From positions 62,001 to 126,000 of the IMG/VR virus record IMGVR_UViG_3300030102_006934: DNA of 64,000 nt; one strand, written 5' to 3'. The position numbers were made by a program, and so were the translations under genes. The notes beneath the pieces were generated by a model, which was not told where the DNA came from, ran no database searches, and saw nothing but the letters and a program-made list of their open reading frames with translations. Below, piece by piece: positions 1-64,000 of this stretch; position 1 is the first letter of the stretch, and each line of letters opens with the position of its first letter.

Positions 1-255
1 TGGAGGAACAAGATATATTGGGCCCCATATAGTGATGAGCAGTTAAAATCTGTATACGTTTTATGTGAAAAATTATGTGGCGAATTTAATATACCACTTA
101 AAGCAATAAGTCATAATACTAATATAGATAAACCAAACAACTATTATGGCGTGCTTTATAAAAGTAACTTTAATAAAAACCAAACAGACGTAAACCCAAA
201 TTGGGATTGCAAATGGATAAAAAGTAAATTAGAAAATATTGATTATGAAAATTAA
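1..255 (+). CDS. C-terminal fragment of an N-acetylmuramoyl-L-alanine amidase-like protein (5' truncated)
   Basis: Open frame from base 1 (WRNKIYWAPYSDEQLKSV...SHNT...TDVNP) resembles the C-terminus of the amidase at 6945 (YWHSYTPEQIESL...THTN...D). Confidence 0.5.
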   Translation, partial: WRNKIYWAPYSDEQLKSVYVLCEKLCGEFNIPLKAISHNTNIDKPNNYYGVLYKSNFNKNQTDVNPNWDCKWIKSKLENIDYEN

Positions 256-688
256 TGAACACGACATGACAAAACAAATGCTTGGTAAAATCAGAAGTAA
301 ATCAAGCAATGTTAAAAACTTAATTAAAGAGGAAAACGAATCTGAAATGAGTGGTGATTTTGAATCATCTCTAGATGATGTTGAAAAAGACTATTTAGAT
401 AAAGATAAAAGCTCATTTATTGAAAAAGTTGACCCAGGGGCCAAAATTACTAATTATGCTGTAGATAAAGAAACTGAAAACGTAACCATGGGTGGAACCT
501 TAGCCAATACTATGGAGTGGTCCTATTCAAAAGGTAACGGAGTCGAACTAGGAACGCCTGTTGGTTCTAGATACGTTAATTTTACAAAAGATGATTTAAA
601 AGTACTTAACACATTAGTTAATTATTACGACCTGTGGAAGAATGAATGGTTTAAAAGATTCAATGAAGACACTATGTTAAAAAAATAA
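245..688 (+). CDS. hypothetical acidic protein (LIKEE motif, possible virion protein)
   Basis: ORF; ATG at 245 preferred over TTG at 239. Confidence 0.6.
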   Translation: MKINEHDMTKQMLGKIRSKSSNVKNLIKEENESEMSGDFESSLDDVEKDYLDKDKSSFIEKVDPGAKITNYAVDKETENVTMGGTLANTMEWSYSKGNGVELGTPVGSRYVNFTKDDLKVLNTLVNYYDLWKNEWFKRFNEDTMLKK

Positions 689-691
689 CTT

Positions 692-1075
692 ATGAGTAAA
701 AATAATATAAATATTAATATTGATATGAAAATTATTTTTATAATAATACTAGGTGGTCTACTTATTTTTCAGTTTATGTTTAAAGATGGTACTGTTATTG
801 AAAAATATGAAAAAGAAATTGAAGACTTAAGAGTTAAAAATAATGAATTAACGATAAGCAATAAAAAATTGTTAAGCGTTAATAAAGAGTTGATAAGGGA
901 AATTGATAGTTTGTACTACTCCATAGATAGTACAGTTGCTGAAATTATGGAGAAGGATAGAAAAATTGATAGTTTAGAATATGAAAAAGGTAAAGTTACT
1001 GGTTTTGTTAACAAGCTTAATGCTAATGGCGTTACAAGTGAAATCTCAAAATACCTTAACAGAAGAGACAAATAG
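692..1075 (+). CDS. N-terminal TM + coiled-coil protein, possible spanin-like lysis component
   Basis: Hydrophobic N-terminus, heptad pattern, overlaps next gene, follows amidase-like gene. Confidence 0.4.
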   Translation: MSKNNININIDMKIIFIIILGGLLIFQFMFKDGTVIEKYEKEIEDLRVKNNELTISNKKLLSVNKELIREIDSLYYSIDSTVAEIMEKDRKIDSLEYEKGKVTGFVNKLNANGVTSEISKYLNRRDK

Positions 1076-1457
1076 AGTCTTTACTTACGTTAATGATTTT
1101 GGGGACACAATGGTAAGCATGAATATTGAAGATGCTAAAACACTTTTAGAAGACGTTTTACATTATGAATATGCTGATAGTTTATTAAAAGTCTATATAG
1201 CTAAAGATAGCCTTAACAATGAGAGATTTGAAATGCAAAAAAGTACAATACTAAAGCTTAGTAAGGTTCAAAGTAATCAAGATGAAATCATTAATAACCT
1301 AGAAGAAATGGTTAAAAATAAAGATACCGAAAACAACCTTAAGGACGATATAATAGAACAACAGGATAAGGAAATTAAGAAACAAAAAATACTAAAAAAA
1401 TTAGGTTTTAGTGGTTCGGTTATATTACCCATAATTGTATTACTAATTTTAATTTAA
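981..1457 (+). CDS. signal peptide + coiled coil + C-terminal TM protein, possible spanin partner
   Basis: MKKVKLLVLL... signal, C-terminal hydrophobic tail, 95 bp overlap with upstream gene. Confidence 0.4.
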   Translation: MKKVKLLVLLTSLMLMALQVKSQNTLTEETNRVFTYVNDFGDTMVSMNIEDAKTLLEDVLHYEYADSLLKVYIAKDSLNNERFEMQKSTILKLSKVQSNQDEIINNLEEMVKNKDTENNLKDDIIEQQDKEIKKQKILKKLGFSGSVILPIIVLLILI

Positions 1458-1458
1458 T

Positions 1459-1617
1459 ATGAAACAAGTAATTCCAACACACGACCCACAAACTGGTGAG
1501 CTAAACCCTTACTACGAAGAACTAACTGGTGAAAAAAATCCATTAGAAATCCAAGACAAAACAGTTAAATTAACTAAGTTAGAAAAAATTATAGGTAAAA
1601 TAAAGAAAAGCTTATGA
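1459..1617 (+). CDS. small hypothetical protein (MKQVIPTHDPQTGELNPYYEELTG..., 52 aa)
   Basis: Read manually; fills the gap exactly, ATGA overlap with next gene. Confidence 0.6.
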   Translation: MKQVIPTHDPQTGELNPYYEELTGEKNPLEIQDKTVKLTKLEKIIGKIKKSL

Positions 1618-1988
1618 ATATGTTAGAAATCAATTGGTGGTATAAAAATCCTGTTGATTTTGAACATAAAAAATGGACATTAATGGCCTACTTAAAAAGT
1701 ATGGACGAGTCATTTCATAAGAAAAAATTTTCACCATGGTTATTACACTCTGAAGGCTTATTATTTGATATGCTAGACTCAAAACGAAGAATATTAAAAC
1801 TTACTGATGACTTAACCGAGAATGTTCTTATTTTTGAAAACAATTATATTTATAACGATATTAGAAAACCAAAAATGGGTGAACTAAGAACTTACTTAAA
1901 TATATTAAATTATTCAATACCCTTATTGAGTAATAAGATTGATTTTGGTTGGCAATTATGGAAAGATAACCCATCAATACTATTTTAA
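1614..1988 (+). CDS. hypothetical protein
   Basis: ORF in operon context. Confidence 0.6.
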   Translation: MNMLEINWWYKNPVDFEHKKWTLMAYLKSMDESFHKKKFSPWLLHSEGLLFDMLDSKRRILKLTDDLTENVLIFENNYIYNDIRKPKMGELRTYLNILNYSIPLLSNKIDFGWQLWKDNPSILF

Positions 1989-2032
1989 ATTAAAGGTAAG
2001 GTTTAAATATCTGTTTTTTTTAGTATTAAATT

Positions 2033-2040
2033 ATATTTAT
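2033..2040 (+). promoter_or_regulatory. putative phage late promoter ATATTTAT (type example; also at 3881, 6375, 9834, 11877, 21041, 21595, 31191, 31518, 33855, 39005, 46326, 54617, 61583, 63363 on + and 37202 on -)
   Basis: Same 8-mer a short distance upstream of start codons, mostly of structural or cargo-type genes. Confidence 0.65.
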
Positions 2041-2050
2041 TATAAAAGAA

Positions 2051-2308
2051 ATGATGAAAGATTTAATAAGACGTAAATTAAATGAAGATATGAAGAAGTC
2101 TGACGTTAAATCAGAGATAAAAAAATATATTGACTCTTCAGAGTTTAAAACTAAAATTGAGAAAATAGTCAAGGATAGAATTAAGAACGAAAAAGAGTTG
2201 GAGGATAAAGTCGTTGATATAACTAAGAACGTATTAACTCAACTATATAAGCAGTTGTGGGTTAAAAGAGCTTTCTGGAGAAACGGACTATCCAATAAAA
2301 GAACTTAA
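2051..2308 (+). CDS. hypothetical protein with KDLIRRKLNE leader
   Basis: ORF after ATATTTAT. Confidence 0.65.
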   Translation: MMKDLIRRKLNEDMKKSDVKSEIKKYIDSSEFKTKIEKIVKDRIKNEKELEDKVVDITKNVLTQLYKQLWVKRAFWRNGLSNKRT

Positions 2309-2309
2309 A

Positions 2310-3863
2310 ATGGCTAAGATTAAAATAACCGAAGAACAAGCTACCATGCTTAAGGAAATGGGTAAAACCAAAGTACTGAAGGTAACTAAAGAACAATATG
2401 ATAAAATTGTTGAAATGGAAGGCACTATATCTGAGAAAAGCCTATCCCATATGGGTAAAGAAATGGTTAAACAAGCCGAACCACAAGACAGACCAAATTT
2501 TAAAAGAGAATTAAAAAGTAACCTACCAGAGATGTACGAGAAATTCATTAATGAACTTTACGGTGTTTCTGAATCAACTGAAAAGGTTTATGAAAAACTA
2601 CACAAACTAATGGAGCTTAACGGATTAATATCCAACGGTAAATTAGTTAAAGAAAAATTTAACGGTGATAAAGAAAGAGTTAAGCAAGTTATTAGTTGTG
2701 GTCTTTACGAAATGTCCTGTGGTGGTAGTGTCTATAAAGCAATGGAAGCTATTGAGGAAGCATTAAAATTAAAAGACATTACTGGTGACTATTTTAAAAA
2801 ACAAATTGGCGAACCAAAGAAGTCTGGTAAATCTAGAGAAGAGTTAGTAGCAGCCATTAAAAGAAAACGAGAAGAATCTAAAAAGGAAACTGAAAGACAA
2901 GAAGCCCTAAAAGCACTAGCAAATAGAGAAGAAGAAGATAAAATAGAAGAAGATAGTGGATACCCAGCTGGGACAGCAAACGACCCATCGGCACCATGGA
3001 ATCAAGATGATTCGGACTACAGAAAGGGCGATAGAGTCGAAGGCGATTTTAAAGTAGTTGGATATAATCAAGAAGTAGCAATACTTTCAAATAAAAAGGG
3101 ACAATTATTTGCTCTTTATTATTACGATATTGATAATTCAGAATTAGAGCAGTATGCTGATATAGGTAGAACATATATAGGTAATGATGAAGATGGTATG
3201 CCAGACTTTGAATATTCTGACGAATTCGACATCGATGAAGATGTTATTTCTAGTTACGTTAATGATAATATTAAACAAATGAAAATAGGTAAAGGTCTTG
3301 ATGACTTCGAATCTGGAGTTGATTTAACTTTAATAGATGATGAATTAAGAAACGACCTAATATCAGTACATAAAGATTTAGAAAAATACTTAAACAAAGT
3401 CGGTGAAGCTACAACGGCTGGCTCTGCTGGCGCTTTCGTACCTGGATTATCTCTTGGGGGTGAACAAAAATATAAGCCACAAGTAAAAATAGTTCCAGAA
3501 GAAGAAATAGATGAAGCAACCACAATGGGTAGCGGTGCGATACCAACATTCGACATACCAATGGGTAGGGGTGATAAAGATAAATCATTTTGGCACCCAA
3601 AAGGTAGTCAAGGACCTAAAATGAAAGGTAATAAGGTAAATGAAGACTCACAAACTCAAACACAGTGGAAAGGCGGTTCTTTTGTTAAAATTAAAGACGA
3701 ATGTAATGAATTCCCTTATTGTGACCAAGGAGCTGGAGCAATAGAACTTAAAAAAACTAAAACTTCCGTAATATCAAATGACCACATAGTACAAGAGGTT
3801 GCTAAAAAAACGAATAGAACGGTAGAAGATGTTAAAAAGATTATTAATAATAAAAATATATAA
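2310..3863 (+). CDS. acidic putative head/prohead-core protein with many [ILV]xE sites
   Basis: 517 aa, E/K-rich; ITEE, IEED, VGEATT, IDEATT, VNED motifs. Confidence 0.5.
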   Translation: MAKIKITEEQATMLKEMGKTKVLKVTKEQYDKIVEMEGTISEKSLSHMGKEMVKQAEPQDRPNFKRELKSNLPEMYEKFINELYGVSESTEKVYEKLHKLMELNGLISNGKLVKEKFNGDKERVKQVISCGLYEMSCGGSVYKAMEAIEEALKLKDITGDYFKKQIGEPKKSGKSREELVAAIKRKREESKKETERQEALKALANREEEDKIEEDSGYPAGTANDPSAPWNQDDSDYRKGDRVEGDFKVVGYNQEVAILSNKKGQLFALYYYDIDNSELEQYADIGRTYIGNDEDGMPDFEYSDEFDIDEDVISSYVNDNIKQMKIGKGLDDFESGVDLTLIDDELRNDLISVHKDLEKYLNKVGEATTAGSAGAFVPGLSLGGEQKYKPQVKIVPEEEIDEATTMGSGAIPTFDIPMGRGDKDKSFWHPKGSQGPKMKGNKVNEDSQTQTQWKGGSFVKIKDECNEFPYCDQGAGAIELKKTKTSVISNDHIVQEVAKKTNRTVEDVKKIINNKNI

Positions 3864-3905
3864 TTTTAAGTAAAAACTTGATATTTATAATAAAAGACGA
3901 GAATT

Positions 3906-4844
3906 ATGAATAAGGATTTAATTAAAGAATACCTAAACACTACTTTCCTAGCTGAGGAAACTATTCCTAATGGTCTTAAAGATACAAAAGCCATTCAAAA
4001 GGATGATGCAGATATTAATAAAGAGGCTATGAAGGACGTTGAAGAAAAAATGGAAGAATATTTAGAAGGTATTACTGGTGAAAAAGAAAACGAAGAAGTC
4101 GTTAAAAAATACAACTTAAATGATGAGCAAAAAGACGCTCACGAGAAAGGTGAACTACCCAACGGAAGTATGGCAGTTCTTGATGTTAAAGGTGATACTG
4201 AAGAATGGAATGATAGACAAGAGAAAGCTATTAAGGGTGACTCAACAATGGGAAATGGAAAAACTGGTGACGAGGTTGCCAATGTAATACCTAGCGACCA
4301 AGCTGGATTCAAAGGACCAGAAGGTGACGAAGAAACTTATGATAATTCTATGAACTTTAAAGATGAATTCGAAAAAGCTAAACGAAAAGTTGATGCTAGA
4401 TTAGCAACATCTGTTGATAGTGATACTAAAGATACATACTTAGATGTTGACGAAGAAGATAAAAAATCTAAAAAAGTTAATGAGGGTATGAAAAGACTAG
4501 TATTCAAAAAAGAATTTAATGGTATTGAGAATGCACTCAAATTAATACCAGAATCATACAAAATTGATAACAAGACCTTCCAAATGACTGACGGAAATGA
4601 AAATTATGAAATCAGATGGGAAGGCAACATTAACGAAGGCAAAGCAATCGTTATTAAAGCCTCTGATAAAAATCTAATGAATGAGGATATGAATAAAATG
4701 AAACATCTTATGAACTTTAAATCTCAAGACACTTTAGGTACGCTTAAAGGTAATGATAGAATTAATGAAGACGAATCATTTAATAACATTTGGAATAAGA
4801 CAAAAGATTTGTTAAAAGAATCTGAAGAAAAAACACAAGAATAA
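3906..4844 (+). CDS. acidic putative virion protein; C-terminal domain duplicated in next gene
   Basis: ORF after late motif; MKRLVFKK...NALKLIPESYK domain. Confidence 0.55.
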   Translation: MNKDLIKEYLNTTFLAEETIPNGLKDTKAIQKDDADINKEAMKDVEEKMEEYLEGITGEKENEEVVKKYNLNDEQKDAHEKGELPNGSMAVLDVKGDTEEWNDRQEKAIKGDSTMGNGKTGDEVANVIPSDQAGFKGPEGDEETYDNSMNFKDEFEKAKRKVDARLATSVDSDTKDTYLDVDEEDKKSKKVNEGMKRLVFKKEFNGIENALKLIPESYKIDNKTFQMTDGNENYEIRWEGNINEGKAIVIKASDKNLMNEDMNKMKHLMNFKSQDTLGTLKGNDRINEDESFNNIWNKTKDLLKESEEKTQE

Positions 4845-4845
4845 A

Positions 4846-6312
4846 ATGAAAAGGTTAACATTTAAAAAACCATTCAACGGAATGGATAACGCTTTAAAAT
4901 TAATTCCAGAATCTTATAAGGTTGATGGACAAGAGTTTCAAATTACAGATGGAACCGAAACATATAATATAAGATGGGATATTAATGAGGCTACTGTACT
5001 AATAGCTGATAATAAAAATCTTATAAGTGAAGATGTAAAGAAAATGAAACATCTTATGAACTTTAAATCTCAAGATACTCTAGGAACACTTAAAGGTGAC
5101 GAAAGAATCAACGAGAACTCTTCATTTAACGATGTTTGGAGTAAGACAAAAGATTTATTAAATGAGTCTGAAGAAATAAATGAAATGACATCTGGTTCTG
5201 CGGGTGGATTAGGTTTCACTGGTGAAGGTAACTTAGAAGGTAATACACCAATTAAAGAGATGGAATCTGAAGAAAAAGAAGAAGAAAAAGAAGAAGAAAA
5301 AGAAACAGTTAAAATTTCTGACTCACAAATGGAAAAACTAAAAGATGAAGGCATATGTGATTGTGATGATAAATGCTTAATCAACACATCAGCAGATGTT
5401 GACTTTAAAGAAGTTTTAGAAAAAGCCGAAAAAATGGATAAAGAATGTATTATTGTCTCAAAAGAGAGAATGGACATGCTAGAAGAAAAAGGTGAATGTG
5501 GTTGTGGAAAAATTAAATTAAAATGTCACAAAGAAAGTGAAACCATTAACGAAATAACAAGAACAGAGTTTGAAAATAATGCTTCTCCTACCGATTTGAA
5601 AAGATATAAAAGGAATCCATATGAATTTGGACCTTTTGATGATGAAAAAAAGGATGAAAAAGCTATTGAAGAATTGACCCTACCAGATGCTGTTGATTTT
5701 GCAACTGGATTTCCAGTTGCCATGCTACCATTTATAGCTACCGCATTAGGTGTATCAGTTGCTGTGGCAAAACATCATTTAAAGAATGCTAAGTCAGGTA
5801 AAGAAGCTATGAAAGCCATATATGATATGAAAAATGATAAGGATGGTGATAATGACAATAATCCAAAAAATGAAGGTATTTACGAAGAAGCTCCTGGTGA
5901 AGAAGCTACAACACAAGTTAGTGTAGCTGATATAAGAAAAGACCTTAAAACTTTATTGTATAGCCTAAACAAAGCAGACTTTAAAGCAAAAGAGAGAAAA
6001 GTAGTCGACAGATTATTAGATATGATTAAACAACTTGGAGGAGAGGAAGATTCTTTCTCACCTAGATTATCATCTAAATTAGATTTAGTACAAAAAGCTA
6101 TTGATGATAAATCACAACCTAAAGATGCGACACCTGATTTAGCACAAGACGCTATGTCTGCTAATCAGAATGAAGAAAAAGATAGATTTGATGAAATCTT
6201 TGAAGATATGTATCAAGAAGAATTAAGTAAAAAACAATCTGAAGTTATGGATACCAACAATGATGGTAAAATTGACGCTGAGGATTTAGCTAACTTAAGA
6301 AATAAAAAATAA
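4846..6312 (+). CDS. acidic putative prohead core/scaffold protein with C-terminal EF-hand-like loop
   Basis: N-terminus paralogous to the end of the upstream gene; ends DTNNDGKIDAEDL. Confidence 0.5.
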   Translation: MKRLTFKKPFNGMDNALKLIPESYKVDGQEFQITDGTETYNIRWDINEATVLIADNKNLISEDVKKMKHLMNFKSQDTLGTLKGDERINENSSFNDVWSKTKDLLNESEEINEMTSGSAGGLGFTGEGNLEGNTPIKEMESEEKEEEKEEEKETVKISDSQMEKLKDEGICDCDDKCLINTSADVDFKEVLEKAEKMDKECIIVSKERMDMLEEKGECGCGKIKLKCHKESETINEITRTEFENNASPTDLKRYKRNPYEFGPFDDEKKDEKAIEELTLPDAVDFATGFPVAMLPFIATALGVSVAVAKHHLKNAKSGKEAMKAIYDMKNDKDGDNDNNPKNEGIYEEAPGEEATTQVSVADIRKDLKTLLYSLNKADFKAKERKVVDRLLDMIKQLGGEEDSFSPRLSSKLDLVQKAIDDKSQPKDATPDLAQDAMSANQNEEKDRFDEIFEDMYQEELSKKQSEVMDTNNDGKIDAEDLANLRNKK

Positions 6313-6336
6313 AATAGTTTAAAAGTTTATATAATA

Positions 6337-6364
6337 AAACCTCCGCATTAGTGGGGGTTTTTTT
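6337..6364 (+). terminator. intrinsic terminator
   Basis: AAACCTCCGC...GTGGGGGTTT hairpin + T run after a stop codon. Confidence 0.6.
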
Positions 6365-6399
6365 GTTTGGTATTATATTTATTAATAAAGAATACAGTT

Positions 6400-6933
6400 A
6401 TGGGTAAAGATATTAAAATATTAAATGAGGTTCATAAAATGAAGAACCTAATGAAATACATGGGAGGTGAGAAGTTATCCCCAAAGCAATTAAAAGAAAG
6501 TTATTACGAAGAATCGGAAATGCCACTAGAGGAAGGTGTTAGCGACAACTACTCAAGAGAAGTTAAACTAAGTGTTAGCACATACCAAGCAACTATTAAT
6601 GGTAATGAAATTGACTGGGTTGAAGCAAGTTCAGTAAAATTATCATACCTTATAGACATAGAAGCTAGAGAGTGGGGGATTAAAGGTATTAGTTTATACG
6701 CTATAGAAGGACCATCTGAGATTGAATTAGAGGTTTCTTATTACCCAGAAGGTAGTGATGACCCAGAACAAATGACAATAACAGTACCACTAAATTGGGA
6801 TAATGCCAATAAAGAAGAGGAAAGTGGTAATGAAGTTATAACAGTTGGTGAAGAAGTTGAACTACAACTATCTAATAATGATAAAGGTGAACTATTTGTT
6901 AGTGAAATAACAATTCCAGTTTATACCCTATAA
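6400..6933 (+). CDS. hypothetical putative virion protein (ILNEVHKMKNLM leader)
   Basis: ATG 6400 follows ATATTTAT at 6375. Confidence 0.55.
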   Translation: MGKDIKILNEVHKMKNLMKYMGGEKLSPKQLKESYYEESEMPLEEGVSDNYSREVKLSVSTYQATINGNEIDWVEASSVKLSYLIDIEAREWGIKGISLYAIEGPSEIELEVSYYPEGSDDPEQMTITVPLNWDNANKEEESGNEVITVGEEVELQLSNNDKGELFVSEITIPVYTL

Positions 6934-6944
6934 AAACTAAAATT

Positions 6945-7907
6945 ATGATATTAAAATTAGGCTCTAAGGGTGAAGAAGTAAAAGAACTGCAAGAAGCTTT
7001 GGGCATTTTATCAGATGGTATATTTGGCCCTGGAACAGAAAAATCCGTTAAAGAATTTCAGAAAAAAAATAATTTAATAGTTGATGGCATTGTAGGTAAA
7101 ATAACATTATCAAAAATACTTTTAGATATAGACACTGATATAACTGGTTTTGATGATTCTGGAGATAGAGACAATAAGTTAAATTATTTAGGTAAATACA
7201 CAACTAAAGAAGGCCTTGAAATCGATAGGGCATATTTAGATTCTGATGAGTACGTAAAAGATTATGGCAAATTAGAACCACTAAACTTTTTCATACATCA
7301 CACCGCTGGTTGGAACAACCCATATAATACAATAAATAATTGGAACAGAGATAAAAGAGGTAGAGTGGCAACGCAATACTGCATTGGTGGTACGAGTGTT
7401 AGAATAGGTAAATATGGAGATGATAAATATAATGGGAAGGTAGTTGAATGTTTCCCAAACAACTATATTGGTTGGCACCTAGGTAAGGTTGGAAACTTTA
7501 ATATGTCTAAATATTCCTCAGCAGTTGAAATAAATAATTTTGGTTACGTAACTAAGAAGGGCGATAAATACTATAACTATGTTAATGTGGAGGTCCCAGA
7601 AACTATGGTTTGTGACCTAGGTTATAAATTTAGGGGTTATCAGTATTGGCACTCATACACTCCAGAGCAAATAGAAAGTCTAAGGCTTTTAATTAAACAT
7701 GTGGAGACAACGTATCCAAAAATAAGTATAACATCTGGATTACCAAAACTATTAAAAGATGGTATGCATCCAAAAGATGCTTTTGAATTTAATAAAGACG
7801 CTTACTACGGTAAAGTGAAAGGGCTTTGGACACATACCAATGTTAGAAAAGATAAATTTGATTGTTTTCCACAACAAGAATTAGTAGATATGTTAATTTC
7901 ACTATAA
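6945..7907 (+). CDS. endolysin: peptidoglycan-binding domain + N-acetylmuramoyl-L-alanine amidase
   Basis: LKLGSKGEEVKELQ...DGIFGPGT...FQ...DGIVG PG-binding motif; IHHTAG and HTN..D zinc-amidase motifs. Confidence 0.85.
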   Translation: MILKLGSKGEEVKELQEALGILSDGIFGPGTEKSVKEFQKKNNLIVDGIVGKITLSKILLDIDTDITGFDDSGDRDNKLNYLGKYTTKEGLEIDRAYLDSDEYVKDYGKLEPLNFFIHHTAGWNNPYNTINNWNRDKRGRVATQYCIGGTSVRIGKYGDDKYNGKVVECFPNNYIGWHLGKVGNFNMSKYSSAVEINNFGYVTKKGDKYYNYVNVEVPETMVCDLGYKFRGYQYWHSYTPEQIESLRLLIKHVETTYPKISITSGLPKLLKDGMHPKDAFEFNKDAYYGKVKGLWTHTNVRKDKFDCFPQQELVDMLISL

Positions 7908-7943
7908 CATTTATTTTTCTATTATGATTATTATATTTAAATT

Positions 7944-8420
7944 ATGATAGAAAAAACTGATAAAAATATTAAATTTTTGAGTTATATAGGAACACCTTTG
8001 AGTGAAAATAGTATATCGGTTTTATATAGTGCCAACAATATAAATTTTGAGAGATGCGAATTATTTAGTGATTACGTTCAGTCATTACTATCTATTATAT
8101 TTGATACCTATCTGGGTGATGATATAACTGAAGATGATGATAAGATTAAACATTTTGAGTGGTGCTGGATAAAAAATATAGAAAATTTTGAAAAGGAAAA
8201 TATAAAATTTTCAATAAAAAGTGAAAGCTTTGACTACTTTAAAGAATTTATGATAGAAGTTTTCTATAATGTGGAATTAAAAGAAGAAAATAAAATCAAA
8301 CCTATAATAAAAAATCTTTGGAATTCTATATTTTCATATAATGGGACTAAGACCAGTTCAGATATGGACAACTTCATTGAAATATATAAAATTTTAGAAA
8401 ATTCACTAAAAAAAGGGTAA
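7944..8420 (+). CDS. hypothetical protein
   Basis: ORF. Confidence 0.6.
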   Translation: MIEKTDKNIKFLSYIGTPLSENSISVLYSANNINFERCELFSDYVQSLLSIIFDTYLGDDITEDDDKIKHFEWCWIKNIENFEKENIKFSIKSESFDYFKEFMIEVFYNVELKEENKIKPIIKNLWNSIFSYNGTKTSSDMDNFIEIYKILENSLKKG

Positions 8421-8457
8421 AAGAGCACATTAGGGTTTATTTTTATTTATAAATACC

Positions 8458-8465
8458 TATATTTG
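8458..8465 (+). promoter_or_regulatory. Bacteroidota sigma-A type -7 element TAnnTTTG (type example; also 12888, 13459, 20573, 22609, 24773, 34841 on +; 11847, 17087, 33016, 34297, 53710, 54585, 61543 on -)
   Basis: Matches the established Bacteroidota housekeeping promoter consensus, intergenic and upstream of genes or RNAs. Confidence 0.7.
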
Positions 8466-8469
8466 CGAC

Positions 8470-8697
8470 ATGAGAGTATTAGAAATAGTTTTAAGAGAGT
8501 TGGCTTCTGACGTTTTAAAAAATGAAGAGAAGCTACAAAGACTAATTAATAGTAATGACGGTGACTTAGATAAATCAATTGAAAAAATTAAGTCACTATT
8601 AAAAGAAATCACTCAACTAGAAGATATGATAGAAAAATGGAAATCATATATAGGACCTATTGGGGATGAAAACAATAATAATGAAAGTAAAAATTAA
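8470..8697 (+). CDS. hypothetical coiled-coil protein
   Basis: ORF. Confidence 0.6.
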   Translation: MRVLEIVLRELASDVLKNEEKLQRLINSNDGDLDKSIEKIKSLLKEITQLEDMIEKWKSYIGPIGDENNNNESKN

Positions 8698-8702
8698 TTA
8701 AA

Positions 8703-8894
8703 ATGGAAAAGTTTGAAAATTTAAAGACTTTAGTTGAAAGTTTAACAGAAGATATGGATAAATTCCATACAAAAGGTAATAATGCGGCTGCAACTAGAGT
8801 TAGACAAGGTCTACAACAGGTTAAAAAAGTTGCACAAGAAATCAGATTAGACATTTCTGAAATAAAGAAAGCCAAAGCAGCAGCTAAAGGTTAA
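8703..8894 (+). CDS. histone H1-like Hc1 family protein
   Basis: KF..KGNNAAATRVRQGLQQVK..AQEIR motif of the Hc1 family. Confidence 0.8.
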   Translation: MEKFENLKTLVESLTEDMDKFHTKGNNAAATRVRQGLQQVKKVAQEIRLDISEIKKAKAAAKG

Positions 8895-8905
8895 TAAGAC
8901 ATTAT

Positions 8906-9118
8906 ATGGTTTTGGATATACTTAATAAAATTTTATTTATTTTGTTACTAATGGCAACTCTAAACGTCATTAGACATAGTTATTATTTCATACAGGCATG
9001 GGTAAAATCTAGTAGTGAGACACCACAGAAATATATTTTAGGTGGTAAATCATTGTGGATATTAAGTATTTCCATATCATATATATTAAACGCCATAATC
9101 AATGGTGTTTATTTGTAA
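8906..9118 (+). CDS. small membrane protein
   Basis: Two hydrophobic segments. Confidence 0.6.
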   Translation: MVLDILNKILFILLLMATLNVIRHSYYFIQAWVKSSSETPQKYILGGKSLWILSISISYILNAIINGVYL

Positions 9119-9132
9119 AAAAACTAAAAAAA

Positions 9133-9768
9133 ATGTCAAAAATACAAGAAATGTTAGATTCCCTACAACCATATGTTGTAGGCATCAGATACTTAAACGG
9201 AATTCAAATAGTTGATGCGGTATTTAAGGAGGGTTGGACTGTCCCAGATTCTGATGTAATAAAGAGAGAGTTCGTTGATGAATCTCAAAACTACTTTATG
9301 TTTTACACAGAAAAAGAGGGCGTTACTATTGACGACCTTTTAGCATATGTAGAAGGTATTATTGGTGTTAACATTGAAAGAGAGAAAAAATATATATTAT
9401 TGAAGGCTAAAGTTGAAGAACTTAAAAGATTATTTAAAGAAAAATCACTAAGTGAGTTAGAAGAACTTAAATTTTCTTTTACTAAATCTGGGGTTATGCC
9501 ATCACTAGCCGATATGGATAATTTTGACTTAAAAGATGAGACTGAAATGCCTGAAGTTAATGAAACAACTAAACCAGAGCCAGAAAATCTAGAAGAGATT
9601 ACCAAGGCTAATGAAAAAGTTAAGGGAAATGGTAGTCTAACAAGTGTAAAGGGACAGAAAATAGAACTACCACCAAAAGACAAAAAGATTGTGGTGGAAG
9701 AATATGAAGAACCAAAGATAGTTTGTAAATGCGGACCAGGAGATGTGTGCCCAGCATGTGAAGAATAA
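9133..9768 (+). CDS. hypothetical protein with C-terminal CxC..CxxC zinc motif
   Basis: Ends CKCGPGDVCPACEE; ATG 9133 preferred. Confidence 0.6.
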   Translation: MSKIQEMLDSLQPYVVGIRYLNGIQIVDAVFKEGWTVPDSDVIKREFVDESQNYFMFYTEKEGVTIDDLLAYVEGIIGVNIEREKKYILLKAKVEELKRLFKEKSLSELEELKFSFTKSGVMPSLADMDNFDLKDETEMPEVNETTKPEPENLEEITKANEKVKGNGSLTSVKGQKIELPPKDKKIVVEEYEEPKIVCKCGPGDVCPACEE

Positions 9769-9797
9769 AAAAATTTAAAAAACTTACTTAAAAAATA

Positions 9798-9820
9798 AAG
9801 CCTCCAAATCGGAGGCTTTT
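9798..9820 (+). terminator. intrinsic terminator
   Basis: AAAGCCTCC-AAATC-GGAGGCTTT. Confidence 0.7.
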
Positions 9821-9858
9821 ATATTTCTAAAAGATATTTATAATAAAACAAAATTGTT

Positions 9859-10617
9859 ATGAGAAGATTTGATAAATCAAATAATATTAGAAAAGCTAAT
9901 TTATTAGTTGAAGAAAGATACCTCATTTCTAAGGGGTTCTTAAAAGAAGAAGAAGCTACACCATCAAAAAGAAAGATAGTTGTATTAGTTGGTCCACCAT
10001 CAGTTGGTAAATCTACTTGGACTAAAAGTAATTTTCCAAACGCTTATATTATTAATAGAGATGATATAGTTGATAAAGTTGCATCTAAGCATGGTTGGAC
10101 TTATGATGATATGTTTGCCAGCCCACCAGCAGACGCTAAAGTTGGTGAAGAGGATGAGAAGTATGGTAAAGTAGTCGAATCACCAGAATGGATGAGTTGG
10201 GCCGATACTGTGTTTGATAAAGTATTTAAAGCCAATGGCGAAGTTCAAAATATATTCGGACAAAGAGTTAAGGATGCACACCCAAGTGGTCAAGATATCG
10301 TTGTTGATATGACTAACATGAATCCTGGTTCTAGAAAAGGTGCGCTTAAAGCCATTGAAGGTAATGAAGGCGAATATACAACTGTTGCTGTTGATTTTAA
10401 ATTTGCTGGTGCAGAGGAAATCATTAAGAAGATGGCAGCCAAGAGAGCCGAGGCCGCAAAAAGAATGGGTAAATCTAAAACTATTCCACCACAAGCGTTT
10501 GATAGAATGTTTAAATCGTATCAAGCCCCTAGTAAAGCTGAAGGGTTTGATGAAATAATTAATGTTAATAATATTAATAATCTTAAAAAAGCTTTAGCTA
10601 AGGGTGATAAAATATGA
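9859..10617 (+). CDS. P-loop kinase (AAA_33/polynucleotide kinase-like) with MRRFDK leader
   Basis: VLVGPPSVGKST Walker A, INRDDI, IVVDMTN, P...EGFDEI. Confidence 0.75.
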   Translation: MRRFDKSNNIRKANLLVEERYLISKGFLKEEEATPSKRKIVVLVGPPSVGKSTWTKSNFPNAYIINRDDIVDKVASKHGWTYDDMFASPPADAKVGEEDEKYGKVVESPEWMSWADTVFDKVFKANGEVQNIFGQRVKDAHPSGQDIVVDMTNMNPGSRKGALKAIEGNEGEYTTVAVDFKFAGAEEIIKKMAAKRAEAAKRMGKSKTIPPQAFDRMFKSYQAPSKAEGFDEIINVNNINNLKKALAKGDKI

Positions 10618-11444
10618 GAAGATTCGATAAGAAATACAATATGCAAAAGGTTAACTTATTAGCCGAACAAAGATACTTACAATCAAAGAATGTAATTGGT
10701 GAATCATTAATTATTGAGAATTTTATTAACTCTTATAAGCTATTATTAGAATTAAAATTCCATGATAGTCCAGACGAAGATTTACCTGGTGGTAAAAGGA
10801 CTATTATTTTTAATAAGGAAGATGAATATCCTTCACCAGAAGGGAATACTCATGGTTTATTAAGCCACGCTATTAAACATTATTTAGAATTCGAACCAGA
10901 ACGTGTTAAAGGTTTATTAGATAAAGTAGCCAACGAGATTAGACAAGAAGCTGATGAACTATATATGGTTGATAAAAATGGTAATGTTGTATTAGATGGT
11001 GATAGAGCAAAAAAAGAAATTAACCATAATGTTATTTTAAATACATTAGACTCGATTCAAGATAAAGTTAAAAATGGTAAAAATTTACTTGATATTGAGA
11101 AAAGAATTCATAAATATACCGAAGAAATGGCTAAACAATATCAAGAACTAATAAAACAAAAAATGAATTCAGCTGTAGACATTGACACAGACCAAGAAGT
11201 TGCTGATGATGCTATAAGTAATAATAAAAATTTAAAGTTTAAAGGTAGTTATTCTGGTAAAGATTTTGACTATTACCTAGACCCAAAGGATAGTTCATTA
11301 GTAGCTTCAGATGGTGATTCAGTTTCCACCCTTTTTAGAATAGACAAAAAGGGAAATAGGTTAGATAAGATGTCTGGATATTTTAGTAGAGGTACTAAAA
11401 TCTACAATGACAAGTTAAGGTCAGCATTAAATTTATCGGAATAA
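10614..11444 (+). CDS. hypothetical protein with MRRFDK leader
   Basis: Shares ~25 aa N-terminal leader with the upstream kinase. Confidence 0.65.
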   Translation: MRRFDKKYNMQKVNLLAEQRYLQSKNVIGESLIIENFINSYKLLLELKFHDSPDEDLPGGKRTIIFNKEDEYPSPEGNTHGLLSHAIKHYLEFEPERVKGLLDKVANEIRQEADELYMVDKNGNVVLDGDRAKKEINHNVILNTLDSIQDKVKNGKNLLDIEKRIHKYTEEMAKQYQELIKQKMNSAVDIDTDQEVADDAISNNKNLKFKGSYSGKDFDYYLDPKDSSLVASDGDSVSTLFRIDKKGNRLDKMSGYFSRGTKIYNDKLRSALNLSE

Positions 11445-11506
11445 TTGATTTATAATAAAATAAATTTAAACAATAAAATCCCCCTATGTGAGGAGGGATT
11501 TTATTT

Positions 11507-11830
11507 CTAATCTTCAAAGTGTTCAACAATCACATTAAATGCGTAAACACCACCACTGGCTAGTACTCCATCTAAGAATACTATCAAGTATAAGTTTTCA
11601 AGACCATAAATGGTAAAGGGGGTATCCATACCTTGCATTTGTAATAAGTAAGATAACCCAAATCCAACCCAGGTTGGCATACACATCATACATGTAAACA
11701 ATTTGTATAAACTTTTATCACCAGTACCTAACTTAGATAATAAGTTTCTAAATGATTCAAATATAGAACCATATACTAAGATGTTACTAATCCCGTAACA
11801 TGCTATAATAAAAATAAATAATTTAATCAT
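11507..11830 (-). CDS. DUF1360-like membrane protein
   Basis: IFESFR...LFTCMMCMPTWVG motif and TM segments. Confidence 0.65.
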   Translation of the reverse strand: MIKLFIFIIACYGISNILVYGSIFESFRNLLSKLGTGDKSLYKLFTCMMCMPTWVGFGLSYLLQMQGMDTPFTIYGLENLYLIVFLDGVLASGGVYAFNVIVEHFED

Positions 11831-11889
11831 ATTGTTGTTTTTTATACAAAAATAGTATATAATGATGACATTGTCAATATTTATATTAT

Positions 11890-12330
11890 ATGAAATATTT
11901 CATAAGAAAGAGGTTATTAGAAGAGATTGGTCCAGGAGAACCAAGTAAGGCGGCTGGTGTATTAATTAAGTGTATTAAGACAAATAGAGTTTTACTATTA
12001 CTTAGAGCTGAAGGTACACATTCAAACAAGTGGGCTATGGTTAGTGGCGGTATAGATGAAGGTGAAGAAGTTTTAAGTGGCCTTAAAAGAGAGATAGGTG
12101 AAGAGATGCAAATAAACGCTGATAATCCAGACACTAAAATAGATTTTACTTTTAAGAAAAAAATTGTTAATACAATTAAAAATTCAGAGTTTTATTATTA
12201 CGAAGGATTTACTAATTCAGAATTTATACCTAAATTAGACCATGAGAACCATGATTACATTTGGTGTAGCAAAGAACAACTACCATCACCATTATATCCT
12301 GGCTTAAGCACTAAGATACAAAATATATGA
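11890..12330 (+). CDS. Nudix hydrolase with KYFIRKRLLEE leader
   Basis: Nudix box GGIDEGEEVLSGLKREIGEE. Confidence 0.85.
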   Translation: MKYFIRKRLLEEIGPGEPSKAAGVLIKCIKTNRVLLLLRAEGTHSNKWAMVSGGIDEGEEVLSGLKREIGEEMQINADNPDTKIDFTFKKKIVNTIKNSEFYYYEGFTNSEFIPKLDHENHDYIWCSKEQLPSPLYPGLSTKIQNI

Positions 12331-12644
12331 GTAAGAAAAATTTAGAAGGTAAGATATCGTTAGAAGAGGTTCTACACAAATTCAACAAACAAAACGAAAA
12401 GTTTAAGAAAAATTTAGAAAAAGAAGAAGCATACGAAGATAGTATAGAAACTATGGACTCTATATTTAACGATATTAAAGCTACCAAAGAAAATACAACT
12501 AGAAATAAACTTAAATTTATTGACGAAGTTAAATCTGGACTTGGTGATAAGGTTAAAAAAAACCCAAACAAAATAAAAGTAATAAAGAAAAATTGGTATC
12601 AAAAGATATCAGAAACTATAAAAAATATTTTTACTAAGTTTTAA
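12327..12644 (+). CDS. hypothetical protein
   Basis: ORF, ATGA overlap. Confidence 0.55.
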   Translation: MSKKNLEGKISLEEVLHKFNKQNEKFKKNLEKEEAYEDSIETMDSIFNDIKATKENTTRNKLKFIDEVKSGLGDKVKKNPNKIKVIKKNWYQKISETIKNIFTKF

Positions 12645-12645
12645 T

Positions 12646-12876
12646 ATGAATTACGAGGAGCTAATAGAAACTATTTCAGAAGTTATAAACAATAAAAAAA
12701 TATATAAAGAAGGTTTAACACTACTTTATGAACTAGATGAAGAAAATCACGCCAAAATGGATGAGCACCTATTCTATAAATCAAAACCAGAGGGTAATTT
12801 TGAACATAGAGATATAATTGAACTTGAAATAGATGGTGTTATTATTAAATTTATTAAAAAAAGTTTGGAATATTAA
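12646..12876 (+). CDS. hypothetical protein
   Basis: ORF. Confidence 0.55.
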   Translation: MNYEELIETISEVINNKKIYKEGLTLLYELDEENHAKMDEHLFYKSKPEGNFEHRDIIELEIDGVIIKFIKKSLEY

Positions 12877-12918
12877 AATCTTTTTTTTACATTTGTATCG
12901 AACGTTAAAAATAATCAC

Positions 12919-13428
12919 ATGAAAATTAATGTAAAAAGGGATATGAAATTAACAATACTAACCGCAATATTATTTAGTTTATTAGTAACTTCTTGTAAGA
13001 AAGAAGACTATATACCATATGAGCTTGTGGAAGAAAATAATCAAGATACAACACAATGGCAGAGTTCTTATTCTGACGGTGGGACAATAACCAATGGTAC
13101 ATATACTAATGACTTATTAGGTACTAAATGGGTTTTAACTAAATACGTCTCTGCTTTCGCTACAGAATACCCAAATGATACTATAGAATTTATTAGTGTT
13201 AACACATACGAATTAAATGGTTCTGGTGACAGGACGTATAATTTATCAAATATACCATCATCAACTAACTACGATTTAACATTAAATTATTTTTCACCCT
13301 TTGGTGGTAGTCACTACTCTGGAAATGTAGGTTATTACTTCGTTGACGATGGTGAGATAAATAACGTTGAGTTCACTAATATACAAAATACAAGCATGAC
13401 AATTAGAGCTTGGTTTGAAAAAATTTAA
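12919..13428 (+). CDS. lipoprotein (lipocalin-like Bacteroidota type)
   Basis: Lipobox LVTS-C followed by KKED; LLGTKW motif. Confidence 0.65.
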   Translation: MKINVKRDMKLTILTAILFSLLVTSCKKEDYIPYELVEENNQDTTQWQSSYSDGGTITNGTYTNDLLGTKWVLTKYVSAFATEYPNDTIEFISVNTYELNGSGDRTYNLSNIPSSTNYDLTLNYFSPFGGSHYSGNVGYYFVDDGEINNVEFTNIQNTSMTIRAWFEKI

Positions 13429-13493
13429 AAAAAAACTTGACAATTAAAATAATCGTATTATATTTGTTTCGAATTTAAACTATAACTATTATT

Positions 13494-14948
13494 ATGAGTA
13501 AATTAATTGATACTTTATTAACTAAAGATTCTCTAACAGAGAACGGTATGTCCACAAATTCTACAGCACTAAATTCATGCGTAGATTTATTTTTCAAAAT
13601 TGGTGCATTAAGAGGCGCTGAAAAAAACATAAAAATTAGTTCATTCACTAAAGCTTTTGGTGAAGACCCATTAACGGCCATGAAGATTCTTTTTTGGGCA
13701 AGAGACGTAAGGGGTGGTGCTGGAGAGCGAAAAACTTTTAGAGAGATATTAAGGTATTTAGTTAAAAACAAAACTGAAGTTGTTAAAAACAACATGGCTT
13801 TAATTCCTGAATACGGTAGATGGGACGACATGTTATATCTAATTGGAACTAAATTAGAGAAAGAAGCCCTAGGTGAAATCGCGTGTGCCTTAGAAGGTAA
13901 AAATGGTCTTTGCGCCAAGTGGATGCCTAGAGGCAACACTAAAAACAGGGAAAAGAAAAGATGGGCTTCGGTCATCAGAAAATATTTAGGATTAACTCCT
14001 AAATCTTACAGAAAATTATTATCTGAATTATCTAATACTGTTGAACAGTTAATGTGTTCTAAAAAATTCAAAGACATTAACTATTCTCACGTACCATCAA
14101 AGGCTATGTCTGATTATATGAGAGCTTTTGAAAGGAACGATAGTGAGGGTTTTAATAAATACTTAGATTCACTTAAAAATGGGGATACTAAAATTAACTC
14201 TGGGGCTATATACCCATATGATGTAACTAAGAACTTACAACATGGTTCTTCAGTAGGTGCAGTTGAGCAATGGAAATCATTACCAAACTATATGGAGGGT
14301 TCTAAAGAAAGAGTTTTACCAGTTGTTGATGTTTCTGGTTCTATGACTGTTCCAGCTGGTAATAACCCAAACCTATCTTGCTTAGATGTTTCGGTTTCTC
14401 TAGGTTTATATATTTCAGAAAGAAATGAAGGACCTTTTAAAGACGCCTTTTTTACTTTCTCAAATTCGCCACAGCTACAATATTTGAAGGGGGACCTTTC
14501 AGATAGGTTCACACAATTAAGTATGGCTGAATGGGGTGGGTCAACGAATATTGAAGCTACATTTAAAACTCTTTTAGATGTATCGGTAAATAACAATGTT
14601 AGTGCTGAAGAAATGCCTACAATGATATTAATACTCTCAGATATGGAATTCAATCAAGCCACCAGTATGGGTTGGAGCCAAGCTGAATCAGGCTGGAACC
14701 CAACGGTACAAGAAATGATTGAAAAAATGTATGATAATGCTGGTTACAAAATGCCAAAGATTGTATATTGGAACATTCAATCAAGACGGGACAATGTGCC
14801 AGTTAAATTTGATAAACAAGGTACCGCATTAGTTAGTGGGTTTAGCCCCGCATTACTAACCGCTTTATTATCTGGAAATGAAATCACACCATACAGTATT
14901 ATGAGTGATGTTATTAATTCAGAAAGATATGATAAAATAAAAATATAA
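13494..14948 (+). CDS. TROVE-like/vWA domain protein (DUF2828 family, Ro60-related)
   Basis: TENG, ARDVRGGAGER, YGRWDD, AKWMPR motifs; MIDAS DVSGS; ILSDMEF; YWN. Confidence 0.8.
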   Translation: MSKLIDTLLTKDSLTENGMSTNSTALNSCVDLFFKIGALRGAEKNIKISSFTKAFGEDPLTAMKILFWARDVRGGAGERKTFREILRYLVKNKTEVVKNNMALIPEYGRWDDMLYLIGTKLEKEALGEIACALEGKNGLCAKWMPRGNTKNREKKRWASVIRKYLGLTPKSYRKLLSELSNTVEQLMCSKKFKDINYSHVPSKAMSDYMRAFERNDSEGFNKYLDSLKNGDTKINSGAIYPYDVTKNLQHGSSVGAVEQWKSLPNYMEGSKERVLPVVDVSGSMTVPAGNNPNLSCLDVSVSLGLYISERNEGPFKDAFFTFSNSPQLQYLKGDLSDRFTQLSMAEWGGSTNIEATFKTLLDVSVNNNVSAEEMPTMILILSDMEFNQATSMGWSQAESGWNPTVQEMIEKMYDNAGYKMPKIVYWNIQSRRDNVPVKFDKQGTALVSGFSPALLTALLSGNEITPYSIMSDVINSERYDKIKI

Positions 14949-14950
14949 TT

Positions 14951-15088
14951 TAAAGAATGCATTCAGCAAACTCTTACTTAAACACAAATAGAGAAGAGAG
15001 GTTTAGTTGTTTCCTAGGTTTTTAAAACCACGATAAAAAAAATGACACCTTCACTACTGGGCTAGAAGTAAAAGCCCAAGCATTCTGA
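14951..15088 (+). ncRNA. putative structured RNA, TAAAGA-N4-TTCAGC family, copy 1
   Basis: AGAATGC (14954) pairs with GCATTCT (15080); internal hairpins; followed by terminator. Confidence 0.55.
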
Positions 15089-15094
15089 TTTATT

Positions 15095-15131
15095 AAGGGG
15101 ATTTGTAATTTTTTTTACAAATCCCTTTTTT
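15095..15131 (+). terminator. intrinsic terminator
   Basis: GGGATTTGTAA...TTACAAATCCC + T run. Confidence 0.75.
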
Positions 15132-15193
15132 AATATTTACACTTTCAGAAAAAATAAGTATCTTTAAAATATAAAAAAAAATAAACATTTGAT

Positions 15194-15427
15194 ATGAAAA
15201 TTTTAATAAAATATATTAAAGAAGACCACTCGGAGTCAATAGTTTATCTGGTTGACCACAACGACAACCCAATCAAGGCAGATATCGTAAATAAAGATGA
15301 ACAAAAGATATTAGTAAACGAATTACTATCCGAATATTTTACACCAGAAGATTGGGTAAATAATAAAAAAGATTTAACATCAAACGTGAGTGAGATAACT
15401 TATGATGAATATTTAAATCAAGAATGA
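15194..15427 (+). CDS. hypothetical protein
   Basis: ORF. Confidence 0.55.
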   Translation: MKILIKYIKEDHSESIVYLVDHNDNPIKADIVNKDEQKILVNELLSEYFTPEDWVNNKKDLTSNVSEITYDEYLNQE

Positions 15428-15813
15428 ACTTTATAACACAACACCCGATTAAAAAATCAGACTTAGGTTTTCATGGTAACCTATTTGGCGGTAAGTTACT
15501 AGCCTGGTTAGATGCAGCCGCAGCATCATTTGCTTGTGAGTTTTGTGACACACCAAGAATGGTTACTAAATCTATAGATAAATGCGTATTTAATAGACCA
15601 GCCAGAGAAGGCCAACTATTAAAAATATATGGTAAAGTTGAAAAGATAGGTACAACTAGTGTAGATTTAAAACTTGAAGCTAGAAGTCATAATGTTTACA
15701 ATGGTAAACAAAACATTATATTAGGGACAAATATAACTTTTGTTAGGGTTGATGAACAGGGAGATGCAATACCTATATCAGAAAGAGTTAAGAATAAAAT
15801 TAAAAAAAAGTAA
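15424..15813 (+). CDS. acyl-CoA thioesterase (hotdog fold, YciA-like)
   Basis: DLGFHGNLFGGKLLAWLD...VGTTS-like segment...ITFVRVD. Confidence 0.85.
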   Translation: MNFITQHPIKKSDLGFHGNLFGGKLLAWLDAAAASFACEFCDTPRMVTKSIDKCVFNRPAREGQLLKIYGKVEKIGTTSVDLKLEARSHNVYNGKQNIILGTNITFVRVDEQGDAIPISERVKNKIKKK

Positions 15814-15816
15814 ATT

Positions 15817-16137
15817 ATGGAAAAAGGATACCCACTATTAATTGTTTTTTATTTGGATAGAGAAATGATGACTAATCCAGATATTGTACAACCGTTTGCC
15901 AATTCGGTTAATGACGCATTAGCTCAAAGGGAAGCAAATGCAATGGCTTTCTTTCTACCAACTGATGGTGAGGAAAGAATTGAATGTATAAACCCAATAC
16001 AGGTTACTAAAACAAATATGAAGAAAATAAATAAATTAGTTGAAGACCTCACAAATAACTTTGACATCGGAAAGGGTGCGGACAAAGGCAAGAGCGACCC
16101 ATCTAATGATATTGAAATTAAAAATGATGGAAAGTAA
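15817..16137 (+). CDS. hypothetical protein
   Basis: ORF. Confidence 0.55.
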   Translation: MEKGYPLLIVFYLDREMMTNPDIVQPFANSVNDALAQREANAMAFFLPTDGEERIECINPIQVTKTNMKKINKLVEDLTNNFDIGKGADKGKSDPSNDIEIKNDGK

Positions 16138-16294
16138 TAGTAGAGAGTGCGAATTACTATCGTTACTGTATAGGTCTGAAGAACTGTTATTGGAAATAAT
16201 GGACGGATGTAAAGACAATCAGGATTATATGTACCTATCTATAATAATAAAAAATTTGGAAGACAAAATAAGTCAGCAACAAGATTTGATATGA
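16124..16294 (+). CDS. small hypothetical protein
   Basis: Downstream ATG of ORF 16040..16294. Confidence 0.4.
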   Translation: MMESNSRECELLSLLYRSEELLLEIMDGCKDNQDYMYLSIIIKNLEDKISQQQDLI

Positions 16295-16400
16295 TAAATA
16301 AAAATAAATTAACAACACAGTTTTCAAAGAAAGATACGGTTAAAAGGCTTATCAAACAACGTAGATTAAGTTTTAATAAATTAAAATTAAGGGGTTAATA

Positions 16401-17069
16401 TTAAGGTCTAGTGGATGTTCTTCTAATTTTAAGTATGTCCCAGCCAGTATTCTCTTTTATTATATCATACATTTTACCAGTCATAACTTTACTAGCTGTA
16501 CCCATAAAAACCAAGCCATTTATTTTAGCTTTGGTTACTGATTTATTCAATTCATGATGTAATCTTTGAGCATCTTTTTTACACTTACAAATAACCATAT
16601 CAAACTGTTTTTCATTATAAATAATTAATTTATTATGAACTACAATTATCTGTTTTGAATGATTAATTTCGGTTATATTTTTAAATAAACTATTTATTAT
16701 TTCATGTATTGTTACTCTATCGTTTTTGGGGTCCCTACCATATAACCAAAACGTTTCTTCTAATTCATAATGCTGGTCATCTATTACAGTCCATATACCA
16801 AAAAGAGGTTTTTCGCTATAAGTCCTACCCATAGAATCCCTTCTAGTTCTAAATTTATCCCCATCTTCAGTATCTTTAACTATGTATAGTCTATACTTAA
16901 CTGGCTTTATACCATCATAATTTATAAATTTCTTGGGGAACATAACAGATTTATTATCATCAATAATTTTGTGATAATTAATGAAAGAAGCTTCAATAGT
17001 TTTACATCTGTGTAGGGTCATTTTATAATCCCCGTTTTTTGTAAGTATTACCCTGTACATATTCAACAA
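16401..17069 (-). CDS. hypothetical protein
   Basis: 222 aa ORF with TAnnTTTG upstream. Confidence 0.65.
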   Translation of the reverse strand: MLNMYRVILTKNGDYKMTLHRCKTIEASFINYHKIIDDNKSVMFPKKFINYDGIKPVKYRLYIVKDTEDGDKFRTRRDSMGRTYSEKPLFGIWTVIDDQHYELEETFWLYGRDPKNDRVTIHEIINSLFKNITEINHSKQIIVVHNKLIIYNEKQFDMVICKCKKDAQRLHHELNKSVTKAKINGLVFMGTASKVMTGKMYDIIKENTGWDILKIRRTSTRP

Positions 17070-17099
17070 ATTTACTTATATTAATACAAAAATAAATAG

Positions 17100-18155
17100 A
17101 TGCCCAAAAAAGATTACTATAAAATACTAGGTGTTAACAGAGATTCTGATGCCAAAACAATTAAAAAGGCATATAGAAAGTTATCTAAAAAATACCATCC
17201 AGATGTAAATCCAGATAACAAAGAAGCTGAGGAAAAATTTAAAGACGTTGCTTCAGCATATGAGGTCCTTTCTGATAAAACTAAAAAGAGTAATTATGAT
17301 ACCTTTGGTGATGAGAATGGGCGACCCAATAACTCATTTAATGATACAAACATGTCTGATATATTTAGTCAGTTTGGTTTTGGTGGGAGAGCAAATCCAT
17401 TTACAAGACAAAGACAAACTAGGGGTAATGATTTGGCTTTAAATATAAAAATAAGTCTTGAGGATGTTCATAACGGACTGACTAAAAAATTCAAATATAG
17501 GAGGAACGCAAAGTGTGAACCATGTGACGGTGAAGGTGGAACAGAAAAATCAACTTGTCCAAATTGTAATGGTACTGGGTATCAAACATTCCAACAAAAA
17601 ACCCCAATGGGTATTATGAGACAAATGGTTGATTGTAGTACGTGCGAATCAACTGGTGAGGTAAATAAAAAAATGTGTAACTCATGTTCTGGAAATGGAG
17701 TTAAAAATAAAGAAGAATATATAGAGGTTAAAATACCAAAAGGTGTTACAGATAATGATATTATATCATATAATGGTATGGGTCATTCTATAAAGGGTGG
17801 TTCTTCGGGTAGACTAATAGTTAAATTATTAATCACAAAAAATGAGCACTTTACTAGAAATGGTGATGATTTAAAATATAATTTAAAATTAAAATACCCA
17901 CAATTGGTTTTAGGTGATAAGGTAGAAATACCAACAATAGACGGAACTAAAATAAGAGTTAAAATACCAAAGTTAAGTAATATTGGTGATAACTTAAGAA
18001 TCGTTGGTAAAGGATTAAATAGCAAAAAGGGTGATAATGTAGTTGGTGACATGTTAATAAATTTAGATATTGAAATGCCTAAAAAACTAGAAGAAGGTGA
18101 AGAAGAACTAATAGATAAATTAAAAATAATTAATGAAAGAGTTGCTAAAGAATAA
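17100..18155 (+). CDS. dnaJ: molecular chaperone DnaJ
   Basis: J domain with HPD, G/F region, four CxxCxGxG-type repeats, C-terminal domain. Confidence 0.95.
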
Positions 18156-18189
18156 AATGAATGATATATTTGATGGAAATATTAACTAT

Positions 18190-18402
18190 ATGAGTGAAAA
18201 TTCAGGTAAAGGTGGGGGATTAGGTTTAAGCACTATGGTGTTTATAGTATTCCTAATACTTAAATTATGTAAAGTAGGTATGGTTGCCAACTGGTCATGG
18301 TTGTGGGTAACATCCCCATTATGGATACCAATAATTGTTATGTTTGGTATAATAGTTATGGTACTGATACTTAGCTTTATAGTTAAAATTTTTGATTATT
18401 AA
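18190..18402 (+). CDS. small membrane protein (LKL...WSWxWVTSPLWI family)
   Basis: Paralog of 30933..31145. Confidence 0.65.
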   Translation: MSENSGKGGGLGLSTMVFIVFLILKLCKVGMVANWSWLWVTSPLWIPIIVMFGIIVMVLILSFIVKIFDY

Positions 18403-18433
18403 ATAATATTATATTAACAATTAAATTAAATTT

Positions 18434-18853
18434 ATGGCAAAGTACGAAGAACCATTTAAAGACACACAAGAAATTTTTGATGAAGTGATTAGAAATTCAG
18501 GCTTGGACAGGTATATCAACATTAAATTATTGGTAGATAATAAGCAAAAGAAAAAAGTTGCAAAACCATATAAGTCACCAAACTTATTAAAACATGAAAC
18601 AAAAAATGATGTTTACATTATAATAAATGAATTGATTTTTGAACAACTAGAAACCTGGCAAAAATTAATGGTCGCTGAGGAAGCTATAGCTGGAATTAGT
18701 TTTGATACGGAAAAGGATAAACTAGAAATAAAAACTGGTGACATCTCAACTTTTTCAGGGCTATTAAAGAAGTATGGCTATGAAAGGTACGAAGTAGTTG
18801 AAGAGTCTGTCAAGACACTATATAATGTCGAAAGAGAAACAGCAGAGGTGTAA
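18434..18853 (+). CDS. hypothetical protein (possibly degenerate phage metallopeptidase-like)
   Basis: ORF; no intact HExxH. Confidence 0.45.
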   Translation: MAKYEEPFKDTQEIFDEVIRNSGLDRYINIKLLVDNKQKKKVAKPYKSPNLLKHETKNDVYIIINELIFEQLETWQKLMVAEEAIAGISFDTEKDKLEIKTGDISTFSGLLKKYGYERYEVVEESVKTLYNVERETAEV

Positions 18854-19107
18854 TGACTAGAGAAGAAATTGCAGAATATAATGAAGAGGCGCTAATATGT
18901 GATGGCTTTGATGAAGCCATCATTGGTGTCGCTGAGAGAATAAATTTAGGTCCAGTAGCCGCATATAGCGTTGAAAAAATAATAGAAATACTAATGGAAA
19001 GAGACGGTATGACATATGAAGATGCTCACGAGCACTTTTCTTATAATATTATTGGGTCATGGATGGGCGAATACACACCCGTCTTTATTTACACAAATGA
19101 AGAATAA
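18853..19107 (+). CDS. conserved phage hypothetical protein
   Basis: DGFDEAIIG...YS..KII..LM..DGMT.E.A.E.F.YNI.G.WMGE.TP motif common in phages. Confidence 0.7.
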   Translation: MTREEIAEYNEEALICDGFDEAIIGVAERINLGPVAAYSVEKIIEILMERDGMTYEDAHEHFSYNIIGSWMGEYTPVFIYTNEE

Positions 19108-19109
19108 AT

Positions 19110-19331
19110 ATGAAAGAACAATTGTACAAATTATTAAGTAGTAAGGCATTATCAGAAAAAGAAGAAGCCTTAACCACATTGAAATTATTATCAGAATATC
19201 CAGCTGGTATTGGTGACCACTCTACTGGTGACTTTTATAATAATGCTGAAGAGGCTCTACAAAAATTAGTTGATGCTGATGATAAGTTAGAAACACTAGA
19301 TAAATATAAAGATATTTTATTTAAAATTTAA
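19110..19331 (+). CDS. conserved phage hypothetical protein
   Basis: PAGIGDHS motif. Confidence 0.6.
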   Translation: MKEQLYKLLSSKALSEKEEALTTLKLLSEYPAGIGDHSTGDFYNNAEEALQKLVDADDKLETLDKYKDILFKI

Positions 19332-19335
19332 GATT

Positions 19336-20034
19336 ATGTTAGACTTTTATAGTGAATTTAAAAAATATGCTAAATTACATATGGGTGTTGATGAAATGAA
19401 ATTTCGTGACTGGGAGAACCTACAATCAAATATGTATAATAATGTTCAAGTGGGTGGGTCATTAACACCTTACATATTGGAAGAAAGGGAAATGAGAGTA
19501 ACTCAGATGGACATCTTTTCAAGACTAATGATGGATAGAATATTATGGGTGGCTGGCCCAGTAAACGACCAAATGAGCACTGTACTTCAAGCTCAATTAA
19601 TGTTTTTAGATAACGTTGAGGAAAGAGACATTACGATGCATGTCGACTCACCAGGGGGGTCAGTTAAATCTGGATTAAGCATGGTAGATGTTATGAATTA
19701 TGTTAAATCAGATATTGTAACCATAAATACTGGTATGGCGGCCTCCATGGGCTCAATATTGCTTGGTAACGGAACTAAAGGTAAAAGATTTTCACTGCCA
19801 AACTCAAAAGTTATGCTACACCAAGTTTCCGCTGGGGCACAAGGCCATGTTGAAGACATGAAAATTAGTATTGCGGAGGCTGACAAATATAATGATAAAC
19901 TATTTGGCATGTTAGCTAGTTTTTGTGGTAAAACAAAGAAAAGAGTATTAGCTGATTGCAATAGAGATAATTGGCTTGATGCGAAAGAAGCTTTAGACTA
20001 TGGCATCATTGATGGTATAGTTGAAAATAAATAA
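19336..20034 (+). CDS. clpP: ATP-dependent Clp protease proteolytic subunit
   Basis: DIFSRLMMDRI, DSPGGSV, GMAASMG (catalytic Ser), MLHQ, RDNW. Confidence 0.95.
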   Translation: MLDFYSEFKKYAKLHMGVDEMKFRDWENLQSNMYNNVQVGGSLTPYILEEREMRVTQMDIFSRLMMDRILWVAGPVNDQMSTVLQAQLMFLDNVEERDITMHVDSPGGSVKSGLSMVDVMNYVKSDIVTINTGMAASMGSILLGNGTKGKRFSLPNSKVMLHQVSAGAQGHVEDMKISIAEADKYNDKLFGMLASFCGKTKKRVLADCNRDNWLDAKEALDYGIIDGIVENK

Positions 20035-20036
20035 AG

Positions 20037-20507
20037 TAAAATCGGGTTGTTACTAATAACAAATGAATATAAAATTAAATTAATATGGAAACAATAATTT
20101 TAGTAACAGTCTTATCAACACTAGGTGTAGTTGCAATGCTTACGGCAATTGTGGTTATGGCTTTTAAGTTGAGAAATAAGGTTGATGTTAATAGTTTCGA
20201 AGAAGAAGTAAAAACTATTTATAATGAATCAAATATAAGATTCTCTGAATTAGAATCAAGACTCGATGATGAAATTCAACACATACATCGAGAACTTAAT
20301 AATAATGTTGAAGAAGCGCATAGGCGTATAAATAATGAAAGTGAAGAAATTAGGAGACTAATTGATTCAAGGCTTGATAAATTAGACTCTAAATTTGTTG
20401 GCGGTATTAACCAATTACAGAATGAGTTAAACTTTAATCTAGCTAAAAATAAAATGGGTGAGGATATACTCACACCTATAGACTAATAAAACAACAACCC
20501 GATTTTA
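20037..20507. repeat. perfect 15-bp inverted repeat bracketing one gene
   Basis: TAAAATCGGGTTGTT (20037-20051) / AACAACCCGATTTTA (20493-20507). Confidence 0.85.
20085..20486 (+). CDS. TM-anchored coiled-coil protein
   Basis: N-terminal TM; IDSRLDKL motif. Confidence 0.65.
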   Translation: METIILVTVLSTLGVVAMLTAIVVMAFKLRNKVDVNSFEEEVKTIYNESNIRFSELESRLDDEIQHIHRELNNNVEEAHRRINNESEEIRRLIDSRLDKLDSKFVGGINQLQNELNFNLAKNKMGEDILTPID

Positions 20508-20618
20508 AATGAGGACCTCGAAAGATTTCCTCATTTTTTTTTTAACCACTTGACTTTAAGATAAAAGTTTATTATATTTGTGAATATTTAAAAACAAAAG
20601 ATACGTTCTTTAACATAT

Positions 20619-20990
20619 GGGGCAAAATGGTTATTGATTATTTATAGTCGTGATTAGTAAGCATGCAGTGTTAGATTGGAAACACTTTAATTACCTATCA
20701 TTTTTCTTAGATGGAAACGAGTTTGACATCGATGAAAACTTCCTAGATACCGCTTCAGTAGAAGTTGGTACGGGAGAGGTTGCATTCGCCTAAGAGTAAT
20801 GATGATGGTGGTAATCCACCAACCCTCTTTGATAGTAGAGTTTAAAAAATTATCCAGAAGATTAGTTATCAGTAAAACGAACTGTAATAAGGGAACTGTT
20901 AAACTTTGCTGGGATTAGAAACCAGATAAGCATGTAGAAAACTCTTTATGAGTAAGTAAGACTAGAGTTCGAATCTCTATTGCTCCACTA
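20619..20990 (+). ncRNA. ssrA: tmRNA; probable tag (A)GNEFDIDENFLDTASVEVGTGEVAFA
   Basis: Acceptor stem GGGGCAA/TTGCTCC-A with G3.U wobble; T-arm TAGAG-TTCGAAT-CTCTA; internal frame 20713-20793 ending AFA-stop; TATATTTG promoter at 20573; CCA not encoded. Confidence 0.88.
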
Positions 20991-21080
20991 ATACTCCTTT
21001 ATTTTTATATCAAGGGGTTTACTAAAAAAATATATTACTTATATTTATAAAAGAATAAAAAAAATAAAAAAAATTTTATT

Positions 21081-21530
21081 ATGTCAGTTATTACAGAAAA
21101 CAGTACAGTGATGGTCCATTACACTGGTAAATTAAACGATGGATTTGTGTTTGATTCATCAAAAGCCGTTGAAGGTGATGATAGGTTTGTAGATAGAGAA
21201 CCATTAAAAGTTGAGTTGGGTAAAGGGTTAGTTATACCTGGATTTGAAAAGGGTTTAATCGGAATGAAAGCTGGTGAAACTAAAACCGTTGCCATACCAA
21301 CAAAAGAAGCTTACGGTGAAAAAAGAGAAGACATGCTTCAAGAAATACCTAAAGAAAACGCCCCAAAAGATGTTAAAGTGGGTGCTGGATTACAAGCGGA
21401 TGGCCCAAACGGAAAAATGGTTGTTGTTGTATCTGAGGTTAAAGAAAAAACAGTTGTTATTGATGCAAATCACCCACTAGCTGGAAAAGATTTGAATTTT
21501 GAATTAGAGGTAGTTTCTATCGAGAAATAG
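21081..21530 (+). CDS. FKBP-type peptidyl-prolyl isomerase (SlyD/SlpA-like)
   Basis: HYTGKL.DG.VFDSS, IPGFEKGL.GM, EAYG, DANHPLAGKDLNF. Confidence 0.92.
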   Translation: MSVITENSTVMVHYTGKLNDGFVFDSSKAVEGDDRFVDREPLKVELGKGLVIPGFEKGLIGMKAGETKTVAIPTKEAYGEKREDMLQEIPKENAPKDVKVGAGLQADGPNGKMVVVVSEVKEKTVVIDANHPLAGKDLNFELEVVSIEK

Positions 21531-21556
21531 ATATATTAAATAACATTTAAGACATT

Positions 21557-21583
21557 AAAAAGCCCACAGTTGTGGGCTTTTTT
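21557..21583 (+). terminator. intrinsic terminator
   Basis: AAAAGCCCAC-AGTT-GTGGGCTTTT. Confidence 0.75.
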
Positions 21584-21618
21584 ATTATAAATATATATTT
21601 ATTATAAAAATAAACACT

Positions 21619-21846
21619 ATGAAAGAATTTATAAAAGATATATTTACCGAAGACAAAAATGAAGGTAAATATTCATCAAAAAAAACAGTTGGAATAATTG
21701 CTGCTATTTTAGGTTTTATTGGATTTATTGTTGACGGGTTTCACTTTTACGAAATTAGCGAAACTATGTTTGATTCAATATTAATTTTTTCGGGTACTAT
21801 GTTAGGTGCCTCACTTGTTAAAAGTTTTAGTAAAAGCAGTAAATAA
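21619..21846 (+). CDS. two-TM small membrane protein, holin candidate
   Basis: SSKK motif then two TM helices, basic tail, late motif upstream. Confidence 0.45.
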   Translation: MKEFIKDIFTEDKNEGKYSSKKTVGIIAAILGFIGFIVDGFHFYEISETMFDSILIFSGTMLGASLVKSFSKSSK

Positions 21847-22102
21847 AAAACGAATGGGGCTCAATAAGCCCCATAGTTTTATTTATTAACGTTATTATTA
21901 TTATTATTATTATTGGTATTATTAGCGTTGTTACTATTTGTTGGCTTAGGTCTATTAGCTTTGTTTTTTTTACATCCACATCCCATGATAATATAAATTT
22001 ATATCTATTGTTATACATTAATAAATATAAGATTAAGATAAAAAAAATAAAGGTAAAATGTTTATTTATGTTATTTTTTTTATATATTAGTTTAAAACAA
22101 TC

Positions 22103-22345
22103 ATGCTTTTTAAGAAATACGTAATAACAATAATTGACGAGAAATGGAATATTGTCAAAACAAAATTTAAGGTAAAGGTTATACCAAGAATTCACGAGCT
22201 ATTTTATTTGGAAGAAAACGGTAAATACTATAGAGTTGTCAATGTAATACACAATATAAAAAAAACACATGAGCTATGCGTTGTTATAGAGGAGTATATT
22301 GATGATTATAAACTAAAAGATAATAAAGAAATTATTAAAAGTTAA
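22103..22345 (+). CDS. hypothetical protein
   Basis: ORF. Confidence 0.55.
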   Translation: MLFKKYVITIIDEKWNIVKTKFKVKVIPRIHELFYLEENGKYYRVVNVIHNIKKTHELCVVIEEYIDDYKLKDNKEIIKS

Positions 22346-22348
22346 TTT

Positions 22349-22585
22349 ATGAAAAAATTATTGATTAAATTTTGTCAGTTTTTAACTAAAAACATGTTAA
22401 TTCGCATTTTTATTTTATCAATTATAACACTTATTTCAGCAATAATTGCTAATTTTTATGAACCAGCCGAAAAGATTATGTTGGTGTGCATACTATTACT
22501 AACAATAATAGCTATAATTTTTATAATTTACGCCTGGATTATAAACCCGATAAGAAGACTAATCGATAAAAAAAATAAAAAATAA
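22349..22585 (+). CDS. small membrane protein
   Basis: Two TM segments. Confidence 0.55.
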   Translation: MKKLLIKFCQFLTKNMLIRIFILSIITLISAIIANFYEPAEKIMLVCILLLTIIAIIFIIYAWIINPIRRLIDKKNKK

Positions 22586-22643
22586 TTGCTTTAGACTACA
22601 AAAATAATTATATTTGTATATATTTGTATAAATAAACGGTAGT

Positions 22644-22703
22644 TAAAGATTAGTTTCAGCCAGTTTTAAGACAAGTTATAGTTATAGTTAAAAACTAATC
22701 TGA
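22644..22703 (+). ncRNA. putative structured RNA, TAAAGA-N4-TTCAGC family, copy 2
   Basis: AGATTAGTTT pairs with AAACTAATCT-GA; TATATTTG promoter just upstream. Confidence 0.5.
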
Positions 22704-22708
22704 CGTTA

Positions 22709-22769
22709 TAAAGAAAGGTTTCAGCAAATAAGCTTTAAATATATGATTAATTTAAAAACGCCTTTCTGA
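22709..22769 (+). ncRNA. putative structured RNA, TAAAGA-N4-TTCAGC family, copy 3
   Basis: AGAAAGG pairs with CCTTTCT-GA. Confidence 0.5.
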
Positions 22770-22947
22770 TAAAACAACTACAATTTTTCATAGTTTTAAG
22801 AACCAAAGTAGTGTTTTAAGTTGGTTCACAATTTTATCGTTATTTTTAAATTAAGTCCTTACCAACCAGGTGAGGATTTTTTTTATTCTTTATTCTTGTA
22901 TTATATTTTATATTTTTATATATTTGTTATCAAATAATTGATTTATT

Positions 22948-23472
22948 ATGATTAAAACTCCATCAAAACTACCAAAACTACTTATAATTGGAAACGCGAG
23001 ACACGGAAAAGACACCCTGGCAGAAATACTTAGGGATGAGTTTGACCTAACATTCGAATCATCATCAAAATCAGCTTCAGACATATTCATATATGATTTA
23101 TTTAAAGAAAAGTATAGTTATAAAACACCCGAAGACTGCTACCAAGACAGAATTAATAGAAGACAAGAGTGGTATGAAGCAATATGTGAATATAACAAAT
23201 ATGATAAAGCCAGACTAGCTAAAGGAATATTATCTAGAACTGGTTGTTATGTTGGAATGAGAGACAGAGAAGAGATAAAAGAATGTATCAACCAAGGACT
23301 GTTCGATTTAATTATCTGGGTTGACGCCAGTGATAGATTACCCGAAGAACCAGCAACATCATTTAATATAGATAAAGGGTGCGCTGATATTATAATTGAA
23401 AATAATGAAACTTATGAAGACTTTCACACCAAGGTCTTAAGGTTAGGTAAAACTTTAATAAATGAAAAATAA
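22948..23472 (+). CDS. P-loop kinase, deoxynucleoside monophosphate kinase-like
   Basis: IIGNARHGKDT, YVGMR..EE, ADIIIENN. Confidence 0.65.
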   Translation: MIKTPSKLPKLLIIGNARHGKDTLAEILRDEFDLTFESSSKSASDIFIYDLFKEKYSYKTPEDCYQDRINRRQEWYEAICEYNKYDKARLAKGILSRTGCYVGMRDREEIKECINQGLFDLIIWVDASDRLPEEPATSFNIDKGCADIIIENNETYEDFHTKVLRLGKTLINEK

Positions 23473-23731
23473 AATAAACATAACAAAATTATATATTATA
23501 TTAAGTATTTTTCTATTATTATTCTTGATGATAAAAATTGTGAATATTAATAACGATAATATAAAATTAAAAGAAATAAATAAAAGGAATATTATTACAC
23601 ACACCAAAATAATCGATGATTATTTAAATATAAAGGAAGAAAACGACTTAATGTTAGATGAAATCATAAGACTTGAAGAAGAAAATAAAATACTGGGTAG
23701 TTATATTGCAAATGATGAATTAGAAAAATGA
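23462..23731 (+). CDS. TM + coiled-coil protein
   Basis: ORF. Confidence 0.5.
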   Translation: MKNKINITKLYIILSIFLLLFLMIKIVNINNDNIKLKEINKRNIITHTKIIDDYLNIKEENDLMLDEIIRLEEENKILGSYIANDELEK

Positions 23732-24054
23732 CTGAAGAAGAAAAAATAGAAGAAAAAATTACTGATGTTTTAAGAACCATAGCCGACCCAGAGTTACCAG
23801 TGAATATATATGAACTGGGGTTAATATATTCTATAAAACTATCTAAAGTAAATAATAACACTTATGATTTGGATATAGTTATGACCGTTACAGCACCAAA
23901 CTGCCCAGCAATAGAATCAATGCCAAAAGAGATTAAAGAAAAAACTGAGAGTTTAGATGATATCAAAAATTGTAATGTTAAAATTACATTTGACCCACCA
24001 TGGGATATGAGAATGATGAGTGAGGCCGCAATGCTAGAATTAGGTATGTTATAA
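23728..24054 (+). CDS. DUF59/SufT-like Fe-S cluster assembly protein
   Basis: DPELPVNIYELGLIY, MTVTAPNCP, FDPPW...MSEAA.LELG. Confidence 0.9.
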   Translation: MTEEEKIEEKITDVLRTIADPELPVNIYELGLIYSIKLSKVNNNTYDLDIVMTVTAPNCPAIESMPKEIKEKTESLDDIKNCNVKITFDPPWDMRMMSEAAMLELGML

Positions 24055-24169
24055 ATAAACAAAAATGGGATTAAAAGAAGATTACAACTGGGATTTTATA
24101 TTTTTATTACTTGGATTAATATTTTTTTGGTTTTTAATATATTTTTTAGTTAAAATCTGTTAAAAATAT

Positions 24170-24742
24170 ATGGGAGGTAAATTTTACATTAATTGGGGCA
24201 AGGATAAGTTAATTAACTCCCACTATATTCATACGGTAAATTATATTAAGGAAATTGAACCTAACTCTACAGTATTGGATGTGGGGGGATTTGGATGTGG
24301 GGGGCTAAATACAACGGTATATCTAAAACAAAAAGGGTGTAGTATCGATGTTCTAAATATTGACGATTCTGTAAAAGGGTGGTGTAATGATTTTGATGTT
24401 CACTTTATTCATGCAGACATATTCAACTATAGTTATAAAGAAAAAAAATATGATGTAATTATACTAGAACTTGTTATAGAAACTCAAATTAATATGTATA
24501 AAGAAAATCTCATTGATAAGCTAAAAAATATATTAAAACCCAATGGATATATATTAACATTTTATGTAGATGATATAAGTAAAGTACCCACTAAAAGATT
24601 AAAAGAAACAAAACACCTCATAGAAGAATTTAAAAAAGATTATCTAAATAATATACCTATAGAAGAAATATATAAAGAAGAATTTATCGGTATAGATAAT
24701 AATAGGAAATATATGAAATGGTTTAAATTTAAAAAAAAATAA
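24170..24742 (+). CDS. class I SAM-dependent methyltransferase
   Basis: VLDVGG.G.GG, YDVII, LKPNG. Confidence 0.75.
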   Translation: MGGKFYINWGKDKLINSHYIHTVNYIKEIEPNSTVLDVGGFGCGGLNTTVYLKQKGCSIDVLNIDDSVKGWCNDFDVHFIHADIFNYSYKEKKYDVIILELVIETQINMYKENLIDKLKNILKPNGYILTFYVDDISKVPTKRLKETKHLIEEFKKDYLNNIPIEEIYKEEFIGIDNNRKYMKWFKFKKK

Positions 24743-24838
24743 AAAAAAATTGTTTTTTTAAAATATTTTTATTATGTTTGTTACCAATCAATCTTTAATG
24801 TAAATTCCTACACACATTAAAGTTCAAAAATAAATAAA

Positions 24839-25045
24839 ATGAGTGGTAAAGTTTTTCATATAATTGAAGCTAGAGATTTAGATACTAATCAAGTAGAAGA
24901 GCGAAGATTATACACTACAGAAGAACAGTATAAAATTAGAGGTCCAAAACAAATTTCTAAATTCGTTAAAAAATATAAAGTTAAGGTAACTAAATATGTG
25001 TGTAACGAATCGGTTGAAATATTAAATCAAAAACCAGTATGTTAA
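24839..25045 (+). CDS. hypothetical protein
   Basis: ORF after TATGTTTG. Confidence 0.5.
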   Translation: MSGKVFHIIEARDLDTNQVEERRLYTTEEQYKIRGPKQISKFVKKYKVKVTKYVCNESVEILNQKPVC

Positions 25046-25500
25046 AATACAGAATGTATGGACTAGTACCATACAACATCAGTCCAATACAGCAAGGAAT
25101 TCAATTTGGACATGCAGTAGTAGAATATGGTATATCTAATACGTTAGAACATAACTACATACAATGGGCACACAATGATAAGACATTCATCATTTTAAAT
25201 GGTGGAACTACAAATACAAACCCTTTATCATTGGGGACTTTGAATCAATCTAGAAATGATTTAAAAGAAATGAAAGTTGAATATGCATCATTCTATGAAC
25301 CAGATTTAGGAGACCAATTAACTGCCGTAGTCTTTTTAGTGGATGAACGGGTTTGGGACAAAGATAAATATCCTGAATATGATGAATTATTACATGGAAG
25401 TTATACAGATAAACCAAATCATGACTTTGATTTATTCGGTGATGATGCAGATAAGATATTAGAAATGAGAGAATTCCTTTCTAATTATAGATTGGCATAA
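25039..25500 (+). CDS. peptidyl-tRNA hydrolase PTH2-like protein
   Basis: QQGIQFGHA, W...DKT.IIL, FYEPDLGDQLTAV. Confidence 0.65.
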   Translation: MLKYRMYGLVPYNISPIQQGIQFGHAVVEYGISNTLEHNYIQWAHNDKTFIILNGGTTNTNPLSLGTLNQSRNDLKEMKVEYASFYEPDLGDQLTAVVFLVDERVWDKDKYPEYDELLHGSYTDKPNHDFDLFGDDADKILEMREFLSNYRLA

Positions 25501-25527
25501 ATAAGGTTAATTCACCTACCTGTTTAA

Positions 25528-25743
25528 ATGGTGAGTAAAATAAAAATTAGTATGAAAAAAGAAACATTACTTAAAATCTTGGGGTATATCTCCATTGGGT
25601 TGGTAATACTTATTACACTTAAATATATTAAGATGTTACCAGCATTTCTAAAAGTATTGGCCCTGGCGACCAATGTATTAACAGGTTATTTCGCCTATAA
25701 TAATTTAATTAATAATAAAAAAACAAAAAAAAATGACAATTAA
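25528..25743 (+). CDS. small membrane protein
   Basis: Two hydrophobic segments. Confidence 0.5.
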   Translation: MVSKIKISMKKETLLKILGYISIGLVILITLKYIKMLPAFLKVLALATNVLTGYFAYNNLINNKKTKKNDN

Positions 25744-26557
25744 AAGTATTTTTAAAACAGCAGCGTTGAGTTTTATTGGTATCACAATATTAGGTGTGAT
25801 ATTCTCAGCATGGGTTGATGTAGACCCAGGACAAGAAGGGTTTTCTTACCGACCTTATAACGGTGGTGTAGATATGAAAGCGAGTTATACTGAAGGAACG
25901 TATTTTATCGCTCCGTGGAATGATGTAATTACATATAATATTCTACAACAATCCAAATCATATGAGTCCACGGTAATGGATGTCAATGGAACGGATATTT
26001 CTGTAGAGGTAGCGGTTAACTTCTCAGTTAAAAAGGGACATGCCGCAAAACTACACCTTAAACACGGTAAAGGATATATTCAATTTATTGATGATAAGGT
26101 AAAAGGTGCAATTAAAGATGTTGTGGGTAGATACACATATCAAGAAGTATATTCTACAAAGAGAGAAGCCTTGGAAGGTGAGATAGAAGAAATATTGATT
26201 GAGGACTTTAAGGGTAACTATATTGTATTTCATTATGTAGAGATTGCAGACGTAAACCTACCTAAAAACATTGCAACTGAGATTACCAATAAGGAGACTC
26301 AGAAGCAGAAAAACCTTACCGCACAACAGAAACAACAAGAACAGATATATCTAGCAGCGGCAAAAATGGAAACTGCTAAAGGTGATAGTGCAAAAGTAGT
26401 AATTAGAGCTAACGCAGAAGCACAATCTATTAAGATTAAGCAAAAACAACTTCGCCAATCTCCACAGTATATTGAATACTTAAAAGCTAAGCAGTGGAAT
26501 GGTCAGATGCCCAAAGTAGTTGGTTCAAGCGGTGGTTTAATTATAGACCTAAAATAA
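25733..26557 (+). CDS. SPFH/prohibitin (Band 7) family protein
   Basis: N-terminal TM, V.PG..G, EG.YF..PW, AEA coiled coil, WNGQMP. Confidence 0.88.
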   Translation: MTIKSIFKTAALSFIGITILGVIFSAWVDVDPGQEGFSYRPYNGGVDMKASYTEGTYFIAPWNDVITYNILQQSKSYESTVMDVNGTDISVEVAVNFSVKKGHAAKLHLKHGKGYIQFIDDKVKGAIKDVVGRYTYQEVYSTKREALEGEIEEILIEDFKGNYIVFHYVEIADVNLPKNIATEITNKETQKQKNLTAQQKQQEQIYLAAAKMETAKGDSAKVVIRANAEAQSIKIKQKQLRQSPQYIEYLKAKQWNGQMPKVVGSSGGLIIDLK

Positions 26558-26562
26558 TAGAT

Positions 26563-26766
26563 ATGTTAGAACTATTTATAATTTTATATATTATTAGAGT
26601 TATATTATGTACGCTAATAACCCTAATATTTGATAAATTAGAGCTAAAAGAAACCTTTATGGTTAATAGCGCCATTCAAGCCTTAATATTCATATTAATG
26701 CCATTCTATATACCGTATCTCTTTTGGAGGATAATAGAAAATAAATTTAAACAAGAAGGGGTCTAA
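26563..26766 (+). CDS. small membrane protein
   Basis: Hydrophobic; ATG 26563 preferred. Confidence 0.5.
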   Translation: MLELFIILYIIRVILCTLITLIFDKLELKETFMVNSAIQALIFILMPFYIPYLFWRIIENKFKQEGV

Positions 26767-26790
26767 GACCCCTTTTTAAAACAAAAAAAA

Positions 26791-27270
26791 ATGAAAAAAA
26801 TATTATTATTAATTTTACTTTCACCTTTAGTATTACATTCACAAAATAAATTGTTTTATGTGGAAGCTAATGGAGGTGTAAGCACGACAGTAAATTACGA
26901 AGATGAAGTCATAGACATTGTGGATATGAGTGTAACTTACAAAAACAATGATAGATTTATGGGTTCAATATCTATAGGGTCTAATATACCAATGGGTGAT
27001 TACAGTTTAATAGATATACAAGTTGGTGTAGTTTACCCATATATTATAACGGGCAAAGTAGGAGTTGGCTCTTATTACGGTAAAAATGAACAAATATCTA
27101 TTGTATTGGGTGTTAGGCCATATCCTTTAACTGGGTATATGCAATTAAATATTAGACCTAACACTGGATTACACTTTACAATATGTGGAGAAATAGGTAC
27201 TGGTTCGGACATATCTTTAGGTGTTAGAAGTATCTTTAATGTAGGAATGAGATTACCAATTTTTAAATAA
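26791..27270 (+). CDS. secreted/outer-membrane beta-strand protein, copy 1
   Basis: Signal peptide, alternating hydrophobic strands; paralog at 57452..57940. Confidence 0.65.
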   Translation: MKKILLLILLSPLVLHSQNKLFYVEANGGVSTTVNYEDEVIDIVDMSVTYKNNDRFMGSISIGSNIPMGDYSLIDIQVGVVYPYIITGKVGVGSYYGKNEQISIVLGVRPYPLTGYMQLNIRPNTGLHFTICGEIGTGSDISLGVRSIFNVGMRLPIFK

Positions 27271-27276
27271 AAAATT

Positions 27277-27546
27277 ATGACAAATTCATTACTTTTAGGT
27301 TTAGTGGTGTGTGTGTTTTTAATTATAACACAAAACGTAGTATTAAAAATATACAAAAGATTTCCAGAACACGGTATAGGACTCATGTATGGAAGTTTAG
27401 GTGTTAAACTGATATTTGTGTGTGGTATAACTATTGCCTTAAGAAGTGAAATAGAAAACTCTATTTTATATGCAATAATCATTTTAATGGGTGTGTTATA
27501 CAGTAATGTGAGAACCATATTAGAATTATATGTAAAAACTAATTAA
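27277..27546 (+). CDS. small three-TM membrane protein
   Basis: Hydrophobic segments. Confidence 0.55.
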   Translation: MTNSLLLGLVVCVFLIITQNVVLKIYKRFPEHGIGLMYGSLGVKLIFVCGITIALRSEIENSILYAIIILMGVLYSNVRTILELYVKTN

Positions 27547-27556
27547 AAAAACAAAA

Positions 27557-27775
27557 ATGATTAAAGAAGAAAAACATACAATAGATTTAGAATATTTTAA
27601 AAAATATGTTGAAACTTATGATTATAGTGAATTTGAATATAATGAAACATTTATAAAAGATATGATTTATGGTATTGGTTTAGCCGTTAACGGTGATAAG
27701 TTCAAAATGGCTGATGGGTATAAAAGATTTGAAGATTTCTTATTAAATGAAATTATAAAACAAAAACAAAGATGA
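27557..27775 (+). CDS. cassette ORF, hypothetical (ends KQKQR in junction repeat)
   Basis: ORF ends in repeat TGA. Confidence 0.65.
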   Translation: MIKEEKHTIDLEYFKKYVETYDYSEFEYNETFIKDMIYGIGLAVNGDKFKMADGYKRFEDFLLNEIIKQKQR

Positions 27776-27924
27776 AAATATTTTTAAGTTTAATGATAAT
27801 GCTTTGTATGGGAATGACCTTATACCATTTCATCTCTCAACCAGAAGAGACAAACGAACTTATATTATGGTCAATGTTAACCCTATTTAATAGTCAATCT
27901 TTAATTAATATAAACCAAAACTGA
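27772..27924 (+). CDS. cassette ORF, 50 aa hydrophobic peptide
   Basis: MKIFLSLMIMLCMG...ININQN; runs repeat to repeat. Confidence 0.55.
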   Translation: MKIFLSLMIMLCMGMTLYHFISQPEETNELILWSMLTLFNSQSLININQN

Positions 27925-27925
27925 G

Positions 27926-28108
27926 ATGAGTAAAGAAAGAATAAAACAACTAACAGAAGAATATCCAGGTTGGATATCTTCTCTACTAGAAAGAGGTCTT
28001 ATGGAGCATCAGACAAGTTATGGTGACATGATACCTGTACCCAATGAAGTAGTAGTTTTTATTAAAGAATTTTATGAATACGAACAAAACAAAGATGAAG
28101 AAAACTGA
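27926..28108 (+). CDS. cassette ORF, hypothetical
   Basis: Starts at repeat ATG. Confidence 0.6.
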   Translation: MSKERIKQLTEEYPGWISSLLERGLMEHQTSYGDMIPVPNEVVVFIKEFYEYEQNKDEEN

Positions 28109-28397
28109 TTATAAACCACTAATTCCAATATGTTCAGATGAAGAACTAAAAGACATCGCAGAACAATGGTGTGATTTAGTTGGTACAGAACCTACTAACA
28201 CTACGTTAAACGCATTTATGATGGGAGCAAAAATAGCTATATCTAATATCGGTTGGGTAGTAAACCAAAACGAAGATGATATGAGAATTGAATGTTTAAT
28301 CGGTGAAACATATCAAGTTACTGATGGTTCTACTGTATGGCTTCAAGGTAGTTTATCAGATTGTGAGTCATACTTAAACCAAAAAAAAGATGAGTAA
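28095..28397 (+). CDS. cassette ORF, apparent fusion of two cassettes across a mutated repeat at 28261
   Basis: Starts at repeat ATG (MKKTDY); internal VNQNEDDM; ends LNQKKDE. Confidence 0.6.
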   Translation: MKKTDYKPLIPICSDEELKDIAEQWCDLVGTEPTNTTLNAFMMGAKIAISNIGWVVNQNEDDMRIECLIGETYQVTDGSTVWLQGSLSDCESYLNQKKDE

Positions 28398-28647
28398 AGA
28401 GATTAACATACAGGTAGAAACCATTGAGGTTAAGGGTGAGGTGATACCATTACAACATGAATGGAAAGTTTGTGAAAATAATAAAGAATGGTACGGTAGA
28501 TTACCCAGAAAGAAGAAGAAACAATTAAAGAAACGAATGGGTGAAGAATCTTTTGTTAGTTGGTGGAATGGACTTGATGTATATTATCATCCTGATATTG
28601 AAGAAGAATTAACAAAGTTACTTATAAATAAACCAAAACAAAGATGA
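28390..28647 (+). CDS. cassette ORF, hypothetical (RLPRKKKK motif; ends KPKQR)
   Basis: Repeat to repeat. Confidence 0.65.
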   Translation: MSKEINIQVETIEVKGEVIPLQHEWKVCENNKEWYGRLPRKKKKQLKKRMGEESFVSWWNGLDVYYHPDIEEELTKLLINKPKQR

Positions 28648-28702
28648 GTTATGAAACAAGAAAATAGAATAATTAGAATGATAATGGATTCCGATACTGT
28701 TT

Positions 28703-28712
28703 NNNNNNNNNN
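28703..28712. other. assembly gap (10 N)
   Basis: N run inside the cassette array. Confidence 1.
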
Positions 28713-28816
28713 AACTACTTTATTACATCTTTTAATAGAGACAGTAAGAAAGGTAAACGATATTTGGAACTACGTAGTGAATATGTTTTATAAACACAAT
28801 ATAAACCAAAACAAAA

Positions 28817-29113
28817 ATGACTAAACAATATAATGTAAAGTATGAAGTAGGACAAGATGTCTATGTATTAAGAGATAAAAAGATAAGTAAAAATAGGGTA
28901 TACAAGATTAGAGTTACCGAACAACAACCTTATACTAAGGGTAATTCAGATGGAACTCTTACTGAAATGTCGGGTATTGAAATAGATTATCTTATAGAAA
29001 CAAAAAGAGATTTCATACATCCACATACAAAAAGCACCCAAAGTTCATACGATTGGTACAATGAAGAAGATGTCTTTACTAATAAGGATGAATTGATTGC
29101 ACAAATTGTATAA
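28817..29113 (+). CDS. cassette ORF, SH3-like beta protein
   Basis: KYEVGQDVY...EEDVFTNKDEL; repeat to repeat. Confidence 0.65.
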   Translation: MTKQYNVKYEVGQDVYVLRDKKISKNRVYKIRVTEQQPYTKGNSDGTLTEMSGIEIDYLIETKRDFIHPHTKSTQSSYDWYNEEDVFTNKDELIAQIV

Positions 29114-29125
29114 ACCAAAACAAAG

Positions 29126-29254
29126 ATGAGAAGAATTGATATTGGATTAATACTTAAATTGGTTTTTCTTATTACCATTATATGGTTCTTGTTTTACATT
29201 GGAAAAGACAAAAATGTGAATTACAAAGGCAAAGGTTATTATGAAACTAGATAA
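29126..29254 (+). CDS. cassette ORF, 42 aa single-TM peptide
   Basis: MRRIDIGLILKLVFLITIIWFLFY...; repeat to repeat. Confidence 0.55.
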   Translation: MRRIDIGLILKLVFLITIIWFLFYIGKDKNVNYKGKGYYETR

Positions 29255-29266
29255 ACCAAAACAAAG

Positions 29267-29509
29267 ATGAGTAACAAAACAATAGCAATTATATACTTCA
29301 ATCAATATGATGGTAAGTATAATACTAAGTCTTATATGTATTTTGAAACTAAACTACATGCTGAAAGATACTTGATGGTAAACGGTTATCAGCCCGATGA
29401 TATTTTTGAATGGAAAAAGGATTACCTTTATTCAGCTAAAATCCATATGGAAACATTACATCTAGGTGATGGTGAGCATATTATTGATACTAAACAAAAA
29501 CAAAGATGA
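29267..29509 (+). CDS. cassette ORF, hypothetical (ends KQKQR)
   Basis: Repeat to repeat. Confidence 0.65.
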   Translation: MSNKTIAIIYFNQYDGKYNTKSYMYFETKLHAERYLMVNGYQPDDIFEWKKDYLYSAKIHMETLHLGDGEHIIDTKQKQR

Positions 29510-30003
29510 GTAAAAAGAAATTCATAGAAAGAAGACCAAATTATTTTTCAGGGTTTGAAGATAGTGAGTATGAGGTAGACAACTTCAATCAAGTTTTAGA
29601 AATACCCTTCGTAAAAAAGTTTTCAGAAGCCCCAAAATTTCATTCTTATGCGGTCTCTGTCAATATTAATGATGACTTACCTAGAGATGATGAGAATTAC
29701 TATAAGATGGAATTAATGGCTATGTATGATTGGGACGATGAATATAATGGTTGTAAACAATGGTGGGTAATAGGCCATCTTCCAGGATTTATTATGTATG
29801 AAACCAAATTAAAAGGATGGGAAGATATTAAAGCATCACACAAACCCAACTGTTGGAGTAGAAAATACAGCGGATGTAAAGACCTATTAGGTGTGGATAG
29901 AGATAAAGAAACCAAAATGAAAGTATTAAAGGAACTTGGTTGGGAACGAGATGATATGGTAGGTATTGTCGGTCATTGTGATTGTGGATGGAAAAATAAT
30001 TAA
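29506..30003 (+). CDS. cassette ORF, hypothetical with Cys/His motifs
   Basis: H..NC and CDCG; repeat to repeat. Confidence 0.65.
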   Translation: MSKKKFIERRPNYFSGFEDSEYEVDNFNQVLEIPFVKKFSEAPKFHSYAVSVNINDDLPRDDENYYKMELMAMYDWDDEYNGCKQWWVIGHLPGFIMYETKLKGWEDIKASHKPNCWSRKYSGCKDLLGVDRDKETKMKVLKELGWERDDMVGIVGHCDCGWKNN

Positions 30004-30015
30004 ACCAAAACAAAG

Positions 30016-30168
30016 ATGAGAGAAGTAAATTACAAATGGGTTCCTAAAAAGGGATGGGTGGTTGAATCTGAAGATGAAACACTAAAAATGGTGGTGGAAG
30101 AAACACTAAAAGAAGTTGATAGAACAATAAATTTTCAAGAATACTTAAACCAAAACAAAAATGAGTAA
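30016..30168 (+). CDS. cassette ORF, 50 aa (ends LNQNKNE)
   Basis: Read manually; repeat to repeat. Confidence 0.55.
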   Translation: MREVNYKWVPKKGWVVESEDETLKMVVEETLKEVDRTINFQEYLNQNKNE

Positions 30169-30331
30169 AGAAGAAAAAAGATTTGAGTTATGGGTTAATA
30201 AATTCAGAAATGAATTAGCAGAAGGTCAAATAGAAGTTTTACAAGATAGTTTATCTAATTTTGAATGGCCTGATGAATATAAAGAAATACTTCAGGATAG
30301 GATAAAGGAACTTAAACCAAAACAAAGATGA
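30161..30331 (+). CDS. cassette ORF, 56 aa (ends KPKQR)
   Basis: Read manually; repeat to repeat. Confidence 0.55.
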   Translation: MSKEEKRFELWVNKFRNELAEGQIEVLQDSLSNFEWPDEYKEILQDRIKELKPKQR

Positions 30332-30687
30332 GTAAGAAAAAGAAAGAAAATAAAAAGATTAGGGATAAGAATACTACGACTCTAAAAGAAATGGAAGAAA
30401 ATGGTATTGTCCCAGAGAACTTTCATTTATACGATAGTGTTGACATGAAAGAATATAATAACCAATTTGACGGTTATAAGGAATGGGAAGAAAAACAAAA
30501 CCGAAAAACAAAGATAAGTAAAAAAGAATTAGATAAAGCATACGATAAGATAGTAGAAGACCTAAGAGGTAATCTAACATCAGAAGAATATAAAGAACTA
30601 ATCACCCTTGAGCTTGCCCTAAGTCAAGGGTATGATGTTAATGGCGATGAAGAAAGATATAAAGAATTAAGTAATAAACGAAATTAA
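30328..30687 (+). CDS. cassette ORF, hypothetical
   Basis: Repeat to partial repeat. Confidence 0.65.
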   Translation: MSKKKKENKKIRDKNTTTLKEMEENGIVPENFHLYDSVDMKEYNNQFDGYKEWEEKQNRKTKISKKELDKAYDKIVEDLRGNLTSEEYKELITLELALSQGYDVNGDEERYKELSNKRN

Positions 30688-30754
30688 ACCAAAATAAATT
30701 TGGCCAACCAAAATAAAAGCTGTATGTTTATATTAACTATTTAAAACAGTAAAG

Positions 30755-30931
30755 ATGAATAAAGAAGAACATAAAAAAATTTTAGTTGAGACTATCATTG
30801 ATTTTATTGAAAAAGGCACTCAAAACTTAACAGAGACTTTTGGTATGGTTGAAGATGAGTATGAAAAAGAAGATATTTTAAATGTCTTAAATGAAGTAAA
30901 TCAATCTTTTAAAAATTCAACCAGAACATAA
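30755..30931 (+). CDS. small hypothetical protein (58 aa)
   Basis: Read manually, follows the duplicated promoter block. Confidence 0.5.
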   Translation: MNKEEHKKILVETIIDFIEKGTQNLTETFGMVEDEYEKEDILNVLNEVNQSFKNSTRT

Positions 30932-30932
30932 A

Positions 30933-31145
30933 ATGGCTGAAAGCAATTCAAAATCAGGTGGAATCGGACTAGGAGGAGGAATATTCCTAGTATTTTTATT
31001 TTTAAAATTAGCTGGAATAGGCCAAGTAGCAAACTGGTCTTGGTGGTGGGTAACAAGTCCACTATGGATAACTCTTCTTCTTGCATTAACAGTGCTTGCT
31101 GTAGCAGGAATTATAGCAATAATCGTATTATACAGGGACAGATAG
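30933..31145 (+). CDS. small membrane protein, paralog of 18190..18402
   Basis: LKL..IG.VANWSWWWVTSPLWI. Confidence 0.65.
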   Translation: MAESNSKSGGIGLGGGIFLVFLFLKLAGIGQVANWSWWWVTSPLWITLLLALTVLAVAGIIAIIVLYRDR

Positions 31146-31202
31146 AATAAATAACTTATAGAGATATAGGGGGTTTTTTATGCCAAGATAATATTTATTA
31201 GT

Positions 31203-31472
31203 GTGGAAAATCTTATTAGAAAAATCATAAGGGAAGAAATGGATGGCTTTGATTGGGCTAGAGATATAGCCAAACCATTTATTATTACTACAACTGATAC
31301 AAACAATAGATATTGGGTGTCTAAAGGAAGACCAATAAAGGTTGGAGATTTTGTTGTTTATAAAACCGCTTCAGGTATATGGAGAGAATATGGTATAATG
31401 AATCCAGAGAAAGTAGATGATGCTAATAATTATGAGGGTTATTATAGTGTTATAGATAAAATATTAGATTAA
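31203..31472 (+). CDS. leader + FDW single-module protein
   Basis: MENLIRKIIREEMDGFDWARD. Confidence 0.7.
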   Translation: MENLIRKIIREEMDGFDWARDIAKPFIITTTDTNNRYWVSKGRPIKVGDFVVYKTASGIWREYGIMNPEKVDDANNYEGYYSVIDKILD

Positions 31473-31530
31473 TAACCACTTCGTTAACCAATATTACCCC
31501 ATAGAGATATAAGGACCATATTTATAATAT

Positions 31531-31923
31531 ATGAATATCAGAAAAATCATAAGAGAAGAAATAGTTTTATTAAAAGAAGATTTAGAAACTTATAGTCTAA
31601 TGGGATATAAGAAATTACCCAATGAAGAAAAAAAGATAATAGACCAAATAGTAGATAAACTAATAAGTAAAACTAAATTATATAAAAGAAAGGGAGAGAT
31701 TAAATTCCCTTTTTATAGTGAACCTATGAGATGGGATTTGAACTATTGGAAGAGATATGGCTTTGGTCAGTCATTCTTTAATTTTATAGACAGTTATCTG
31801 GAAGATAATAATATAGAATTTAAAAGTCCTATATTAAATAACATGGTGAATTTAAACTTTATGGGCCCAAGACAATTAACACCCCATGAGATGGTAAAGT
31901 ATATATATCTAAACAAAATATAA
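31531..31923 (+). CDS. leader-bearing hypothetical protein
   Basis: MNIRKIIREE...LLKED. Confidence 0.7.
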   Translation: MNIRKIIREEIVLLKEDLETYSLMGYKKLPNEEKKIIDQIVDKLISKTKLYKRKGEIKFPFYSEPMRWDLNYWKRYGFGQSFFNFIDSYLEDNNIEFKSPILNNMVNLNFMGPRQLTPHEMVKYIYLNKI

Positions 31924-32310
31924 TATTTAAATCCCTTATAGAAATATAAGGTTTTTTTATGCCTTCTATAAGAAGAATAGAACGTCTCTCCGGACATATA
32001 AACCCATAGGGTATACAAGTATATATAAATTAATTTAAATGTCCTTATAACCCCCGAAAAACGCCTACCTTAATTTAACGTTTATGTGGATGTTGTGTCT
32101 GGGGGTAGTAAAGAAAAGCATTGCCTAAGTGTATTATTGTGGGAAAGAGTGGTAAAAGGTGGTCATTTTACGCTAACATTTTATTTAGGAGTCAGAGCTC
32201 TCCGTTTAGTCCTCTCAAAAAATCCTTAAAATTTGTTAAAAAATACCACTTTCAGAATTCACAGAGTTAATTTACCACTGTTAGAAAGCCGTACCATAAT
32301 TATACCACTG

Positions 32311-32769
32311 TTAGATGGGCCTCAAAGTATTTTTCAACCACTTCGAAGGCATCTTTTTAGGTGGGGGTTTTTTATAACCATACCTATCAAAATAATAGCC
32401 TTTAGGTGGACTCCTTCTGAGTGGGGGTTTTCTATAATCACCACTAGATTTAAAATTAGATGCCACCAGTTTAGGCCTAACCTCATCAAATTTAAATTCT
32501 TTAATTTTCATCTTAGGTTTAATATCACCAACAAGAACTATCTCCAATACTTTTGTGAACACCTCTACTGAGGGGTACTTATGATTTAAGGTATCATGAT
32601 ATCTAGATATAGTATATAAGTCTGCCTCTCTAAATTTTTCATTAAGAAAATGAAGTTTACGCCATGAGGGTCTATCGAATTTAATCTGAAGAGATTGATT
32701 ACTAGAACTAGACTCACCATAACATGTTACATGCCTAGCTATCTCAAGAAGTTTATGTCCTCTATACAT
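32311..32769 (-). CDS. hypothetical basic protein
   Basis: ORF in a minus-strand run. Confidence 0.5.
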   Translation of the reverse strand: MYRGHKLLEIARHVTCYGESSSSNQSLQIKFDRPSWRKLHFLNEKFREADLYTISRYHDTLNHKYPSVEVFTKVLEIVLVGDIKPKMKIKEFKFDEVRPKLVASNFKSSGDYRKPPLRRSPPKGYYFDRYGYKKPPPKKMPSKWLKNTLRPI

Positions 32770-32771
32770 AA

Positions 32772-33011
32772 TTAAACAAATTTAAAACTACCCTTATTAT
32801 ACTTTTTAACTAGACTAACAGTTGGTTCTTCACAAACCTCATCAATCATGTCCTTACAAATATCATCCAAAATCTGTTCATAATATTCATAATCATAATC
32901 ATCATTAGACCAAAACCTTTTGATTGCTCCGTATGATGAATTCAGTGCATTCGCTAATACATTACTTTGTAACGCCAACCTTAATCTTCTTTCTTCTGCC
33001 GTTTCCCCCAT
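32772..33011 (-). CDS. hypothetical protein
   Basis: ORF after TATATTTG. Confidence 0.55.
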   Translation of the reverse strand: MGETAEERRLRLALQSNVLANALNSSYGAIKRFWSNDDYDYEYYEQILDDICKDMIDEVCEEPTVSLVKKYNKGSFKFV

Positions 33012-33120
33012 ATAACAAATATAAGAATAATACTTTAGATAAACAAATTATTGAGCATAAAAAAACCTCCCTAAGATTAATCCTAGAGAGGTCTTATTTA
33101 AAACAGTCGTAAGTTAATAC

Positions 33121-33303
33121 TTACGCTTTTTCACCCAACCATTTCACTACTGAGTTCAATCCATAAATCTCTTGGATTTTTTGGACAAATCTTTTAGGGT
33201 TTTTTCTAATGTACGTCAAACTCTGAGTTGGTACGTTGGTTGATGCTGGTCCGAACAAAGACTTAAGCTCTTGTTCTCTTGTTGATTTTACACTTTGTGC
33301 CAT
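33121..33303 (-). CDS. small hypothetical protein
   Basis: ORF followed by hairpin at 33062-33095. Confidence 0.55.
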   Translation of the reverse strand: MAQSVKSTREQELKSLFGPASTNVPTQSLTYIRKNPKRFVQKIQEIYGLNSVVKWLGEKA

Positions 33304-33380
33304 TTTACTAAATTTTTAAAACTTTATTATTTCATTAACATTATAAGTATAGGTATTATATTCTTAGCAGACAAGCCTTT

Positions 33381-33665
33381 TTAAAAAGTTTTTGGCGGTT
33401 TTGTTTTAAAGTGTGGGCTGGGATTTAATTGGTCGTGTAGTTTATACTTCTCACAGATGGTTCCCCAATACTCGGTCCCTTCTTTTGTAATAGCCCAATC
33501 AAAAGAAGATTCAATAAAGTCACAGAAGTTATGATACTTAATAGCAAACAAAATACTAGCAGGAATGTGCAATCCCAGCTGCTGGGAATGTTTAATAACA
33601 TTACGCATCCATCGCCGTTGTTCTAGTTCAGACATTGCTTTATAACATTCTTCTCCACTTATCAT
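33381..33665 (-). CDS. hypothetical protein
   Basis: SFDW..T.EG..YW motif. Confidence 0.6.
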   Translation of the reverse strand: MISGEECYKAMSELEQRRWMRNVIKHSQQLGLHIPASILFAIKYHNFCDFIESSFDWAITKEGTEYWGTICEKYKLHDQLNPSPHFKTKPPKTF

Positions 33666-33868
33666 AGCCTTAAATATAATAAAGAAAAATGAAAAATAAC
33701 TTGTTTATATGAAAAAAATTTTTTATCTTTATAGGGTCATTAGCTAAGACGCACAGGTATAGACTCCAGCATACCACCTGCCTTATAAAAAAAATAAAGC
33801 AACAGACTAGAGCATCAACACTAAGATACTAATAATATTTTATATGGCAATAGGATATTTATAAAAAG

Positions 33869-34249
33869 ATGCGTAAATTAATAAAAAAGATATTAAAAGA
33901 GAATGAATGGGACTGGGTTAAAAAAACGAAAATCTCAATTCCCTTTGACTATGTTGAAATAGGCACTGCGTATACAATAGATTTTATGGATCCCATGAGA
34001 TTTATTAAGGAGACAGAAAAATGTGGTGTTGCTAATGCAGAAGATATAGCATATAAGACTTATTATGCAATACCTAGGGAAAGAGCTTATCTTGAATCTG
34101 GAGCCCTGTACTGTGGAGATGGTAATACAGAACATTTTAAAGGCAGTAAAACTTCTTTGTCACTAAGCTTTTATGACAATCAAAATAAATTAATACATTC
34201 ATACTACTGGATAGCCGAAGAAGAAGGGGTAGAACTAAGACCTTATTAA
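33869..34249 (+). CDS. leader + WDW single-module protein
   Basis: MRKLIKKILKENEWDWVKK; module resembles third module of 46340. Confidence 0.7.
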   Translation: MRKLIKKILKENEWDWVKKTKISIPFDYVEIGTAYTIDFMDPMRFIKETEKCGVANAEDIAYKTYYAIPRERAYLESGALYCGDGNTEHFKGSKTSLSLSFYDNQNKLIHSYYWIAEEEGVELRPY

Positions 34250-34385
34250 AAAAAAAGCAGGAGCAATGCTTCGGTCCTTCCATCCAATCTATAATACAAA
34301 GATACGAATAATTTTTGACATGGCCAAATAATTCTTAAACTTTTTACCTGTTGTCTCTGTAAAATAAATTTACTATAGTTATTGT

Positions 34386-34808
34386 ATGAATGAATTAGAA
34401 TTAATGTTAGTCTGCAGTATAATAGTAGGTGCCTTTTACTTGGGAGTATACTTAAGCCATAAACGGTCTATAAAGAGAATTAAAGAAAAGTTATCCCAAC
34501 CAACAATTGATTTGGACGAGGGACTTACAGGAGACACAATTCCTGTAATCTCCGTTGTTGTAAATGCAAGACCATTCCAAATACCCATAGAGAAAAAGGA
34601 AGACTTTATTCCCAAGAAAAGAATGAGAGCACATAAACTAGAGAAAATGGGCCCATTAACTAAGTCTGGTAGACCTGATATGAGGTATAGTGTTAACAGA
34701 GGTGATAGAGGCAACATAGCAGATGGTTTCATGGAAGATGAAGAATATGTCGGTGCTCCTTTCTGTAATGATTGTTATGACACCACTGATTATGAATTCC
34801 CATTTTAA
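34386..34808 (+). CDS. TM-anchored hypothetical protein
   Basis: N-terminal TM; LTKSGRPDMRY motif; CxxC. Confidence 0.55.
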   Translation: MNELELMLVCSIIVGAFYLGVYLSHKRSIKRIKEKLSQPTIDLDEGLTGDTIPVISVVVNARPFQIPIEKKEDFIPKKRMRAHKLEKMGPLTKSGRPDMRYSVNRGDRGNIADGFMEDEEYVGAPFCNDCYDTTDYEFPF

Positions 34809-34875
34809 GCATTTTATTTGGCCATCTATAATAAAATCCGTATATTTGTATTAACTATTTAAAACAGTATTATAC

Positions 34876-35406
34876 ATGGCAGGATTTAAAGATATCGATG
34901 AGGTTGAAGCATACGCGAAGGAACTATTACATAGAGAATATAGAATAGAGGCTAATGGAAAGGTTCACTGGTTAACACCTAGTAAAATAGGCTATCGTTT
35001 TAAGTTTGATAATGCTAAGAGACGTTTTGGCCAATGTTCTTATAGAGATAAAAGAATAAGTCTATCAAAGCCACTGTGTGAGTATAACCTAAATAACTTT
35101 TTTCAGATTAATGATACCATACTACATGAGATAGCACACGCACTGTCTTATAAGATACATGGTAGAAGGGGGATGGGCCATTGTAAGAGATGGGTTCATG
35201 TGGCCAAATCTATTGGATGTAATGGTATTAGATGCTATGATAGTACTCAGGTTAATAATATAGAACATAAGTATACTTTGGTCTGTGATACATGTGGTGG
35301 TGAGAATCCAAGACATAGAAGACCTAGACAAGATTATTCATGTGCTAAGTGTGAACCTAAGAAGTTTGATGAGAGATACCTATTAAGAGTAGTACAAAAT
35401 TTTTAA
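34876..35406 (+). CDS. SprT-like zinc metalloprotease
   Basis: AKRRFGQC, ISLS, TILHEIAH, GH..RW..IG, two CxxC. Confidence 0.88.
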   Translation: MAGFKDIDEVEAYAKELLHREYRIEANGKVHWLTPSKIGYRFKFDNAKRRFGQCSYRDKRISLSKPLCEYNLNNFFQINDTILHEIAHALSYKIHGRRGMGHCKRWVHVAKSIGCNGIRCYDSTQVNNIEHKYTLVCDTCGGENPRHRRPRQDYSCAKCEPKKFDERYLLRVVQNF

Positions 35407-35407
35407 G

Positions 35408-35665
35408 ATGGGTTTTATAGAGGTTTCAGTAATAACATTTGTGGCAATACTAATCTTTTTTATCATTTCTATTGTAATATCACAAAGGAAATTTACAAGA
35501 GAACTAAAGGCACAGATGGAAGAGATAGATAGAAGGCAGATGGAGAGGATGAGAGTATATAGGGAGAATTTAATTATTGGTAGGGGTTATACTAGAACCG
35601 CCAATCTTGATGACGAAAGAAGCCTTAAACCAGCCAAACATATAAAACGCCATAGTATAAGATGA
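35408..35665 (+). CDS. TM-anchored hypothetical protein
   Basis: N-terminal TM. Confidence 0.55.
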   Translation: MGFIEVSVITFVAILIFFIISIVISQRKFTRELKAQMEEIDRRQMERMRVYRENLIIGRGYTRTANLDDERSLKPAKHIKRHSIR

Positions 35666-35726
35666 GTGATACAGTAATAGAGATAATGATAGTGGTGGGG
35701 GTGGTACTAATACCTGTATTGTTCTC

Positions 35727-36003
35727 TGGGGGCCTAGACGATTAAGGGCTGGGGAGTTGGTTAGTACTAGCTGGAGAGCCTACAGAACTTAGACTGGGGA
35801 CCCACAGAAGAAGGGGTGTAGAGCCCCCTATTTAGCCTAGGCGGGGAGCCAAGGGGGTAGGCTGGGGAGAGCCCCCTGGGGTAGGCGTATCCCCCCTCCC
35901 TGATCTACGGGTAGGCCGTACCAGGGGGTCGGTTCCGTTTATATTGTAAAACCCTAAAAGGTCCAGAAAATATGATCAAAAATTTTTTCTGAAAAAAAGG
36001 TCT
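35727..36003. other. GC-rich mostly non-coding island; candidate replication origin or packaging/terminus site
   Basis: Many G4-5 and C5-6 tracts, GGGTAGGC x3, AGAGCC x3, then AAAAATTTTTT tract. Confidence 0.45.
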
Positions 36004-36011
36004 TAGTATAT

Positions 36012-36248
36012 ATGAAAGAAGATATAAATAAAGAATTAATTAAGTGGTATCAAAGTAGATACCTAAACCCAAATTGTTATAGTCTTAAGGATGACCCCAA
36101 GATAATGAGAACATCTGGTATCTATTTTATTTTAGAAAGGACTAGAAATCGTAAACCAATGGAACCTAAAAGAGTAATGAATAAAGTCCGTATATGGGAT
36201 GGAACTCCGACTCAAAAGTTTTTCGGTAAGAAAAAAGTAGAAAGTTAA
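36012..36248 (+). CDS. hypothetical protein
   Basis: ORF. Confidence 0.45.
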   Translation: MKEDINKELIKWYQSRYLNPNCYSLKDDPKIMRTSGIYFILERTRNRKPMEPKRVMNKVRIWDGTPTQKFFGKKKVES

Positions 36249-36288
36249 AAAATTTTTGGGCAGTATTTTTTTCCGAAAAAAGGTCTGA

Positions 36289-37197
36289 CTAACTTAGTAA
36301 GTCTGTACGACCATCTATATAAGTTATATGTCCGTAATTACCACTCATTAGAATATCCTTGTACTCACCCCAATCTTTTGTTGTTCTATATAGGGTTGCG
36401 TTTCTTACAATATAACCCTTATTAGTAAAAGTACTACAGTAATGTTTCCATACTTCACCATGACCCTCTTTCCAATCAATACCCATGTCTATTAATGTTT
36501 GTTGTACCTCACACGCTTCATCATCATCCAACTGACTTATATCAATATAATATTCACCATTGTAAAAATCATAGTTAGGTATTTCATCAACCCAACCGAA
36601 GTCATTTTTAGACTCGTTGATATCGGTTAGTTTTGGTTGTAAAACATATACACCTCTGTTAAATTTTCCAGCAACTGTAGAACTAAATTGTGGAGCACAA
36701 TCTTTAGCGTAGAAATCTTTTTTACTATGTTGGTGTGTGCAAACCTTAACTTCAGCTGAATTAATCCCAGGTTCTAACCAATATATTGTAGGTATTCCTT
36801 GAGAGGAAACCCATTTACTTTTTTCAAGGGGACTATACCAATAAAATGGTTTGTTGTATAAAATATCAATAGTTTCTTCATCTACCTTAGAATCAATATC
36901 CTTAATCCAATCAAAGTCATTAGATTCTTTAATTGATTTAGGGTTAACTTTTTCGGCTGAATGCCACCATCCTTGATGTTTCTCTGACCATCTATATCCT
37001 AGACTTGTCGCTAGATTAAATAGTAAGTCTTCATCTATATCGTCTACATCGTCTACAAAGTTCTTTATAATATAACGCATTTTATCATCGTCTCTAAAAG
37101 ATATATAAGGTGAAATTGTTAATTCATCAGCTTCTATATCCTTAATCCATTGAAGGTCATTATTAATTTCTTCTCTGATAACTTTTTTCAGACTCAT
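36289..37197 (-). CDS. leader + three-module FDW polyprotein
   Basis: MSLKKVIREEINNDLQWIKD; IKESNDFDWIKD; INESKNDFGWVDE. Confidence 0.75.
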   Translation of the reverse strand: MSLKKVIREEINNDLQWIKDIEADELTISPYISFRDDDKMRYIIKNFVDDVDDIDEDLLFNLATSLGYRWSEKHQGWWHSAEKVNPKSIKESNDFDWIKDIDSKVDEETIDILYNKPFYWYSPLEKSKWVSSQGIPTIYWLEPGINSAEVKVCTHQHSKKDFYAKDCAPQFSSTVAGKFNRGVYVLQPKLTDINESKNDFGWVDEIPNYDFYNGEYYIDISQLDDDEACEVQQTLIDMGIDWKEGHGEVWKHYCSTFTNKGYIVRNATLYRTTKDWGEYKDILMSGNYGHITYIDGRTDLLS

Positions 37198-37248
37198 ACT
37201 AATAAATATTCTCTTTATTAATTAAATTAAATTTACTATACTTTAACC

Positions 37249-37536
37249 ATGGATAATTTAGAACAAAGCAAAGATTGGTGTCATTATTCTGGTATGCCTT
37301 CGCCTAGTGCGTATGTTGAATCAGATAAAAGGTTAGAATTATATAATGTATGGAAGCATCGTGATGTAGAAGATGGTATTAGTTTTTATGGGTGGTTACG
37401 TGTAATACTATGCAATGCCTCTGTATGGTCAGAAGTTTCTGTTGAGGGCCAATTTCGTAGGTCTGATGCTCTAGATATAATGTTAGACCATGCCTCAGGT
37501 AAGATAAATTGTAATAGTCCTTATCCTTGGGAATAA
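37249..37536 (+). CDS. hypothetical protein
   Basis: WCHYSGMPSPSAY motif. Confidence 0.55.
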   Translation: MDNLEQSKDWCHYSGMPSPSAYVESDKRLELYNVWKHRDVEDGISFYGWLRVILCNASVWSEVSVEGQFRRSDALDIMLDHASGKINCNSPYPWE

Positions 37537-37623
37537 GTGTGGAAAAGAAAAAAATTGGCGGCTTAAGTCGAATCCCCCCTTACCCCCCTTTATTTTTTAA
37601 ATTATTATTATTATACTTTTTAT

Positions 37624-37926
37624 ATGAATTATTATAATGTAGGTGATATTTTTACACGTCACTCATTTAAGGATATGGTTGGGGGAGAAAAGGATTTGTT
37701 ATGTGTAATAGATAGTATTGAAACTACACCTAATTATTTTTTGGATACTAATGGACCCATGTATAATATTAGATTTAAAGTTTACAAATTTGTTGATGGT
37801 GTTAGTTGTTATATCGGCAATTCTAATTATAATGTTAGAAGTTTAGATTATAGGCAAGATGATTTATATATTAAAGGTGATTGGGCTTTTAAAAATAAAA
37901 AATTAAAAAAACTTTCTTTTGTATAA
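37624..37926 (+). CDS. hypothetical protein
   Basis: ORF. Confidence 0.55.
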   Translation: MNYYNVGDIFTRHSFKDMVGGEKDLLCVIDSIETTPNYFLDTNGPMYNIRFKVYKFVDGVSCYIGNSNYNVRSLDYRQDDLYIKGDWAFKNKKLKKLSFV

Positions 37927-38159
37927 TGGATGGTATGTATTATCTTGATGATAGCGACCACATGGTTAAAGTGGTAAGATATAGGTCTTTGCTGGGTATA
38001 AACAATTTATATCAGATTATATGGGAACCACACTTTTACAATGTGGTTGAGGATAAAACATTTTACTTTGGGTGGGAACTTGAAAACAAGATAAACCTTG
38101 GTTTACTTAGGCCTGTAAGTTTTATTAAACATAACATGACTAAACATTCTTTTTCTTAA
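37926..38159 (+). CDS. hypothetical protein
   Basis: ORF, TAATG overlap. Confidence 0.5.
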   Translation: MDGMYYLDDSDHMVKVVRYRSLLGINNLYQIIWEPHFYNVVEDKTFYFGWELENKINLGLLRPVSFIKHNMTKHSFS

Positions 38160-38251
38160 TATATGAACCGAGATTTGGCCTCGGCATAAGTTTGTAAATG
38201 TGGATAAGTAAAAAATTGGCGGCTAAACACAAACCCCCCTACCCCCCTTTT

Positions 38252-38440
38252 TTATTTTTGGTTCCACTTGTTAATGAATAGAGTGTTATATTTCTTTATC
38301 CATGATAATTTTTCCCCTCCGTATGTTGTATTGATTTTCTCTGTGATTTCTGCCTTTAGTTCAATATTCCTATTTAAAGTTTTTCTTATTTGTTCTAAGA
38401 ATATGCTTCTTGGTGTTAAATGATTTATTATCATATACAA
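38252..38440 (-). CDS. small hypothetical protein
   Basis: ORF. Confidence 0.4.
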   Translation of the reverse strand: MYMIINHLTPRSIFLEQIRKTLNRNIELKAEITEKINTTYGGEKLSWIKKYNTLFINKWNQK

Positions 38441-38502
38441 TATGTTGGTGTGGAATAGAAAAATTTTGACCTAAAGTTTTGACCCTTGGACTATTCTTAA
38501 TT

Positions 38503-38946
38503 TTATTCTTTTGGTTTGACGGTGCTTAGTTCAGTATCCCTATGATTGTCAAAATAGTCTCTACAACGTTCTATTACCTCGTCTTTATCCTCTTGGGATT
38601 CTGGATACCAAGCCATCATCGATACAATTATAGATTTTTTATTATAGGCAGTTCCAGGTGGGTAAATATCAAAATAAAGTGAGTTAGGATATCCACTATC
38701 ATCTTTTATCCCATCACGAATACTATATACTGAACTACTAGTGTGTAAATCATCATTACTCTCTATTACACCAATTATATGATCTAATATCATTAATTGT
38801 TGTTCTTTTGGTATATTACCTAACCATACCTTATAATCACCTGGTGGGTATTTATCGATATTTAATATTTCATTTGGGATGAGTTTGATTTCTTTTACCC
38901 AATCAAAATCATTAATTTCTTCTCTTATAATATTCCTAAGACTCAT
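38503..38946 (-). CDS. leader + FDW single-module protein
   Basis: MSLRNIIREEINDFDWVKE. Confidence 0.7.
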   Translation of the reverse strand: MSLRNIIREEINDFDWVKEIKLIPNEILNIDKYPPGDYKVWLGNIPKEQQLMILDHIIGVIESNDDLHTSSSVYSIRDGIKDDSGYPNSLYFDIYPPGTAYNKKSIIVSMMAWYPESQEDKDEVIERCRDYFDNHRDTELSTVKPKE

Positions 38947-39027
38947 ATTTATTAAATATCTGGTTAAAAGTATTAAATCAGGACACTGTTACTAAAATTA
39001 AGATATATTTATTAAATAAAAAAAGGT

Positions 39028-39267
39028 ATGACCAACCAAAAACATACGTCCCCAGGTGTTTATACATCTGAGAAAGACTTAAGCTTTAGAAAAAATGGTA
39101 GTGGTAACAATATATTAGAAGTAGCTGGTGGGGGTGGTACCAACAATAACCCAATACCAGTAGTAAAACCTATTTTTTGGATACTGCGTTGTGGTATTTG
39201 GGAAGATGAGGGTACTTGGTTAAGTTACGCTAAATGGGAAGATAGTCCAATTTGGCCTTGTAAATAA
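39028..39267 (+). CDS. small tail-associated protein with sheath-like N-terminal arm and Trp-rich tail
   Basis: SPGVYTSEKDLS; W.L..G.WEDEG.W...AKW.D. Confidence 0.5.
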   Translation: MTNQKHTSPGVYTSEKDLSFRKNGSGNNILEVAGGGGTNNNPIPVVKPIFWILRCGIWEDEGTWLSYAKWEDSPIWPCK

Positions 39268-39276
39268 TTTAATAAA

Positions 39277-39678
39277 ATGGCGATAGGTAATATTAATAAT
39301 AAAGAAAGTGGGGCTTCGGTTAGGAATAAACTTAACCAGCTCATAAATGAGGTTAATACGTTAGCTTCTCAAATAAACTCAGGTGGCACTACTGGTGCGA
39401 CTTTAGAAAATAATATTATTTCTTTTGATACAACATTACAACAAGATGCTTATAGTGTTGATATAAGTGGAGCAGGTCCTTTTACTAGTATTTCTGATTA
39501 TGGATTTACAGTAATATCACCATCCGCAACAACAGCAACAACAATAAATACAAACATAACACTAAGTTATCCTAGCGGAACAACGGTAACCTATCCCAGC
39601 CCTTTAATTATTGGTGAGGATGGTGGTATTGTAGTACCTGATGGGGTAACTTTAATAATAACAAGTGGAACAACTTAA
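39277..39678 (+). CDS. short tail-fibre-associated protein
   Basis: N-terminal INN.ESGASVRNKLN shared with 41380. Confidence 0.6.
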   Translation: MAIGNINNKESGASVRNKLNQLINEVNTLASQINSGGTTGATLENNIISFDTTLQQDAYSVDISGAGPFTSISDYGFTVISPSATTATTINTNITLSYPSGTTVTYPSPLIIGEDGGIVVPDGVTLIITSGTT

Positions 39679-39704
39679 ATAATAATAAAATAAAAAAATA
39701 AATT

Positions 39705-41360
39705 ATGTCTTATATTAACGTAAATAATATTTTTTCATATACAAACCCTTATGGTGGTGCTCCAGGGCCAAATCCTCCATTCCCAGGTAAAATTAAAATC
39801 CTTTACTCCCCATTACTCCATGGTTTCATGTGTGATGCTATACATGGTGGTTCTCACGCAGAAGGAGAAAGGTCTAAAGCTTATGGTAGTCCTTCTCACG
39901 CGGAAGGTTATAAAACTGAAGCTTTTGGTGCTTATTCTCATTCTGAGGGTTATGAAACACAAGCTCACGCTGAGGGTTCTCACGCTGAGGGTTATAGAAC
40001 CGAGGTTGTGAGTGGTACTTCCGTTACTGGACATTATGCTCATGCTGAAGGTGGTTACACCAATGCTCATGGGCAATATTCACACGCTGAAGGTAGTAGT
40101 ACAAATGCTATTGGTAATACCTCACATGCTGAAGGAAAACATACAACATCTACTGGTATTAACTCACACGCTGAGGGTTTATTTTCTGAATCTATTGGTA
40201 ATGCTTCGCACGCAGAAGGACAAGGTACAATTGCTAGTGGTGATTTTTCCCATTCAGAAGGTTTTTTCACCCAATCTAATGGGGAGGGTTCTCACGCTGA
40301 GGGTTATAGGACAACGGCGAATGGTGATTATTCTCATTCTCAGGGGTATTGGACTACTACAGACGCTAACTACCAAACCGTAGTGGGTAAATATAATTCT
40401 CCGAGTGGTACTCAAGGGGCTTTTATTGTCGGTAATGGTGTCGCTAATAACGTACTAAACAATTTATTGGTTGCTGCTGGTAACGAAGTAGAAGTATTTG
40501 GTAACACAAAAACTGAGACTATACAAGTAACGGATGGAGCGACAGCAGGATATGTATTAACTTCTGACGCTTCAGGTAATGGTACTTGGCAATCAGTCGC
40601 TGGATTAACAGACACATTTGTAACAGGAGCTTCTTTAGCTGGTACTGATTTAGAAATAAATAGAAATAATGGTGAACCACAAATAGTTGTTGATTTATCA
40701 CCACTTAGTGGTGTTGATATCTTTACAACAGGTGCTACATACGATAATGGGACATCAACTGCCACATTTAATAGAAATGATGGTAATTCATATACTTTAG
40801 ATTTGTCCACTATGGATGTTAATGACACATTTGTTACAAGTTCCTCTTTAAGTGGTACAACCTTATTAATAGATAGAAACCAAGGAGAACCACAAATTAG
40901 TGTAGATTTAAGTTCATTGGCAGACGACACTATTGTAAATGGTTTTACTTATTCAAATAATAACTTAACAATTAGTCAAAATGGTCAATCTGATTTAACA
41001 ACTAACATAAGTGTTATGACAGGGGTAACTGTTAATGGTGTCGCTGACTTTACTGATGAGATTTTAATTAATTCTACAACCTTATTTGGACAAACTACAT
41101 GGAACCCAGCGGGTGTAAGTAGAGCAACCCATAGAATAGATGGTATAGTCACACCAACATTAGCAGATGGTACTGATGGGCAGTTATTACACATCTTCGT
41201 AGCAGATGTTTTAAGTGTTGGTAGCTCAACTGTAACAGTTACTACTAGTTTAGGTTTCAATACGATAGCCTTTAACGCACTTGGTGATTCCGTGACTTTA
41301 ATGTTTAATCAACCTTTTGGTTGGACAATCGTTGGTAGTTATAATGTGGTAATTAGTTAA
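39705..41360 (+). CDS. tail fibre/adhesin with YadA-head-like SHAEG repeats
   Basis: About 12 SHAEG/SHSEG 14-aa repeats, FIVGNG, GYVLTSDASGNGTW, DTFVTG repeats. Confidence 0.75.
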   Translation: MSYINVNNIFSYTNPYGGAPGPNPPFPGKIKILYSPLLHGFMCDAIHGGSHAEGERSKAYGSPSHAEGYKTEAFGAYSHSEGYETQAHAEGSHAEGYRTEVVSGTSVTGHYAHAEGGYTNAHGQYSHAEGSSTNAIGNTSHAEGKHTTSTGINSHAEGLFSESIGNASHAEGQGTIASGDFSHSEGFFTQSNGEGSHAEGYRTTANGDYSHSQGYWTTTDANYQTVVGKYNSPSGTQGAFIVGNGVANNVLNNLLVAAGNEVEVFGNTKTETIQVTDGATAGYVLTSDASGNGTWQSVAGLTDTFVTGASLAGTDLEINRNNGEPQIVVDLSPLSGVDIFTTGATYDNGTSTATFNRNDGNSYTLDLSTMDVNDTFVTSSSLSGTTLLIDRNQGEPQISVDLSSLADDTIVNGFTYSNNNLTISQNGQSDLTTNISVMTGVTVNGVADFTDEILINSTTLFGQTTWNPAGVSRATHRIDGIVTPTLADGTDGQLLHIFVADVLSVGSSTVTVTTSLGFNTIAFNALGDSVTLMFNQPFGWTIVGSYNVVIS

Positions 41361-41379
41361 TATAAAAAAATAAAAAAAA

Positions 41380-44300
41380 ATGACAATAGGTAATATTAAT
41401 AATAAAGAAAGTGGGGCTTCGGTTAGGAATAAACTTAACCAGCTCATAAATGAGGTTAATACGTTAGCTTCTCAAATAAGTTCGGGTGATACCAATACTT
41501 TTGTTACTGGTGCGACTTTGGTTAGTACTATTTTAGATATTGAAAGAAACGATGGTGTAGATATTAGTGTAGACCTATCTTCAATTAATAGTAATGTTTT
41601 TGTTGATAGTGGTAATGCGAACCCTATTACACAACAACTAACTTTTACAAACACTAGTGGTGGTACTTTTAATGTTACCAACGCTGCAGCCCTATTTAGT
41701 GGTAACGATGTGAATGTTACGGGTGGAACATATAACCCAACCAATGGTTGTGTTACATTTAGTACAAATAGTGCATCAACTTTCGATGTCTGTGGATTTT
41801 TAACTGGGCTAACTGATACTTTTATTAGTGGGACCACATTAGTGGGGACAAGTTTTACTTTAAATAGAACAGATGGTGTTAATTTAACAACTGATTTTAG
41901 TAGTATTGTTGATGACAAATTAGATATAACCACTTTTGATTCTTATACCGCTAATACCACTGATAATGTGGTGACTGGAGCAACTTTAGTAGGAACGACT
42001 TTAGAATTAGAAAGAAATAATGGATTATCTGATGTAACAGTAGATTTAAGTCCCCTGAGTGGTTCAAGTGTAGACACTTTTGTTACAGGTAGTACTCTAA
42101 TAGGTACATCCTTTACTTTAAAAAGAAATGATGGGGTAGACATAACAACCGACTTGAATCCCATAGTAAATAATAAATTAGATATAACCACCTTTGATTC
42201 TTATACCGCAAACACTACAGATAATGTGGTGACTGGAGCAACTTTAGTTGGACCTATATTAGAATTAGAAAGAAATAATGGATTATCTGATGTAACAGTA
42301 GATTTAAGTTCATTAACTGGGTCGGTAGATACAAATACGTTTGTCACAGGTAGTACTCTAGTGGGTACAACTTTGAATTTGGAAAGGAACGATGGTGTTA
42401 CTGTTAGTGTTAATTTAAACTCACTGACTGGTTCTACTGATACAAATACTTTTGTAACAGGGACAACATTAAATGGTAATGATTTGATAATTGAGAGGAA
42501 TGATGGTGTTGAAATAACCACTAATTTAAACCCTATTTTAAGTGGTAAGTTAGATACCACCTTATTTAATTCTTATACCGCTAATACCACTGATAATGTG
42601 GTGACTGGAGCAACTTTAGTAGGAACGACTTTAGAGTTAGGGAGAAATAATGGATTAAGTGATGTAACCGTAGATTTAAGTTCCATAGATAATAATGTTT
42701 TCGTTAATAGTGGTAAAGCAAATGCTGCGACTCAAAGATTATCATTTACCAACACAACTGGGGGTACTTTTACCGTCACAGATTCAGCAGCACTATTTAG
42801 TGATAACGATGTAAACGTAACTGGCGGAACATATAACCCAACCAATGGTTGTGTTACATTTAACACAAATAGTGGAACTACTTTTGATGTTTGTGGTTTT
42901 GTAACTGGATTGACTGATACATTTATCACAGGTACCACTTTAGTTGGTACAAATTTTACTTTAAATAGAACAGATGGTGTTAATTTAACGACAGACTTTA
43001 ACCCTATCCTTAGTGGTAAATTAGATATAACCACTTTTGATTCTTATACCGCAAACACTACAGATAATTTTGTTACAGGTGCTACCTTAGTGGGTAGTAC
43101 TTATACTATAAAAAGAAATGATGGGGTAAATATATCTACTAATTTAAACCCTATTTTAAGTGGTACGGTGGATACCACATTATTTAATTCTTATACCGCT
43201 AATACACAAACTGAAATTAATAATAAGTTAAACATCACCACTTTTGATTCTTATACCGCAAACACTACAGATAATGTAGTGACTGGAGCGACTTTAGTGG
43301 ACACATCATTAGGGTTAGAAAGAAATAATGGATTATCTGATGTAACAGTAGATTTATCACCATTAAGTGATATAAATACTGGTAATATTTTATGGGTAGA
43401 CTCAATTTTTGGTGACGACTCAACTGCGGTTACTAATAGACAAGACAAACCTTATTTAACCATAGAACAGGCGTTAAGTGCTTCAACAGTTGGGGATACA
43501 TTAGTTGTAAGACCAGGTATCTATGATGAGGAAGGATTAGTTGTCTCAAAAGGAGTTTCTTTAGTTAGTGAAGGTGGTTGGGAAGTAACTACTATTGGTA
43601 AATCTTCCGCAACTGCATCTAGAGATATATTGGAATTAAATGAAAATTCATTTATAGATGGATTTAGTGTAAATGTACCAGAAGGAAACTTTAATGGTAT
43701 AATAGCTTCAAATAGTGGTGGAACATCTACCGCAAATAATATTACATTCTACGGTAATGGAGGAACAGGAAGTACTGGTACTGGTTTATTTAAAACAGGT
43801 GGTGGTAAATTAATCGGTTTCTCAATTAGAGTAGAAGGTGGTGGTATGGGTAACTGCTTGAAGGTTGATTCGGGTACTTTAGCATTAGAGGGTGTACATG
43901 TACCACAATCAAATGGTGAGATTAAAAATGTATTATTGGTAACTACTTCGGGTGGTACTAACGCGGGTATAGCACAAATGGTAGGGTTTAATTCTGGAAA
44001 CAGTAATGTATCTAACGCTATTAGAACCCAAGGTGGTAGTTCGGGTGTTATACCAGTGGTCAAAATATTTACACCTAACATATTTGGTTCGACTAACGCA
44101 TTAAGTGCCTCGGGAGATTATGAAGATATTAATTTATTGGGGGGTTCACTAGAGAATGTAACTTATTCAGTAAAAGTGGATTTAACTGGTACTGGTGTAG
44201 GTGCCTCTTATAGAATAACCTCTAACCACCAACCAAATTATATTTACCCACCAGCAGTAGCCTATACAGCAGACTTTGGTTTAGATTTTACACAAGAATC

Positions 44301-46137
44301 TACTGATGAATTTAAGTCAAGTAAAAATTTGTTCGGTTTATCTCAAATGAGTTTAGGTTTCGCAGAGAAAGGAACGGAATTAAACGCTGGTAGGGGAGCA
44401 CCCTCTACTGTGGGTATGAAAGTATTTACTACAGATAATACCGCGTCTAGTGTTAGTGATGGTGGAAATATAACTGATGTTACAGATGAAGCAAAATCTA
44501 AGGCAGGTAGTACGGTTACTTTCCAAACGGGAGGTACTAATACCACAATATTATTTACCACACAAAGAGTTTCTCCAGATTTTTCCACACCATTAAAATA
44601 TTATGGGTTGGATTTAAATGTCTTACAGAAAAAAGTGGGTGGTGATTATACCTTTGAATATTGGGACGGTTCGGAATGGGTTGAGGATTTGGTTCATATT
44701 CATTCTGCTGATTTAGGTTATAGTTATGGTAATGAATTGTTTTTGAGAAGTCAAAGTGATGAAAATTTAATTTTTGATTTAAGTAAAGATTCTTGGTCAG
44801 TTAAAACTATAAATGGTGTAGATGGTTATTGGATGAGGTGTAGAATGACCAGTACTGGTACGACTCAACCTACAATAGAACAATCTAAAATAATTTATGA
44901 TAGTAGTACCATAAGTAAAGATGGTGTACTTTCTTTTAATGGTAAATCTCTTTATAAGGAGGTAACAAATTTATATAATGGAACATGGGGTTATCCAGTC
45001 TCTACCTTATCTGATTATAACGTTACTGTGGGGTCAGGTACAGGCTCAGAAACTTGGACACATGAATTTTTAGATTCTCAGTTTGCCAATAATGAAGCAG
45101 CAACTTTTGTACTAAAAATACCACAAGGTGCTAGTACATCACAAAAAGTTAATGTTAACGCTACTTACACATTAAACGGTACAGCAGCAGACACAACGGC
45201 AGCTCAATTAGAGTTTTCCTTTTTACCAGTGGAAGTCGCAAACATTAGAGTCGCTGATGGAGAAGGTAGTAAAGAACCAATCCCTAGAATTGTTTCCGCA
45301 ACAACAGAATTTAACGTAGATGCGGCTCAAACAACAAAACCTTTAACTGAAATAGGGGAAAATAAAATATTTCAATCTCCTTTAGGTAGTTTCGACATCT
45401 CAAATTATTATGAAGGTGATATAGTACTTATGAGGTTAGAAAAAGAGAGTGGTACTAACGTTAATTTTAATTTAATATCTTTAGACTTCGAAGTTTCTAA
45501 ATGGAGTTTAGGTAAACAGTCAGAAGGGTTAAAAATAGCCACTGAAACAATATTTAGTGAGGATTGGTCTGACTTTGGTGTTAGTAATGGTTGGCAATAT
45601 GAACAAGATTCTGGGGAGGACAACTTATGGGTAGTTAGTAGTGGTACCTCTAGAACGGGAGACAACTCAGCATATATAACTAATGATAGTGGAGGTACTA
45701 ATGTATATGAATATAATGTTAGTAATACTAATAACGGAACACATTTATATGTCGATTTCTCAATTCCAGCAAAAGCAAGTAGTTTAACTGTTAATTTCTA
45801 TTGGACAGCGAAAGGTGAAAACGGTGGAGGATCGACCTCTTGGGATTACGGTAGGGTTGGTTTATTACCAACTAGTACAACACCAAGTGCTGGTAGTGAA
45901 TTTTCTAGTACTTTTAGAATAGGAGCAGATTCTAACTCAAATAAATTTAATTTAGGGTATAACGGAGGTGCTTTCGAAGATGATTGGCAATTAGAAACAA
46001 TACCAATTTCAAATAGTTTATGGACTGCTGGTGAAGATAGAAGACTATGTTTAACTTGGAAAAACGATTTCGGTGCGGGTACACAACCACCATTCGCGGT
46101 AACAGATATAACAATTGATATACAGTATTTAGAATAG
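41380..46137 (+). CDS. long tail fibre/spike: tandem DTFVTGATL..RNDG repeats + beta-helix (pectin-lyase-like) domain
   Basis: ~640 aa repeat stalk; WVDSIFGDDS...PYLTIEQAL...GDTLVVRPGIY beta-helix cap. Confidence 0.75.
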   Translation: MTIGNINNKESGASVRNKLNQLINEVNTLASQISSGDTNTFVTGATLVSTILDIERNDGVDISVDLSSINSNVFVDSGNANPITQQLTFTNTSGGTFNVTNAAALFSGNDVNVTGGTYNPTNGCVTFSTNSASTFDVCGFLTGLTDTFISGTTLVGTSFTLNRTDGVNLTTDFSSIVDDKLDITTFDSYTANTTDNVVTGATLVGTTLELERNNGLSDVTVDLSPLSGSSVDTFVTGSTLIGTSFTLKRNDGVDITTDLNPIVNNKLDITTFDSYTANTTDNVVTGATLVGPILELERNNGLSDVTVDLSSLTGSVDTNTFVTGSTLVGTTLNLERNDGVTVSVNLNSLTGSTDTNTFVTGTTLNGNDLIIERNDGVEITTNLNPILSGKLDTTLFNSYTANTTDNVVTGATLVGTTLELGRNNGLSDVTVDLSSIDNNVFVNSGKANAATQRLSFTNTTGGTFTVTDSAALFSDNDVNVTGGTYNPTNGCVTFNTNSGTTFDVCGFVTGLTDTFITGTTLVGTNFTLNRTDGVNLTTDFNPILSGKLDITTFDSYTANTTDNFVTGATLVGSTYTIKRNDGVNISTNLNPILSGTVDTTLFNSYTANTQTEINNKLNITTFDSYTANTTDNVVTGATLVDTSLGLERNNGLSDVTVDLSPLSDINTGNILWVDSIFGDDSTAVTNRQDKPYLTIEQALSASTVGDTLVVRPGIYDEEGLVVSKGVSLVSEGGWEVTTIGKSSATASRDILELNENSFIDGFSVNVPEGNFNGIIASNSGGTSTANNITFYGNGGTGSTGTGLFKTGGGKLIGFSIRVEGGGMGNCLKVDSGTLALEGVHVPQSNGEIKNVLLVTTSGGTNAGIAQMVGFNSGNSNVSNAIRTQGGSSGVIPVVKIFTPNIFGSTNALSASGDYEDINLLGGSLENVTYSVKVDLTGTGVGASYRITSNHQPNYIYPPAVAYTADFGLDFTQESTDEFKSSKNLFGLSQMSLGFAEKGTELNAGRGAPSTVGMKVFTTDNTASSVSDGGNITDVTDEAKSKAGSTVTFQTGGTNTTILFTTQRVSPDFSTPLKYYGLDLNVLQKKVGGDYTFEYWDGSEWVEDLVHIHSADLGYSYGNELFLRSQSDENLIFDLSKDSWSVKTINGVDGYWMRCRMTSTGTTQPTIEQSKIIYDSSTISKDGVLSFNGKSLYKEVTNLYNGTWGYPVSTLSDYNVTVGSGTGSETWTHEFLDSQFANNEAATFVLKIPQGASTSQKVNVNATYTLNGTAADTTAAQLEFSFLPVEVANIRVADGEGSKEPIPRIVSATTEFNVDAAQTTKPLTEIGENKIFQSPLGSFDISNYYEGDIVLMRLEKESGTNVNFNLISLDFEVSKWSLGKQSEGLKIATETIFSEDWSDFGVSNGWQYEQDSGEDNLWVVSSGTSRTGDNSAYITNDSGGTNVYEYNVSNTNNGTHLYVDFSIPAKASSLTVNFYWTAKGENGGGSTSWDYGRVGLLPTSTTPSAGSEFSSTFRIGADSNSNKFNLGYNGGAFEDDWQLETIPISNSLWTAGEDRRLCLTWKNDFGAGTQPPFAVTDITIDIQYLE

Positions 46138-46180
46138 GTAGTGAAGTTTATTTAGGACGTTAGACAACTTTTGAATTAGA

Positions 46181-46255
46181 TTAATCTCTTTTTCTTAATA
46201 TTATCACTAGTAGTACCACCAAGAAGCAGAAAACGAATCTTTCAAATTCTTCCAT
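46181..46255 (-). CDS. 24-aa hydrophobic peptide MEEFERFVFCFLVVLLVIILRKRD
   Basis: Read manually; start codon enclosed in a 10-bp stem. Confidence 0.4.
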   Translation of the reverse strand: MEEFERFVFCFLVVLLVIILRKRD

Positions 46256-46339
46256 GTCTTTTAGATTCGTTTATAAATATAGTAACATGTATCAAAGTAT
46301 AGTATTTATTTTTAACCTTTAATCGATATTTATTAATAT

Positions 46340-47809
46340 ATGAGTATCAAAAAATACATAAAAGAAGAGATGGATAGTTTTGACTGGATTAAGGACGTAA
46401 AAACTAATGATACTATCGCTAAAGAAATTTATGATACTCTAAAATGGCATAAGGTTCCCAATGTAACAACAGATTTTGTGAAAGTACCGTGGGTTGACAT
46501 TGTTTTTGCGGTAAGAAAAAGAAACTTAAGTGACTCCAAAATACCTTTAATCACCCCAAGTACATTTTACAAAGGTTTTACAAAATACGTAAAAGAATAT
46601 TACAATATTTTTGATCCTCAAACTGGTGTGTTAGAAATTTACAATAAAGTTAGGGCATTAATGGGGGATAAAATTCATGGAACTATTACTGAGTCTAATG
46701 ACTTTGGTTGGACAAATAGTTCTAAACTCATATACCCTCAAGACTTAGTCGGTTATTATTTTACTTACACTGAAAAAGAATATACAATAACTAAGGTGGA
46801 TGAAATGTATTTAAGTGATGATCCAGAAGATGAAAAACTCACCGTTTATTATAAGTATCGAGCTTATGAGGGGTTACGTAAAAACAAAATGGATGTGGAT
46901 ACTTTGATTTATAGAATCAAAGGTGGTGACTACGGTCTATATGACTTGGAGGGTAATCCTGTTAATCCAGATGATTTGGTATATAGTGATGGTAAGTTGG
47001 AAGATGTTGATTCTGTTAATGAAAATTCTGATTTTGATTGGGTGAGTGATGTTACCCCTTATATTGATAAGGTTACTGACCTACAAATTGGTGAGTATTA
47101 TGAAATAAAGGACATAGACACAAAACTTTTCACCATGTTGGTTGATTGTGGGTGGCACTATGAGTCTGAATTAATTAGAGATTTATATGATAAAGGTGAA
47201 ATACTTACCGTTAAAATTAGTGAAACGGTACCAAACGCTATATTAAATTACTATGTTTATTGTGATGGGCGTACAACATCATGGAAACCTAATAATACCG
47301 TTTCAAAGAGGGGTCCTGTAGCGGGAATAGAACTTTATAGTGAAATGGATACCTCACATCACCCAAGACATGATTGGATACCTTTCCACTCTTTTTATAT
47401 TACAGATGGTATGATAACATTTTACAGAGATAATAAGGATTTGAATGAGTCCGCAGAATTTGGTTGGATAGAAGATGTAAAACCAAATGTGTTGAAGGCT
47501 TTGGCTGATGCGAGTACGGGTGATGAGAGAATTAATTTTATTTATAGTGATGAAAATAAATATTTCACCTCCATTGAGGATGAAAAAGGTTTTAACTACT
47601 TTACTAGAGTATCTCTTATTTCATACTTAAGAAAAGTTAGGCAGGATTGGGATACCATGCCTGAGGTAATACTTAATAGTATGACCGTTGATGAGATGTT
47701 GGGTTTTATAGAAAAATTTTTAAAAGATAACTTCCCTGACCAACAACCAGTTGCTATATATGAGGACTATTTATATTTATATGAATTTATTAAACGTGGA
47801 TTAAAATAA
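46340..47809 (+). CDS. leader + four-module FDW polyprotein
   Basis: IKEEMDSFDWIKD; ITESNDFGW; VNENSDFDWVSD; LNESAEFGWIED. Confidence 0.8.
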   Translation: MSIKKYIKEEMDSFDWIKDVKTNDTIAKEIYDTLKWHKVPNVTTDFVKVPWVDIVFAVRKRNLSDSKIPLITPSTFYKGFTKYVKEYYNIFDPQTGVLEIYNKVRALMGDKIHGTITESNDFGWTNSSKLIYPQDLVGYYFTYTEKEYTITKVDEMYLSDDPEDEKLTVYYKYRAYEGLRKNKMDVDTLIYRIKGGDYGLYDLEGNPVNPDDLVYSDGKLEDVDSVNENSDFDWVSDVTPYIDKVTDLQIGEYYEIKDIDTKLFTMLVDCGWHYESELIRDLYDKGEILTVKISETVPNAILNYYVYCDGRTTSWKPNNTVSKRGPVAGIELYSEMDTSHHPRHDWIPFHSFYITDGMITFYRDNKDLNESAEFGWIEDVKPNVLKALADASTGDERINFIYSDENKYFTSIEDEKGFNYFTRVSLISYLRKVRQDWDTMPEVILNSMTVDEMLGFIEKFLKDNFPDQQPVAIYEDYLYLYEFIKRGLK

Positions 47810-47810
47810 A

Positions 47811-50800
47811 ATGGGGGATAAAAAGGAAGAATTTAATTGGGTTAATGATATCTCAAGTGATTACTGGGACTACCATAACGTTTTAGTGTTTAATGATGCC
47901 ATTAGTTATGAAGAGTTCGATGATTTAATCTCTCACGCTTTATATTCCAAGTCACCTAAAAATTCACACCAATGGGGAGACGATGGGAAAAAAGAGGCTT
48001 GGAATTATTTAACCCACCTTGTAAAAAGTTATAGTGTGGGTTATCTTATTTGGGATAAACCATATTTATCCGTTTCAGCTCAACACAAGCTGAAACAAGG
48101 AGACCCAAAATTAGTAAATTATAAGGATATAGTTAATCAAAAACCAAAGTTAGATGAGTCTGATGAATTTAGTTGGGTTAGAGATGAGGTTGATAGTCCG
48201 ATTAGGTTTAGTGTAGGTGATAAAATAAGGGTTATTAATGTGGGTGATGTACAAACTTTCATCGATTTTTTGGGTACTGCTGGTGTATATTATCGTAAAG
48301 GTCTACTTGGAACTAATATTGAGGGTGAGATTATAGATGGTGGTAATGAATATTTATTCCCCTTAAGGGAGAAAAATAGGGGTAAAATAATTTTTTTACC
48401 ATGGTTAGACATGGTAGATTATTGGGCTGACTCCTACCCTGATTTGGATGTTAGGTATGAATTTATAGATGATGACTTAAACGAATCTAGTGATTTAGAT
48501 TGGATTAGAGATGTTGAACCGCCTAATTTAGATTTTAGTTTTGATGGTAAGGAACATTGGGTTGACGTTTCACAAATAGATAGAGAAGGTAGGAAAAAAA
48601 TTGTAAATTATATTAAAAAAACTGTTCCAAATTACGAAGAATTTGAAAGTGATCTGTTCGGTCATATATCTAGAGGTAATTATAAAGGAATTATTATTCA
48701 TTGTGGTTCTGATAGGACCTATTATGAACCTGAAGAAGGTTTATTATGTAGTGCAAATAGTAGTTACGAAGATGATTATAAAATAGACAACCCATACTCA
48801 GATATGCTAAAATCTGTTTATCTTGATGGCCAAGAAATATTAGATTATATTACTGTGACTGATGATGTTGATGAAGAATTAGATGAATCTTTGGAGTGGT
48901 CAGACAAGGACGCACCTTTTGATGAAAAAGATAAAAGTTTTGAATCAGACCCTAGTTGGAAGAATGATGAAGATTGGTCATTAAACCCCGAAAGGTCTTA
49001 TTGGAAACAAGGGGATACTGGGGGTTCTGGTGGTGGTGACGTGAATGAGTCCAATGAGTTAGAATGGATTTATGATATAAGACCCACATTAAAAGACGTT
49101 TTTGATGAAAATTTGATTGGGGTTGGGGATATTTTAACACTTTATGGGACATTGGAAGATGAAAATGGTTTGGAAGAACAACAGGTAGATGATTTTAAAG
49201 TAAAGATAGAGACTGTCTCAAATTCAGAAAGACCTCGATTAGTCTCTACTTACTTCAAACCATTACAAAAAAAATATTGGGGTTTCTTGGGTTATGATGG
49301 TACGGGAGATATAAGGTTCACTAAAAAAGATGGTAACTTACAGTTGGTGGATAGAATTAGTGGTAAAGGTTTGGTAGAAGGGTCTAATGACTGGGATTGG
49401 GTGGAAGATATACCAGGAACAAAAGAATTTGACCAAAAATATAGATATTTTGAAATTTTGGCTTGTTATGGTGTTGATTATGAATCTGAAGAGTGTGATG
49501 ATGAATATTCACATTATGTTAGAATACCCAAATATGAGGCTGATGAAATATGGGACCATTCGGTTGATTATTTCGCTGGAATTGCTGATGGTGATTCTTA
49601 TGATGTTATTATGTACGCAATACAAAATAGACTAATATCACACTTTGAAATCAACGAAATTGTTATGTTTGAGGGTGTTAGAGAGTTGGATAAAAATACT
49701 TATGATAAACTAACAGATTATAGAGATGACTTGCTTACAAATGAATCATATTTTATCAATGAAAAAAGTGATGACTTTGACTGGGTTAAGGATATAAAAC
49801 CCAATTGGGGTACTTATTATGGTGGTATAATAATGAAGGACATTGAGGGTCTACCTAAAAAATTAGAAGATGTAACAAGTGAAATGTTACTACCTATTTG
49901 GATGAAAATAGAAACTATTAATAGACAAATATTAACTAGAAAAAACAGAGATGATAAACATGGTGTGAGTGAGACGTTAATTGATTCTATGGATCAAATC
50001 GAGTGGCTGTTTGGTAGAATAATGGCTTTGGTTGATGGTGAAACCGATAGTTTAGTATCTTCCAGAATGGAACCACAGGAGTATTACAATTCAAGAAAAC
50101 TAACTATAATTAGTTACATAAAAGGCATGGCTCAACAATTAGAACTACTCGGTGAATCTAATGACTTTGGTTGGGTAGAAGATGTAACACCAAGGATGGA
50201 CGCTACCCTATTAAAACCTGGACAAAAATTCTATGACAAATGGGGTGGCGTTATAAGAGTGTTAGAGTACTTGGGTAGGGATGATTCTGAAGGTGAAGTT
50301 TGTTATGAACCCCCTTGTAGTTTATTAAGATTTAGGAAAATAAAAGACCCAAGTGGTTACATACCAATTCCTGGATTACCAGCTGATGACCCACAAAACA
50401 CAGATATGGTAATGAACCCAAACGATTTCGATAGTTACATTGAATCTGGTAAATTAAAGTTAGTTAGTAAACGTACAATGTATGAATCAAAAGATTTTGA
50501 TTGGGTTAGGGATGTTGAAACCGATAGAACTGACTCTAAGTATTATATAATAGATAGAAGAAGTTTCTCTGGGGTTCCTGAAAAACAAAAAGATGAGTGG
50601 TTTATGATAGAAATATTAGAAAATGACAAGTATGGCATTCATTGGAGACCTTACGCATGGAATTTGGTGAATGTTCATACTTGGAATCCAACCCATCGAG
50701 TTGGAAAAATGTCAAACGATGAATTTAAAAATTTATTAGGTTTAGGTTCAAAGGATAAACCTTACTGGTACCCTCATGATGGGGATTTGACTGACCTACC

Positions 50801-51575
50801 CAAAAATTACGACCATGGGTTGTTGTCTCAACTAAATACCCCCAAAAATCTTAGGGAGTCTGATGATGTTAGCCATTTTAATTGGGTTAAAAAGATCTCA
50901 AGTGACGACTATGAACCCCGTACTGGTGACCACATTGAAATTGTTAATCAAGGAAAACCACATTTATTTAAAAATTGGTTATCCCCCACTATTTGGATGG
51001 ATTATAACATGGGTAAAATAACTAACACAGATGGTAATATAGAGGGTGTAGTACAAAATGATTACCCAACTCAAAACGCTCAAGATAATTTTGTCGTCAA
51101 AATAAAAGGTACCAAAAATGAATATATTTTTCTACCTAAGAGATATAAAATAAAACAAATTAAAGAAAAAACTAGGGACCCTGAATGGCACGGTTTAGAC
51201 ATTATATATAGACCTATTGAATTAAGATCAGAATTAAAAGAGGATTCTAGTGACACCTCTGATTGGGACTGGGCTAAAAAGATTGAACCAAAATATACAA
51301 AAATAGCACCAAATATATATCAATATGGTAGTGGGAGTTTACCAAGGATAAAGGTTGTATTTAAAAGGGTAGTGGATGGTGAAATAAAAACCACCGCAAT
51401 AGAGTTTGACGATTATGAGTTTTTAGATAGTGAAGAATACATGAATAGGCATTTCATTTTAATGGGTGTTGATGATGAGGATAATGATTGGATAGTTGAT
51501 GGTATAGCTTATCTTATTGGTGGGGGTGAGTATGAGTGGGATGTTAATTGGGATTCTATAGAAAATAATGGTTAG
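47811..51575 (+). CDS. ~10-11 module FDW polyprotein
   Basis: Motif recurs about every 110-130 aa across 1254 aa. Confidence 0.8.
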   Translation: MGDKKEEFNWVNDISSDYWDYHNVLVFNDAISYEEFDDLISHALYSKSPKNSHQWGDDGKKEAWNYLTHLVKSYSVGYLIWDKPYLSVSAQHKLKQGDPKLVNYKDIVNQKPKLDESDEFSWVRDEVDSPIRFSVGDKIRVINVGDVQTFIDFLGTAGVYYRKGLLGTNIEGEIIDGGNEYLFPLREKNRGKIIFLPWLDMVDYWADSYPDLDVRYEFIDDDLNESSDLDWIRDVEPPNLDFSFDGKEHWVDVSQIDREGRKKIVNYIKKTVPNYEEFESDLFGHISRGNYKGIIIHCGSDRTYYEPEEGLLCSANSSYEDDYKIDNPYSDMLKSVYLDGQEILDYITVTDDVDEELDESLEWSDKDAPFDEKDKSFESDPSWKNDEDWSLNPERSYWKQGDTGGSGGGDVNESNELEWIYDIRPTLKDVFDENLIGVGDILTLYGTLEDENGLEEQQVDDFKVKIETVSNSERPRLVSTYFKPLQKKYWGFLGYDGTGDIRFTKKDGNLQLVDRISGKGLVEGSNDWDWVEDIPGTKEFDQKYRYFEILACYGVDYESEECDDEYSHYVRIPKYEADEIWDHSVDYFAGIADGDSYDVIMYAIQNRLISHFEINEIVMFEGVRELDKNTYDKLTDYRDDLLTNESYFINEKSDDFDWVKDIKPNWGTYYGGIIMKDIEGLPKKLEDVTSEMLLPIWMKIETINRQILTRKNRDDKHGVSETLIDSMDQIEWLFGRIMALVDGETDSLVSSRMEPQEYYNSRKLTIISYIKGMAQQLELLGESNDFGWVEDVTPRMDATLLKPGQKFYDKWGGVIRVLEYLGRDDSEGEVCYEPPCSLLRFRKIKDPSGYIPIPGLPADDPQNTDMVMNPNDFDSYIESGKLKLVSKRTMYESKDFDWVRDVETDRTDSKYYIIDRRSFSGVPEKQKDEWFMIEILENDKYGIHWRPYAWNLVNVHTWNPTHRVGKMSNDEFKNLLGLGSKDKPYWYPHDGDLTDLPKNYDHGLLSQLNTPKNLRESDDVSHFNWVKKISSDDYEPRTGDHIEIVNQGKPHLFKNWLSPTIWMDYNMGKITNTDGNIEGVVQNDYPTQNAQDNFVVKIKGTKNEYIFLPKRYKIKQIKEKTRDPEWHGLDIIYRPIELRSELKEDSSDTSDWDWAKKIEPKYTKIAPNIYQYGSGSLPRIKVVFKRVVDGEIKTTAIEFDDYEFLDSEEYMNRHFILMGVDDEDNDWIVDGIAYLIGGGEYEWDVNWDSIENNG

Positions 51576-51577
51576 TT

Positions 51578-52792
51578 ATGGAGATAAGAAAAATAATAAG
51601 GGAAGAATTAAATGATTTCGATTGGGTTAGGGATGTTGAACCTGAATTAACGCCAGAAACATTAGAATTAATCTATAATAAGCCATTTCACTTTCACCGT
51701 ACAGAAGATAGTGGACCAAATATGAAGAATGGTAAACCAACAGTCTACTGGGTGGATAGGAGGTTGAGTGAGTTAAAAAATACTAATAAGTCTTCTAAGA
51801 ACCCTATTGCGGATGATAGAGAGTTTTTTTTATGTTATAAAGAACCCCAAGGACCACACACACTTCACCAATGTAGTGAAATGTATGCTAAAACAATAAT
51901 CAGTTATATCAAAAGAAAACAACTTGTTCAACAGAAAGAATTATCAGATATTAAAGAATCTGAAATTTATTTAAATAAAATACTTAATAGGTTATCCTTA
52001 ATTAAAGAAGATGGTAAAAAACCAGACATGGAGTGGGATTTTACTAAGACTAATTTAGATAAATCTAAAAAATGGGTTAAAACAAAAGAAGATGTTAAAA
52101 AATATCTTTCACTCTTATTTGATAAATTAAAAAATTTACCTAGAAAAACTAAAATTAAAATAATTAAGTATGTTTTAACTTCTTTTATTGGTTTATTAAC
52201 AATAAGCCAATTACAAGATATTGTGGATGAGACCTCACCAGAGAAGATAGAAATTAAGAAACCAATAAAACAAGAACTTCCAACAGACAAGGATTCAACC
52301 AAAGTTATGAACACTCAAATAAATAAAATTAGAAAACCTAGTGAAGAGTTAACTACTTTTCTAAAAAAAGAAGAGGGGTACGTTGATAAAGGTTATAAGA
52401 TTGGTGATGGTAAAATAACGATTGGTTGGGGTCATGCTGAGGATATTGATGGTTCTAAATATACATTGGGTCAACAGATTGACACAACAGAAGCCGAAAC
52501 ATTATTAAGACAAGATATTAAAGAATCTTCAGATGCTTTAAACAGAATTTTAGATGATTGGGAAAGTAAGGGTATCAAGGTTGATATTACACAAGATATG
52601 TATAATGTGATGACATCTATGGTTTTTAATATGGGTATCGGTAACTTTAGAAATTCTGATTTTATCCAATTAGTTAAGGGTAATGAGTTGAGTAGAGCTA
52701 AGGAAAAAATAAAAACAACAAGTTCACACTTATTTGGTAAATTTCCAGGTCTTAAAAAAAGAAGAAAATTAGAATCAGATTTATTTAATTAA
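51578..52792 (+). CDS. leader + FDW module + C-terminal phage lysozyme (GH24-like) domain
   Basis: MEIRKIIREELNDFDW; KKEEG...YKIGDGKITIGWGH, SMVFNMG.GNF, PGL..RR..E..LF. Confidence 0.8.
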   Translation: MEIRKIIREELNDFDWVRDVEPELTPETLELIYNKPFHFHRTEDSGPNMKNGKPTVYWVDRRLSELKNTNKSSKNPIADDREFFLCYKEPQGPHTLHQCSEMYAKTIISYIKRKQLVQQKELSDIKESEIYLNKILNRLSLIKEDGKKPDMEWDFTKTNLDKSKKWVKTKEDVKKYLSLLFDKLKNLPRKTKIKIIKYVLTSFIGLLTISQLQDIVDETSPEKIEIKKPIKQELPTDKDSTKVMNTQINKIRKPSEELTTFLKKEEGYVDKGYKIGDGKITIGWGHAEDIDGSKYTLGQQIDTTEAETLLRQDIKESSDALNRILDDWESKGIKVDITQDMYNVMTSMVFNMGIGNFRNSDFIQLVKGNELSRAKEKIKTTSSHLFGKFPGLKKRRKLESDLFN

Positions 52793-53010
52793 AAATCGAA
52801 AGGTTTTATAAATTTTGGTGGGTTTATGTTACCAGCAAAGCTATTGAATTTGATATTACCTGCCGCTATACCACTTATTAATTTAGATTTTTTAATAATG
52901 AACCTACTACCATCAGATAAATCTAAGTCAATATCATCATTATTTATATCTGTTATAATAGCGTGATAACCATTATTATAACCTAAAACGTCACCTATTT
53001 TGAAAATCAT
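52789..53010 (-). CDS. small SH3-like hypothetical protein
   Basis: FKIGDVL. Confidence 0.5.
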   Translation of the reverse strand: MIFKIGDVLGYNNGYHAIITDINNDDIDLDLSDGSRFIIKKSKLISGIAAGNIKFNSFAGNINPPKFIKPFDF

Positions 53011-53013
53011 GAT

Positions 53014-53220
53014 TTATTTTAATATGTGTTTATCTAAAGAAAAAACTACTTTATCATCTAAATAAACCTTGTAACCATCCTTCACTAGGTCCCAACCAAA
53101 TTCCATCATCAAATATTTTACTTGTCTATCTAATTCTTTAGAAGCTTCAACCTCTTTTTCAAAAAAAGAAACATAGTTAGGACATTCACCAGTTTTATCC
53201 AATAAACAATATATATCCAT
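53014..53220 (-). CDS. small hypothetical protein
   Basis: ATG 53220 preferred. Confidence 0.45.
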   Translation of the reverse strand: MDIYCLLDKTGECPNYVSFFEKEVEASKELDRQVKYLMMEFGWDLVKDGYKVYLDDKVVFSLDKHILK

Positions 53221-53224
53221 TACT

Positions 53225-53686
53225 TTATTCGTTGAAAAAAAATGATATCGCTGGGAAATTACTCTCCTCATCGTTATTTAAACCACTCTGAGATATTGTT
53301 TCTGTTGCGTAGTATGTTTGACTAGACGTGACTACCTCTCTAGTAGATACTAATACATCGTCAACGTATACCTCCATAATAAACCAATAGTAGAGTTGCG
53401 GGTTAACAATAAACTTAACCTCATCACCACTTTTTAGTTGCCAAAATTCGTAATCCCACTCATAACCAGGTGTTATGTAGTCTTTGTAAATTCTAGGTGG
53501 ATCATTGTCGTAGTTAGGTGAACAACTAACCTCAATAAAATCTGAAGACCCTACTGGTGGAACTTCCATAAATGTTAGATGAAATCTAACTCTGTGAAAA
53601 TTATTGTCGTGTTTATCACAAGAAGAAGTGATTAAACTTAAGATTAATAATAGAAAGAGAAATAATTTGTTAAATAAAGTTTTCAT
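53225..53686 (-). CDS. lipoprotein
   Basis: Signal peptide with ITSS-C lipobox; TTTG..TATATTTG promoter. Confidence 0.65.
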   Translation of the reverse strand: MKTLFNKLFLFLLLILSLITSSCDKHDNNFHRVRFHLTFMEVPPVGSSDFIEVSCSPNYDNDPPRIYKDYITPGYEWDYEFWQLKSGDEVKFIVNPQLYYWFIMEVYVDDVLVSTREVVTSSQTYYATETISQSGLNNDEESNFPAISFFFNE

Positions 53687-53747
53687 TGTTTTTTGTTTTT
53701 TTCTATATACAAATATAGTGAATTATCATTAAGCCACCAAATCTAAA

Positions 53748-53951
53748 TTAAATATTTTTATCATGATAACCTTCGAATACTTCATTTATTTTTTCAGTGG
53801 ATATACCCCCATCTGTTATAGGTGTATCTAAAAGAATTTTCATAGTCTGAAAAGCCATTCCGAATTTACCCTCTTTCAACATATCACCCATCACTTTAAG
53901 TTTAAAATCTTCTGGTAAACCTAAAAACCATTGTTTTTCTTTAAATGTCAT
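53748..53951 (-). CDS. small hypothetical protein
   Basis: ORF. Confidence 0.5.
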   Translation of the reverse strand: MTFKEKQWFLGLPEDFKLKVMGDMLKEGKFGMAFQTMKILLDTPITDGGISTEKINEVFEGYHDKNI

Positions 53952-53977
53952 ATCCTATATTTTTATATAAATATAAA

Positions 53978-54018
53978 TAAAAAAACTCATTCTCCAAAAG
54001 AAAATGAGTTTTTTTTTT
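53978..54018. terminator. bidirectional terminator hairpin
   Basis: A-run-CTCATT...AATGAG-T-run. Confidence 0.65.
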
Positions 54019-54019
54019 A

Positions 54020-54153
54020 CTTGGGGGAGGGTATCTAACCCTCCACAGCTTCTCTTCGTGATTAATACTTCTAAAAAGATCTTCAATATTAACCCTTATT
54101 ACCCGAAACCAACCTACTCGTCAGTAGGTCGCATATACTTTTCGCCACCCAAG
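54020..54153 (-). ncRNA. tRNA-like RNA with ~65-nt extended variable arm
   Basis: CTTGGG/CCCAAG acceptor-like stem, TGGCGAAAAGTATATGC D-arm-like, GACCTAC/GTAGGTT stem, GGAGGG-TTAGATA-CCCTCC T-arm-like; TTGACT..TATTAT upstream and terminator downstream. Confidence 0.55.
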
Positions 54154-54196
54154 ATTACTTAATAATAATAATAATAATAAAACTATTAGTCAACAC

Positions 54197-54580
54197 TTAC
54201 TCACTAAAATTAAATTTCTTTAGACATTTACCATTTAAAGATAATCCTATCATTTGGTTCTTTAAATTTTCCGTCTCTTCTAAGACAGCCTTTTTTGTCC
54301 ATACTTCACGTGTATCCATTAAATGACGAGTATCGAAACCAATTACCCACCCCCCTTTTAACTCTTCATTAGTAAAGTTACCTTCATTTATGTTGGGTCT
54401 CAAATCGAAAAATATCTCGTAAGTTCTACTAAAGGTTAATCCACCATGGACGTAAACTGGTATTTCATCGTATTCCACACCCCACATTGGATGGTCTTTA
54501 AAAATGATTACGTACCCATTACCCCATCCTTGTTTATTCCAATCGTTTTCTAAGACAAATGATAAAATTTTAATTTTCAT
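54197..54580 (-). CDS. conserved phage hypothetical protein
   Basis: GWGNGYV...HP..G...VHGGLTF...W.IGFDT.H motif. Confidence 0.7.
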   Translation of the reverse strand: MKIKILSFVLENDWNKQGWGNGYVIIFKDHPMWGVEYDEIPVYVHGGLTFSRTYEIFFDLRPNINEGNFTNEELKGGWVIGFDTRHLMDTREVWTKKAVLEETENLKNQMIGLSLNGKCLKKFNFSE

Positions 54581-54642
54581 AATACAAATATACTACAATT
54601 TTTTATGTAAAACAAGATATTTATGAATATATAAAACATGGG

Positions 54643-57348
54643 ATGTTAAAAAAAGTTACTTTACCTAAAAATATTAATTTTTTAAAGGAGTCGGAATTTG
54701 ATTTTGTTGACGATAAAACCAACAACCCTTTAGATGGTGTTAAGTTTACTATGAATAAATCACCAATAAAAGGTGACGAGAAAAACATTTACTATATAAT
54801 AGATGACGGTGGCTTATTTGTTAAAATAAAATGGTACGGTGGTGGTTATTTAAAAAGAACCTTTAAGAGAGATAGGGTAATGGATTTATTTAAAAGAGGG
54901 GTTTGGGAACCTTATTTTGAACCTACTAAGAACATTAATGAATCAGAAAATGGTGACTTTGATTGGATAAAAGATACTACCCCAAAAGAGATAGACAACT
55001 ATTATAAAGTTGTTTTGGATTTTTTTGATTGGAGTAGGAAATATAAAGGTTACAGTTATAGTGCAAATGATGTAGGTGTTGTAGAGTGGTACATACCAAT
55101 AGTTGATTTTCCATATCCGTTTCATGACTATTATTTTTACGCAACCCCTTATTGGGAGGGTAATGGTGTTATGAATGTTACCGCTGTGGATGAACAAGGC
55201 CACGAAATAGAGTTACACACAATACCATTACCTAAATTTAAATACGAAGAACAACTAAAAGAATGGTTAACGTCAGAGTACCCAAAAATAGTTTACGAAG
55301 AAATAAAACATTTTGAAGACACTCGGCAATATAGTGGTGATACTTTAACCGAAACCAAAGATTTACAGTGGATAAAAGATGTGGGTACCAATAGAATCGA
55401 TTTGGTTAAAAAAATAAAAGAGACGTTATCTAATCATGGTGTTGAGGTAGAATGGGAAAGGGACCACTTGGCTTATAACCAAGAAGACACAGATGGTACT
55501 AGGGGTGAGGTTTTTGCTAAATTTTTCTATGATGCTGGTGATAGACAGTTTTTTATTGAACTTATAGAATCGGAAAATGATTTATATGGTTTTTATGTTT
55601 ATGAATATAATGAACAATATGACACTTATTATGTAAACGCTAATTATAATTCCCTTGGTATACCTAGGGAATCAGATGAAACTTGGCGTCATGTGTGTTG
55701 GACGGTTCTAAATCAAATGGATGCTTTTCCAAAAAAAGATAAGGTTGGTGATTTAGCAGATTATTTAAAAGAATCTGATGATTTCGAATGGGTTAGAGAT
55801 TACAAAGATGTTTTTGATAAAAACAAAAACTACGCTCTATACGTGGGTAAAATTAATATTGATGACATGACTTTACCGCCAAGGGAAAATCCGAATAACA
55901 AATCAATATACATTCATAAATTAAATAAACAGGTGAAGTTTATTCTTAGTTTAATACATCAGTTTGAAGATATGGGTTATGATATAAGGGAGTTAGATAG
56001 AGAGATTGCCATCCCCTCAAACCAAAGAGTTTCTTGGATATACATAAACGGTAAAGAAAGTAAATCTGGAAAACCAATGTCGTTAGAGTTTGATGACATA
56101 CCCCCTGGAGACCCAACCTATGATGGTCAATATGAGATTATTGATAATTTTAAAGACTTTTATTTTTTAATTACTAATGAAGTTATTAAAGAGTCCGATA
56201 ATTTGGATTGGATTAGGGATATTAAATCACAAGGTTTTGAAAAAAGTAAAAGTTATGTTGTTGATGTTAGTAACTTAATGGTAGATACACCAATGTCTGT
56301 TTCCCCTACTTCTGAGGAATACACTAAATTAACAAGAGCAGATGTTCTAGACAAATTTAAAGCGTTAGGTTATAATGTTGATGATATTTCTGTTGCTGAC
56401 GCTGATTATCTATATATTGAACCTAACGATGAAGCTGGTTATTGGGATGATACTGTTTGGGTTAAGCAAACTCATTGGGTAGACTATGATATGGAACACA
56501 ACACACCCGACCCAACTTATAATGGCAAGTACGAAATGATAGATGTTAATGACCTTATGTTTTTACTTGATAATAAATTTATTAGTGAATCTAAATCAAT
56601 AACTGAAGTAGCGGGTATTTCATTTGAATCAAGGGAATGGGCTAAAATAATAAATGACAAAATATTAAAAAACCCAAATGAAAAAGAGAGGTTGATTATT
56701 GATGGTTACGATTATCCAGAAGCCTTTAAGAGTTTCCCAATAGACTATATTGTGATTGATTTTTACGATAAGTTAACTGGTTATGCTCAAGAACACTCTG
56801 GTTATGATAAAGATGGTAACTATGTTGTACTATTATATATACAACCTAAAGTAATTAGTGGTACTGGTGGGTTTAACCTAAGAACAGTACTTAATCATGA
56901 AATGAAACACGCATGGGACGATTATAACAGGCTTTCTAAAGGCCAACCTAGTATTGATAAGAATAAGGAAAACAGGGAGTTGTATAACAAAGATTTTATA
57001 TTAATGTTATCAGATAAAAATGTTCGTGGACCCATAAAAGAAATCTTAAAATATTATTATTATTTATCTGAACTAGAGAAGACGGCTTACCTAGAAAATG
57101 TTTATGATGGTAATTTAAATTACGAAAAAATAATAAGGGATATATCTAGTAAAGACTTCGAACCTTTTAAAGAAAGATTTGATTTGGATATTAATTGGCA
57201 TTTAATGAATACGGCTTACGATATACCATTCTTGAAGAAATTTAAATCCCCAATAGAATTTATTGATTATAGTTCTGAGGAATTAAGGTCAAAAGCGGTT
57301 GATATGATTAAGAAAATCAACAAAATGAAATATATTCATAATAAATAA
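54643..57348 (+). CDS. five-module FDW polyprotein with C-terminal HExxH metallopeptidase-like domain
   Basis: LKESEFDF; INESENGDFDWIKD; LTETKDLQWIKD; LKESDDFEWVRD; IKESDNLDWIRD; LNHEMKHAWD...E..AY. Confidence 0.78.
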   Translation: MLKKVTLPKNINFLKESEFDFVDDKTNNPLDGVKFTMNKSPIKGDEKNIYYIIDDGGLFVKIKWYGGGYLKRTFKRDRVMDLFKRGVWEPYFEPTKNINESENGDFDWIKDTTPKEIDNYYKVVLDFFDWSRKYKGYSYSANDVGVVEWYIPIVDFPYPFHDYYFYATPYWEGNGVMNVTAVDEQGHEIELHTIPLPKFKYEEQLKEWLTSEYPKIVYEEIKHFEDTRQYSGDTLTETKDLQWIKDVGTNRIDLVKKIKETLSNHGVEVEWERDHLAYNQEDTDGTRGEVFAKFFYDAGDRQFFIELIESENDLYGFYVYEYNEQYDTYYVNANYNSLGIPRESDETWRHVCWTVLNQMDAFPKKDKVGDLADYLKESDDFEWVRDYKDVFDKNKNYALYVGKINIDDMTLPPRENPNNKSIYIHKLNKQVKFILSLIHQFEDMGYDIRELDREIAIPSNQRVSWIYINGKESKSGKPMSLEFDDIPPGDPTYDGQYEIIDNFKDFYFLITNEVIKESDNLDWIRDIKSQGFEKSKSYVVDVSNLMVDTPMSVSPTSEEYTKLTRADVLDKFKALGYNVDDISVADADYLYIEPNDEAGYWDDTVWVKQTHWVDYDMEHNTPDPTYNGKYEMIDVNDLMFLLDNKFISESKSITEVAGISFESREWAKIINDKILKNPNEKERLIIDGYDYPEAFKSFPIDYIVIDFYDKLTGYAQEHSGYDKDGNYVVLLYIQPKVISGTGGFNLRTVLNHEMKHAWDDYNRLSKGQPSIDKNKENRELYNKDFILMLSDKNVRGPIKEILKYYYYLSELEKTAYLENVYDGNLNYEKIIRDISSKDFEPFKERFDLDINWHLMNTAYDIPFLKKFKSPIEFIDYSSEELRSKAVDMIKKINKMKYIHNK

Positions 57349-57359
57349 AATAACCCCAC

Positions 57360-57449
57360 TTATTTTACTATAAAATGTAGTGTAGCAGCTACAGATAAAG
57401 CTATTAAACAAAATAGTAGGGTTCTTAATATTTCTTTAACAATTTCCAT
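57360..57449 (-). CDS. 29-aa single-TM peptide
   Basis: MEIVKEILRTLLFCLIALSVAATLHFIVK, read manually. Confidence 0.4.
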   Translation of the reverse strand: MEIVKEILRTLLFCLIALSVAATLHFIVK

Positions 57450-57451
57450 AG

Positions 57452-57940
57452 TTACATACCACCCTTGATTGGGTATCTAAGACCGAAATTAAACATACTC
57501 CTAGTACCTAAAGAAATATCTCCCCCCGTACCTATTTCACCACAAACTACAAAGTGTAAACCAGTGTTAGGTCTAATATTTAATTGAGCGTATCCCATTA
57601 ATGGATAAGGTCTAACACCTAATACAATAGCTATTTGTTCCCTTTTACCATAATAAGAACCCACACCCACCTTACCAGTTAATATATATGGGTAAGATAA
57701 ACCAATTTGTATATCTATCAAACTATAATCCCCCATAGGTATGTTAGTACCTATCGATAATGAACCCATAAATCTATCGTTATTTTCATAGGTTACACTC
57801 ATGTCTACAATATCTACAACTTCATCTTCGTAATTTACTGTGGTACTTACACCAGCATTGGCTTCTACATAAAATAACTTGTTCTGTGAGTATAATAACT
57901 TAGGTATTAATAAAATTAGTAATAGTATTTTTTTCATCAT
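57452..57940 (-). CDS. secreted/outer-membrane beta-strand protein, copy 2
   Basis: ~83% aa identity to 26791..27270 by manual count. Confidence 0.65.
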   Translation of the reverse strand: MMKKILLLILLIPKLLYSQNKLFYVEANAGVSTTVNYEDEVVDIVDMSVTYENNDRFMGSLSIGTNIPMGDYSLIDIQIGLSYPYILTGKVGVGSYYGKREQIAIVLGVRPYPLMGYAQLNIRPNTGLHFVVCGEIGTGGDISLGTRSMFNFGLRYPIKGGM

Positions 57941-57994
57941 TTTTTTTTTAATTCAAATCTAATCAAAAATTATAAAATCGTAAATAGAAAACAA

Positions 57995-58735
57995 TTATTT
58001 AGTTGTAGCCTTTAAATACTCTCTATTCATCCTAGCAATATTTTCTAATGAAATACCCTTTGGGCATTCTACCTCACATGCACCCGTATTAGTACAATTA
58101 CCAAACCCTTCTTTATCCATCTGATTAACCATGTTGATAACCCTTTCTTTGGACTCAACCTTACCTTGAGGTAACAGTGAAAACTGAGACACCTTAGCCC
58201 CAACAAATAACATAGCCGAACTATTCTTACAACTAGCAACACAAGCTCCACAACCTATACAAGTTGCTGCCTCAAAAGCCTTATCCGCATCTTCCTTTCT
58301 AATGGGTATTGTATTAGCATCTATTAAACTACCCGTGTTTATTGATACGTAACCACCAGATTGTTGAATTCTATCGAAAGCACTTCTATCTACCATTAAA
58401 TCTTTGATTATTGGGAAAGCTTTTGCCCTAAATGGCTCAACGTAGATGGTATCACCGTCATTGAAACTTCTCATGTGTAGTTGGCAAGTTGTAACGCCTT
58501 TATCTGGACCGTGAGGTTCACCGTTTATATACATTGAACACATACCACATATACCTTCTCTACAATCATGGTCGAAAGCTACTGGTTCTAACCCCTCACT
58601 GACTAGGTTACCATTTAAAACATCCATCATTTCTAGAAAAGACATATCACCAGAAATATTATTTATTTCATAGGTAACTATCTTTCCTTTAGATTTATAG
58701 TTTTTTTGACGCCAAACTTTTAAAATTAAATTCAC
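57995..58735 (-). CDS. sdhB: succinate dehydrogenase/fumarate reductase iron-sulfur subunit
   Basis: [41 protein letters not shown]. Confidence 0.93.
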
Positions 58736-58787
58736 TACTATTTGGTTAACTCTTTTAAGGTAAATATAAATATGTTTTCAGATTGAT

Positions 58788-59018
58788 TTATTTTTGATTT
58801 TTAGATTTAAATCTAGTACTTAAACTGTTTGTTTTGTGTTTAGTTTTTCTACTCTTAACTCTTTTTCTCCACATTATAAAAGAACTTTTCTTCATATACT
58901 TTCTCATCAGCTTTCTAACATCATTTTCTTTTATCCCAAACTGATATTCTATGGCTTCGAAAGGAGTTCTGTCCTCCCATGCCATCTCTATGATTCTATC
59001 TATGTCTTCTTTTGTCAA
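58788..59018 (-). CDS. TIGR03643/DUF2805 family protein
   Basis: RIIEMAWEDRTPFEAI..QFG..E...WRKRV..RKTKH. Confidence 0.8.
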   Translation of the reverse strand: MTKEDIDRIIEMAWEDRTPFEAIEYQFGIKENDVRKLMRKYMKKSSFIMWRKRVKSRKTKHKTNSLSTRFKSKNQK

Positions 59019-60076
59019 TTGGATATAGGTGCTTTAATTGGGGTGTCCGATTGATAATCAACTAATTCAAAATCAGTTATATCATACCCATCCAATACAC
59101 CATTATTAATTAATACCTTCGGTAATCTTTTAGGTTCTCTGGTTAGTTGTTCTTTCGCCTGTTCAATGTGATTCTTATACAAATGAACATCACCTAAATT
59201 ACCAACCAATTCATCAGGAACCATATTAACTTCTTTAGCGATGATTTCAAGTAGTAAACCATATGATGCTATGTTGAATGGTAAACCTAAGAATGTATCT
59301 ACTGAACGTTGATTCCACATTAGAGAGATTGCTCGTTTAGGTATTCCTGCTTTATCATATTGTTCTTCTCTAGACCATTGATTCATTCTAAATTCATAAC
59401 CCTTTTCCTCAAAGATTTTATATCTTTCATCCTCACTCAACTCTCTTGTGTAAACCTGAAATCCATAATGACAAGGTGGAAGTGTCATTTGGTCTAACTC
59501 ACCTACATTCCAAGCGTTAACCATTAATCTTCTAGAATCTGGATTTGTTTTGAGTTGTTCTATTAGGTTTGAGATTTGGTCATCTCTATTGAGTACTTTG
59601 TAAATAGGTATAGCATCTTCACCCTCTCCTACCCACTCACTCACATTGTTATCATAAATTATTTTCCAACTTCTCCATTGTTTACCATAGATGGGACCTA
59701 ATTCACCCCACTTCTTTGCGAACTCATCATCTGTTTTGATTAGACGAATAAATTCTTCTTTTGTGTAATAGGGTCCAAAGTATTGTGAGTCCCTGTTTTT
59801 GAGATATGATTGGTAAGCGTCCCCATCCCAAATATGACAATCATTATCAACAAGGTATTTGATGTTTGTGTCACCACGTAAGAACCATAACAATTCTGTT
59901 ACAATTCCTTTCCAATACATTTTCTTTGTTGTTAGTAGAGGGAACCCTTGATTCATTTTGTGTCTGATTTGTCTACCAAACACAGAGATTGTACCCGTAC
60001 CAGTACGGTCTTGTTTTTCTTTTCCGTTGTTTAAAATATCTTTTAATAATCTTAGGTAATCGTGTTCTATATTCAT
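59015..60076 (-). CDS. thyA: thymidylate synthase
   Basis: DRTGTGT, FPLLTTKK, ELLWFL.G, GPIYG.QWR, LPPCH, QRSVD.FLGLPFNIASY. Confidence 0.97.
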   Translation of the reverse strand: MNIEHDYLRLLKDILNNGKEKQDRTGTGTISVFGRQIRHKMNQGFPLLTTKKMYWKGIVTELLWFLRGDTNIKYLVDNDCHIWDGDAYQSYLKNRDSQYFGPYYTKEEFIRLIKTDDEFAKKWGELGPIYGKQWRSWKIIYDNNVSEWVGEGEDAIPIYKVLNRDDQISNLIEQLKTNPDSRRLMVNAWNVGELDQMTLPPCHYGFQVYTRELSEDERYKIFEEKGYEFRMNQWSREEQYDKAGIPKRAISLMWNQRSVDTFLGLPFNIASYGLLLEIIAKEVNMVPDELVGNLGDVHLYKNHIEQAKEQLTREPKRLPKVLINNGVLDGYDITDFELVDYQSDTPIKAPISN

Positions 60077-60079
60077 TAA

Positions 60080-60352
60080 TTATTTTTTACCCCTCCTATT
60101 ATTTCTCTTTTTTAACTCATTTTTAAGTTTCCAATAATTACTTCTTATAAATTCTTGGTTTTTTTCATTTTCTTCTTTAACCATAACTCTAGTTAATGAG
60201 ATTAAAAAAGAACATGTAATAACCATAATAATACTGTCGTATCTAACTTCCTGACTTGTTAAGTAAGATAACAAGGTATACATGATTATAAAAATAGTGA
60301 ATACAATTAAAAATTGTTTTGTTAAGTTTTTTAGTTTTTCAAAATATATCAT
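60080..60352 (-). CDS. small membrane protein
   Basis: Two TM segments. Confidence 0.55.
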   Translation of the reverse strand: MIYFEKLKNLTKQFLIVFTIFIIMYTLLSYLTSQEVRYDSIIMVITCSFLISLTRVMVKEENEKNQEFIRSNYWKLKNELKKRNNRRGKK

Positions 60353-60370
60353 AATTACTTTTTATTTTTT

Positions 60371-60601
60371 TTATTCTTTATCCCCCCAACCGTTATTAAG
60401 TTCCATCTTTTTACCCAGTATCGCATTGGATAGTACGTCTAAAAAGTTTTCTTCTTGCCCATACTTTTGTTTGAACAATTCTACATAACTTTCAGCTATC
60501 TTCAGTTGTTCTAAGTTATTACAACTCTCAATTACTCTAATAACCTTGTCATAATCACCCGCTAAATCGGTTATAGGTGATTCAGGATTAAATTCTTCCA
60601 T
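60371..60601 (-). CDS. hypothetical protein
   Basis: VIESC...QL..A..Y.ELF motif. Confidence 0.55.
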   Translation of the reverse strand: MEEFNPESPITDLAGDYDKVIRVIESCNNLEQLKIAESYVELFKQKYGQEENFLDVLSNAILGKKMELNNGWGDKE

Positions 60602-60632
60602 ACTTTTTTATTTTAAATAAAGTTAAATAAAA

Positions 60633-61538
60633 CTAACTTATCAATAGCCCACCATATTTTTTATTATACTCCAAAACGGATAACTCTTTGGCTTTAGCTT
60701 CCATCATGATATCTATGTTGTGTCCATAATTGTTAACTCTACTTCTAACATAGTCGTGATGAGCTCTGAACATTTTTTCATCTCTTGGTTCTGATACATG
60801 TACGGCTGGTACAATATTTTTAGGCCAAGTAGAGATAGCTATTTCTAAAGCTTCTTGGTGTGTCATACCACCATTGTGACAAGTATGGTGATGGTAATCA
60901 AATACTATTGGGATTCCAGTGTTCTCATGAATAAACATAAGGTCACGTACTGTGTACGCTGATTGTTTATCATCGTTTTCAATGGTTAAACGAGACTTTG
61001 TACCTTCATCTAGTGACTTGAAGTTATCTACCCATCTTTGTAAGGCTGAAGTTTTATCACCATATACACCACCAACATGTATGTTTATTTTATTGTAGGG
61101 TGTTCTAGATAGACCCATTAGGTCCATTATCTGTGAGTGTTTATTCAATTCTACTATTGTTTTTTTAACAACATTATCACTGGGGGATGCTAAAACATTA
61201 AATGGTCCTGGATGAAAACTCAAACGTTGGCCGTACTTGTTAGCCAAATTACCAATACCTGATAATAACACACTTATTTTTTTATAATCTGGTAAATCAA
61301 CAAATTCATATTCTGACATCCATGGAAACATATCCGAAGACATACGATAAAAGTTGATACCGTTTTTTTCATTCCATTTAATCACCTCGATTAAGTCTCT
61401 AATGTTTTGTAAAGCTAATTCTGATACATAAGAAATACCTTTCTCATCAAAAGTTTTACGAATCATTCCTCTGTTAGTGGTTATTTTGGGTTTTTGTGAC
61501 CCCAAAGTCATGTTAATACAAGCATATCCAATATTCAT
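60633..61538 (-). CDS. uvsE: UV DNA damage endonuclease
   Basis: IGYACIN, YRMSS, RLSFHPG, INIHVGG.YG, LTIENDD, FDYHHH, MMEAKAKE. Confidence 0.93.
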   Translation of the reverse strand: MNIGYACINMTLGSQKPKITTNRGMIRKTFDEKGISYVSELALQNIRDLIEVIKWNEKNGINFYRMSSDMFPWMSEYEFVDLPDYKKISVLLSGIGNLANKYGQRLSFHPGPFNVLASPSDNVVKKTIVELNKHSQIMDLMGLSRTPYNKINIHVGGVYGDKTSALQRWVDNFKSLDEGTKSRLTIENDDKQSAYTVRDLMFIHENTGIPIVFDYHHHTCHNGGMTHQEALEIAISTWPKNIVPAVHVSEPRDEKMFRAHHDYVRSRVNNYGHNIDIMMEAKAKELSVLEYNKKYGGLLIS

Positions 61539-61604
61539 ACTACAAATATAATAAATTTTTTACAACTAAACAAGTGTGTTAGATATTTATTTAAAAAAGA
61601 TATT

Positions 61605-61847
61605 TTGGAAGATCCTAGTAAAATTTATTTAATACTTGACTCATTGAAGGAGTCTAGGTATGACTATATAGCTGTTGTTAATCCTAAAAATGGGGAAAAA
61701 TTAATGAGTTTGAAGGTTAAGTTAAATAGTGAACGCTTTATGGACCTTTTAGACACTTTTTTCGATTCTGGTTTTAAAGTTGTTAAGATTAGTAAGGAAG
61801 AATTTAACTCTTTAGAAACAGAGGACGTTTTAAGATTTAAAATTTAA
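61605..61847 (+). CDS. hypothetical protein
   Basis: ORF after ATATTTAT. Confidence 0.55.
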   Translation: MEDPSKIYLILDSLKESRYDYIAVVNPKNGEKLMSLKVKLNSERFMDLLDTFFDSGFKVVKISKEEFNSLETEDVLRFKI

Positions 61848-61851
61848 TTGA

Positions 61852-62211
61852 GTGATGAGTAGAATGAATAAAAAAATAAACAAAGAACCTTTACTATCTG
61901 AGAAAAAAATAGATAAAATTATAAAGAAGTATCTATTAGAGAGGGAAGAAGTAAATGATGACTATAGTGAAGAGTTAGAAGATTTTAGTGAAGATACTAA
62001 AGAAGTTTTTAGTGGTATGATAGAAGGTTTGGGAGAAGTTTTGGTAGATTTAGACTTTATAAAAAATAAAGAAGGTGATGTAAAAATCTATAAAAAATAT
62101 AATAAACATCTATATGCCGATAATCATTTAAATACTTTAATTAACAAATTAGAAGATGTTATCAATGAATTAAGTTTCTTAGTAGAGGGTGAAGATACTG
62201 AAGATGTTTAA
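61852..62211 (+). CDS. acidic hypothetical protein with IDKIIKKYLLE motif
   Basis: ORF. Confidence 0.55.
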   Translation: MMSRMNKKINKEPLLSEKKIDKIIKKYLLEREEVNDDYSEELEDFSEDTKEVFSGMIEGLGEVLVDLDFIKNKEGDVKIYKKYNKHLYADNHLNTLINKLEDVINELSFLVEGEDTEDV

Positions 62212-62222
62212 CATTACTTATA

Positions 62223-63344
62223 TTGAGTAAAATACATAAATTAAATAAAAATAATAACCAAGAACTACTATTGTGGTTAAACTCTTTGTGCGAACCCAAC
62301 GATAGTGTTTTTTGTAAACCAAATAAGGGTTTAATATTCTTATCTGAAAACTTACCCAGAAACTACCCACTAAATAATTTTATAAAAGACATAAAAATCA
62401 TATACAAAGAACTTAAACCATATGGTAATAACAATATGGTTATTTTTAGGGGTTTAATAGAGAATATAATAAACCTAGATACACCAATAAACACCATAAA
62501 AATAATATCTGAATACGTTAAAAGAGCTGACAATAGTGAAGATATAAAATCAAAGTTAAGGAAATTTAAAGAAGGTGATTGGTCACCCACTAGTTTGGAT
62601 GATTTTATTAAAAGAACAAAACACCAAACCTACAATGAGTATGAAAATTCTTTTAATGGTGATAATTTTGAATCACATAGAACTAGATTAATTTTAAATT
62701 TCAAAAAAGAGGAAGGAATTAACAACGTAGAGACTATTAAAAAAATATTAAAAGAAGATAAAAATAATACACCTAAAATAGCGAAAGACTTATATAAAAA
62801 TATTATAGATAATTTTGTGGGTGATTTAGTAAAGTCTGACCTTAAATGTGTTAAAAATATTTTAGACACTGAAGGTAACCTTGTGATAGAAAAGGGTGAC
62901 TTAGTCGAGGTTAAGAAAATAGATTATGAAGCCGATAGTTATTTGTCAGAATTTTTTAGTGTTTATAAGAGTAGTGTGGATAAATTGCCAAGTTACGCGA
63001 AAAAAAGAGGTTTTAAGGATAATTATAATGATTTAATTGATAGTGTCTATAATTTACTTTTAAAAAACGATGGTGGTATAATAAATTCGGTGAAAGATAG
63101 TTTCGTGGGTATTATTTACGATGAAAATATCTTTATAAAAAAAGAAAATTTAGAGTTATACTGGAGTAACAAAGGCAGGTCTAGTTGTGAGTCAGACCAC
63201 AGATTATCTATTAGGTATAGGGTTGTTAAAAAAGGTAATAAACCAATATATGGTTATGTCTACAAAGAAGGTGAACCATTACAGAAAGTAAAGTTAAATA
63301 TTCCCAACATAAACAAACAAAAAGTTTATTGTAAATGTAATTAA
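62223..63344 (+). CDS. hypothetical protein
   Basis: 373 aa ORF. Confidence 0.6.
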   Translation: MSKIHKLNKNNNQELLLWLNSLCEPNDSVFCKPNKGLIFLSENLPRNYPLNNFIKDIKIIYKELKPYGNNNMVIFRGLIENIINLDTPINTIKIISEYVKRADNSEDIKSKLRKFKEGDWSPTSLDDFIKRTKHQTYNEYENSFNGDNFESHRTRLILNFKKEEGINNVETIKKILKEDKNNTPKIAKDLYKNIIDNFVGDLVKSDLKCVKNILDTEGNLVIEKGDLVEVKKIDYEADSYLSEFFSVYKSSVDKLPSYAKKRGFKDNYNDLIDSVYNLLLKNDGGIINSVKDSFVGIIYDENIFIKKENLELYWSNKGRSSCESDHRLSIRYRVVKKGNKPIYGYVYKEGEPLQKVKLNIPNINKQKVYCKCN

Positions 63345-63379
63345 ATTATATGTAATTTATAGATATTTATTTATAAGTT

Positions 63380-64000
63380 ATGAAAAATATAATAAAAGAA
63401 GAGTTATTAGTTAAAGTCTTATTAGAGGGTAGATTAGAAGACGTTGTTAACAAATATGCCGATAATCAAGATGATGTTGATGACATACTCTATTTTTCAA
63501 AAAACGATCCATCTGGTAATAATAAATATTTAAAATGGATGGCGAACCAATGGTTAAAACCAGTACCAACTGGTGGAGCCAATAATAAAGGGGATATAGT
63601 TTTAGTTGTTAAATCTTTCCACGAAAATCTACAAAGAATAAATAATAAAGATATTAATAGTTACAAAACTTTTGGTGAATTAAAAAAAGTAACCGATGAG
63701 GCTGAAGAAAAGAAAAAAGAGGCTGAAGAAAAGAAAGCGGTTAAAAATCAAAAAGTTGTAATTTATAATGACGATGATTGGTTGGTCGTGTCCCCATTAT
63801 CGTGGGAAGCTTCTTGTTACTACGGTGCTGGAACAAAGTGGTGTGTGGCCTCAAAACAAACTGACACCCATTGGAAAGGTTACAATAAAAGATCTACCTT
63901 TTTTTATGTGATAGATAAAAATAAAAATCAAAAAGACCCACTTTATAAAGTCGCTTACAGAATGTTAAAGGATAATAGAAGGGAGTTTTGGGATGCTGAG
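63380..64000 (+). CDS. leader-bearing protein (MKNIIKEE...LLEG), 3' truncated
   Basis: Open frame to window end; DPSGNNKYL.W and ASCYYGAGTKWC motifs. Confidence 0.7.
   Translation, partial: MKNIIKEELLVKVLLEGRLEDVVNKYADNQDDVDDILYFSKNDPSGNNKYLKWMANQWLKPVPTGGANNKGDIVLVVKSFHENLQRINNKDINSYKTFGELKKVTDEAEEKKKEAEEKKAVKNQKVVIYNDDDWLVVSPLSWEASCYYGAGTKWCVASKQTDTHWKGYNKRSTFFYVIDKNKNQKDPLYKVAYRMLKDNRREFWDAE

What the first reader, a model, noticed from the sequence alone, without database searches (positions are those of the whole stretch)
46340..57348. Modular polyproteins punctuated by a [ILV]xE-S-x-D-F-D-W-[VI]-K-D motif: candidate protease-processed capsid cargo
Seen: about 25 copies of the motif in 8 genes (31203, 33869, 36289 x3, 38503, 46340 x4, 47811 x10-11, 51578, 54643 x5). 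Examples: LNESSDLDWIRD, LGESNDFGWVED, MYESKDFDWVRD, LKESDDFEWVRD. Each opens a mostly unrelated ~90-150 aa domain, and the genes or operons follow the ATATTTAT motif. Established: T4 gp21-type prohead proteases cut after [IL]xE, and T4 internal proteins are packaged through a cleavable N-terminal targeting peptide. Inference: these are packaged polyproteins cut into many small proteins that all expose the same acidic DFDW N-terminal tag (docking or ejection signal), giving an injected, expandable effector library.
Basis: partly seen in the sequence, partly recalled or inferred. Interest (0 to 1): 0.88.

Follow-up and report, generated by a model that had tools for sequence, protein, structure and literature searches.

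The report
Tagged cassette polyproteins of a jumbo phage
An uncultured 380-kb marine phage makes late-gene proteins from strings of unrelated small modules, each opened by the same ~14-residue peptide that looks like a protease cut site plus a tag. This may be a swappable library of virion-delivered proteins, but neither cutting nor packaging has been shown.

Summary
There are 26 in-frame copies of h-x-E-S-x-D-F-D-W-[VI]-[KR]-D in 8 genes; a strict pattern gives 22 hits against 0.16 expected by chance.

What I could show:
- The peptide is selected as a peptide, because its synonymous sites vary freely.
- It lies in low-confidence linkers of an AlphaFold model.
- It always opens a module and never ends a protein.
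- A [LIVM]-x-E lies just upstream in 245 of 246 copies, against 12-13% background.
- With the motif removed, 296 of 300 module pairs show no profile similarity.
- Relatives gain, lose and reorder whole modules exactly in motif register.
- 358 protein clusters in public metagenomes carry 2-13 copies each. No cultured phage, Pfam or PHROG family matches.
- The genes share an ATATTTAT[AT] upstream element with the sheath, tube and neck genes of the same genome.
- Two conserved tagged genes sit in the tail-gene cluster, and one tagged protein ends in a lysozyme domain.

What I could not show: cleavage, packaging, or which protease acts. No T4 gp21 homologue was found in the roughly 35% of the genome I could read. 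Other candidates are two ClpP genes, an invariant HExxH domain ending one polyprotein class, and an SprT-like protease.

The parts
31203..31472 (+). Single-module tagged gene (leader, then DGFDWARD; GTG start)
   Evidence: translation; ATATTTAT at 31191
31531..31923 (+). Gene with the MxxxKIIREE leader but no DFDW core
   Evidence: ATATTTAT at 31518
33869..34249 (+). Single-module tagged gene (W at residue 16)
   Evidence: ATATTTAT at 33855
34876..35406 (+). SprT-like HExxH plus zinc-ribbon metalloprotease inside the island; one candidate processing enzyme
   Evidence: 86% identical to the L002 gene that carries a precomputed PF10263 hit
36289..37197 (-). Three-module tagged protein (W at residues 17, 97, 202)
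   Evidence: Its homologues show whole modules inserted between a shared leader and a shared last module.
38503..38946 (-). Single-module tagged gene. The same module, with its leader, is found inside a 428-aa protein elsewhere in this genome.
   Evidence: L009:2209-2304
46326..46333 (+). ATATTTAT promoter-like element, 6 nt upstream of the g46340 start codon
   Evidence: The same element precedes the sheath, tube and neck genes.
46340..47809 (+). Four-module polyprotein, first gene of the operon
47811..51575 (+). Polyprotein with 10 tag copies (1254 aa). W at residues 10, 122, 231, 419, 530, 658, 788, 898, 1025, 1154.
   Evidence: In the AlphaFold model every motif in the modelled stretch (residues 105-900) lies in a linker with pLDDT below 50. 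41 homologues carry shuffled module sets.
50148..50192 (+). One typical junction (L-G-E-S-N-D-F-G-W-V-E-D-V-T-P). All 26 junction coordinates are listed.
51578..52792 (+). Leader and tag, then a ~240-aa region, then a C-terminal phage lysozyme domain
   Evidence: PF00959 E 3.5e-20; phrog_7 E 2.8e-26; phrog_2083 (internal virion lysozyme motif) E 5.8e-5
54617..54624 (+). ATATTTAT element, 18 nt upstream of the g54643 start codon
54643..57348 (+). Five-copy polyprotein that ends in the conserved HExxH domain
56584..57345 (+). Conserved 254-aa C-terminal domain with invariant HE[MILF][KR]H and a downstream invariant Glu. Fold unknown; possibly a metallopeptidase.
   Evidence: 127 clusters. The domain is C-terminal in 89/99 proteins, and 88/99 have 1-8 tags upstream. 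AlphaFold pLDDT 89.7. No significant PDB match. Two uncharacterised phage proteins match in BFVD.
39705..46137 (+). Context: a neck-appendage-like gene (551 aa, SHAEG repeats) and a 1585-aa gene directly upstream of the operon. Both are absent at this position in relative L002.
   Evidence: phrog_25468; 40-49% identity to the appendage gene next to the gp13-like gene; synteny

Best explanation
These are late-expressed cassette polyproteins of a distantly T4-like jumbo myovirus. Each ~95-130-aa module is an independent, mostly acidic small domain with its own two-part N-terminal junction peptide. The first part is [LIVM]-x-E, usually followed by Ser. I read it as a cut site for a Glu-specific maturation protease. 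The second part is D-[FL]-D-W-[VI]-[KR]-D-[IV]-x-P, which would stay on the released module as a common N-terminal tag. In stand-alone genes the same junction follows a 9-11-residue leader (M-x-x-K-x-I-I-R-E-E). That layout matches the 10-residue capsid targeting sequence of the T4 internal proteins. On this reading the precursors enter the prohead, are cut at every junction, and the modules are carried in the virion and delivered to the host. The modules include a lysozyme and, in relatives, NUDIX and nucleotidyltransferase domains. New modules are gained and lost by in-frame recombination between junctions.

Shown here: the motif, its selection at the peptide level, its position in linkers, the unrelatedness and shuffling of the modules, and the upstream element shared with virion genes.

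Inferred: cleavage, which protease acts, packaging and delivery, and the role of the DFDW tag.
For: - Motif counts are far above chance.
- Synonymous sites in the motif vary freely, so selection acts on the peptide.
- h-x-E lies upstream of the core in 245/246 copies against 12-13% background. Ser follows the Glu in 204 of those 245.
- The motif is N-terminal to each module and never a C-terminal tail.
- Eighteen proteins start with Met directly at the core, with W at residue 6-12 and no h-x-E. That is roughly where a cut would leave the new N-terminus.
- The same modules occur both as stand-alone genes and fused inside polyproteins, keeping their leader.
- Every motif in the modelled stretch lies in a linker with pLDDT below 50; three of the seven modules (residues 31-115, 445-530, 690-780) have cores at pLDDT about 80.
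- 296 of 300 module pairs are unrelated by hhalign.
- Insertions and deletions fall exactly in motif register.
- ATATTTAT[AT] lies upstream of the polyprotein genes and of the sheath, tube, 790-aa, neck and endolysin-operon genes. It is absent before the DNA polymerase, exonuclease and the tail-cluster ClpP genes.
- Two conserved tagged genes lie in the sheath-tube-ClpP cluster, and one of them is present in 26 of 48 related loci.
- One tagged protein carries a lysozyme, while a separate amidase is the likely endolysin.
- From the literature: the T4, phiKZ, 201phi2-1 and SPN3US prohead proteases all cut after Glu, and SPN3US prefers Ser at P1' (PMC5694885, PMC10052503). The T4 targeting sequence is 10 residues long, with processing determinants at residues 8 and 10 (PMC9026906). 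T4 internal proteins are diverse apart from that conserved targeting sequence (PMC3012670).
Against: - There is no direct evidence of cleavage or of presence in virions.
- No gp21/S77-type protease or major capsid protein was found in any locus I held. I could read only about 135 kb of the 380-kb genome.
- Known prohead proteases need few determinants, so the strongly conserved DFDW core (W invariant, more conserved than the Glu) is not explained by cleavage alone.
- One targeting signal per polyprotein would be enough, yet every module keeps the tag.
- The modules are acidic (pI 4.1-5.5), which is awkward for proteins packed alongside DNA.
- The K/I/R/E-rich leader could partly reflect selection for A-rich 5' coding regions on short-leader mRNAs.
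- The polyprotein islands are not inside the head-gene cluster.
- A few genes with no obvious virion role, such as a PAP2 gene, also carry the upstream element.
Confidence: 0.4

Rival explanations
1. The polyproteins are processed, but by a dedicated metallopeptidase rather than the prohead protease. Candidates are the invariant HExxH domain that ends the g54643 class (acting in cis and in trans) and the SprT-like protease g34876 inside the island. The long conserved junction is that enzyme's recognition site, much like the cut sites in RNA-virus polyproteins or the self-processing proposed for polyvalent proteins. Packaging is then not required.
For: - HE[MILF][KR]H and a downstream Glu are invariant in 99 proteins. 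The domain is C-terminal in 89/99, with 1-8 tags upstream in 88/99.
- It stays 60-99% identical while the upstream modules vary.
- It is present in a 210-kb relative.
- There is a weak Peptidase_M91 hit, E 0.007.
- The SprT-like HEIAH gene is conserved in the island in L002 and L005-L007.
- A 12-14-residue conserved site is more typical of a site-specific polyprotein protease than of a prohead protease.
- C-terminal metallopeptidases are proposed to process polyvalent proteins (PMC5512222).
Against: - A high-confidence model of the HExxH domain (pLDDT 89.7) has no significant match to any solved zincin. The best PDB hit has E 0.36, and selecase and LTA4H appear only at E 3-5.
- A profile search of PDB sequences found nothing.
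- Only two uncharacterised phage proteins match in BFVD.
- Most tagged proteins lack the domain.
- A distant stand-alone form of the domain exists in proteins with no DFDW tags.
Confidence: 0.17
2. The proteins are not cut. The junction is a short linear docking motif repeated along a beads-on-a-string protein. It would bind one common partner many times over, for example the inner capsid surface or scaffold (as encapsulin cargo peptides do), or the phage's own chaperone and Clp machinery.
For: - The core D-F-D-W-[VI]-[KR]-D is more conserved than the Glu; W is invariant.
- It is an acidic-aromatic peptide in flexible linkers, which is the usual form of a docking motif.
- Every module keeps it.
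- The phage encodes DnaJ, a ClpA/B-like AAA+ protein and two ClpP genes, and tagged genes lie next to the AAA+ gene and next to one ClpP.
Against: - The near-universal h-x-E-S just upstream, with variable spacing of 1-6 residues, is hard to explain by docking alone.
- Modules move freely between stand-alone and fused forms.
- Some proteins start with Met right at the core.
- No partner has been identified.
Confidence: 0.25
3. The motif is the first structural element of one repeated fold, so these are ordinary repeat proteins.
For: - Spacing is fairly regular (median 112 aa).
- A few modules are related to each other (4 of 300 pairs), and some look like small SH3-like barrels.
Against: - 296 of 300 pairs score below 13% hhalign probability with the motif removed.
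- Predicted modules differ in secondary-structure class: all-beta, alpha/beta and all-alpha.
- The motif residues have pLDDT below 50 and are not packed into the domains.
- Enzymes with quite different folds carry the same tag: lysozyme, NUDIX and a weak (sub-threshold) nucleotidyltransferase match.
Confidence: 0.03
4. The conservation lies in the DNA, as a recombination or regulatory signal, and the peptide is a by-product.
For: Module insertions and deletions are flanked by motif repeats, so recombination between junctions does happen.
Against: Codons within the motif vary freely: GAA/GAG, GAT/GAC, four or more Ser codons, GTT/GTA/GTG, AAA/AAG/AGA/AGG. The amino acids stay fixed.
Confidence: 0.02

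Closest known systems
T4 internal proteins (IPI-III, Alt) with the capsid targeting sequence, processed by gp21
   Same: - A short N-terminal leader ends in hydrophobic-x-Glu (here 9-11 residues; 10 in T4, PMC9026906).
- A conserved leader sits in front of highly diverse small proteins (PMC3012670).
- The genes lie in variable islands away from the head genes.
- The phage has T4-like neck, sheath, tube and baseplate genes.
   Different: - Here many modules are strung into polyproteins of up to 10-13 units.
- A second, strongly conserved element (DFDW[VI][KR]D) follows the putative cut site and would remain on the product. As far as I know, T4 has nothing like it.
- The modules are acidic.
- No gp21 homologue has been found so far.
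- Nothing has been shown experimentally.
Polyvalent proteins of phages and conjugative elements (Iyer et al. 2017, PMC5512222)
   Same: - Two to 15 unrelated domains in one polypeptide.
- Extensive domain shuffling.
- Predicted to be packaged and delivered with the DNA.
- Often end in a metallopeptidase proposed to process them. One class here ends in an invariant HExxH domain.
   Different: - None of the signature domains of that class was detected by Pfam; only lysozyme and NUDIX reach the thresholds I set, plus a sub-threshold nucleotidyltransferase hit.
- In the passages of that paper I read, no conserved junction peptide is mentioned.
- The HExxH domain matches no known peptidase fold.
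Ejection and inner-body proteins of phiKZ-like jumbo phages (phiKZ, 201phi2-1, SPN3US), cut by S80 proteases
   Same: - Many head-internal proteins in paralogous families.
- Cleavage after Glu at a three-residue motif, with Ser preferred at P1' in SPN3US.
- Several sites per precursor (PMC10052503, PMC5694885).
   Different: - P3 is Ala, Ser or Gly in those phages, but Leu, Ile, Met or Val here.
- In those phages the cuts remove propeptides rather than releasing a string of functional modules.
- They have no common tag on the products.
- This lineage is unrelated: no BLAST match.
Encapsulin cargo-loading peptides
   Same: A short conserved peptide on otherwise unrelated proteins directs them to the inside of an HK97-fold shell.
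   Different: Those peptides are usually C-terminal, single and uncleaved. This is an analogy only and was not tested.
Polyproteins of RNA viruses with site-specific proteases (for example potyvirus NIa sites)
   Same: A long conserved junction sequence is repeated between unrelated functional units.
   Different: - Here the virus is a DNA phage and the units are accessory modules, not the core replication or capsid proteins.
- The order and number of units change freely between relatives.

Membership tests
T4-type capsid-targeted internal proteins | An N-terminal leader of about 10 residues ending in hydrophobic-x-Glu | tested here: met
   W falls at residue 16-17 in 85 proteins. The leader M-x-x-K-x-I-I-R-E-E places h-x-E at residues 7-9 or 9-11.
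T4-type capsid-targeted internal proteins | Diverse proteins behind a conserved leader | tested here: met
   About 21 unrelated module families in the window; 358 clusters elsewhere
T4-type capsid-targeted internal proteins | The genome encodes a gp21-type (S77/S80) prohead protease | tested here: inconclusive
   phmmer with T4 gp21 found nothing in the window or in about 170 related phage loci, but only about 135 of the 380 kb of this genome were available.
T4-type capsid-targeted internal proteins | Cleavage after the Glu, and presence of the product in the head | not testable with these tools
   This needs virion proteomics or a cleavage assay.
T4-like myovirus (morphogenesis genes) | Homologues of gp13, gp18, gp19 and baseplate proteins | tested here: met
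   - PF26809 on the gp13-like gene.
- Sheath, 4e-27 to T4 gp18 in the PDB.
- Tube, 5e-7 to T4 gp19.
- PF12322 (T4_baseplate) in L019.
Similarity is remote: tblastn of the gp13-like gene finds no cultured phage.
Polyvalent proteins (Iyer et al. 2017) | Two to 15 distinct domains in one polypeptide, with shuffled architectures | tested here: met
Polyvalent proteins (Iyer et al. 2017) | Signature conflict domains of that class (MPTase-PolyVal, ART, ParB-like, methylases and so on) | tested here: not met
   Pfam scans of all window modules and of 40 family members found only lysozyme, NUDIX, one PSP hit (E 1e-4) and one Lsr2 hit (E 8e-4). A separate scan gave a weak nucleotidyltransferase hit.
Polyvalent proteins (Iyer et al. 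2017) | An embedded processing peptidase | tested here: inconclusive
   HExxH plus a downstream Glu are invariant, but the confident model matches no zincin and there is no PDB sequence hit.
phiKZ-type ejection proteins | Cleavage motif (S/A/G)-x-E | tested here: not met
   P3 is L, M, I or V in all 245 copies scored. The pattern used required a hydrophobic P3, and it was found in 245 of 246 copies.
Single repeated domain family | Modules are homologous to each other beyond the motif | tested here: not met
   4 of 300 pairs are related.

The most novel reading that the evidence does not exclude
The DFDW peptide is a universal handle for a previously unknown phage protein-delivery system. Any small domain placed behind the ~14-residue junction would be released from a precursor and then recognised by one dedicated machine. 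That machine could be the capsid interior or ejection channel, or the phage's own DnaJ, ClpA/B-like and ClpP set, which might refold or time the removal of proteins that pass through the tail unfolded. On this reading the lineage holds a plug-in library of hundreds of unrelated host-directed modules, exchanged by junction-to-junction recombination.
Probability: 0.2. Interest if true: 0.88.

Novelty: new variant of a known kind. Interest (0 to 1): 0.72.

Why it matters
If the modules are cut out and delivered, this is the largest and most regular virion-cargo system known in a phage. At least 17 genes and 45 tagged modules lie in the third of the genome I could read, which is more than 6% of its coding capacity. 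All of them are addressed by one short peptide.

- That peptide would be a simple sequence handle for finding injected phage proteins in metagenomes. About 358 protein clusters, almost all of unknown function, are immediate candidates for anti-defence or host-takeover factors.
- It could also serve as a tag for loading foreign proteins into capsids.
- Even if the proteins are not cut, a 14-residue motif conserved across about 20 unrelated folds points to a strong, unknown protein-protein interaction in an abundant and entirely uncultured group of marine jumbo phages.

Tried and rejected
- **DNA-level explanation:** rejected, because synonymous sites vary.
- **One repeated fold:** rejected by hhalign and the AlphaFold model.
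- **Known families:** Pfam, PHROGs and NCBIfam scans of the whole proteins and of each module found nothing except the lysozyme and a weak M91 hit.
- **Cultured phages:** megablast of the 19-kb region, and tblastn of the 1585-aa protein, g47811, g38503 (E up to 10) and the gp13-like gene, gave no match.
- **Cellular genomes:** a degenerate DNA pattern for DFDW[VI]KD gave only single hits in unrelated bacteria among the loci listed, which I take as chance, and no clue to the host.
- **Literature:** no paper contains the motif in a phage context.
- **Prohead protease hunt:**
  - I walked from the gp13-like gene and met only glycosyltransferases.
  - Local phmmer with T4 gp20-24 over about 2,500 ORFs of related loci found portal and tube homologues but no gp21 or gp23.
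  - An exact look-up of the ClpP gene failed.
- **Fold searches:** the multi-module model gave nothing significant in the PDB. The HExxH model gave nothing in the PDB and only two uncharacterised phage proteins in BFVD.
- **Transmembrane segment in g51578:** the hydrophobicity peak is marginal (1.31), so I make no claim.
- **Alignment failure:** one 90-sequence alignment failed, so the Pfam survey of the wider family covers 40 members only.

Full report
**Observation.** A strict pattern for the core motif finds 22 in-frame hits over the six-frame translation of the window. All lie in long ORFs, and shuffles give 0.16 on average. Allowing the variation actually seen and requiring an upstream h-x-E gives 26 copies in 8 genes: g31203 1, g33869 1, g36289 3, g38503 1, g46340 4, g47811 10, g51578 1 and g54643 5. 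The logo is h-x-E-S-[ND]-D-[FL]-D-W-[VI]-[KR]-D-[IV]-x-P, with W invariant. g46340, g47811 and g51578 are separated by 1 and 2 nt and form one operon.

**Origin.** The window is positions 60,545-124,544 of IMGVR_UViG_3300030102_006934, a 380,343-bp viral contig. Close relatives come from Tara and other marine assemblies. GC content is about 31%. The element is a tailed phage:
- It has a peptidoglycan-binding amidase and a bacterial-type tmRNA.
- It has a gp13-like neck gene (PF26809).
- It has a sheath 4e-27 from T4 gp18 and a tube 5e-7 from T4 gp19.
- Relatives carry a T4_baseplate domain.

It is far from anything cultured. There is no megablast or tblastn match for the region, the polyproteins or the neck gene. 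Its DNA polymerase is only 25% identical to those of Salinibacter phages.

**Anatomy of the junction.**
- Selection is on the peptide. Within the motif the codons vary freely (GAA/GAG, GAT/GAC, several Ser, Val and Lys/Arg codons) while the residues stay fixed.
- The junction has two parts. A [LIVM]-x-E lies within 10 residues upstream of the core in 21/21 window copies and 224/225 homologue copies, against 12-13% of control 10-mers in the same proteins. The next residue is Ser in 204 of the 245. The spacer to the core is usually 2 residues but ranges from 1 to 6.
- The junction belongs to the module that follows it. In proteins with a motif near the start, W peaks at residue 16-17, behind a leader M-x-x-K-x-I-I-R-E-E. 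In 294 multi-copy proteins the last W is at least 75 residues from the C-terminus in 95% of cases.
- A minority of proteins (18) start with Met directly at the core, with no h-x-E.
- Some late-type genes have the leader without the core: g31531, g63380 and a PAP2 gene.
- In an AlphaFold model of g47811 residues 105-900, three module cores reach pLDDT about 80. Every motif in that stretch falls in a segment below 50.

**Modules.**
- With the junction stripped, and using alignments built from homologues, all-against-all hhalign of 25 window modules gives 4 related pairs and 296 pairs below 13% probability.
- Predicted secondary structure differs between modules.
- Modules are acidic, mostly pI 4.1-5.5.
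- Recognisable domains are rare. They are a lysozyme at the end of g51578, NUDIX in 3 of 40 family members, and a weak nucleotidyltransferase hit in a tagged protein elsewhere in this genome.
- The 41 homologues of g47811 and 28 of g36289 carry different subsets and orders of the same modules.
- Pairwise alignments show that each inserted or deleted module begins and ends in motif register and is flanked by motif repeats.
- A module that stands alone here (g38503) occurs, with its leader, inside a 428-aa protein at the far end of the genome. Fusion and fission of modules therefore seem to be tolerated.

**Breadth.**
- A 31-position profile of the junction, searched against 1.84 billion representative proteins, finds 358 proteins at E <= 1e-3 and 75 at E <= 1e-10. 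All of the 150 listed carry 2-13 matched stretches. Median spacing is 112 residues.
- The exact DFDW[VI]KD coding pattern occurs in only 17 stretches of IMG/VR. Five are from this genome and several others are from low-GC contigs, one of them 210 kb long.
- In the roughly 135 kb of this genome that I could read there are 17 tagged ORFs with 45 copies, totalling 8,112 residues.
- No Pfam, PHROG or NCBIfam model covers the junction, and no paper mentions it.

**Link to the virion.**
- The element ATATTTAT[AT] lies 3-30 nt upstream of the start codons of the tagged genes or operons.
- The same element lies 12-45 nt upstream of the gp13-like neck gene, the tube, the sheath, a 790-aa gene next to the tube, and a 286-aa gene that heads an operon containing two tagged genes. 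It also precedes the operon that contains the amidase.
- It is absent before the DNA polymerase, exonuclease and the tail-cluster ClpP genes. I take it to be the late promoter, by inference.
- Two single-module tagged genes are conserved in the sheath-tube-ClpP cluster. One of them is present in 26 of 48 related loci.
- In this genome the operon lies directly after a neck-appendage paralogue and a 1585-aa gene.
- These links are circumstantial but consistent.

**The protease question.**
- Published prohead proteases of T4 and of the phiKZ group all cut after Glu. SPN3US prefers Ser at P1' (PMC5694885, PMC10052503). The T4 targeting sequence is 10 residues long, with processing determinants at residues 8 and 10 (PMC9026906). 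The junction fits this pattern.
- I could not find a gp21 or gp23 homologue in the window or in about 170 related phage loci.
- Four other candidates exist:
  - A canonical ClpP next to the tmRNA gene (window 19336-20034).
  - A second ClpP in the tail cluster. In one relative it lies directly downstream of a gp20-like portal gene, which is the usual place for a prohead protease.
  - An SprT-like HExxH protein inside the island.
  - A 254-residue domain with invariant HE[MILF][KR]H that ends the g54643 class, in 127 clusters.
- The last domain folds confidently (pLDDT 89.7). It matches no solved structure (best E 0.36) and only two uncharacterised phage proteins in BFVD. Its being a peptidase remains a guess.

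**Mechanism.** My preferred reading, at about 40%, is the following. The genes are late genes whose products are cut after the h-x-E at each junction by a Glu-specific maturation protease. The resulting small modules each begin with the DFDW tag and travel in the virion as cargo.

The cut-site reading rests on four findings:
- the universal h-x-E-S;
- the T4-like leader geometry;
- proteins that start at the core;
- the free interchange between fused and split forms.

What it does not explain is why the DFDW core is the most conserved part and is kept on every module. The tag must do something in its own right, such as docking, ejection or recognition.

The rivals are:
- processing by a dedicated metallopeptidase, without any need for packaging (about 17%);
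- no cleavage, with the junction acting as a repeated docking motif (about 25%);
- a repeated fold (about 3%);
- a DNA-level signal (about 2%).

The last two are largely excluded by tests here.

**Comparison and novelty.** The closest known systems are:
- the T4 internal proteins, which share the leader logic and the diversity;
- polyvalent proteins, which share the multi-domain shuffled architecture and a possible terminal peptidase;
- the phiKZ-group ejection proteins, which share multiple Glu-specific cuts.

This system differs from all three. It has a long conserved junction that stays with each module. It strings up to 13 modules together. It has none of the signature domains of polyvalent proteins. 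Its P3 residue is hydrophobic rather than Ala, Ser or Gly. I file it as a new variant of a known kind, namely virion-targeted accessory proteins of large myoviruses. Whether it truly belongs to that kind has not been shown.

**Limits.**
- Only about a third of the genome was readable.
- The alignments behind the multi-module model and the hhalign profiles are shallow.
- The promoter assignment rests on co-occurrence alone.
- Every functional step is inference.

Noticed in passing
window 19336-20990: A canonical ClpP homologue lies 0.6 kb upstream of a full-length tmRNA gene. The ClpP is 1e-48 from solved ClpP structures and keeps the conserved GMAASMG serine motif; the tmRNA scores 59.7 bits against Rfam RF00023. 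The same genome has a second ClpP in the tail cluster (L272:10001-10675) and a ClpA/B-like double AAA+ protein (L018:55-2520). The phage appears to carry its own tagging and proteolysis set.
   Followed up: partly
window 46326, 54617, 33855, 31191, 31518, 37202(-), 3881, 9834, 11877, 63363; L272 and L045: ATATTTAT[AT] lies 3-45 nt upstream of the start codons of the sheath, tube and neck genes, the endolysin operon and the tagged genes, but not of the replication genes. It is probably the late promoter of this lineage. Leaders are very short and no Shine-Dalgarno sequence is visible.
   Followed up: partly
window 34876-35406: An SprT-like metalloprotease (HEIAH plus a zinc ribbon) is conserved inside the island of tagged genes in this genome and in L002 and L005-L007.
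   Followed up: partly
window 39705-46137: A 551-aa protein with SHAEG-type repeats, a paralogue of the neck-appendage-like gene beside the gp13-like gene, is followed by a 1585-aa protein. At this position the relative L002 has a 355-aa gene instead, so this looks like an inserted fibre or appendage pair.
   Followed up: partly
window 31531-31923, window 63380-64000, L009:678-1310: Three genes (one encodes a PAP2 phosphatase) start with the same MxxxKIIREE-type leader and follow the same upstream element, but lack the DFDW core. The leader and the core are therefore separable.
   Followed up: no
window 13494-14948 and 17100-18155: A TROVE/Ro60-like protein (DUF2828 plus DUF7788; phrog_850, E 3e-149) and a full-length DnaJ with J domain, zinc finger and C-terminal domain.
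   Followed up: no
L260 (IMGVR_UViG_3300048441_000264), 209-2642: In this small contig from a relative, a T4 gp20-like portal gene (5e-27) lies directly upstream of a ClpP homologue that is 72% identical to the tail-cluster ClpP homologue of L019. That is the classical position of a prohead protease.
   Followed up: no
P0202 (homologue of g36289), C-terminal ~250 residues: One family member ends in a segment that looks like a GIY-YIG nuclease. I judged this by eye from the alignment. In the related locus L226 a 696-aa neighbouring gene carries a weak precomputed GIY-YIG hit.
   Followed up: no
L002:16730-17080 and 21546-22145: SET-domain and DOT1-like methyltransferase genes lie next to the polyprotein genes in a close relative. 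These are precomputed Pfam hits.
   Followed up: no

What the first reader, a model, noticed from the sequence alone, without database searches (positions are those of the whole stretch)
54020..54195. tRNA-shaped 134-nt RNA with giant variable arm and non-canonical anticodon loop
Seen on the minus strand: acceptor-like CTTGGG/CCCAAG, class-II-like D arm, a GACCTAC-TGACGA-GTAGGTT hairpin without a regular 7-nt loop, a ~65-nt arm (GGTTTC/GAAGCT closing, TTAATATT/AGTATTAA inner stem), and a T arm with loop TTAGATA. No CCA is encoded. It has TTGACT..TATTAT upstream and a terminator directly downstream. Inference: a tRNA mimic, for example a decoy for anticodon nucleases or a YrlA-like partner for the TROVE protein, rather than a decoding tRNA.
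Basis: partly seen in the sequence, partly recalled or inferred. Interest (0 to 1): 0.7.

Follow-up and report, generated by a model that had tools for sequence, protein, structure and literature searches.

The report
Phage tRNA-Leu look-alike that cannot decode
A marine jumbo phage carries a small, strongly conserved RNA gene that evolved from a leucine tRNA, keeps the tRNA shape, has lost its anticodon loop and has grown a long extra arm, so it is a tRNA mimic of an undescribed type whose job is still unknown.

Summary
On the minus strand at about 54154-54019 lies a ~134-nt RNA gene with a sigma-70-type promoter and an intrinsic terminator.

- **Structure.** Eight distinct homologues from marine metagenomes, two of them only 72-76% identical, support a five-helix cloverleaf. 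97% of cells are paired and 9 pairs show compensatory double changes.
- **Origin.** A covariance model of the family also hits the phage's own tRNA-Leu(UAA) and a relative's tRNA-Leu(UAG), arm for arm. Other tRNAs score at noise. It is therefore a diverged paralogue of a class II tRNA-Leu.
- **Not a decoder.** The anticodon arm is a 7-bp stem capped by an invariant GACG tetraloop.
- **Long arm.** The variable arm is a 64-nt stem, internal loop and stem, with invariant AUAAG/ACGAA and a palindromic tip.
- **Selection.** The RNA stays 98% identical where the neighbouring gene has fallen to 75%.
- **CCA.** Its absence is normal here. The phage's true tRNAs also lack it, and the phage encodes a CCA-adding-type enzyme.
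- **TROVE idea.** Poorly supported. The Ro-like gene lies 39 kb away on the other strand and has its own conserved RNA directly downstream. 48 other phage records with that protein lack this RNA.

Function is inferred only: a non-decoding tRNA-Leu mimic that binds a tRNA-recognising protein.

The parts
54165..54193 (-). Sigma-70-type promoter: -35 TTGACT (54193-54188), 17-nt spacer, -10 TATTAT (54170-54165) inside a (TTA)n run. It starts right after the stop codon of the upstream 127-aa gene.
   Evidence: 10 of 12 consensus matches. TTGACT and the TTA run are conserved in all close relatives. It is absent in the divergent L015/L019 copies, which follow tRNA genes.
54019..54154 (-). The tRNA-like RNA, about 134-136 nt. 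The mature ends have not been determined.
   Evidence: It is a single copy in the 380-kb genome.
54148..54153 (-). Acceptor stem, 5' strand CUUGGG (tRNA positions 2-7). Position 1 (54154) is U here and G in L015/L019.
   Evidence: It pairs with 54025-54020 and is invariant in 8 of 8 sequences. It aligns to the acceptor stem of tRNA-Leu.
54131..54147 (-). U8, G9 and the D arm: 3-bp stem GCG/UGC with the 9-nt loop AAAAGUAUA. It contains A14, A15, a single G (the G18 equivalent) followed by U, and A21.
   Evidence: Invariant in all sequences. It aligns to the D arm of tRNA-Leu. The tertiary-pair assignments are inference from standard tRNA architecture.
54112..54129 (-). Anticodon-arm equivalent: a 7-bp stem capped by the invariant tetraloop GACG (54122-54119). 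It has no 7-nt loop and no anticodon.
   Evidence: Compensatory changes occur at pairs 30-39 (A-U to G-C) and 31-38 (C-G to U-A). Pair 32-37 is seen as U-A, U-G and C-G.
54047..54110 (-). Expanded variable arm (64 nt): a 6-bp outer stem, an asymmetric internal loop (5' side ending in invariant AUAAG, 54099-54095; 3' side ACGAAGA, 54059-54053), a 10-bp inner stem, and a 15-nt apical loop (54084-54070).
   Evidence: All 6 outer pairs vary while keeping pairing, and 2 of them change on both sides. Three inner pairs also change on both sides. The outer stem aligns to the variable-arm stem of tRNA-Leu.
54076..54083 (-). Self-complementary AAGAUCUU in the apical loop of the long arm. L015 has AGGCCU and L019 has UGAGCUCA at the same place.
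   Evidence: The per-sequence shuffle p is only 0.05-0.23, so this is a lead for loop-loop dimerisation and not a finding.
54026..54044 (-). T arm: 6-bp stem GGAGGG/CCCUCC with the 7-nt loop UUAGAUA. U54, U55, R57 and A58 are kept, and C56 is replaced by A.
   Evidence: Two stem pairs swap G-C and A-U in L015/L019. Loop position 57 is G or A.
54019..54025 (-). Acceptor stem, 3' strand CCCAAG, plus the next base (U; C in L017). An A-rich trailer follows.
53979..54015 (-). Intrinsic terminator: an A-tract, a hairpin and a U-tract.
   Evidence: Hairpins of different sequence occupy the same place in L010, L012, L015 and L019. The contig of run X20 also appears to carry a different hairpin there.

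Best explanation
This is a real, separately transcribed gene for a ~134-nt non-decoding tRNA mimic. It arose by duplication of a phage class II tRNA-Leu gene.

**Shown**
- It keeps the acceptor stem, the 3-bp D arm, the T arm and the outer part of the variable arm.
- The anticodon loop has been zipped into a 7-bp stem with an invariant GACG tetraloop.
- The variable arm has grown to 64 nt and has a conserved internal loop.
- The sequence is under much stronger constraint than the neighbouring genes.

**Inferred from tRNA architecture**
- It folds into a tRNA-like L shape. U8, A14, A15/U48, A21, G53, U54, U55, R57, A58 and C61 are all present.
- The G19-C56 elbow pair appears to be replaced by an isosteric U-A pair.

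**Inferred, not tested**
- Like the phage's own CCA-less tRNAs, its ends are matured by RNase P, a 3' endonuclease and a CCA-adding enzyme, one of which the phage encodes.
- It then acts off the ribosome as a sequence-specific ligand for a protein that reads the acceptor/D-arm/elbow face of tRNA-Leu. Having no anticodon loop, it can be neither decoded nor cut there.
- The most likely use is as a competitive decoy or sponge, for a host tRNA-directed defence or toxin enzyme or for LeuRS. The long arm would add a second protein-binding or dimerisation surface.
For: - **Gene signals.** Promoter and terminator flank the RNA. The terminator is kept as a hairpin of different sequences in relatives.
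- **Structure.** 97% of cells are paired, 9 pairs are compensatory, and 0 of 500 shuffles reach this. RNAalifold agrees.
- **Descent from tRNA-Leu.** Model R1 hits the phage's tRNA-Leu(UAA) at 34.6 bits (E 8e-9) and L015's tRNA-Leu(UAG) at 24.2 bits (E 7e-6) over all five arms. tRNA-Gly and tRNA-Arg score 9.3 and 7.0 bits. The T stem GAGGG/CCCUC is the same as in the phage tRNA-Leu, and 5 of the 7 acceptor pairs match it.
- **Selection.** The RNA is 98.5% identical where the upstream gene is 75% identical (L012), and 97.8% against about 66% (L020). The 5' 29 nt, GACG, AUAAG, ACGAA and the T loop are invariant even in copies only 72-76% identical overall.
- **tRNA context.** In L015 it follows tRNA-Gly and tRNA-Leu, and in L019 it follows tRNA-Thr. 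L019 is homologous to the tRNA region of this genome.
- **CCA.** The phage's eight tRNAs lack encoded CCA. A PolyA_pol/CCA-type nucleotidyltransferase sits in its tRNA cluster.
- **RNA libraries.** Assemblies of five marine metatranscriptome runs contain the region. In X15 it is the deepest piece of 5.9 kb laid (9.8 against 2-5).
Against: - No experiment or read-level data show the mature ends, CCA addition, charging or any partner.
- The RNA-library evidence comes from contigs chosen for holding this sequence. It could include DNA or read-through from the upstream gene.
- The D and acceptor stems never vary, so their pairing is untested.
- The T stem has 6 bp rather than 5. The 1:72 position is U-U or U-C in the window clade. 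The base that would be the discriminator is not constant (A in 7 of 8 sequences, G in L019). These points argue against simple LeuRS recognition.
- Gene neighbourhoods give no partner. The only linked conserved gene is a predicted lipoprotein.
- Related phages lack the RNA altogether: L002, L014, G001, G002 and the complete 362-kb G047.
Confidence: 0.6

Rival explanations
1. It is a Y-RNA-type adaptor, in effect a circularly permuted YrlA. The long arm (stem, internal loop with CGAA, stem) would bind the phage's Ro60/TROVE-like DUF2828 protein. The tRNA-like body would recruit a second protein.
For: - The phage encodes a TROVE-like protein with a vWA-type C-terminal domain at 13494-14948.
- Ro60 sites are described as a stem-bulge-stem carrying a conserved CGAA or GNCGAAN0-1G motif (PMC4201824; PMC12135203).
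- The long arm has an invariant ACGAA in its internal loop, on the strand that runs into the T arm. YrlA has the same order.
- YrlA also has a tRNA-like D/T/acceptor module (PMC4201824).
Against: - The RNA is about 39 kb from the gene and on the opposite strand. YrlA genes lie within 4 kb on the same strand.
- The RNA ends are at the acceptor, not in the Ro stem.
- The leading G of the motif is missing. CGAA is short enough that about 0.5 chance occurrences are expected in a 137-nt RNA of this composition (my estimate).
- The DUF2828 gene has its own conserved RNA directly downstream, with a covarying 5'/3' stem, in 8 phages.
- 0 of 48 viral records with a DUF2828 homologue have the RNA.
- No Rfam family matches.
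- The complex prediction was not run by the tool, so it gives no evidence.
Confidence: 0.12
2. It is charged (with leucine, or serine through the long arm) and serves as an amino-acid donor away from the ribosome, as the dedicated non-proteinogenic tRNAs of cell-wall synthesis do. Alternatively it titrates the synthetase.
For: - It descends from tRNA-Leu and keeps A14, A15/U48 and the elbow.
- By established knowledge of bacterial LeuRS and SerRS, neither enzyme reads the anticodon.
- A is at the discriminator-equivalent position in 7 of 8 sequences.
- The phage encodes a CCA-adding-type enzyme.
Against: - L019 has G at that position.
- The D loop is 2 nt shorter than in tRNA-Leu, and the G18G19 pattern is altered.
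- The T stem has 6 bp.
- No transferase gene is linked to it.
- Nothing here tests charging.
Confidence: 0.1
3. It is a decaying tRNA-Leu pseudogene, or merely a structured 3' UTR and terminator region of the upstream 127-aa gene.
For: tRNA finders do not call it. RNA-library contigs run from the upstream gene into it.
Against: - It is far better conserved than the flanking gene.
- Compensatory changes maintain four helices.
- It has its own promoter.
- It occurs without that gene in L015/L019.
- Homologues of the gene occur without it in L002 and L014.
Confidence: 0.02
4. It is a working decoder with an odd anticodon loop of 6 or 8 nt, for example for frameshift or four-base reading.
For: Opened by one or two pairs, the hairpin could show U-GAC-G-A or C-U-GACG-A-G loops.
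Against: - The two pairs that would have to open covary: C-G to U-A, and U-A to C-G or U-G. The loop is therefore 4 nt.
- GACG is invariant.
- The T stem has 6 bp, and the 64-nt arm has no precedent in decoding tRNAs.
Confidence: 0.02

Closest known systems
Class II bacterial/phage tRNA-Leu (its evolutionary parent)
   Same: It has a seven-position acceptor stem, U8, a 3-bp D stem, A14/A15/A21, a variable-arm stem and a T arm with U54-A58. A covariance model of the RNA hits two phage tRNA-Leu genes arm for arm. The T stem is the same and 5 of 7 acceptor pairs match the phage's tRNA-Leu(UAA).
   Different: It has no anticodon loop (7 bp plus GACG). The variable arm is 64 nt instead of about 15. 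The T stem has 6 bp. C56 is A and G19 is U. The D loop is 2 nt shorter. ARAGORN and the Rfam tRNA model do not recognise it.
Phage T4 RNAC / species 1 RNA (and RNAD)
   Same: T4 RNAC is a stable phage-encoded RNA of about 140 nt, with an acceptor-like stem and a canonical T arm, lying at the end of the tRNA cluster. Its function is still unknown (PMC3014915, PMC9697503). In L015/L019 the present RNA also sits at the end of a tRNA run.
   Different: There is no sequence or model similarity: R1 gives no hit on the T4 region. T4 RNAC has no D arm or anticodon-like arm in the tRNA arrangement. In the window the RNA is far from the tRNA cluster.
YrlA / bacterial and phage Y RNAs (Ro60 partners)
   Same: Both have a tRNA-like D/T/acceptor module joined to a stem-loop-stem carrying a CGAA-type motif. 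Both occur in phages that encode a Ro-like protein (PMC4201824, PMC12135203).
   Different: YrlA's 5' and 3' ends form the Ro stem and its acceptor is closed; here it is the reverse. YrlA is encoded within 4 kb of the Ro60 gene on the same strand; here it is 39 kb away on the other strand. It does not co-occur with DUF2828 in 48 records.
tmRNA tRNA-like domain
   Same: It is a non-canonical RNA with an acceptor stem and T arm that tRNA-processing enzymes recognise. The same phage encodes a tmRNA.
   Different: It has no mRNA-like reading frame, no pseudoknots and no G3-U70, and it has a complete D arm.

Membership tests
Canonical decoding tRNA | Cloverleaf with acceptor, D, anticodon and T arms in the standard order | tested here: met
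   Five helices are in tRNA order. Four are supported by covariation, and all align to tRNA-Leu.
Canonical decoding tRNA | 5-bp anticodon stem with a 7-nt loop carrying U33 and an anticodon | tested here: not met
   The arm is a 7-bp stem with a 4-nt invariant GACG loop. The two extra pairs covary.
Canonical decoding tRNA | Recognised by tRNA detectors | tested here: not met
   ARAGORN finds none here, with or without intron mode. There is no Rfam tRNA hit even at E up to 10.
Canonical decoding tRNA | 7/5 acceptor/T-stem geometry and the T-loop consensus UUCRANY | tested here: inconclusive
   The T stem has 6 bp and the acceptor has 6 firm pairs plus a variable 1:72. The loop UUARAUA keeps U54, U55, R57 and A58 but has A56, with U in place of G19.
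Canonical decoding tRNA | 3' CCA end and aminoacylation | not testable with these tools
   CCA is not encoded, but it is not encoded in the phage's true tRNAs either. Only contigs were available, not reads.
tRNA-Leu lineage (homology) | Significant full-length similarity to tRNA-Leu and not to other isoacceptors | tested here: met
   R1 scores 34.6 bits (E 8e-9) and 24.2 bits (E 7e-6) on two tRNA-Leu genes. Gly scores 9.3 bits and Arg 7.0 bits.
tRNA-Leu lineage (homology) | A73 discriminator | tested here: inconclusive
   If 1:72 is counted as a pair, the next base is A in 7 of 8 sequences and G in L019. If it is not counted, the discriminator is U or C.
YrlA / Y RNA | Encoded within about 4 kb of the Ro60/TROVE gene, on the same strand | tested here: not met
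   The gene is at 13494-14948 (+) and the RNA at 54154-54019 (-). The criterion is from PMC4201824.
YrlA / Y RNA | 5' and 3' ends pair to form the Ro-binding stem, and the acceptor-like stem is closed by a loop | tested here: not met
   The ends are at the acceptor stem, and the long arm is closed by a loop.
YrlA / Y RNA | GNCGAAN0-1G / CGAA motif in a stem-bulge-stem | tested here: inconclusive
   An invariant ACGAA(G/U)A lies in the internal loop of the long arm, but the leading G is absent. A four-letter motif is expected by chance about once in two such RNAs.
YrlA / Y RNA | Co-occurrence with the Ro-like protein across genomes | tested here: not met
   0 of 48 viral records with a DUF2828 homologue have an R1 match.
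YrlA / Y RNA | Binds Ro60 | not testable with these tools
   The tool did not fold the protein-RNA job.
T4 RNAC-type stable phage RNA | Sequence or structure-model similarity to T4 rnaC | tested here: not met
   R1 gives no hit on T4 66000-78000. blastn against 50,697 phage records gives no match.
T4 RNAC-type stable phage RNA | A ~140-nt tRNA-like RNA placed at the end of the phage tRNA cluster | tested here: inconclusive
   This holds in L015 and L019. It does not hold in the window, where the tRNA cluster is about 200 kb away.

The most novel reading that the evidence does not exclude
The RNA is a modular adaptor built on a tRNA-Leu chassis. The closed, tRNA-shaped body docks to a tRNA-recognising enzyme. 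The overgrown variable arm has become a Ro-type stem-loop-stem (invariant ACGAA) that binds the phage's TROVE-like protein or another factor. Its palindromic tip joins two copies by a loop-loop kiss. It would then be a new, permuted class of Y-RNA-like ribonucleoprotein scaffold in marine jumbo phages, evolved independently of YrlA.
Probability: 0.1. Interest if true: 0.85.

Novelty: new variant of a known kind. Interest (0 to 1): 0.66.

Why it matters
tRNA mimics are a recurring device in host-virus conflict and RNA quality control. Examples are tmRNA, YrlA, viral tRNA-like structures and the still-unexplained T4 RNAC. This one has an unusually clear pedigree (tRNA-Leu), a clean loss of decoding and a large conserved add-on. 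It sits in phages found in many marine metagenomes.

Because the parent and the derivative coexist in one genome, it offers a direct way to ask which tRNA surfaces a phage needs to copy and for which protein. It could also suggest what T4-type stable RNAs are for. A covariance model now exists to look for more members.

Tried and rejected
- **Rfam.** Nothing real at gathering or permissive thresholds. The PyrR, rliE and similar hits are the terminator.
- **Hammerhead idea.** The CUGACGAG string suggested a hammerhead ribozyme. I dropped it: there is no Rfam hit, and covariation shows a plain hairpin.
- **Exact-pattern scans of IMG/VR.** Searches gave only chance matches, in GC-rich or coding contexts.
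- **GenBank phages.** No similarity.
- **GTDB genomes.** No copy of the RNA.
- **Host tRNA-Leu scan.** A scan for host tRNA-Leu genes with the same acceptor strand hit mostly soil Acidobacteria and Planctomycetota. That says nothing about a marine host.
- **Synteny.**
  - The 127-aa upstream gene and the 901-aa gene have homologues without the RNA.
  - The 217-aa metallophosphoesterase next to the RNA in L015/L019 has thousands of relatives without it.
  - The one gene linked in both clades is a predicted lipoprotein, which is not a plausible RNA partner.
- **Family scans.** Pfam and PHROG scans of the neighbours were uninformative.
- **RNA repair and TROVE families.** RtcB, Rnl-type RNA ligase, cREC and the TROVE Pfam family were not detected in the phage genome. 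The cREC search rang in no control genome, so that negative carries no weight.
- **Loop palindrome.** The statistics are weak.
- **Complex prediction.** The DUF2828 protein plus RNA job was not folded by the tool, so it is not evidence.
- **Internal-loop motifs.** K-turn and sarcin-ricin readings of the internal loop did not fit the consensus by inspection.

Full report
**Where it is.** The window is bases 62001-126000 of a 380,343-bp IMG/VR virus record, a jumbo phage of about 30% G+C. Near-identical DNA is held by many marine metagenome runs. The finding lies between a 127-aa gene (54580-54197, minus strand) and a 67-aa ORF (53951-53748, minus strand).

**The observation.**
- A TTGACT-17-TATTAT promoter at 54193-54165 and an intrinsic terminator at 54015-53979.
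- Between them, an RNA of about 134 nt running from about 54154 to 54019.
- Its minimum-energy fold is a multi-branched structure with z = -3.1 against shuffles.
- ARAGORN finds no tRNA here. The only call in the window is a tmRNA at 20619-20988.
- Rfam finds nothing at gathering thresholds. At E up to 10 it returns only matches to the terminator.

**Homologues.**
- The upstream 127-aa protein has few relatives. Contigs that encode the closest ones carry the RNA at the same place.
- More distant ones lack it: L002 at 53% identity and L014 at 51%.
- One exact-pattern scan of metagenome contigs gave six more copies.
- Two of these, L015 and L019, are only 76% and 72% identical to the window copy and sit in a different flank.
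- In total there are eight distinct sequences (alignment A3).
- IMG/VR, GenBank phages and GTDB genomes gave no further copies.
- The genome has a single copy.

**Structure.** I wrote the cloverleaf as 39 pairs in six helices and counted them on A3.
- 97.1% of cells are standard pairs.
- 9 pairs have changes on both sides, in 22 cells.
- No shuffle out of 500 reaches these values. Sliding the 3' partners by 1-3 columns drops pairing to 42-51%.
- RNAalifold, run independently, predicts the same helices except the short D stem.
- Compensatory changes fall in the anticodon-like hairpin, both stems of the long arm, and the T stem.
- The acceptor stem and the D stem never vary, so covariation says nothing about them.
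- The anticodon-like hairpin is a 7-bp stem with a four-base loop, GACG, that is invariant. The two pairs nearest the loop are the ones that covary, so there is no anticodon loop.

**Origin.**
- A covariance model of the family (R1) also hits the phage's own tRNA-Leu(UAA) (genome 319934-320017) at 34.6 bits, E 8e-9.
- It hits the tRNA-Leu(UAG) that lies 60 nt upstream of the RNA in L015 at 24.2 bits, E 7e-6.
- In both hits, acceptor aligns to acceptor, D to D, hairpin to anticodon arm, outer long-arm stem to variable-arm stem, and T to T. Other tRNAs in the same loci score 7-9 bits.
- The phage tRNA-Leu and the RNA share the T stem GAGGG/CCCUC, the string GGGUGGCG, and 5 of 7 acceptor pairs.
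- The RNA is therefore a diverged paralogue of a class II tRNA-Leu.
- By standard tRNA numbering it retains U8, A14, A15 with U48, A21, G53, U54, U55, R57, A58 and C61.
- Where tRNAs have G19 and C56 it has U and A, which could form an isosteric pair. This last point is inference from known tRNA architecture, not a test.

**Selection.**
- Where the upstream gene has diverged to 75% nucleotide and 67% amino-acid identity (L012), the RNA is 98.5% identical.
- Where the flank is about 66% identical (L020), the RNA is 97.8% identical.
- Between the two clades, whole blocks are identical: the first 29 nt, GACG, AGGUUG, AUAAG, ACGAA, the T loop and CCCCAAG. The stems between them have changed with compensation.
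- That pattern points to sequence-specific recognition rather than structure alone.

**Context.**
- In L015 the RNA follows tRNA-Gly and tRNA-Leu. In L019 it follows tRNA-Thr.
- L019's genes are 40-72% identical to genes around the tRNA cluster of this genome at 313-344 kb. The ancestral site was therefore probably the tRNA cluster.
- Downstream in L015/L019 lie two metallophosphoesterases and a cREC domain protein. Many relatives of that cassette lack the RNA.
- The only gene linked to the RNA in both clades is a 153/154-aa predicted lipoprotein.
- The phage's eight tRNAs do not encode CCA. A CCA-adding-type nucleotidyltransferase gene lies in the tRNA cluster.
- The missing CCA is therefore normal for this phage.

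**Expression.** Only assembled contigs of public runs could be laid.
- Five marine RNA libraries hold the region.
- In X15 the piece 54011-54505 is the deepest in 5.9 kb (9.8 against 2-5).
- In X19 and X20 it is the only perfectly matching piece.
- In X20 the sequence after the A-run appears to change to a different hairpin.
- This is compatible with transcription. It is biased by how the runs were chosen and does not show the ends.

**The TROVE idea.**
- Pfam TROVE is not found in the genome.
- The 484-aa protein at 13494-14948 has DUF2828, DUF7788 and weak vWA matches. Its Atlas neighbours include clusters that also match TROVE. It is thus a Ro60-like protein.
- It is 39 kb from the RNA and on the other strand.
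- Directly downstream of it (14953-15088) lies another RNA, conserved at that place in eight divergent phages. Its 5'/3' closing stem shows compensatory changes at 5 of 7 pairs.
- Of 48 viral records with a DUF2828 homologue, none has an R1 match. These include a complete 362-kb relative.
- In favour of the idea, Ro60 sites are described as stem-bulge-stem elements with a CGAA motif. The long arm has exactly that outline with an invariant ACGAA.
- I rate this reading at about 0.12.

**A further lead.** The apical loop of the long arm holds a self-complementary run in all three lineages (AAGAUCUU, AGGCCU, UGAGCUCA). This would allow a loop-loop dimer, but shuffles give it often (p 0.05-0.23 each).

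**Verdict.** This is a genuine, previously undescribed tRNA-Leu-derived mimic. In kind it is closest to T4 RNAC, whose role is also unknown, and to the tRNA-like module of YrlA. It is a member of neither family. The mechanism is inferred: matured like a tRNA, unable to decode, and used as a ligand or decoy for a protein that reads the tRNA-Leu body.

Noticed in passing
window 14953-15088 (+), terminator about 15097-15131: A second unannotated RNA lies directly 3' of the Ro60-like DUF2828/vWA gene (13494-14948). It is conserved at that place in eight divergent phage contigs. Its 5'/3' closing stem (AGAAUGC/GCAUUCU) covaries at 5 of 7 pairs, and a 3' hairpin has the conserved loop UAGAAGUAAA. 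It has no Rfam match. It is a likely Y-RNA-type partner of the Ro-like protein.
   Followed up: partly
window 13494-14948 (+): A Ro60/TROVE-like protein (DUF2828 + DUF7788, weak vWA). Homologues occur in 711 GenBank phage records, including Vibrio, Escherichia, Mycobacterium, Listeria and Staphylococcus phages.
   Followed up: partly
window 20619-20990 (+): A phage-encoded tmRNA (Rfam 59.7 bits) with the 26-residue tag GNEFDIDENFLDTASVEVGTGEVAFA.
   Followed up: no
L019 9751-10141 and 10115-10337: In the related contig, a tmRNA match overlaps the start of a group I intron match (99 bits). This suggests an intron-interrupted tmRNA gene.
   Followed up: no
genome 317985-321616 and 350953-351025 (outside the window): A tRNA cluster (Glu, Asp, Ser, Met, Leu, Arg and Ala, with Gly elsewhere), none with encoded CCA. 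A CCA-adding-type nucleotidyltransferase gene sits inside the cluster at 320407-320814. In intron mode ARAGORN also calls a tRNA-Gln with a 174-nt insert at 319497-319753.
   Followed up: partly
window 53225-53686 (-): A 153-aa predicted lipoprotein with a signal peptide ending in SSC. It is the only gene linked to the RNA in both clades (36% identical to L019 6092-6556).
   Followed up: partly
window 57995-58735 (-), 59015-60076 (-), 60633-61538 (-), 17100-18155 (+): Auxiliary genes: a succinate dehydrogenase/fumarate reductase-type Fe-S protein (Fer2_3 + Fer4), thymidylate synthase, UV endonuclease UvdE, and a full-length DnaJ.
   Followed up: no
L028-L042 (freshwater and other contigs): A widespread phage cassette of an AAA_33 kinase-like gene, a 217-aa metallophosphoesterase, a gene of about 410 aa and often a cREC domain gene. 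It looks like an RNA-end-healing set. The 217-aa protein has more than 4,500 relatives.
   Followed up: no
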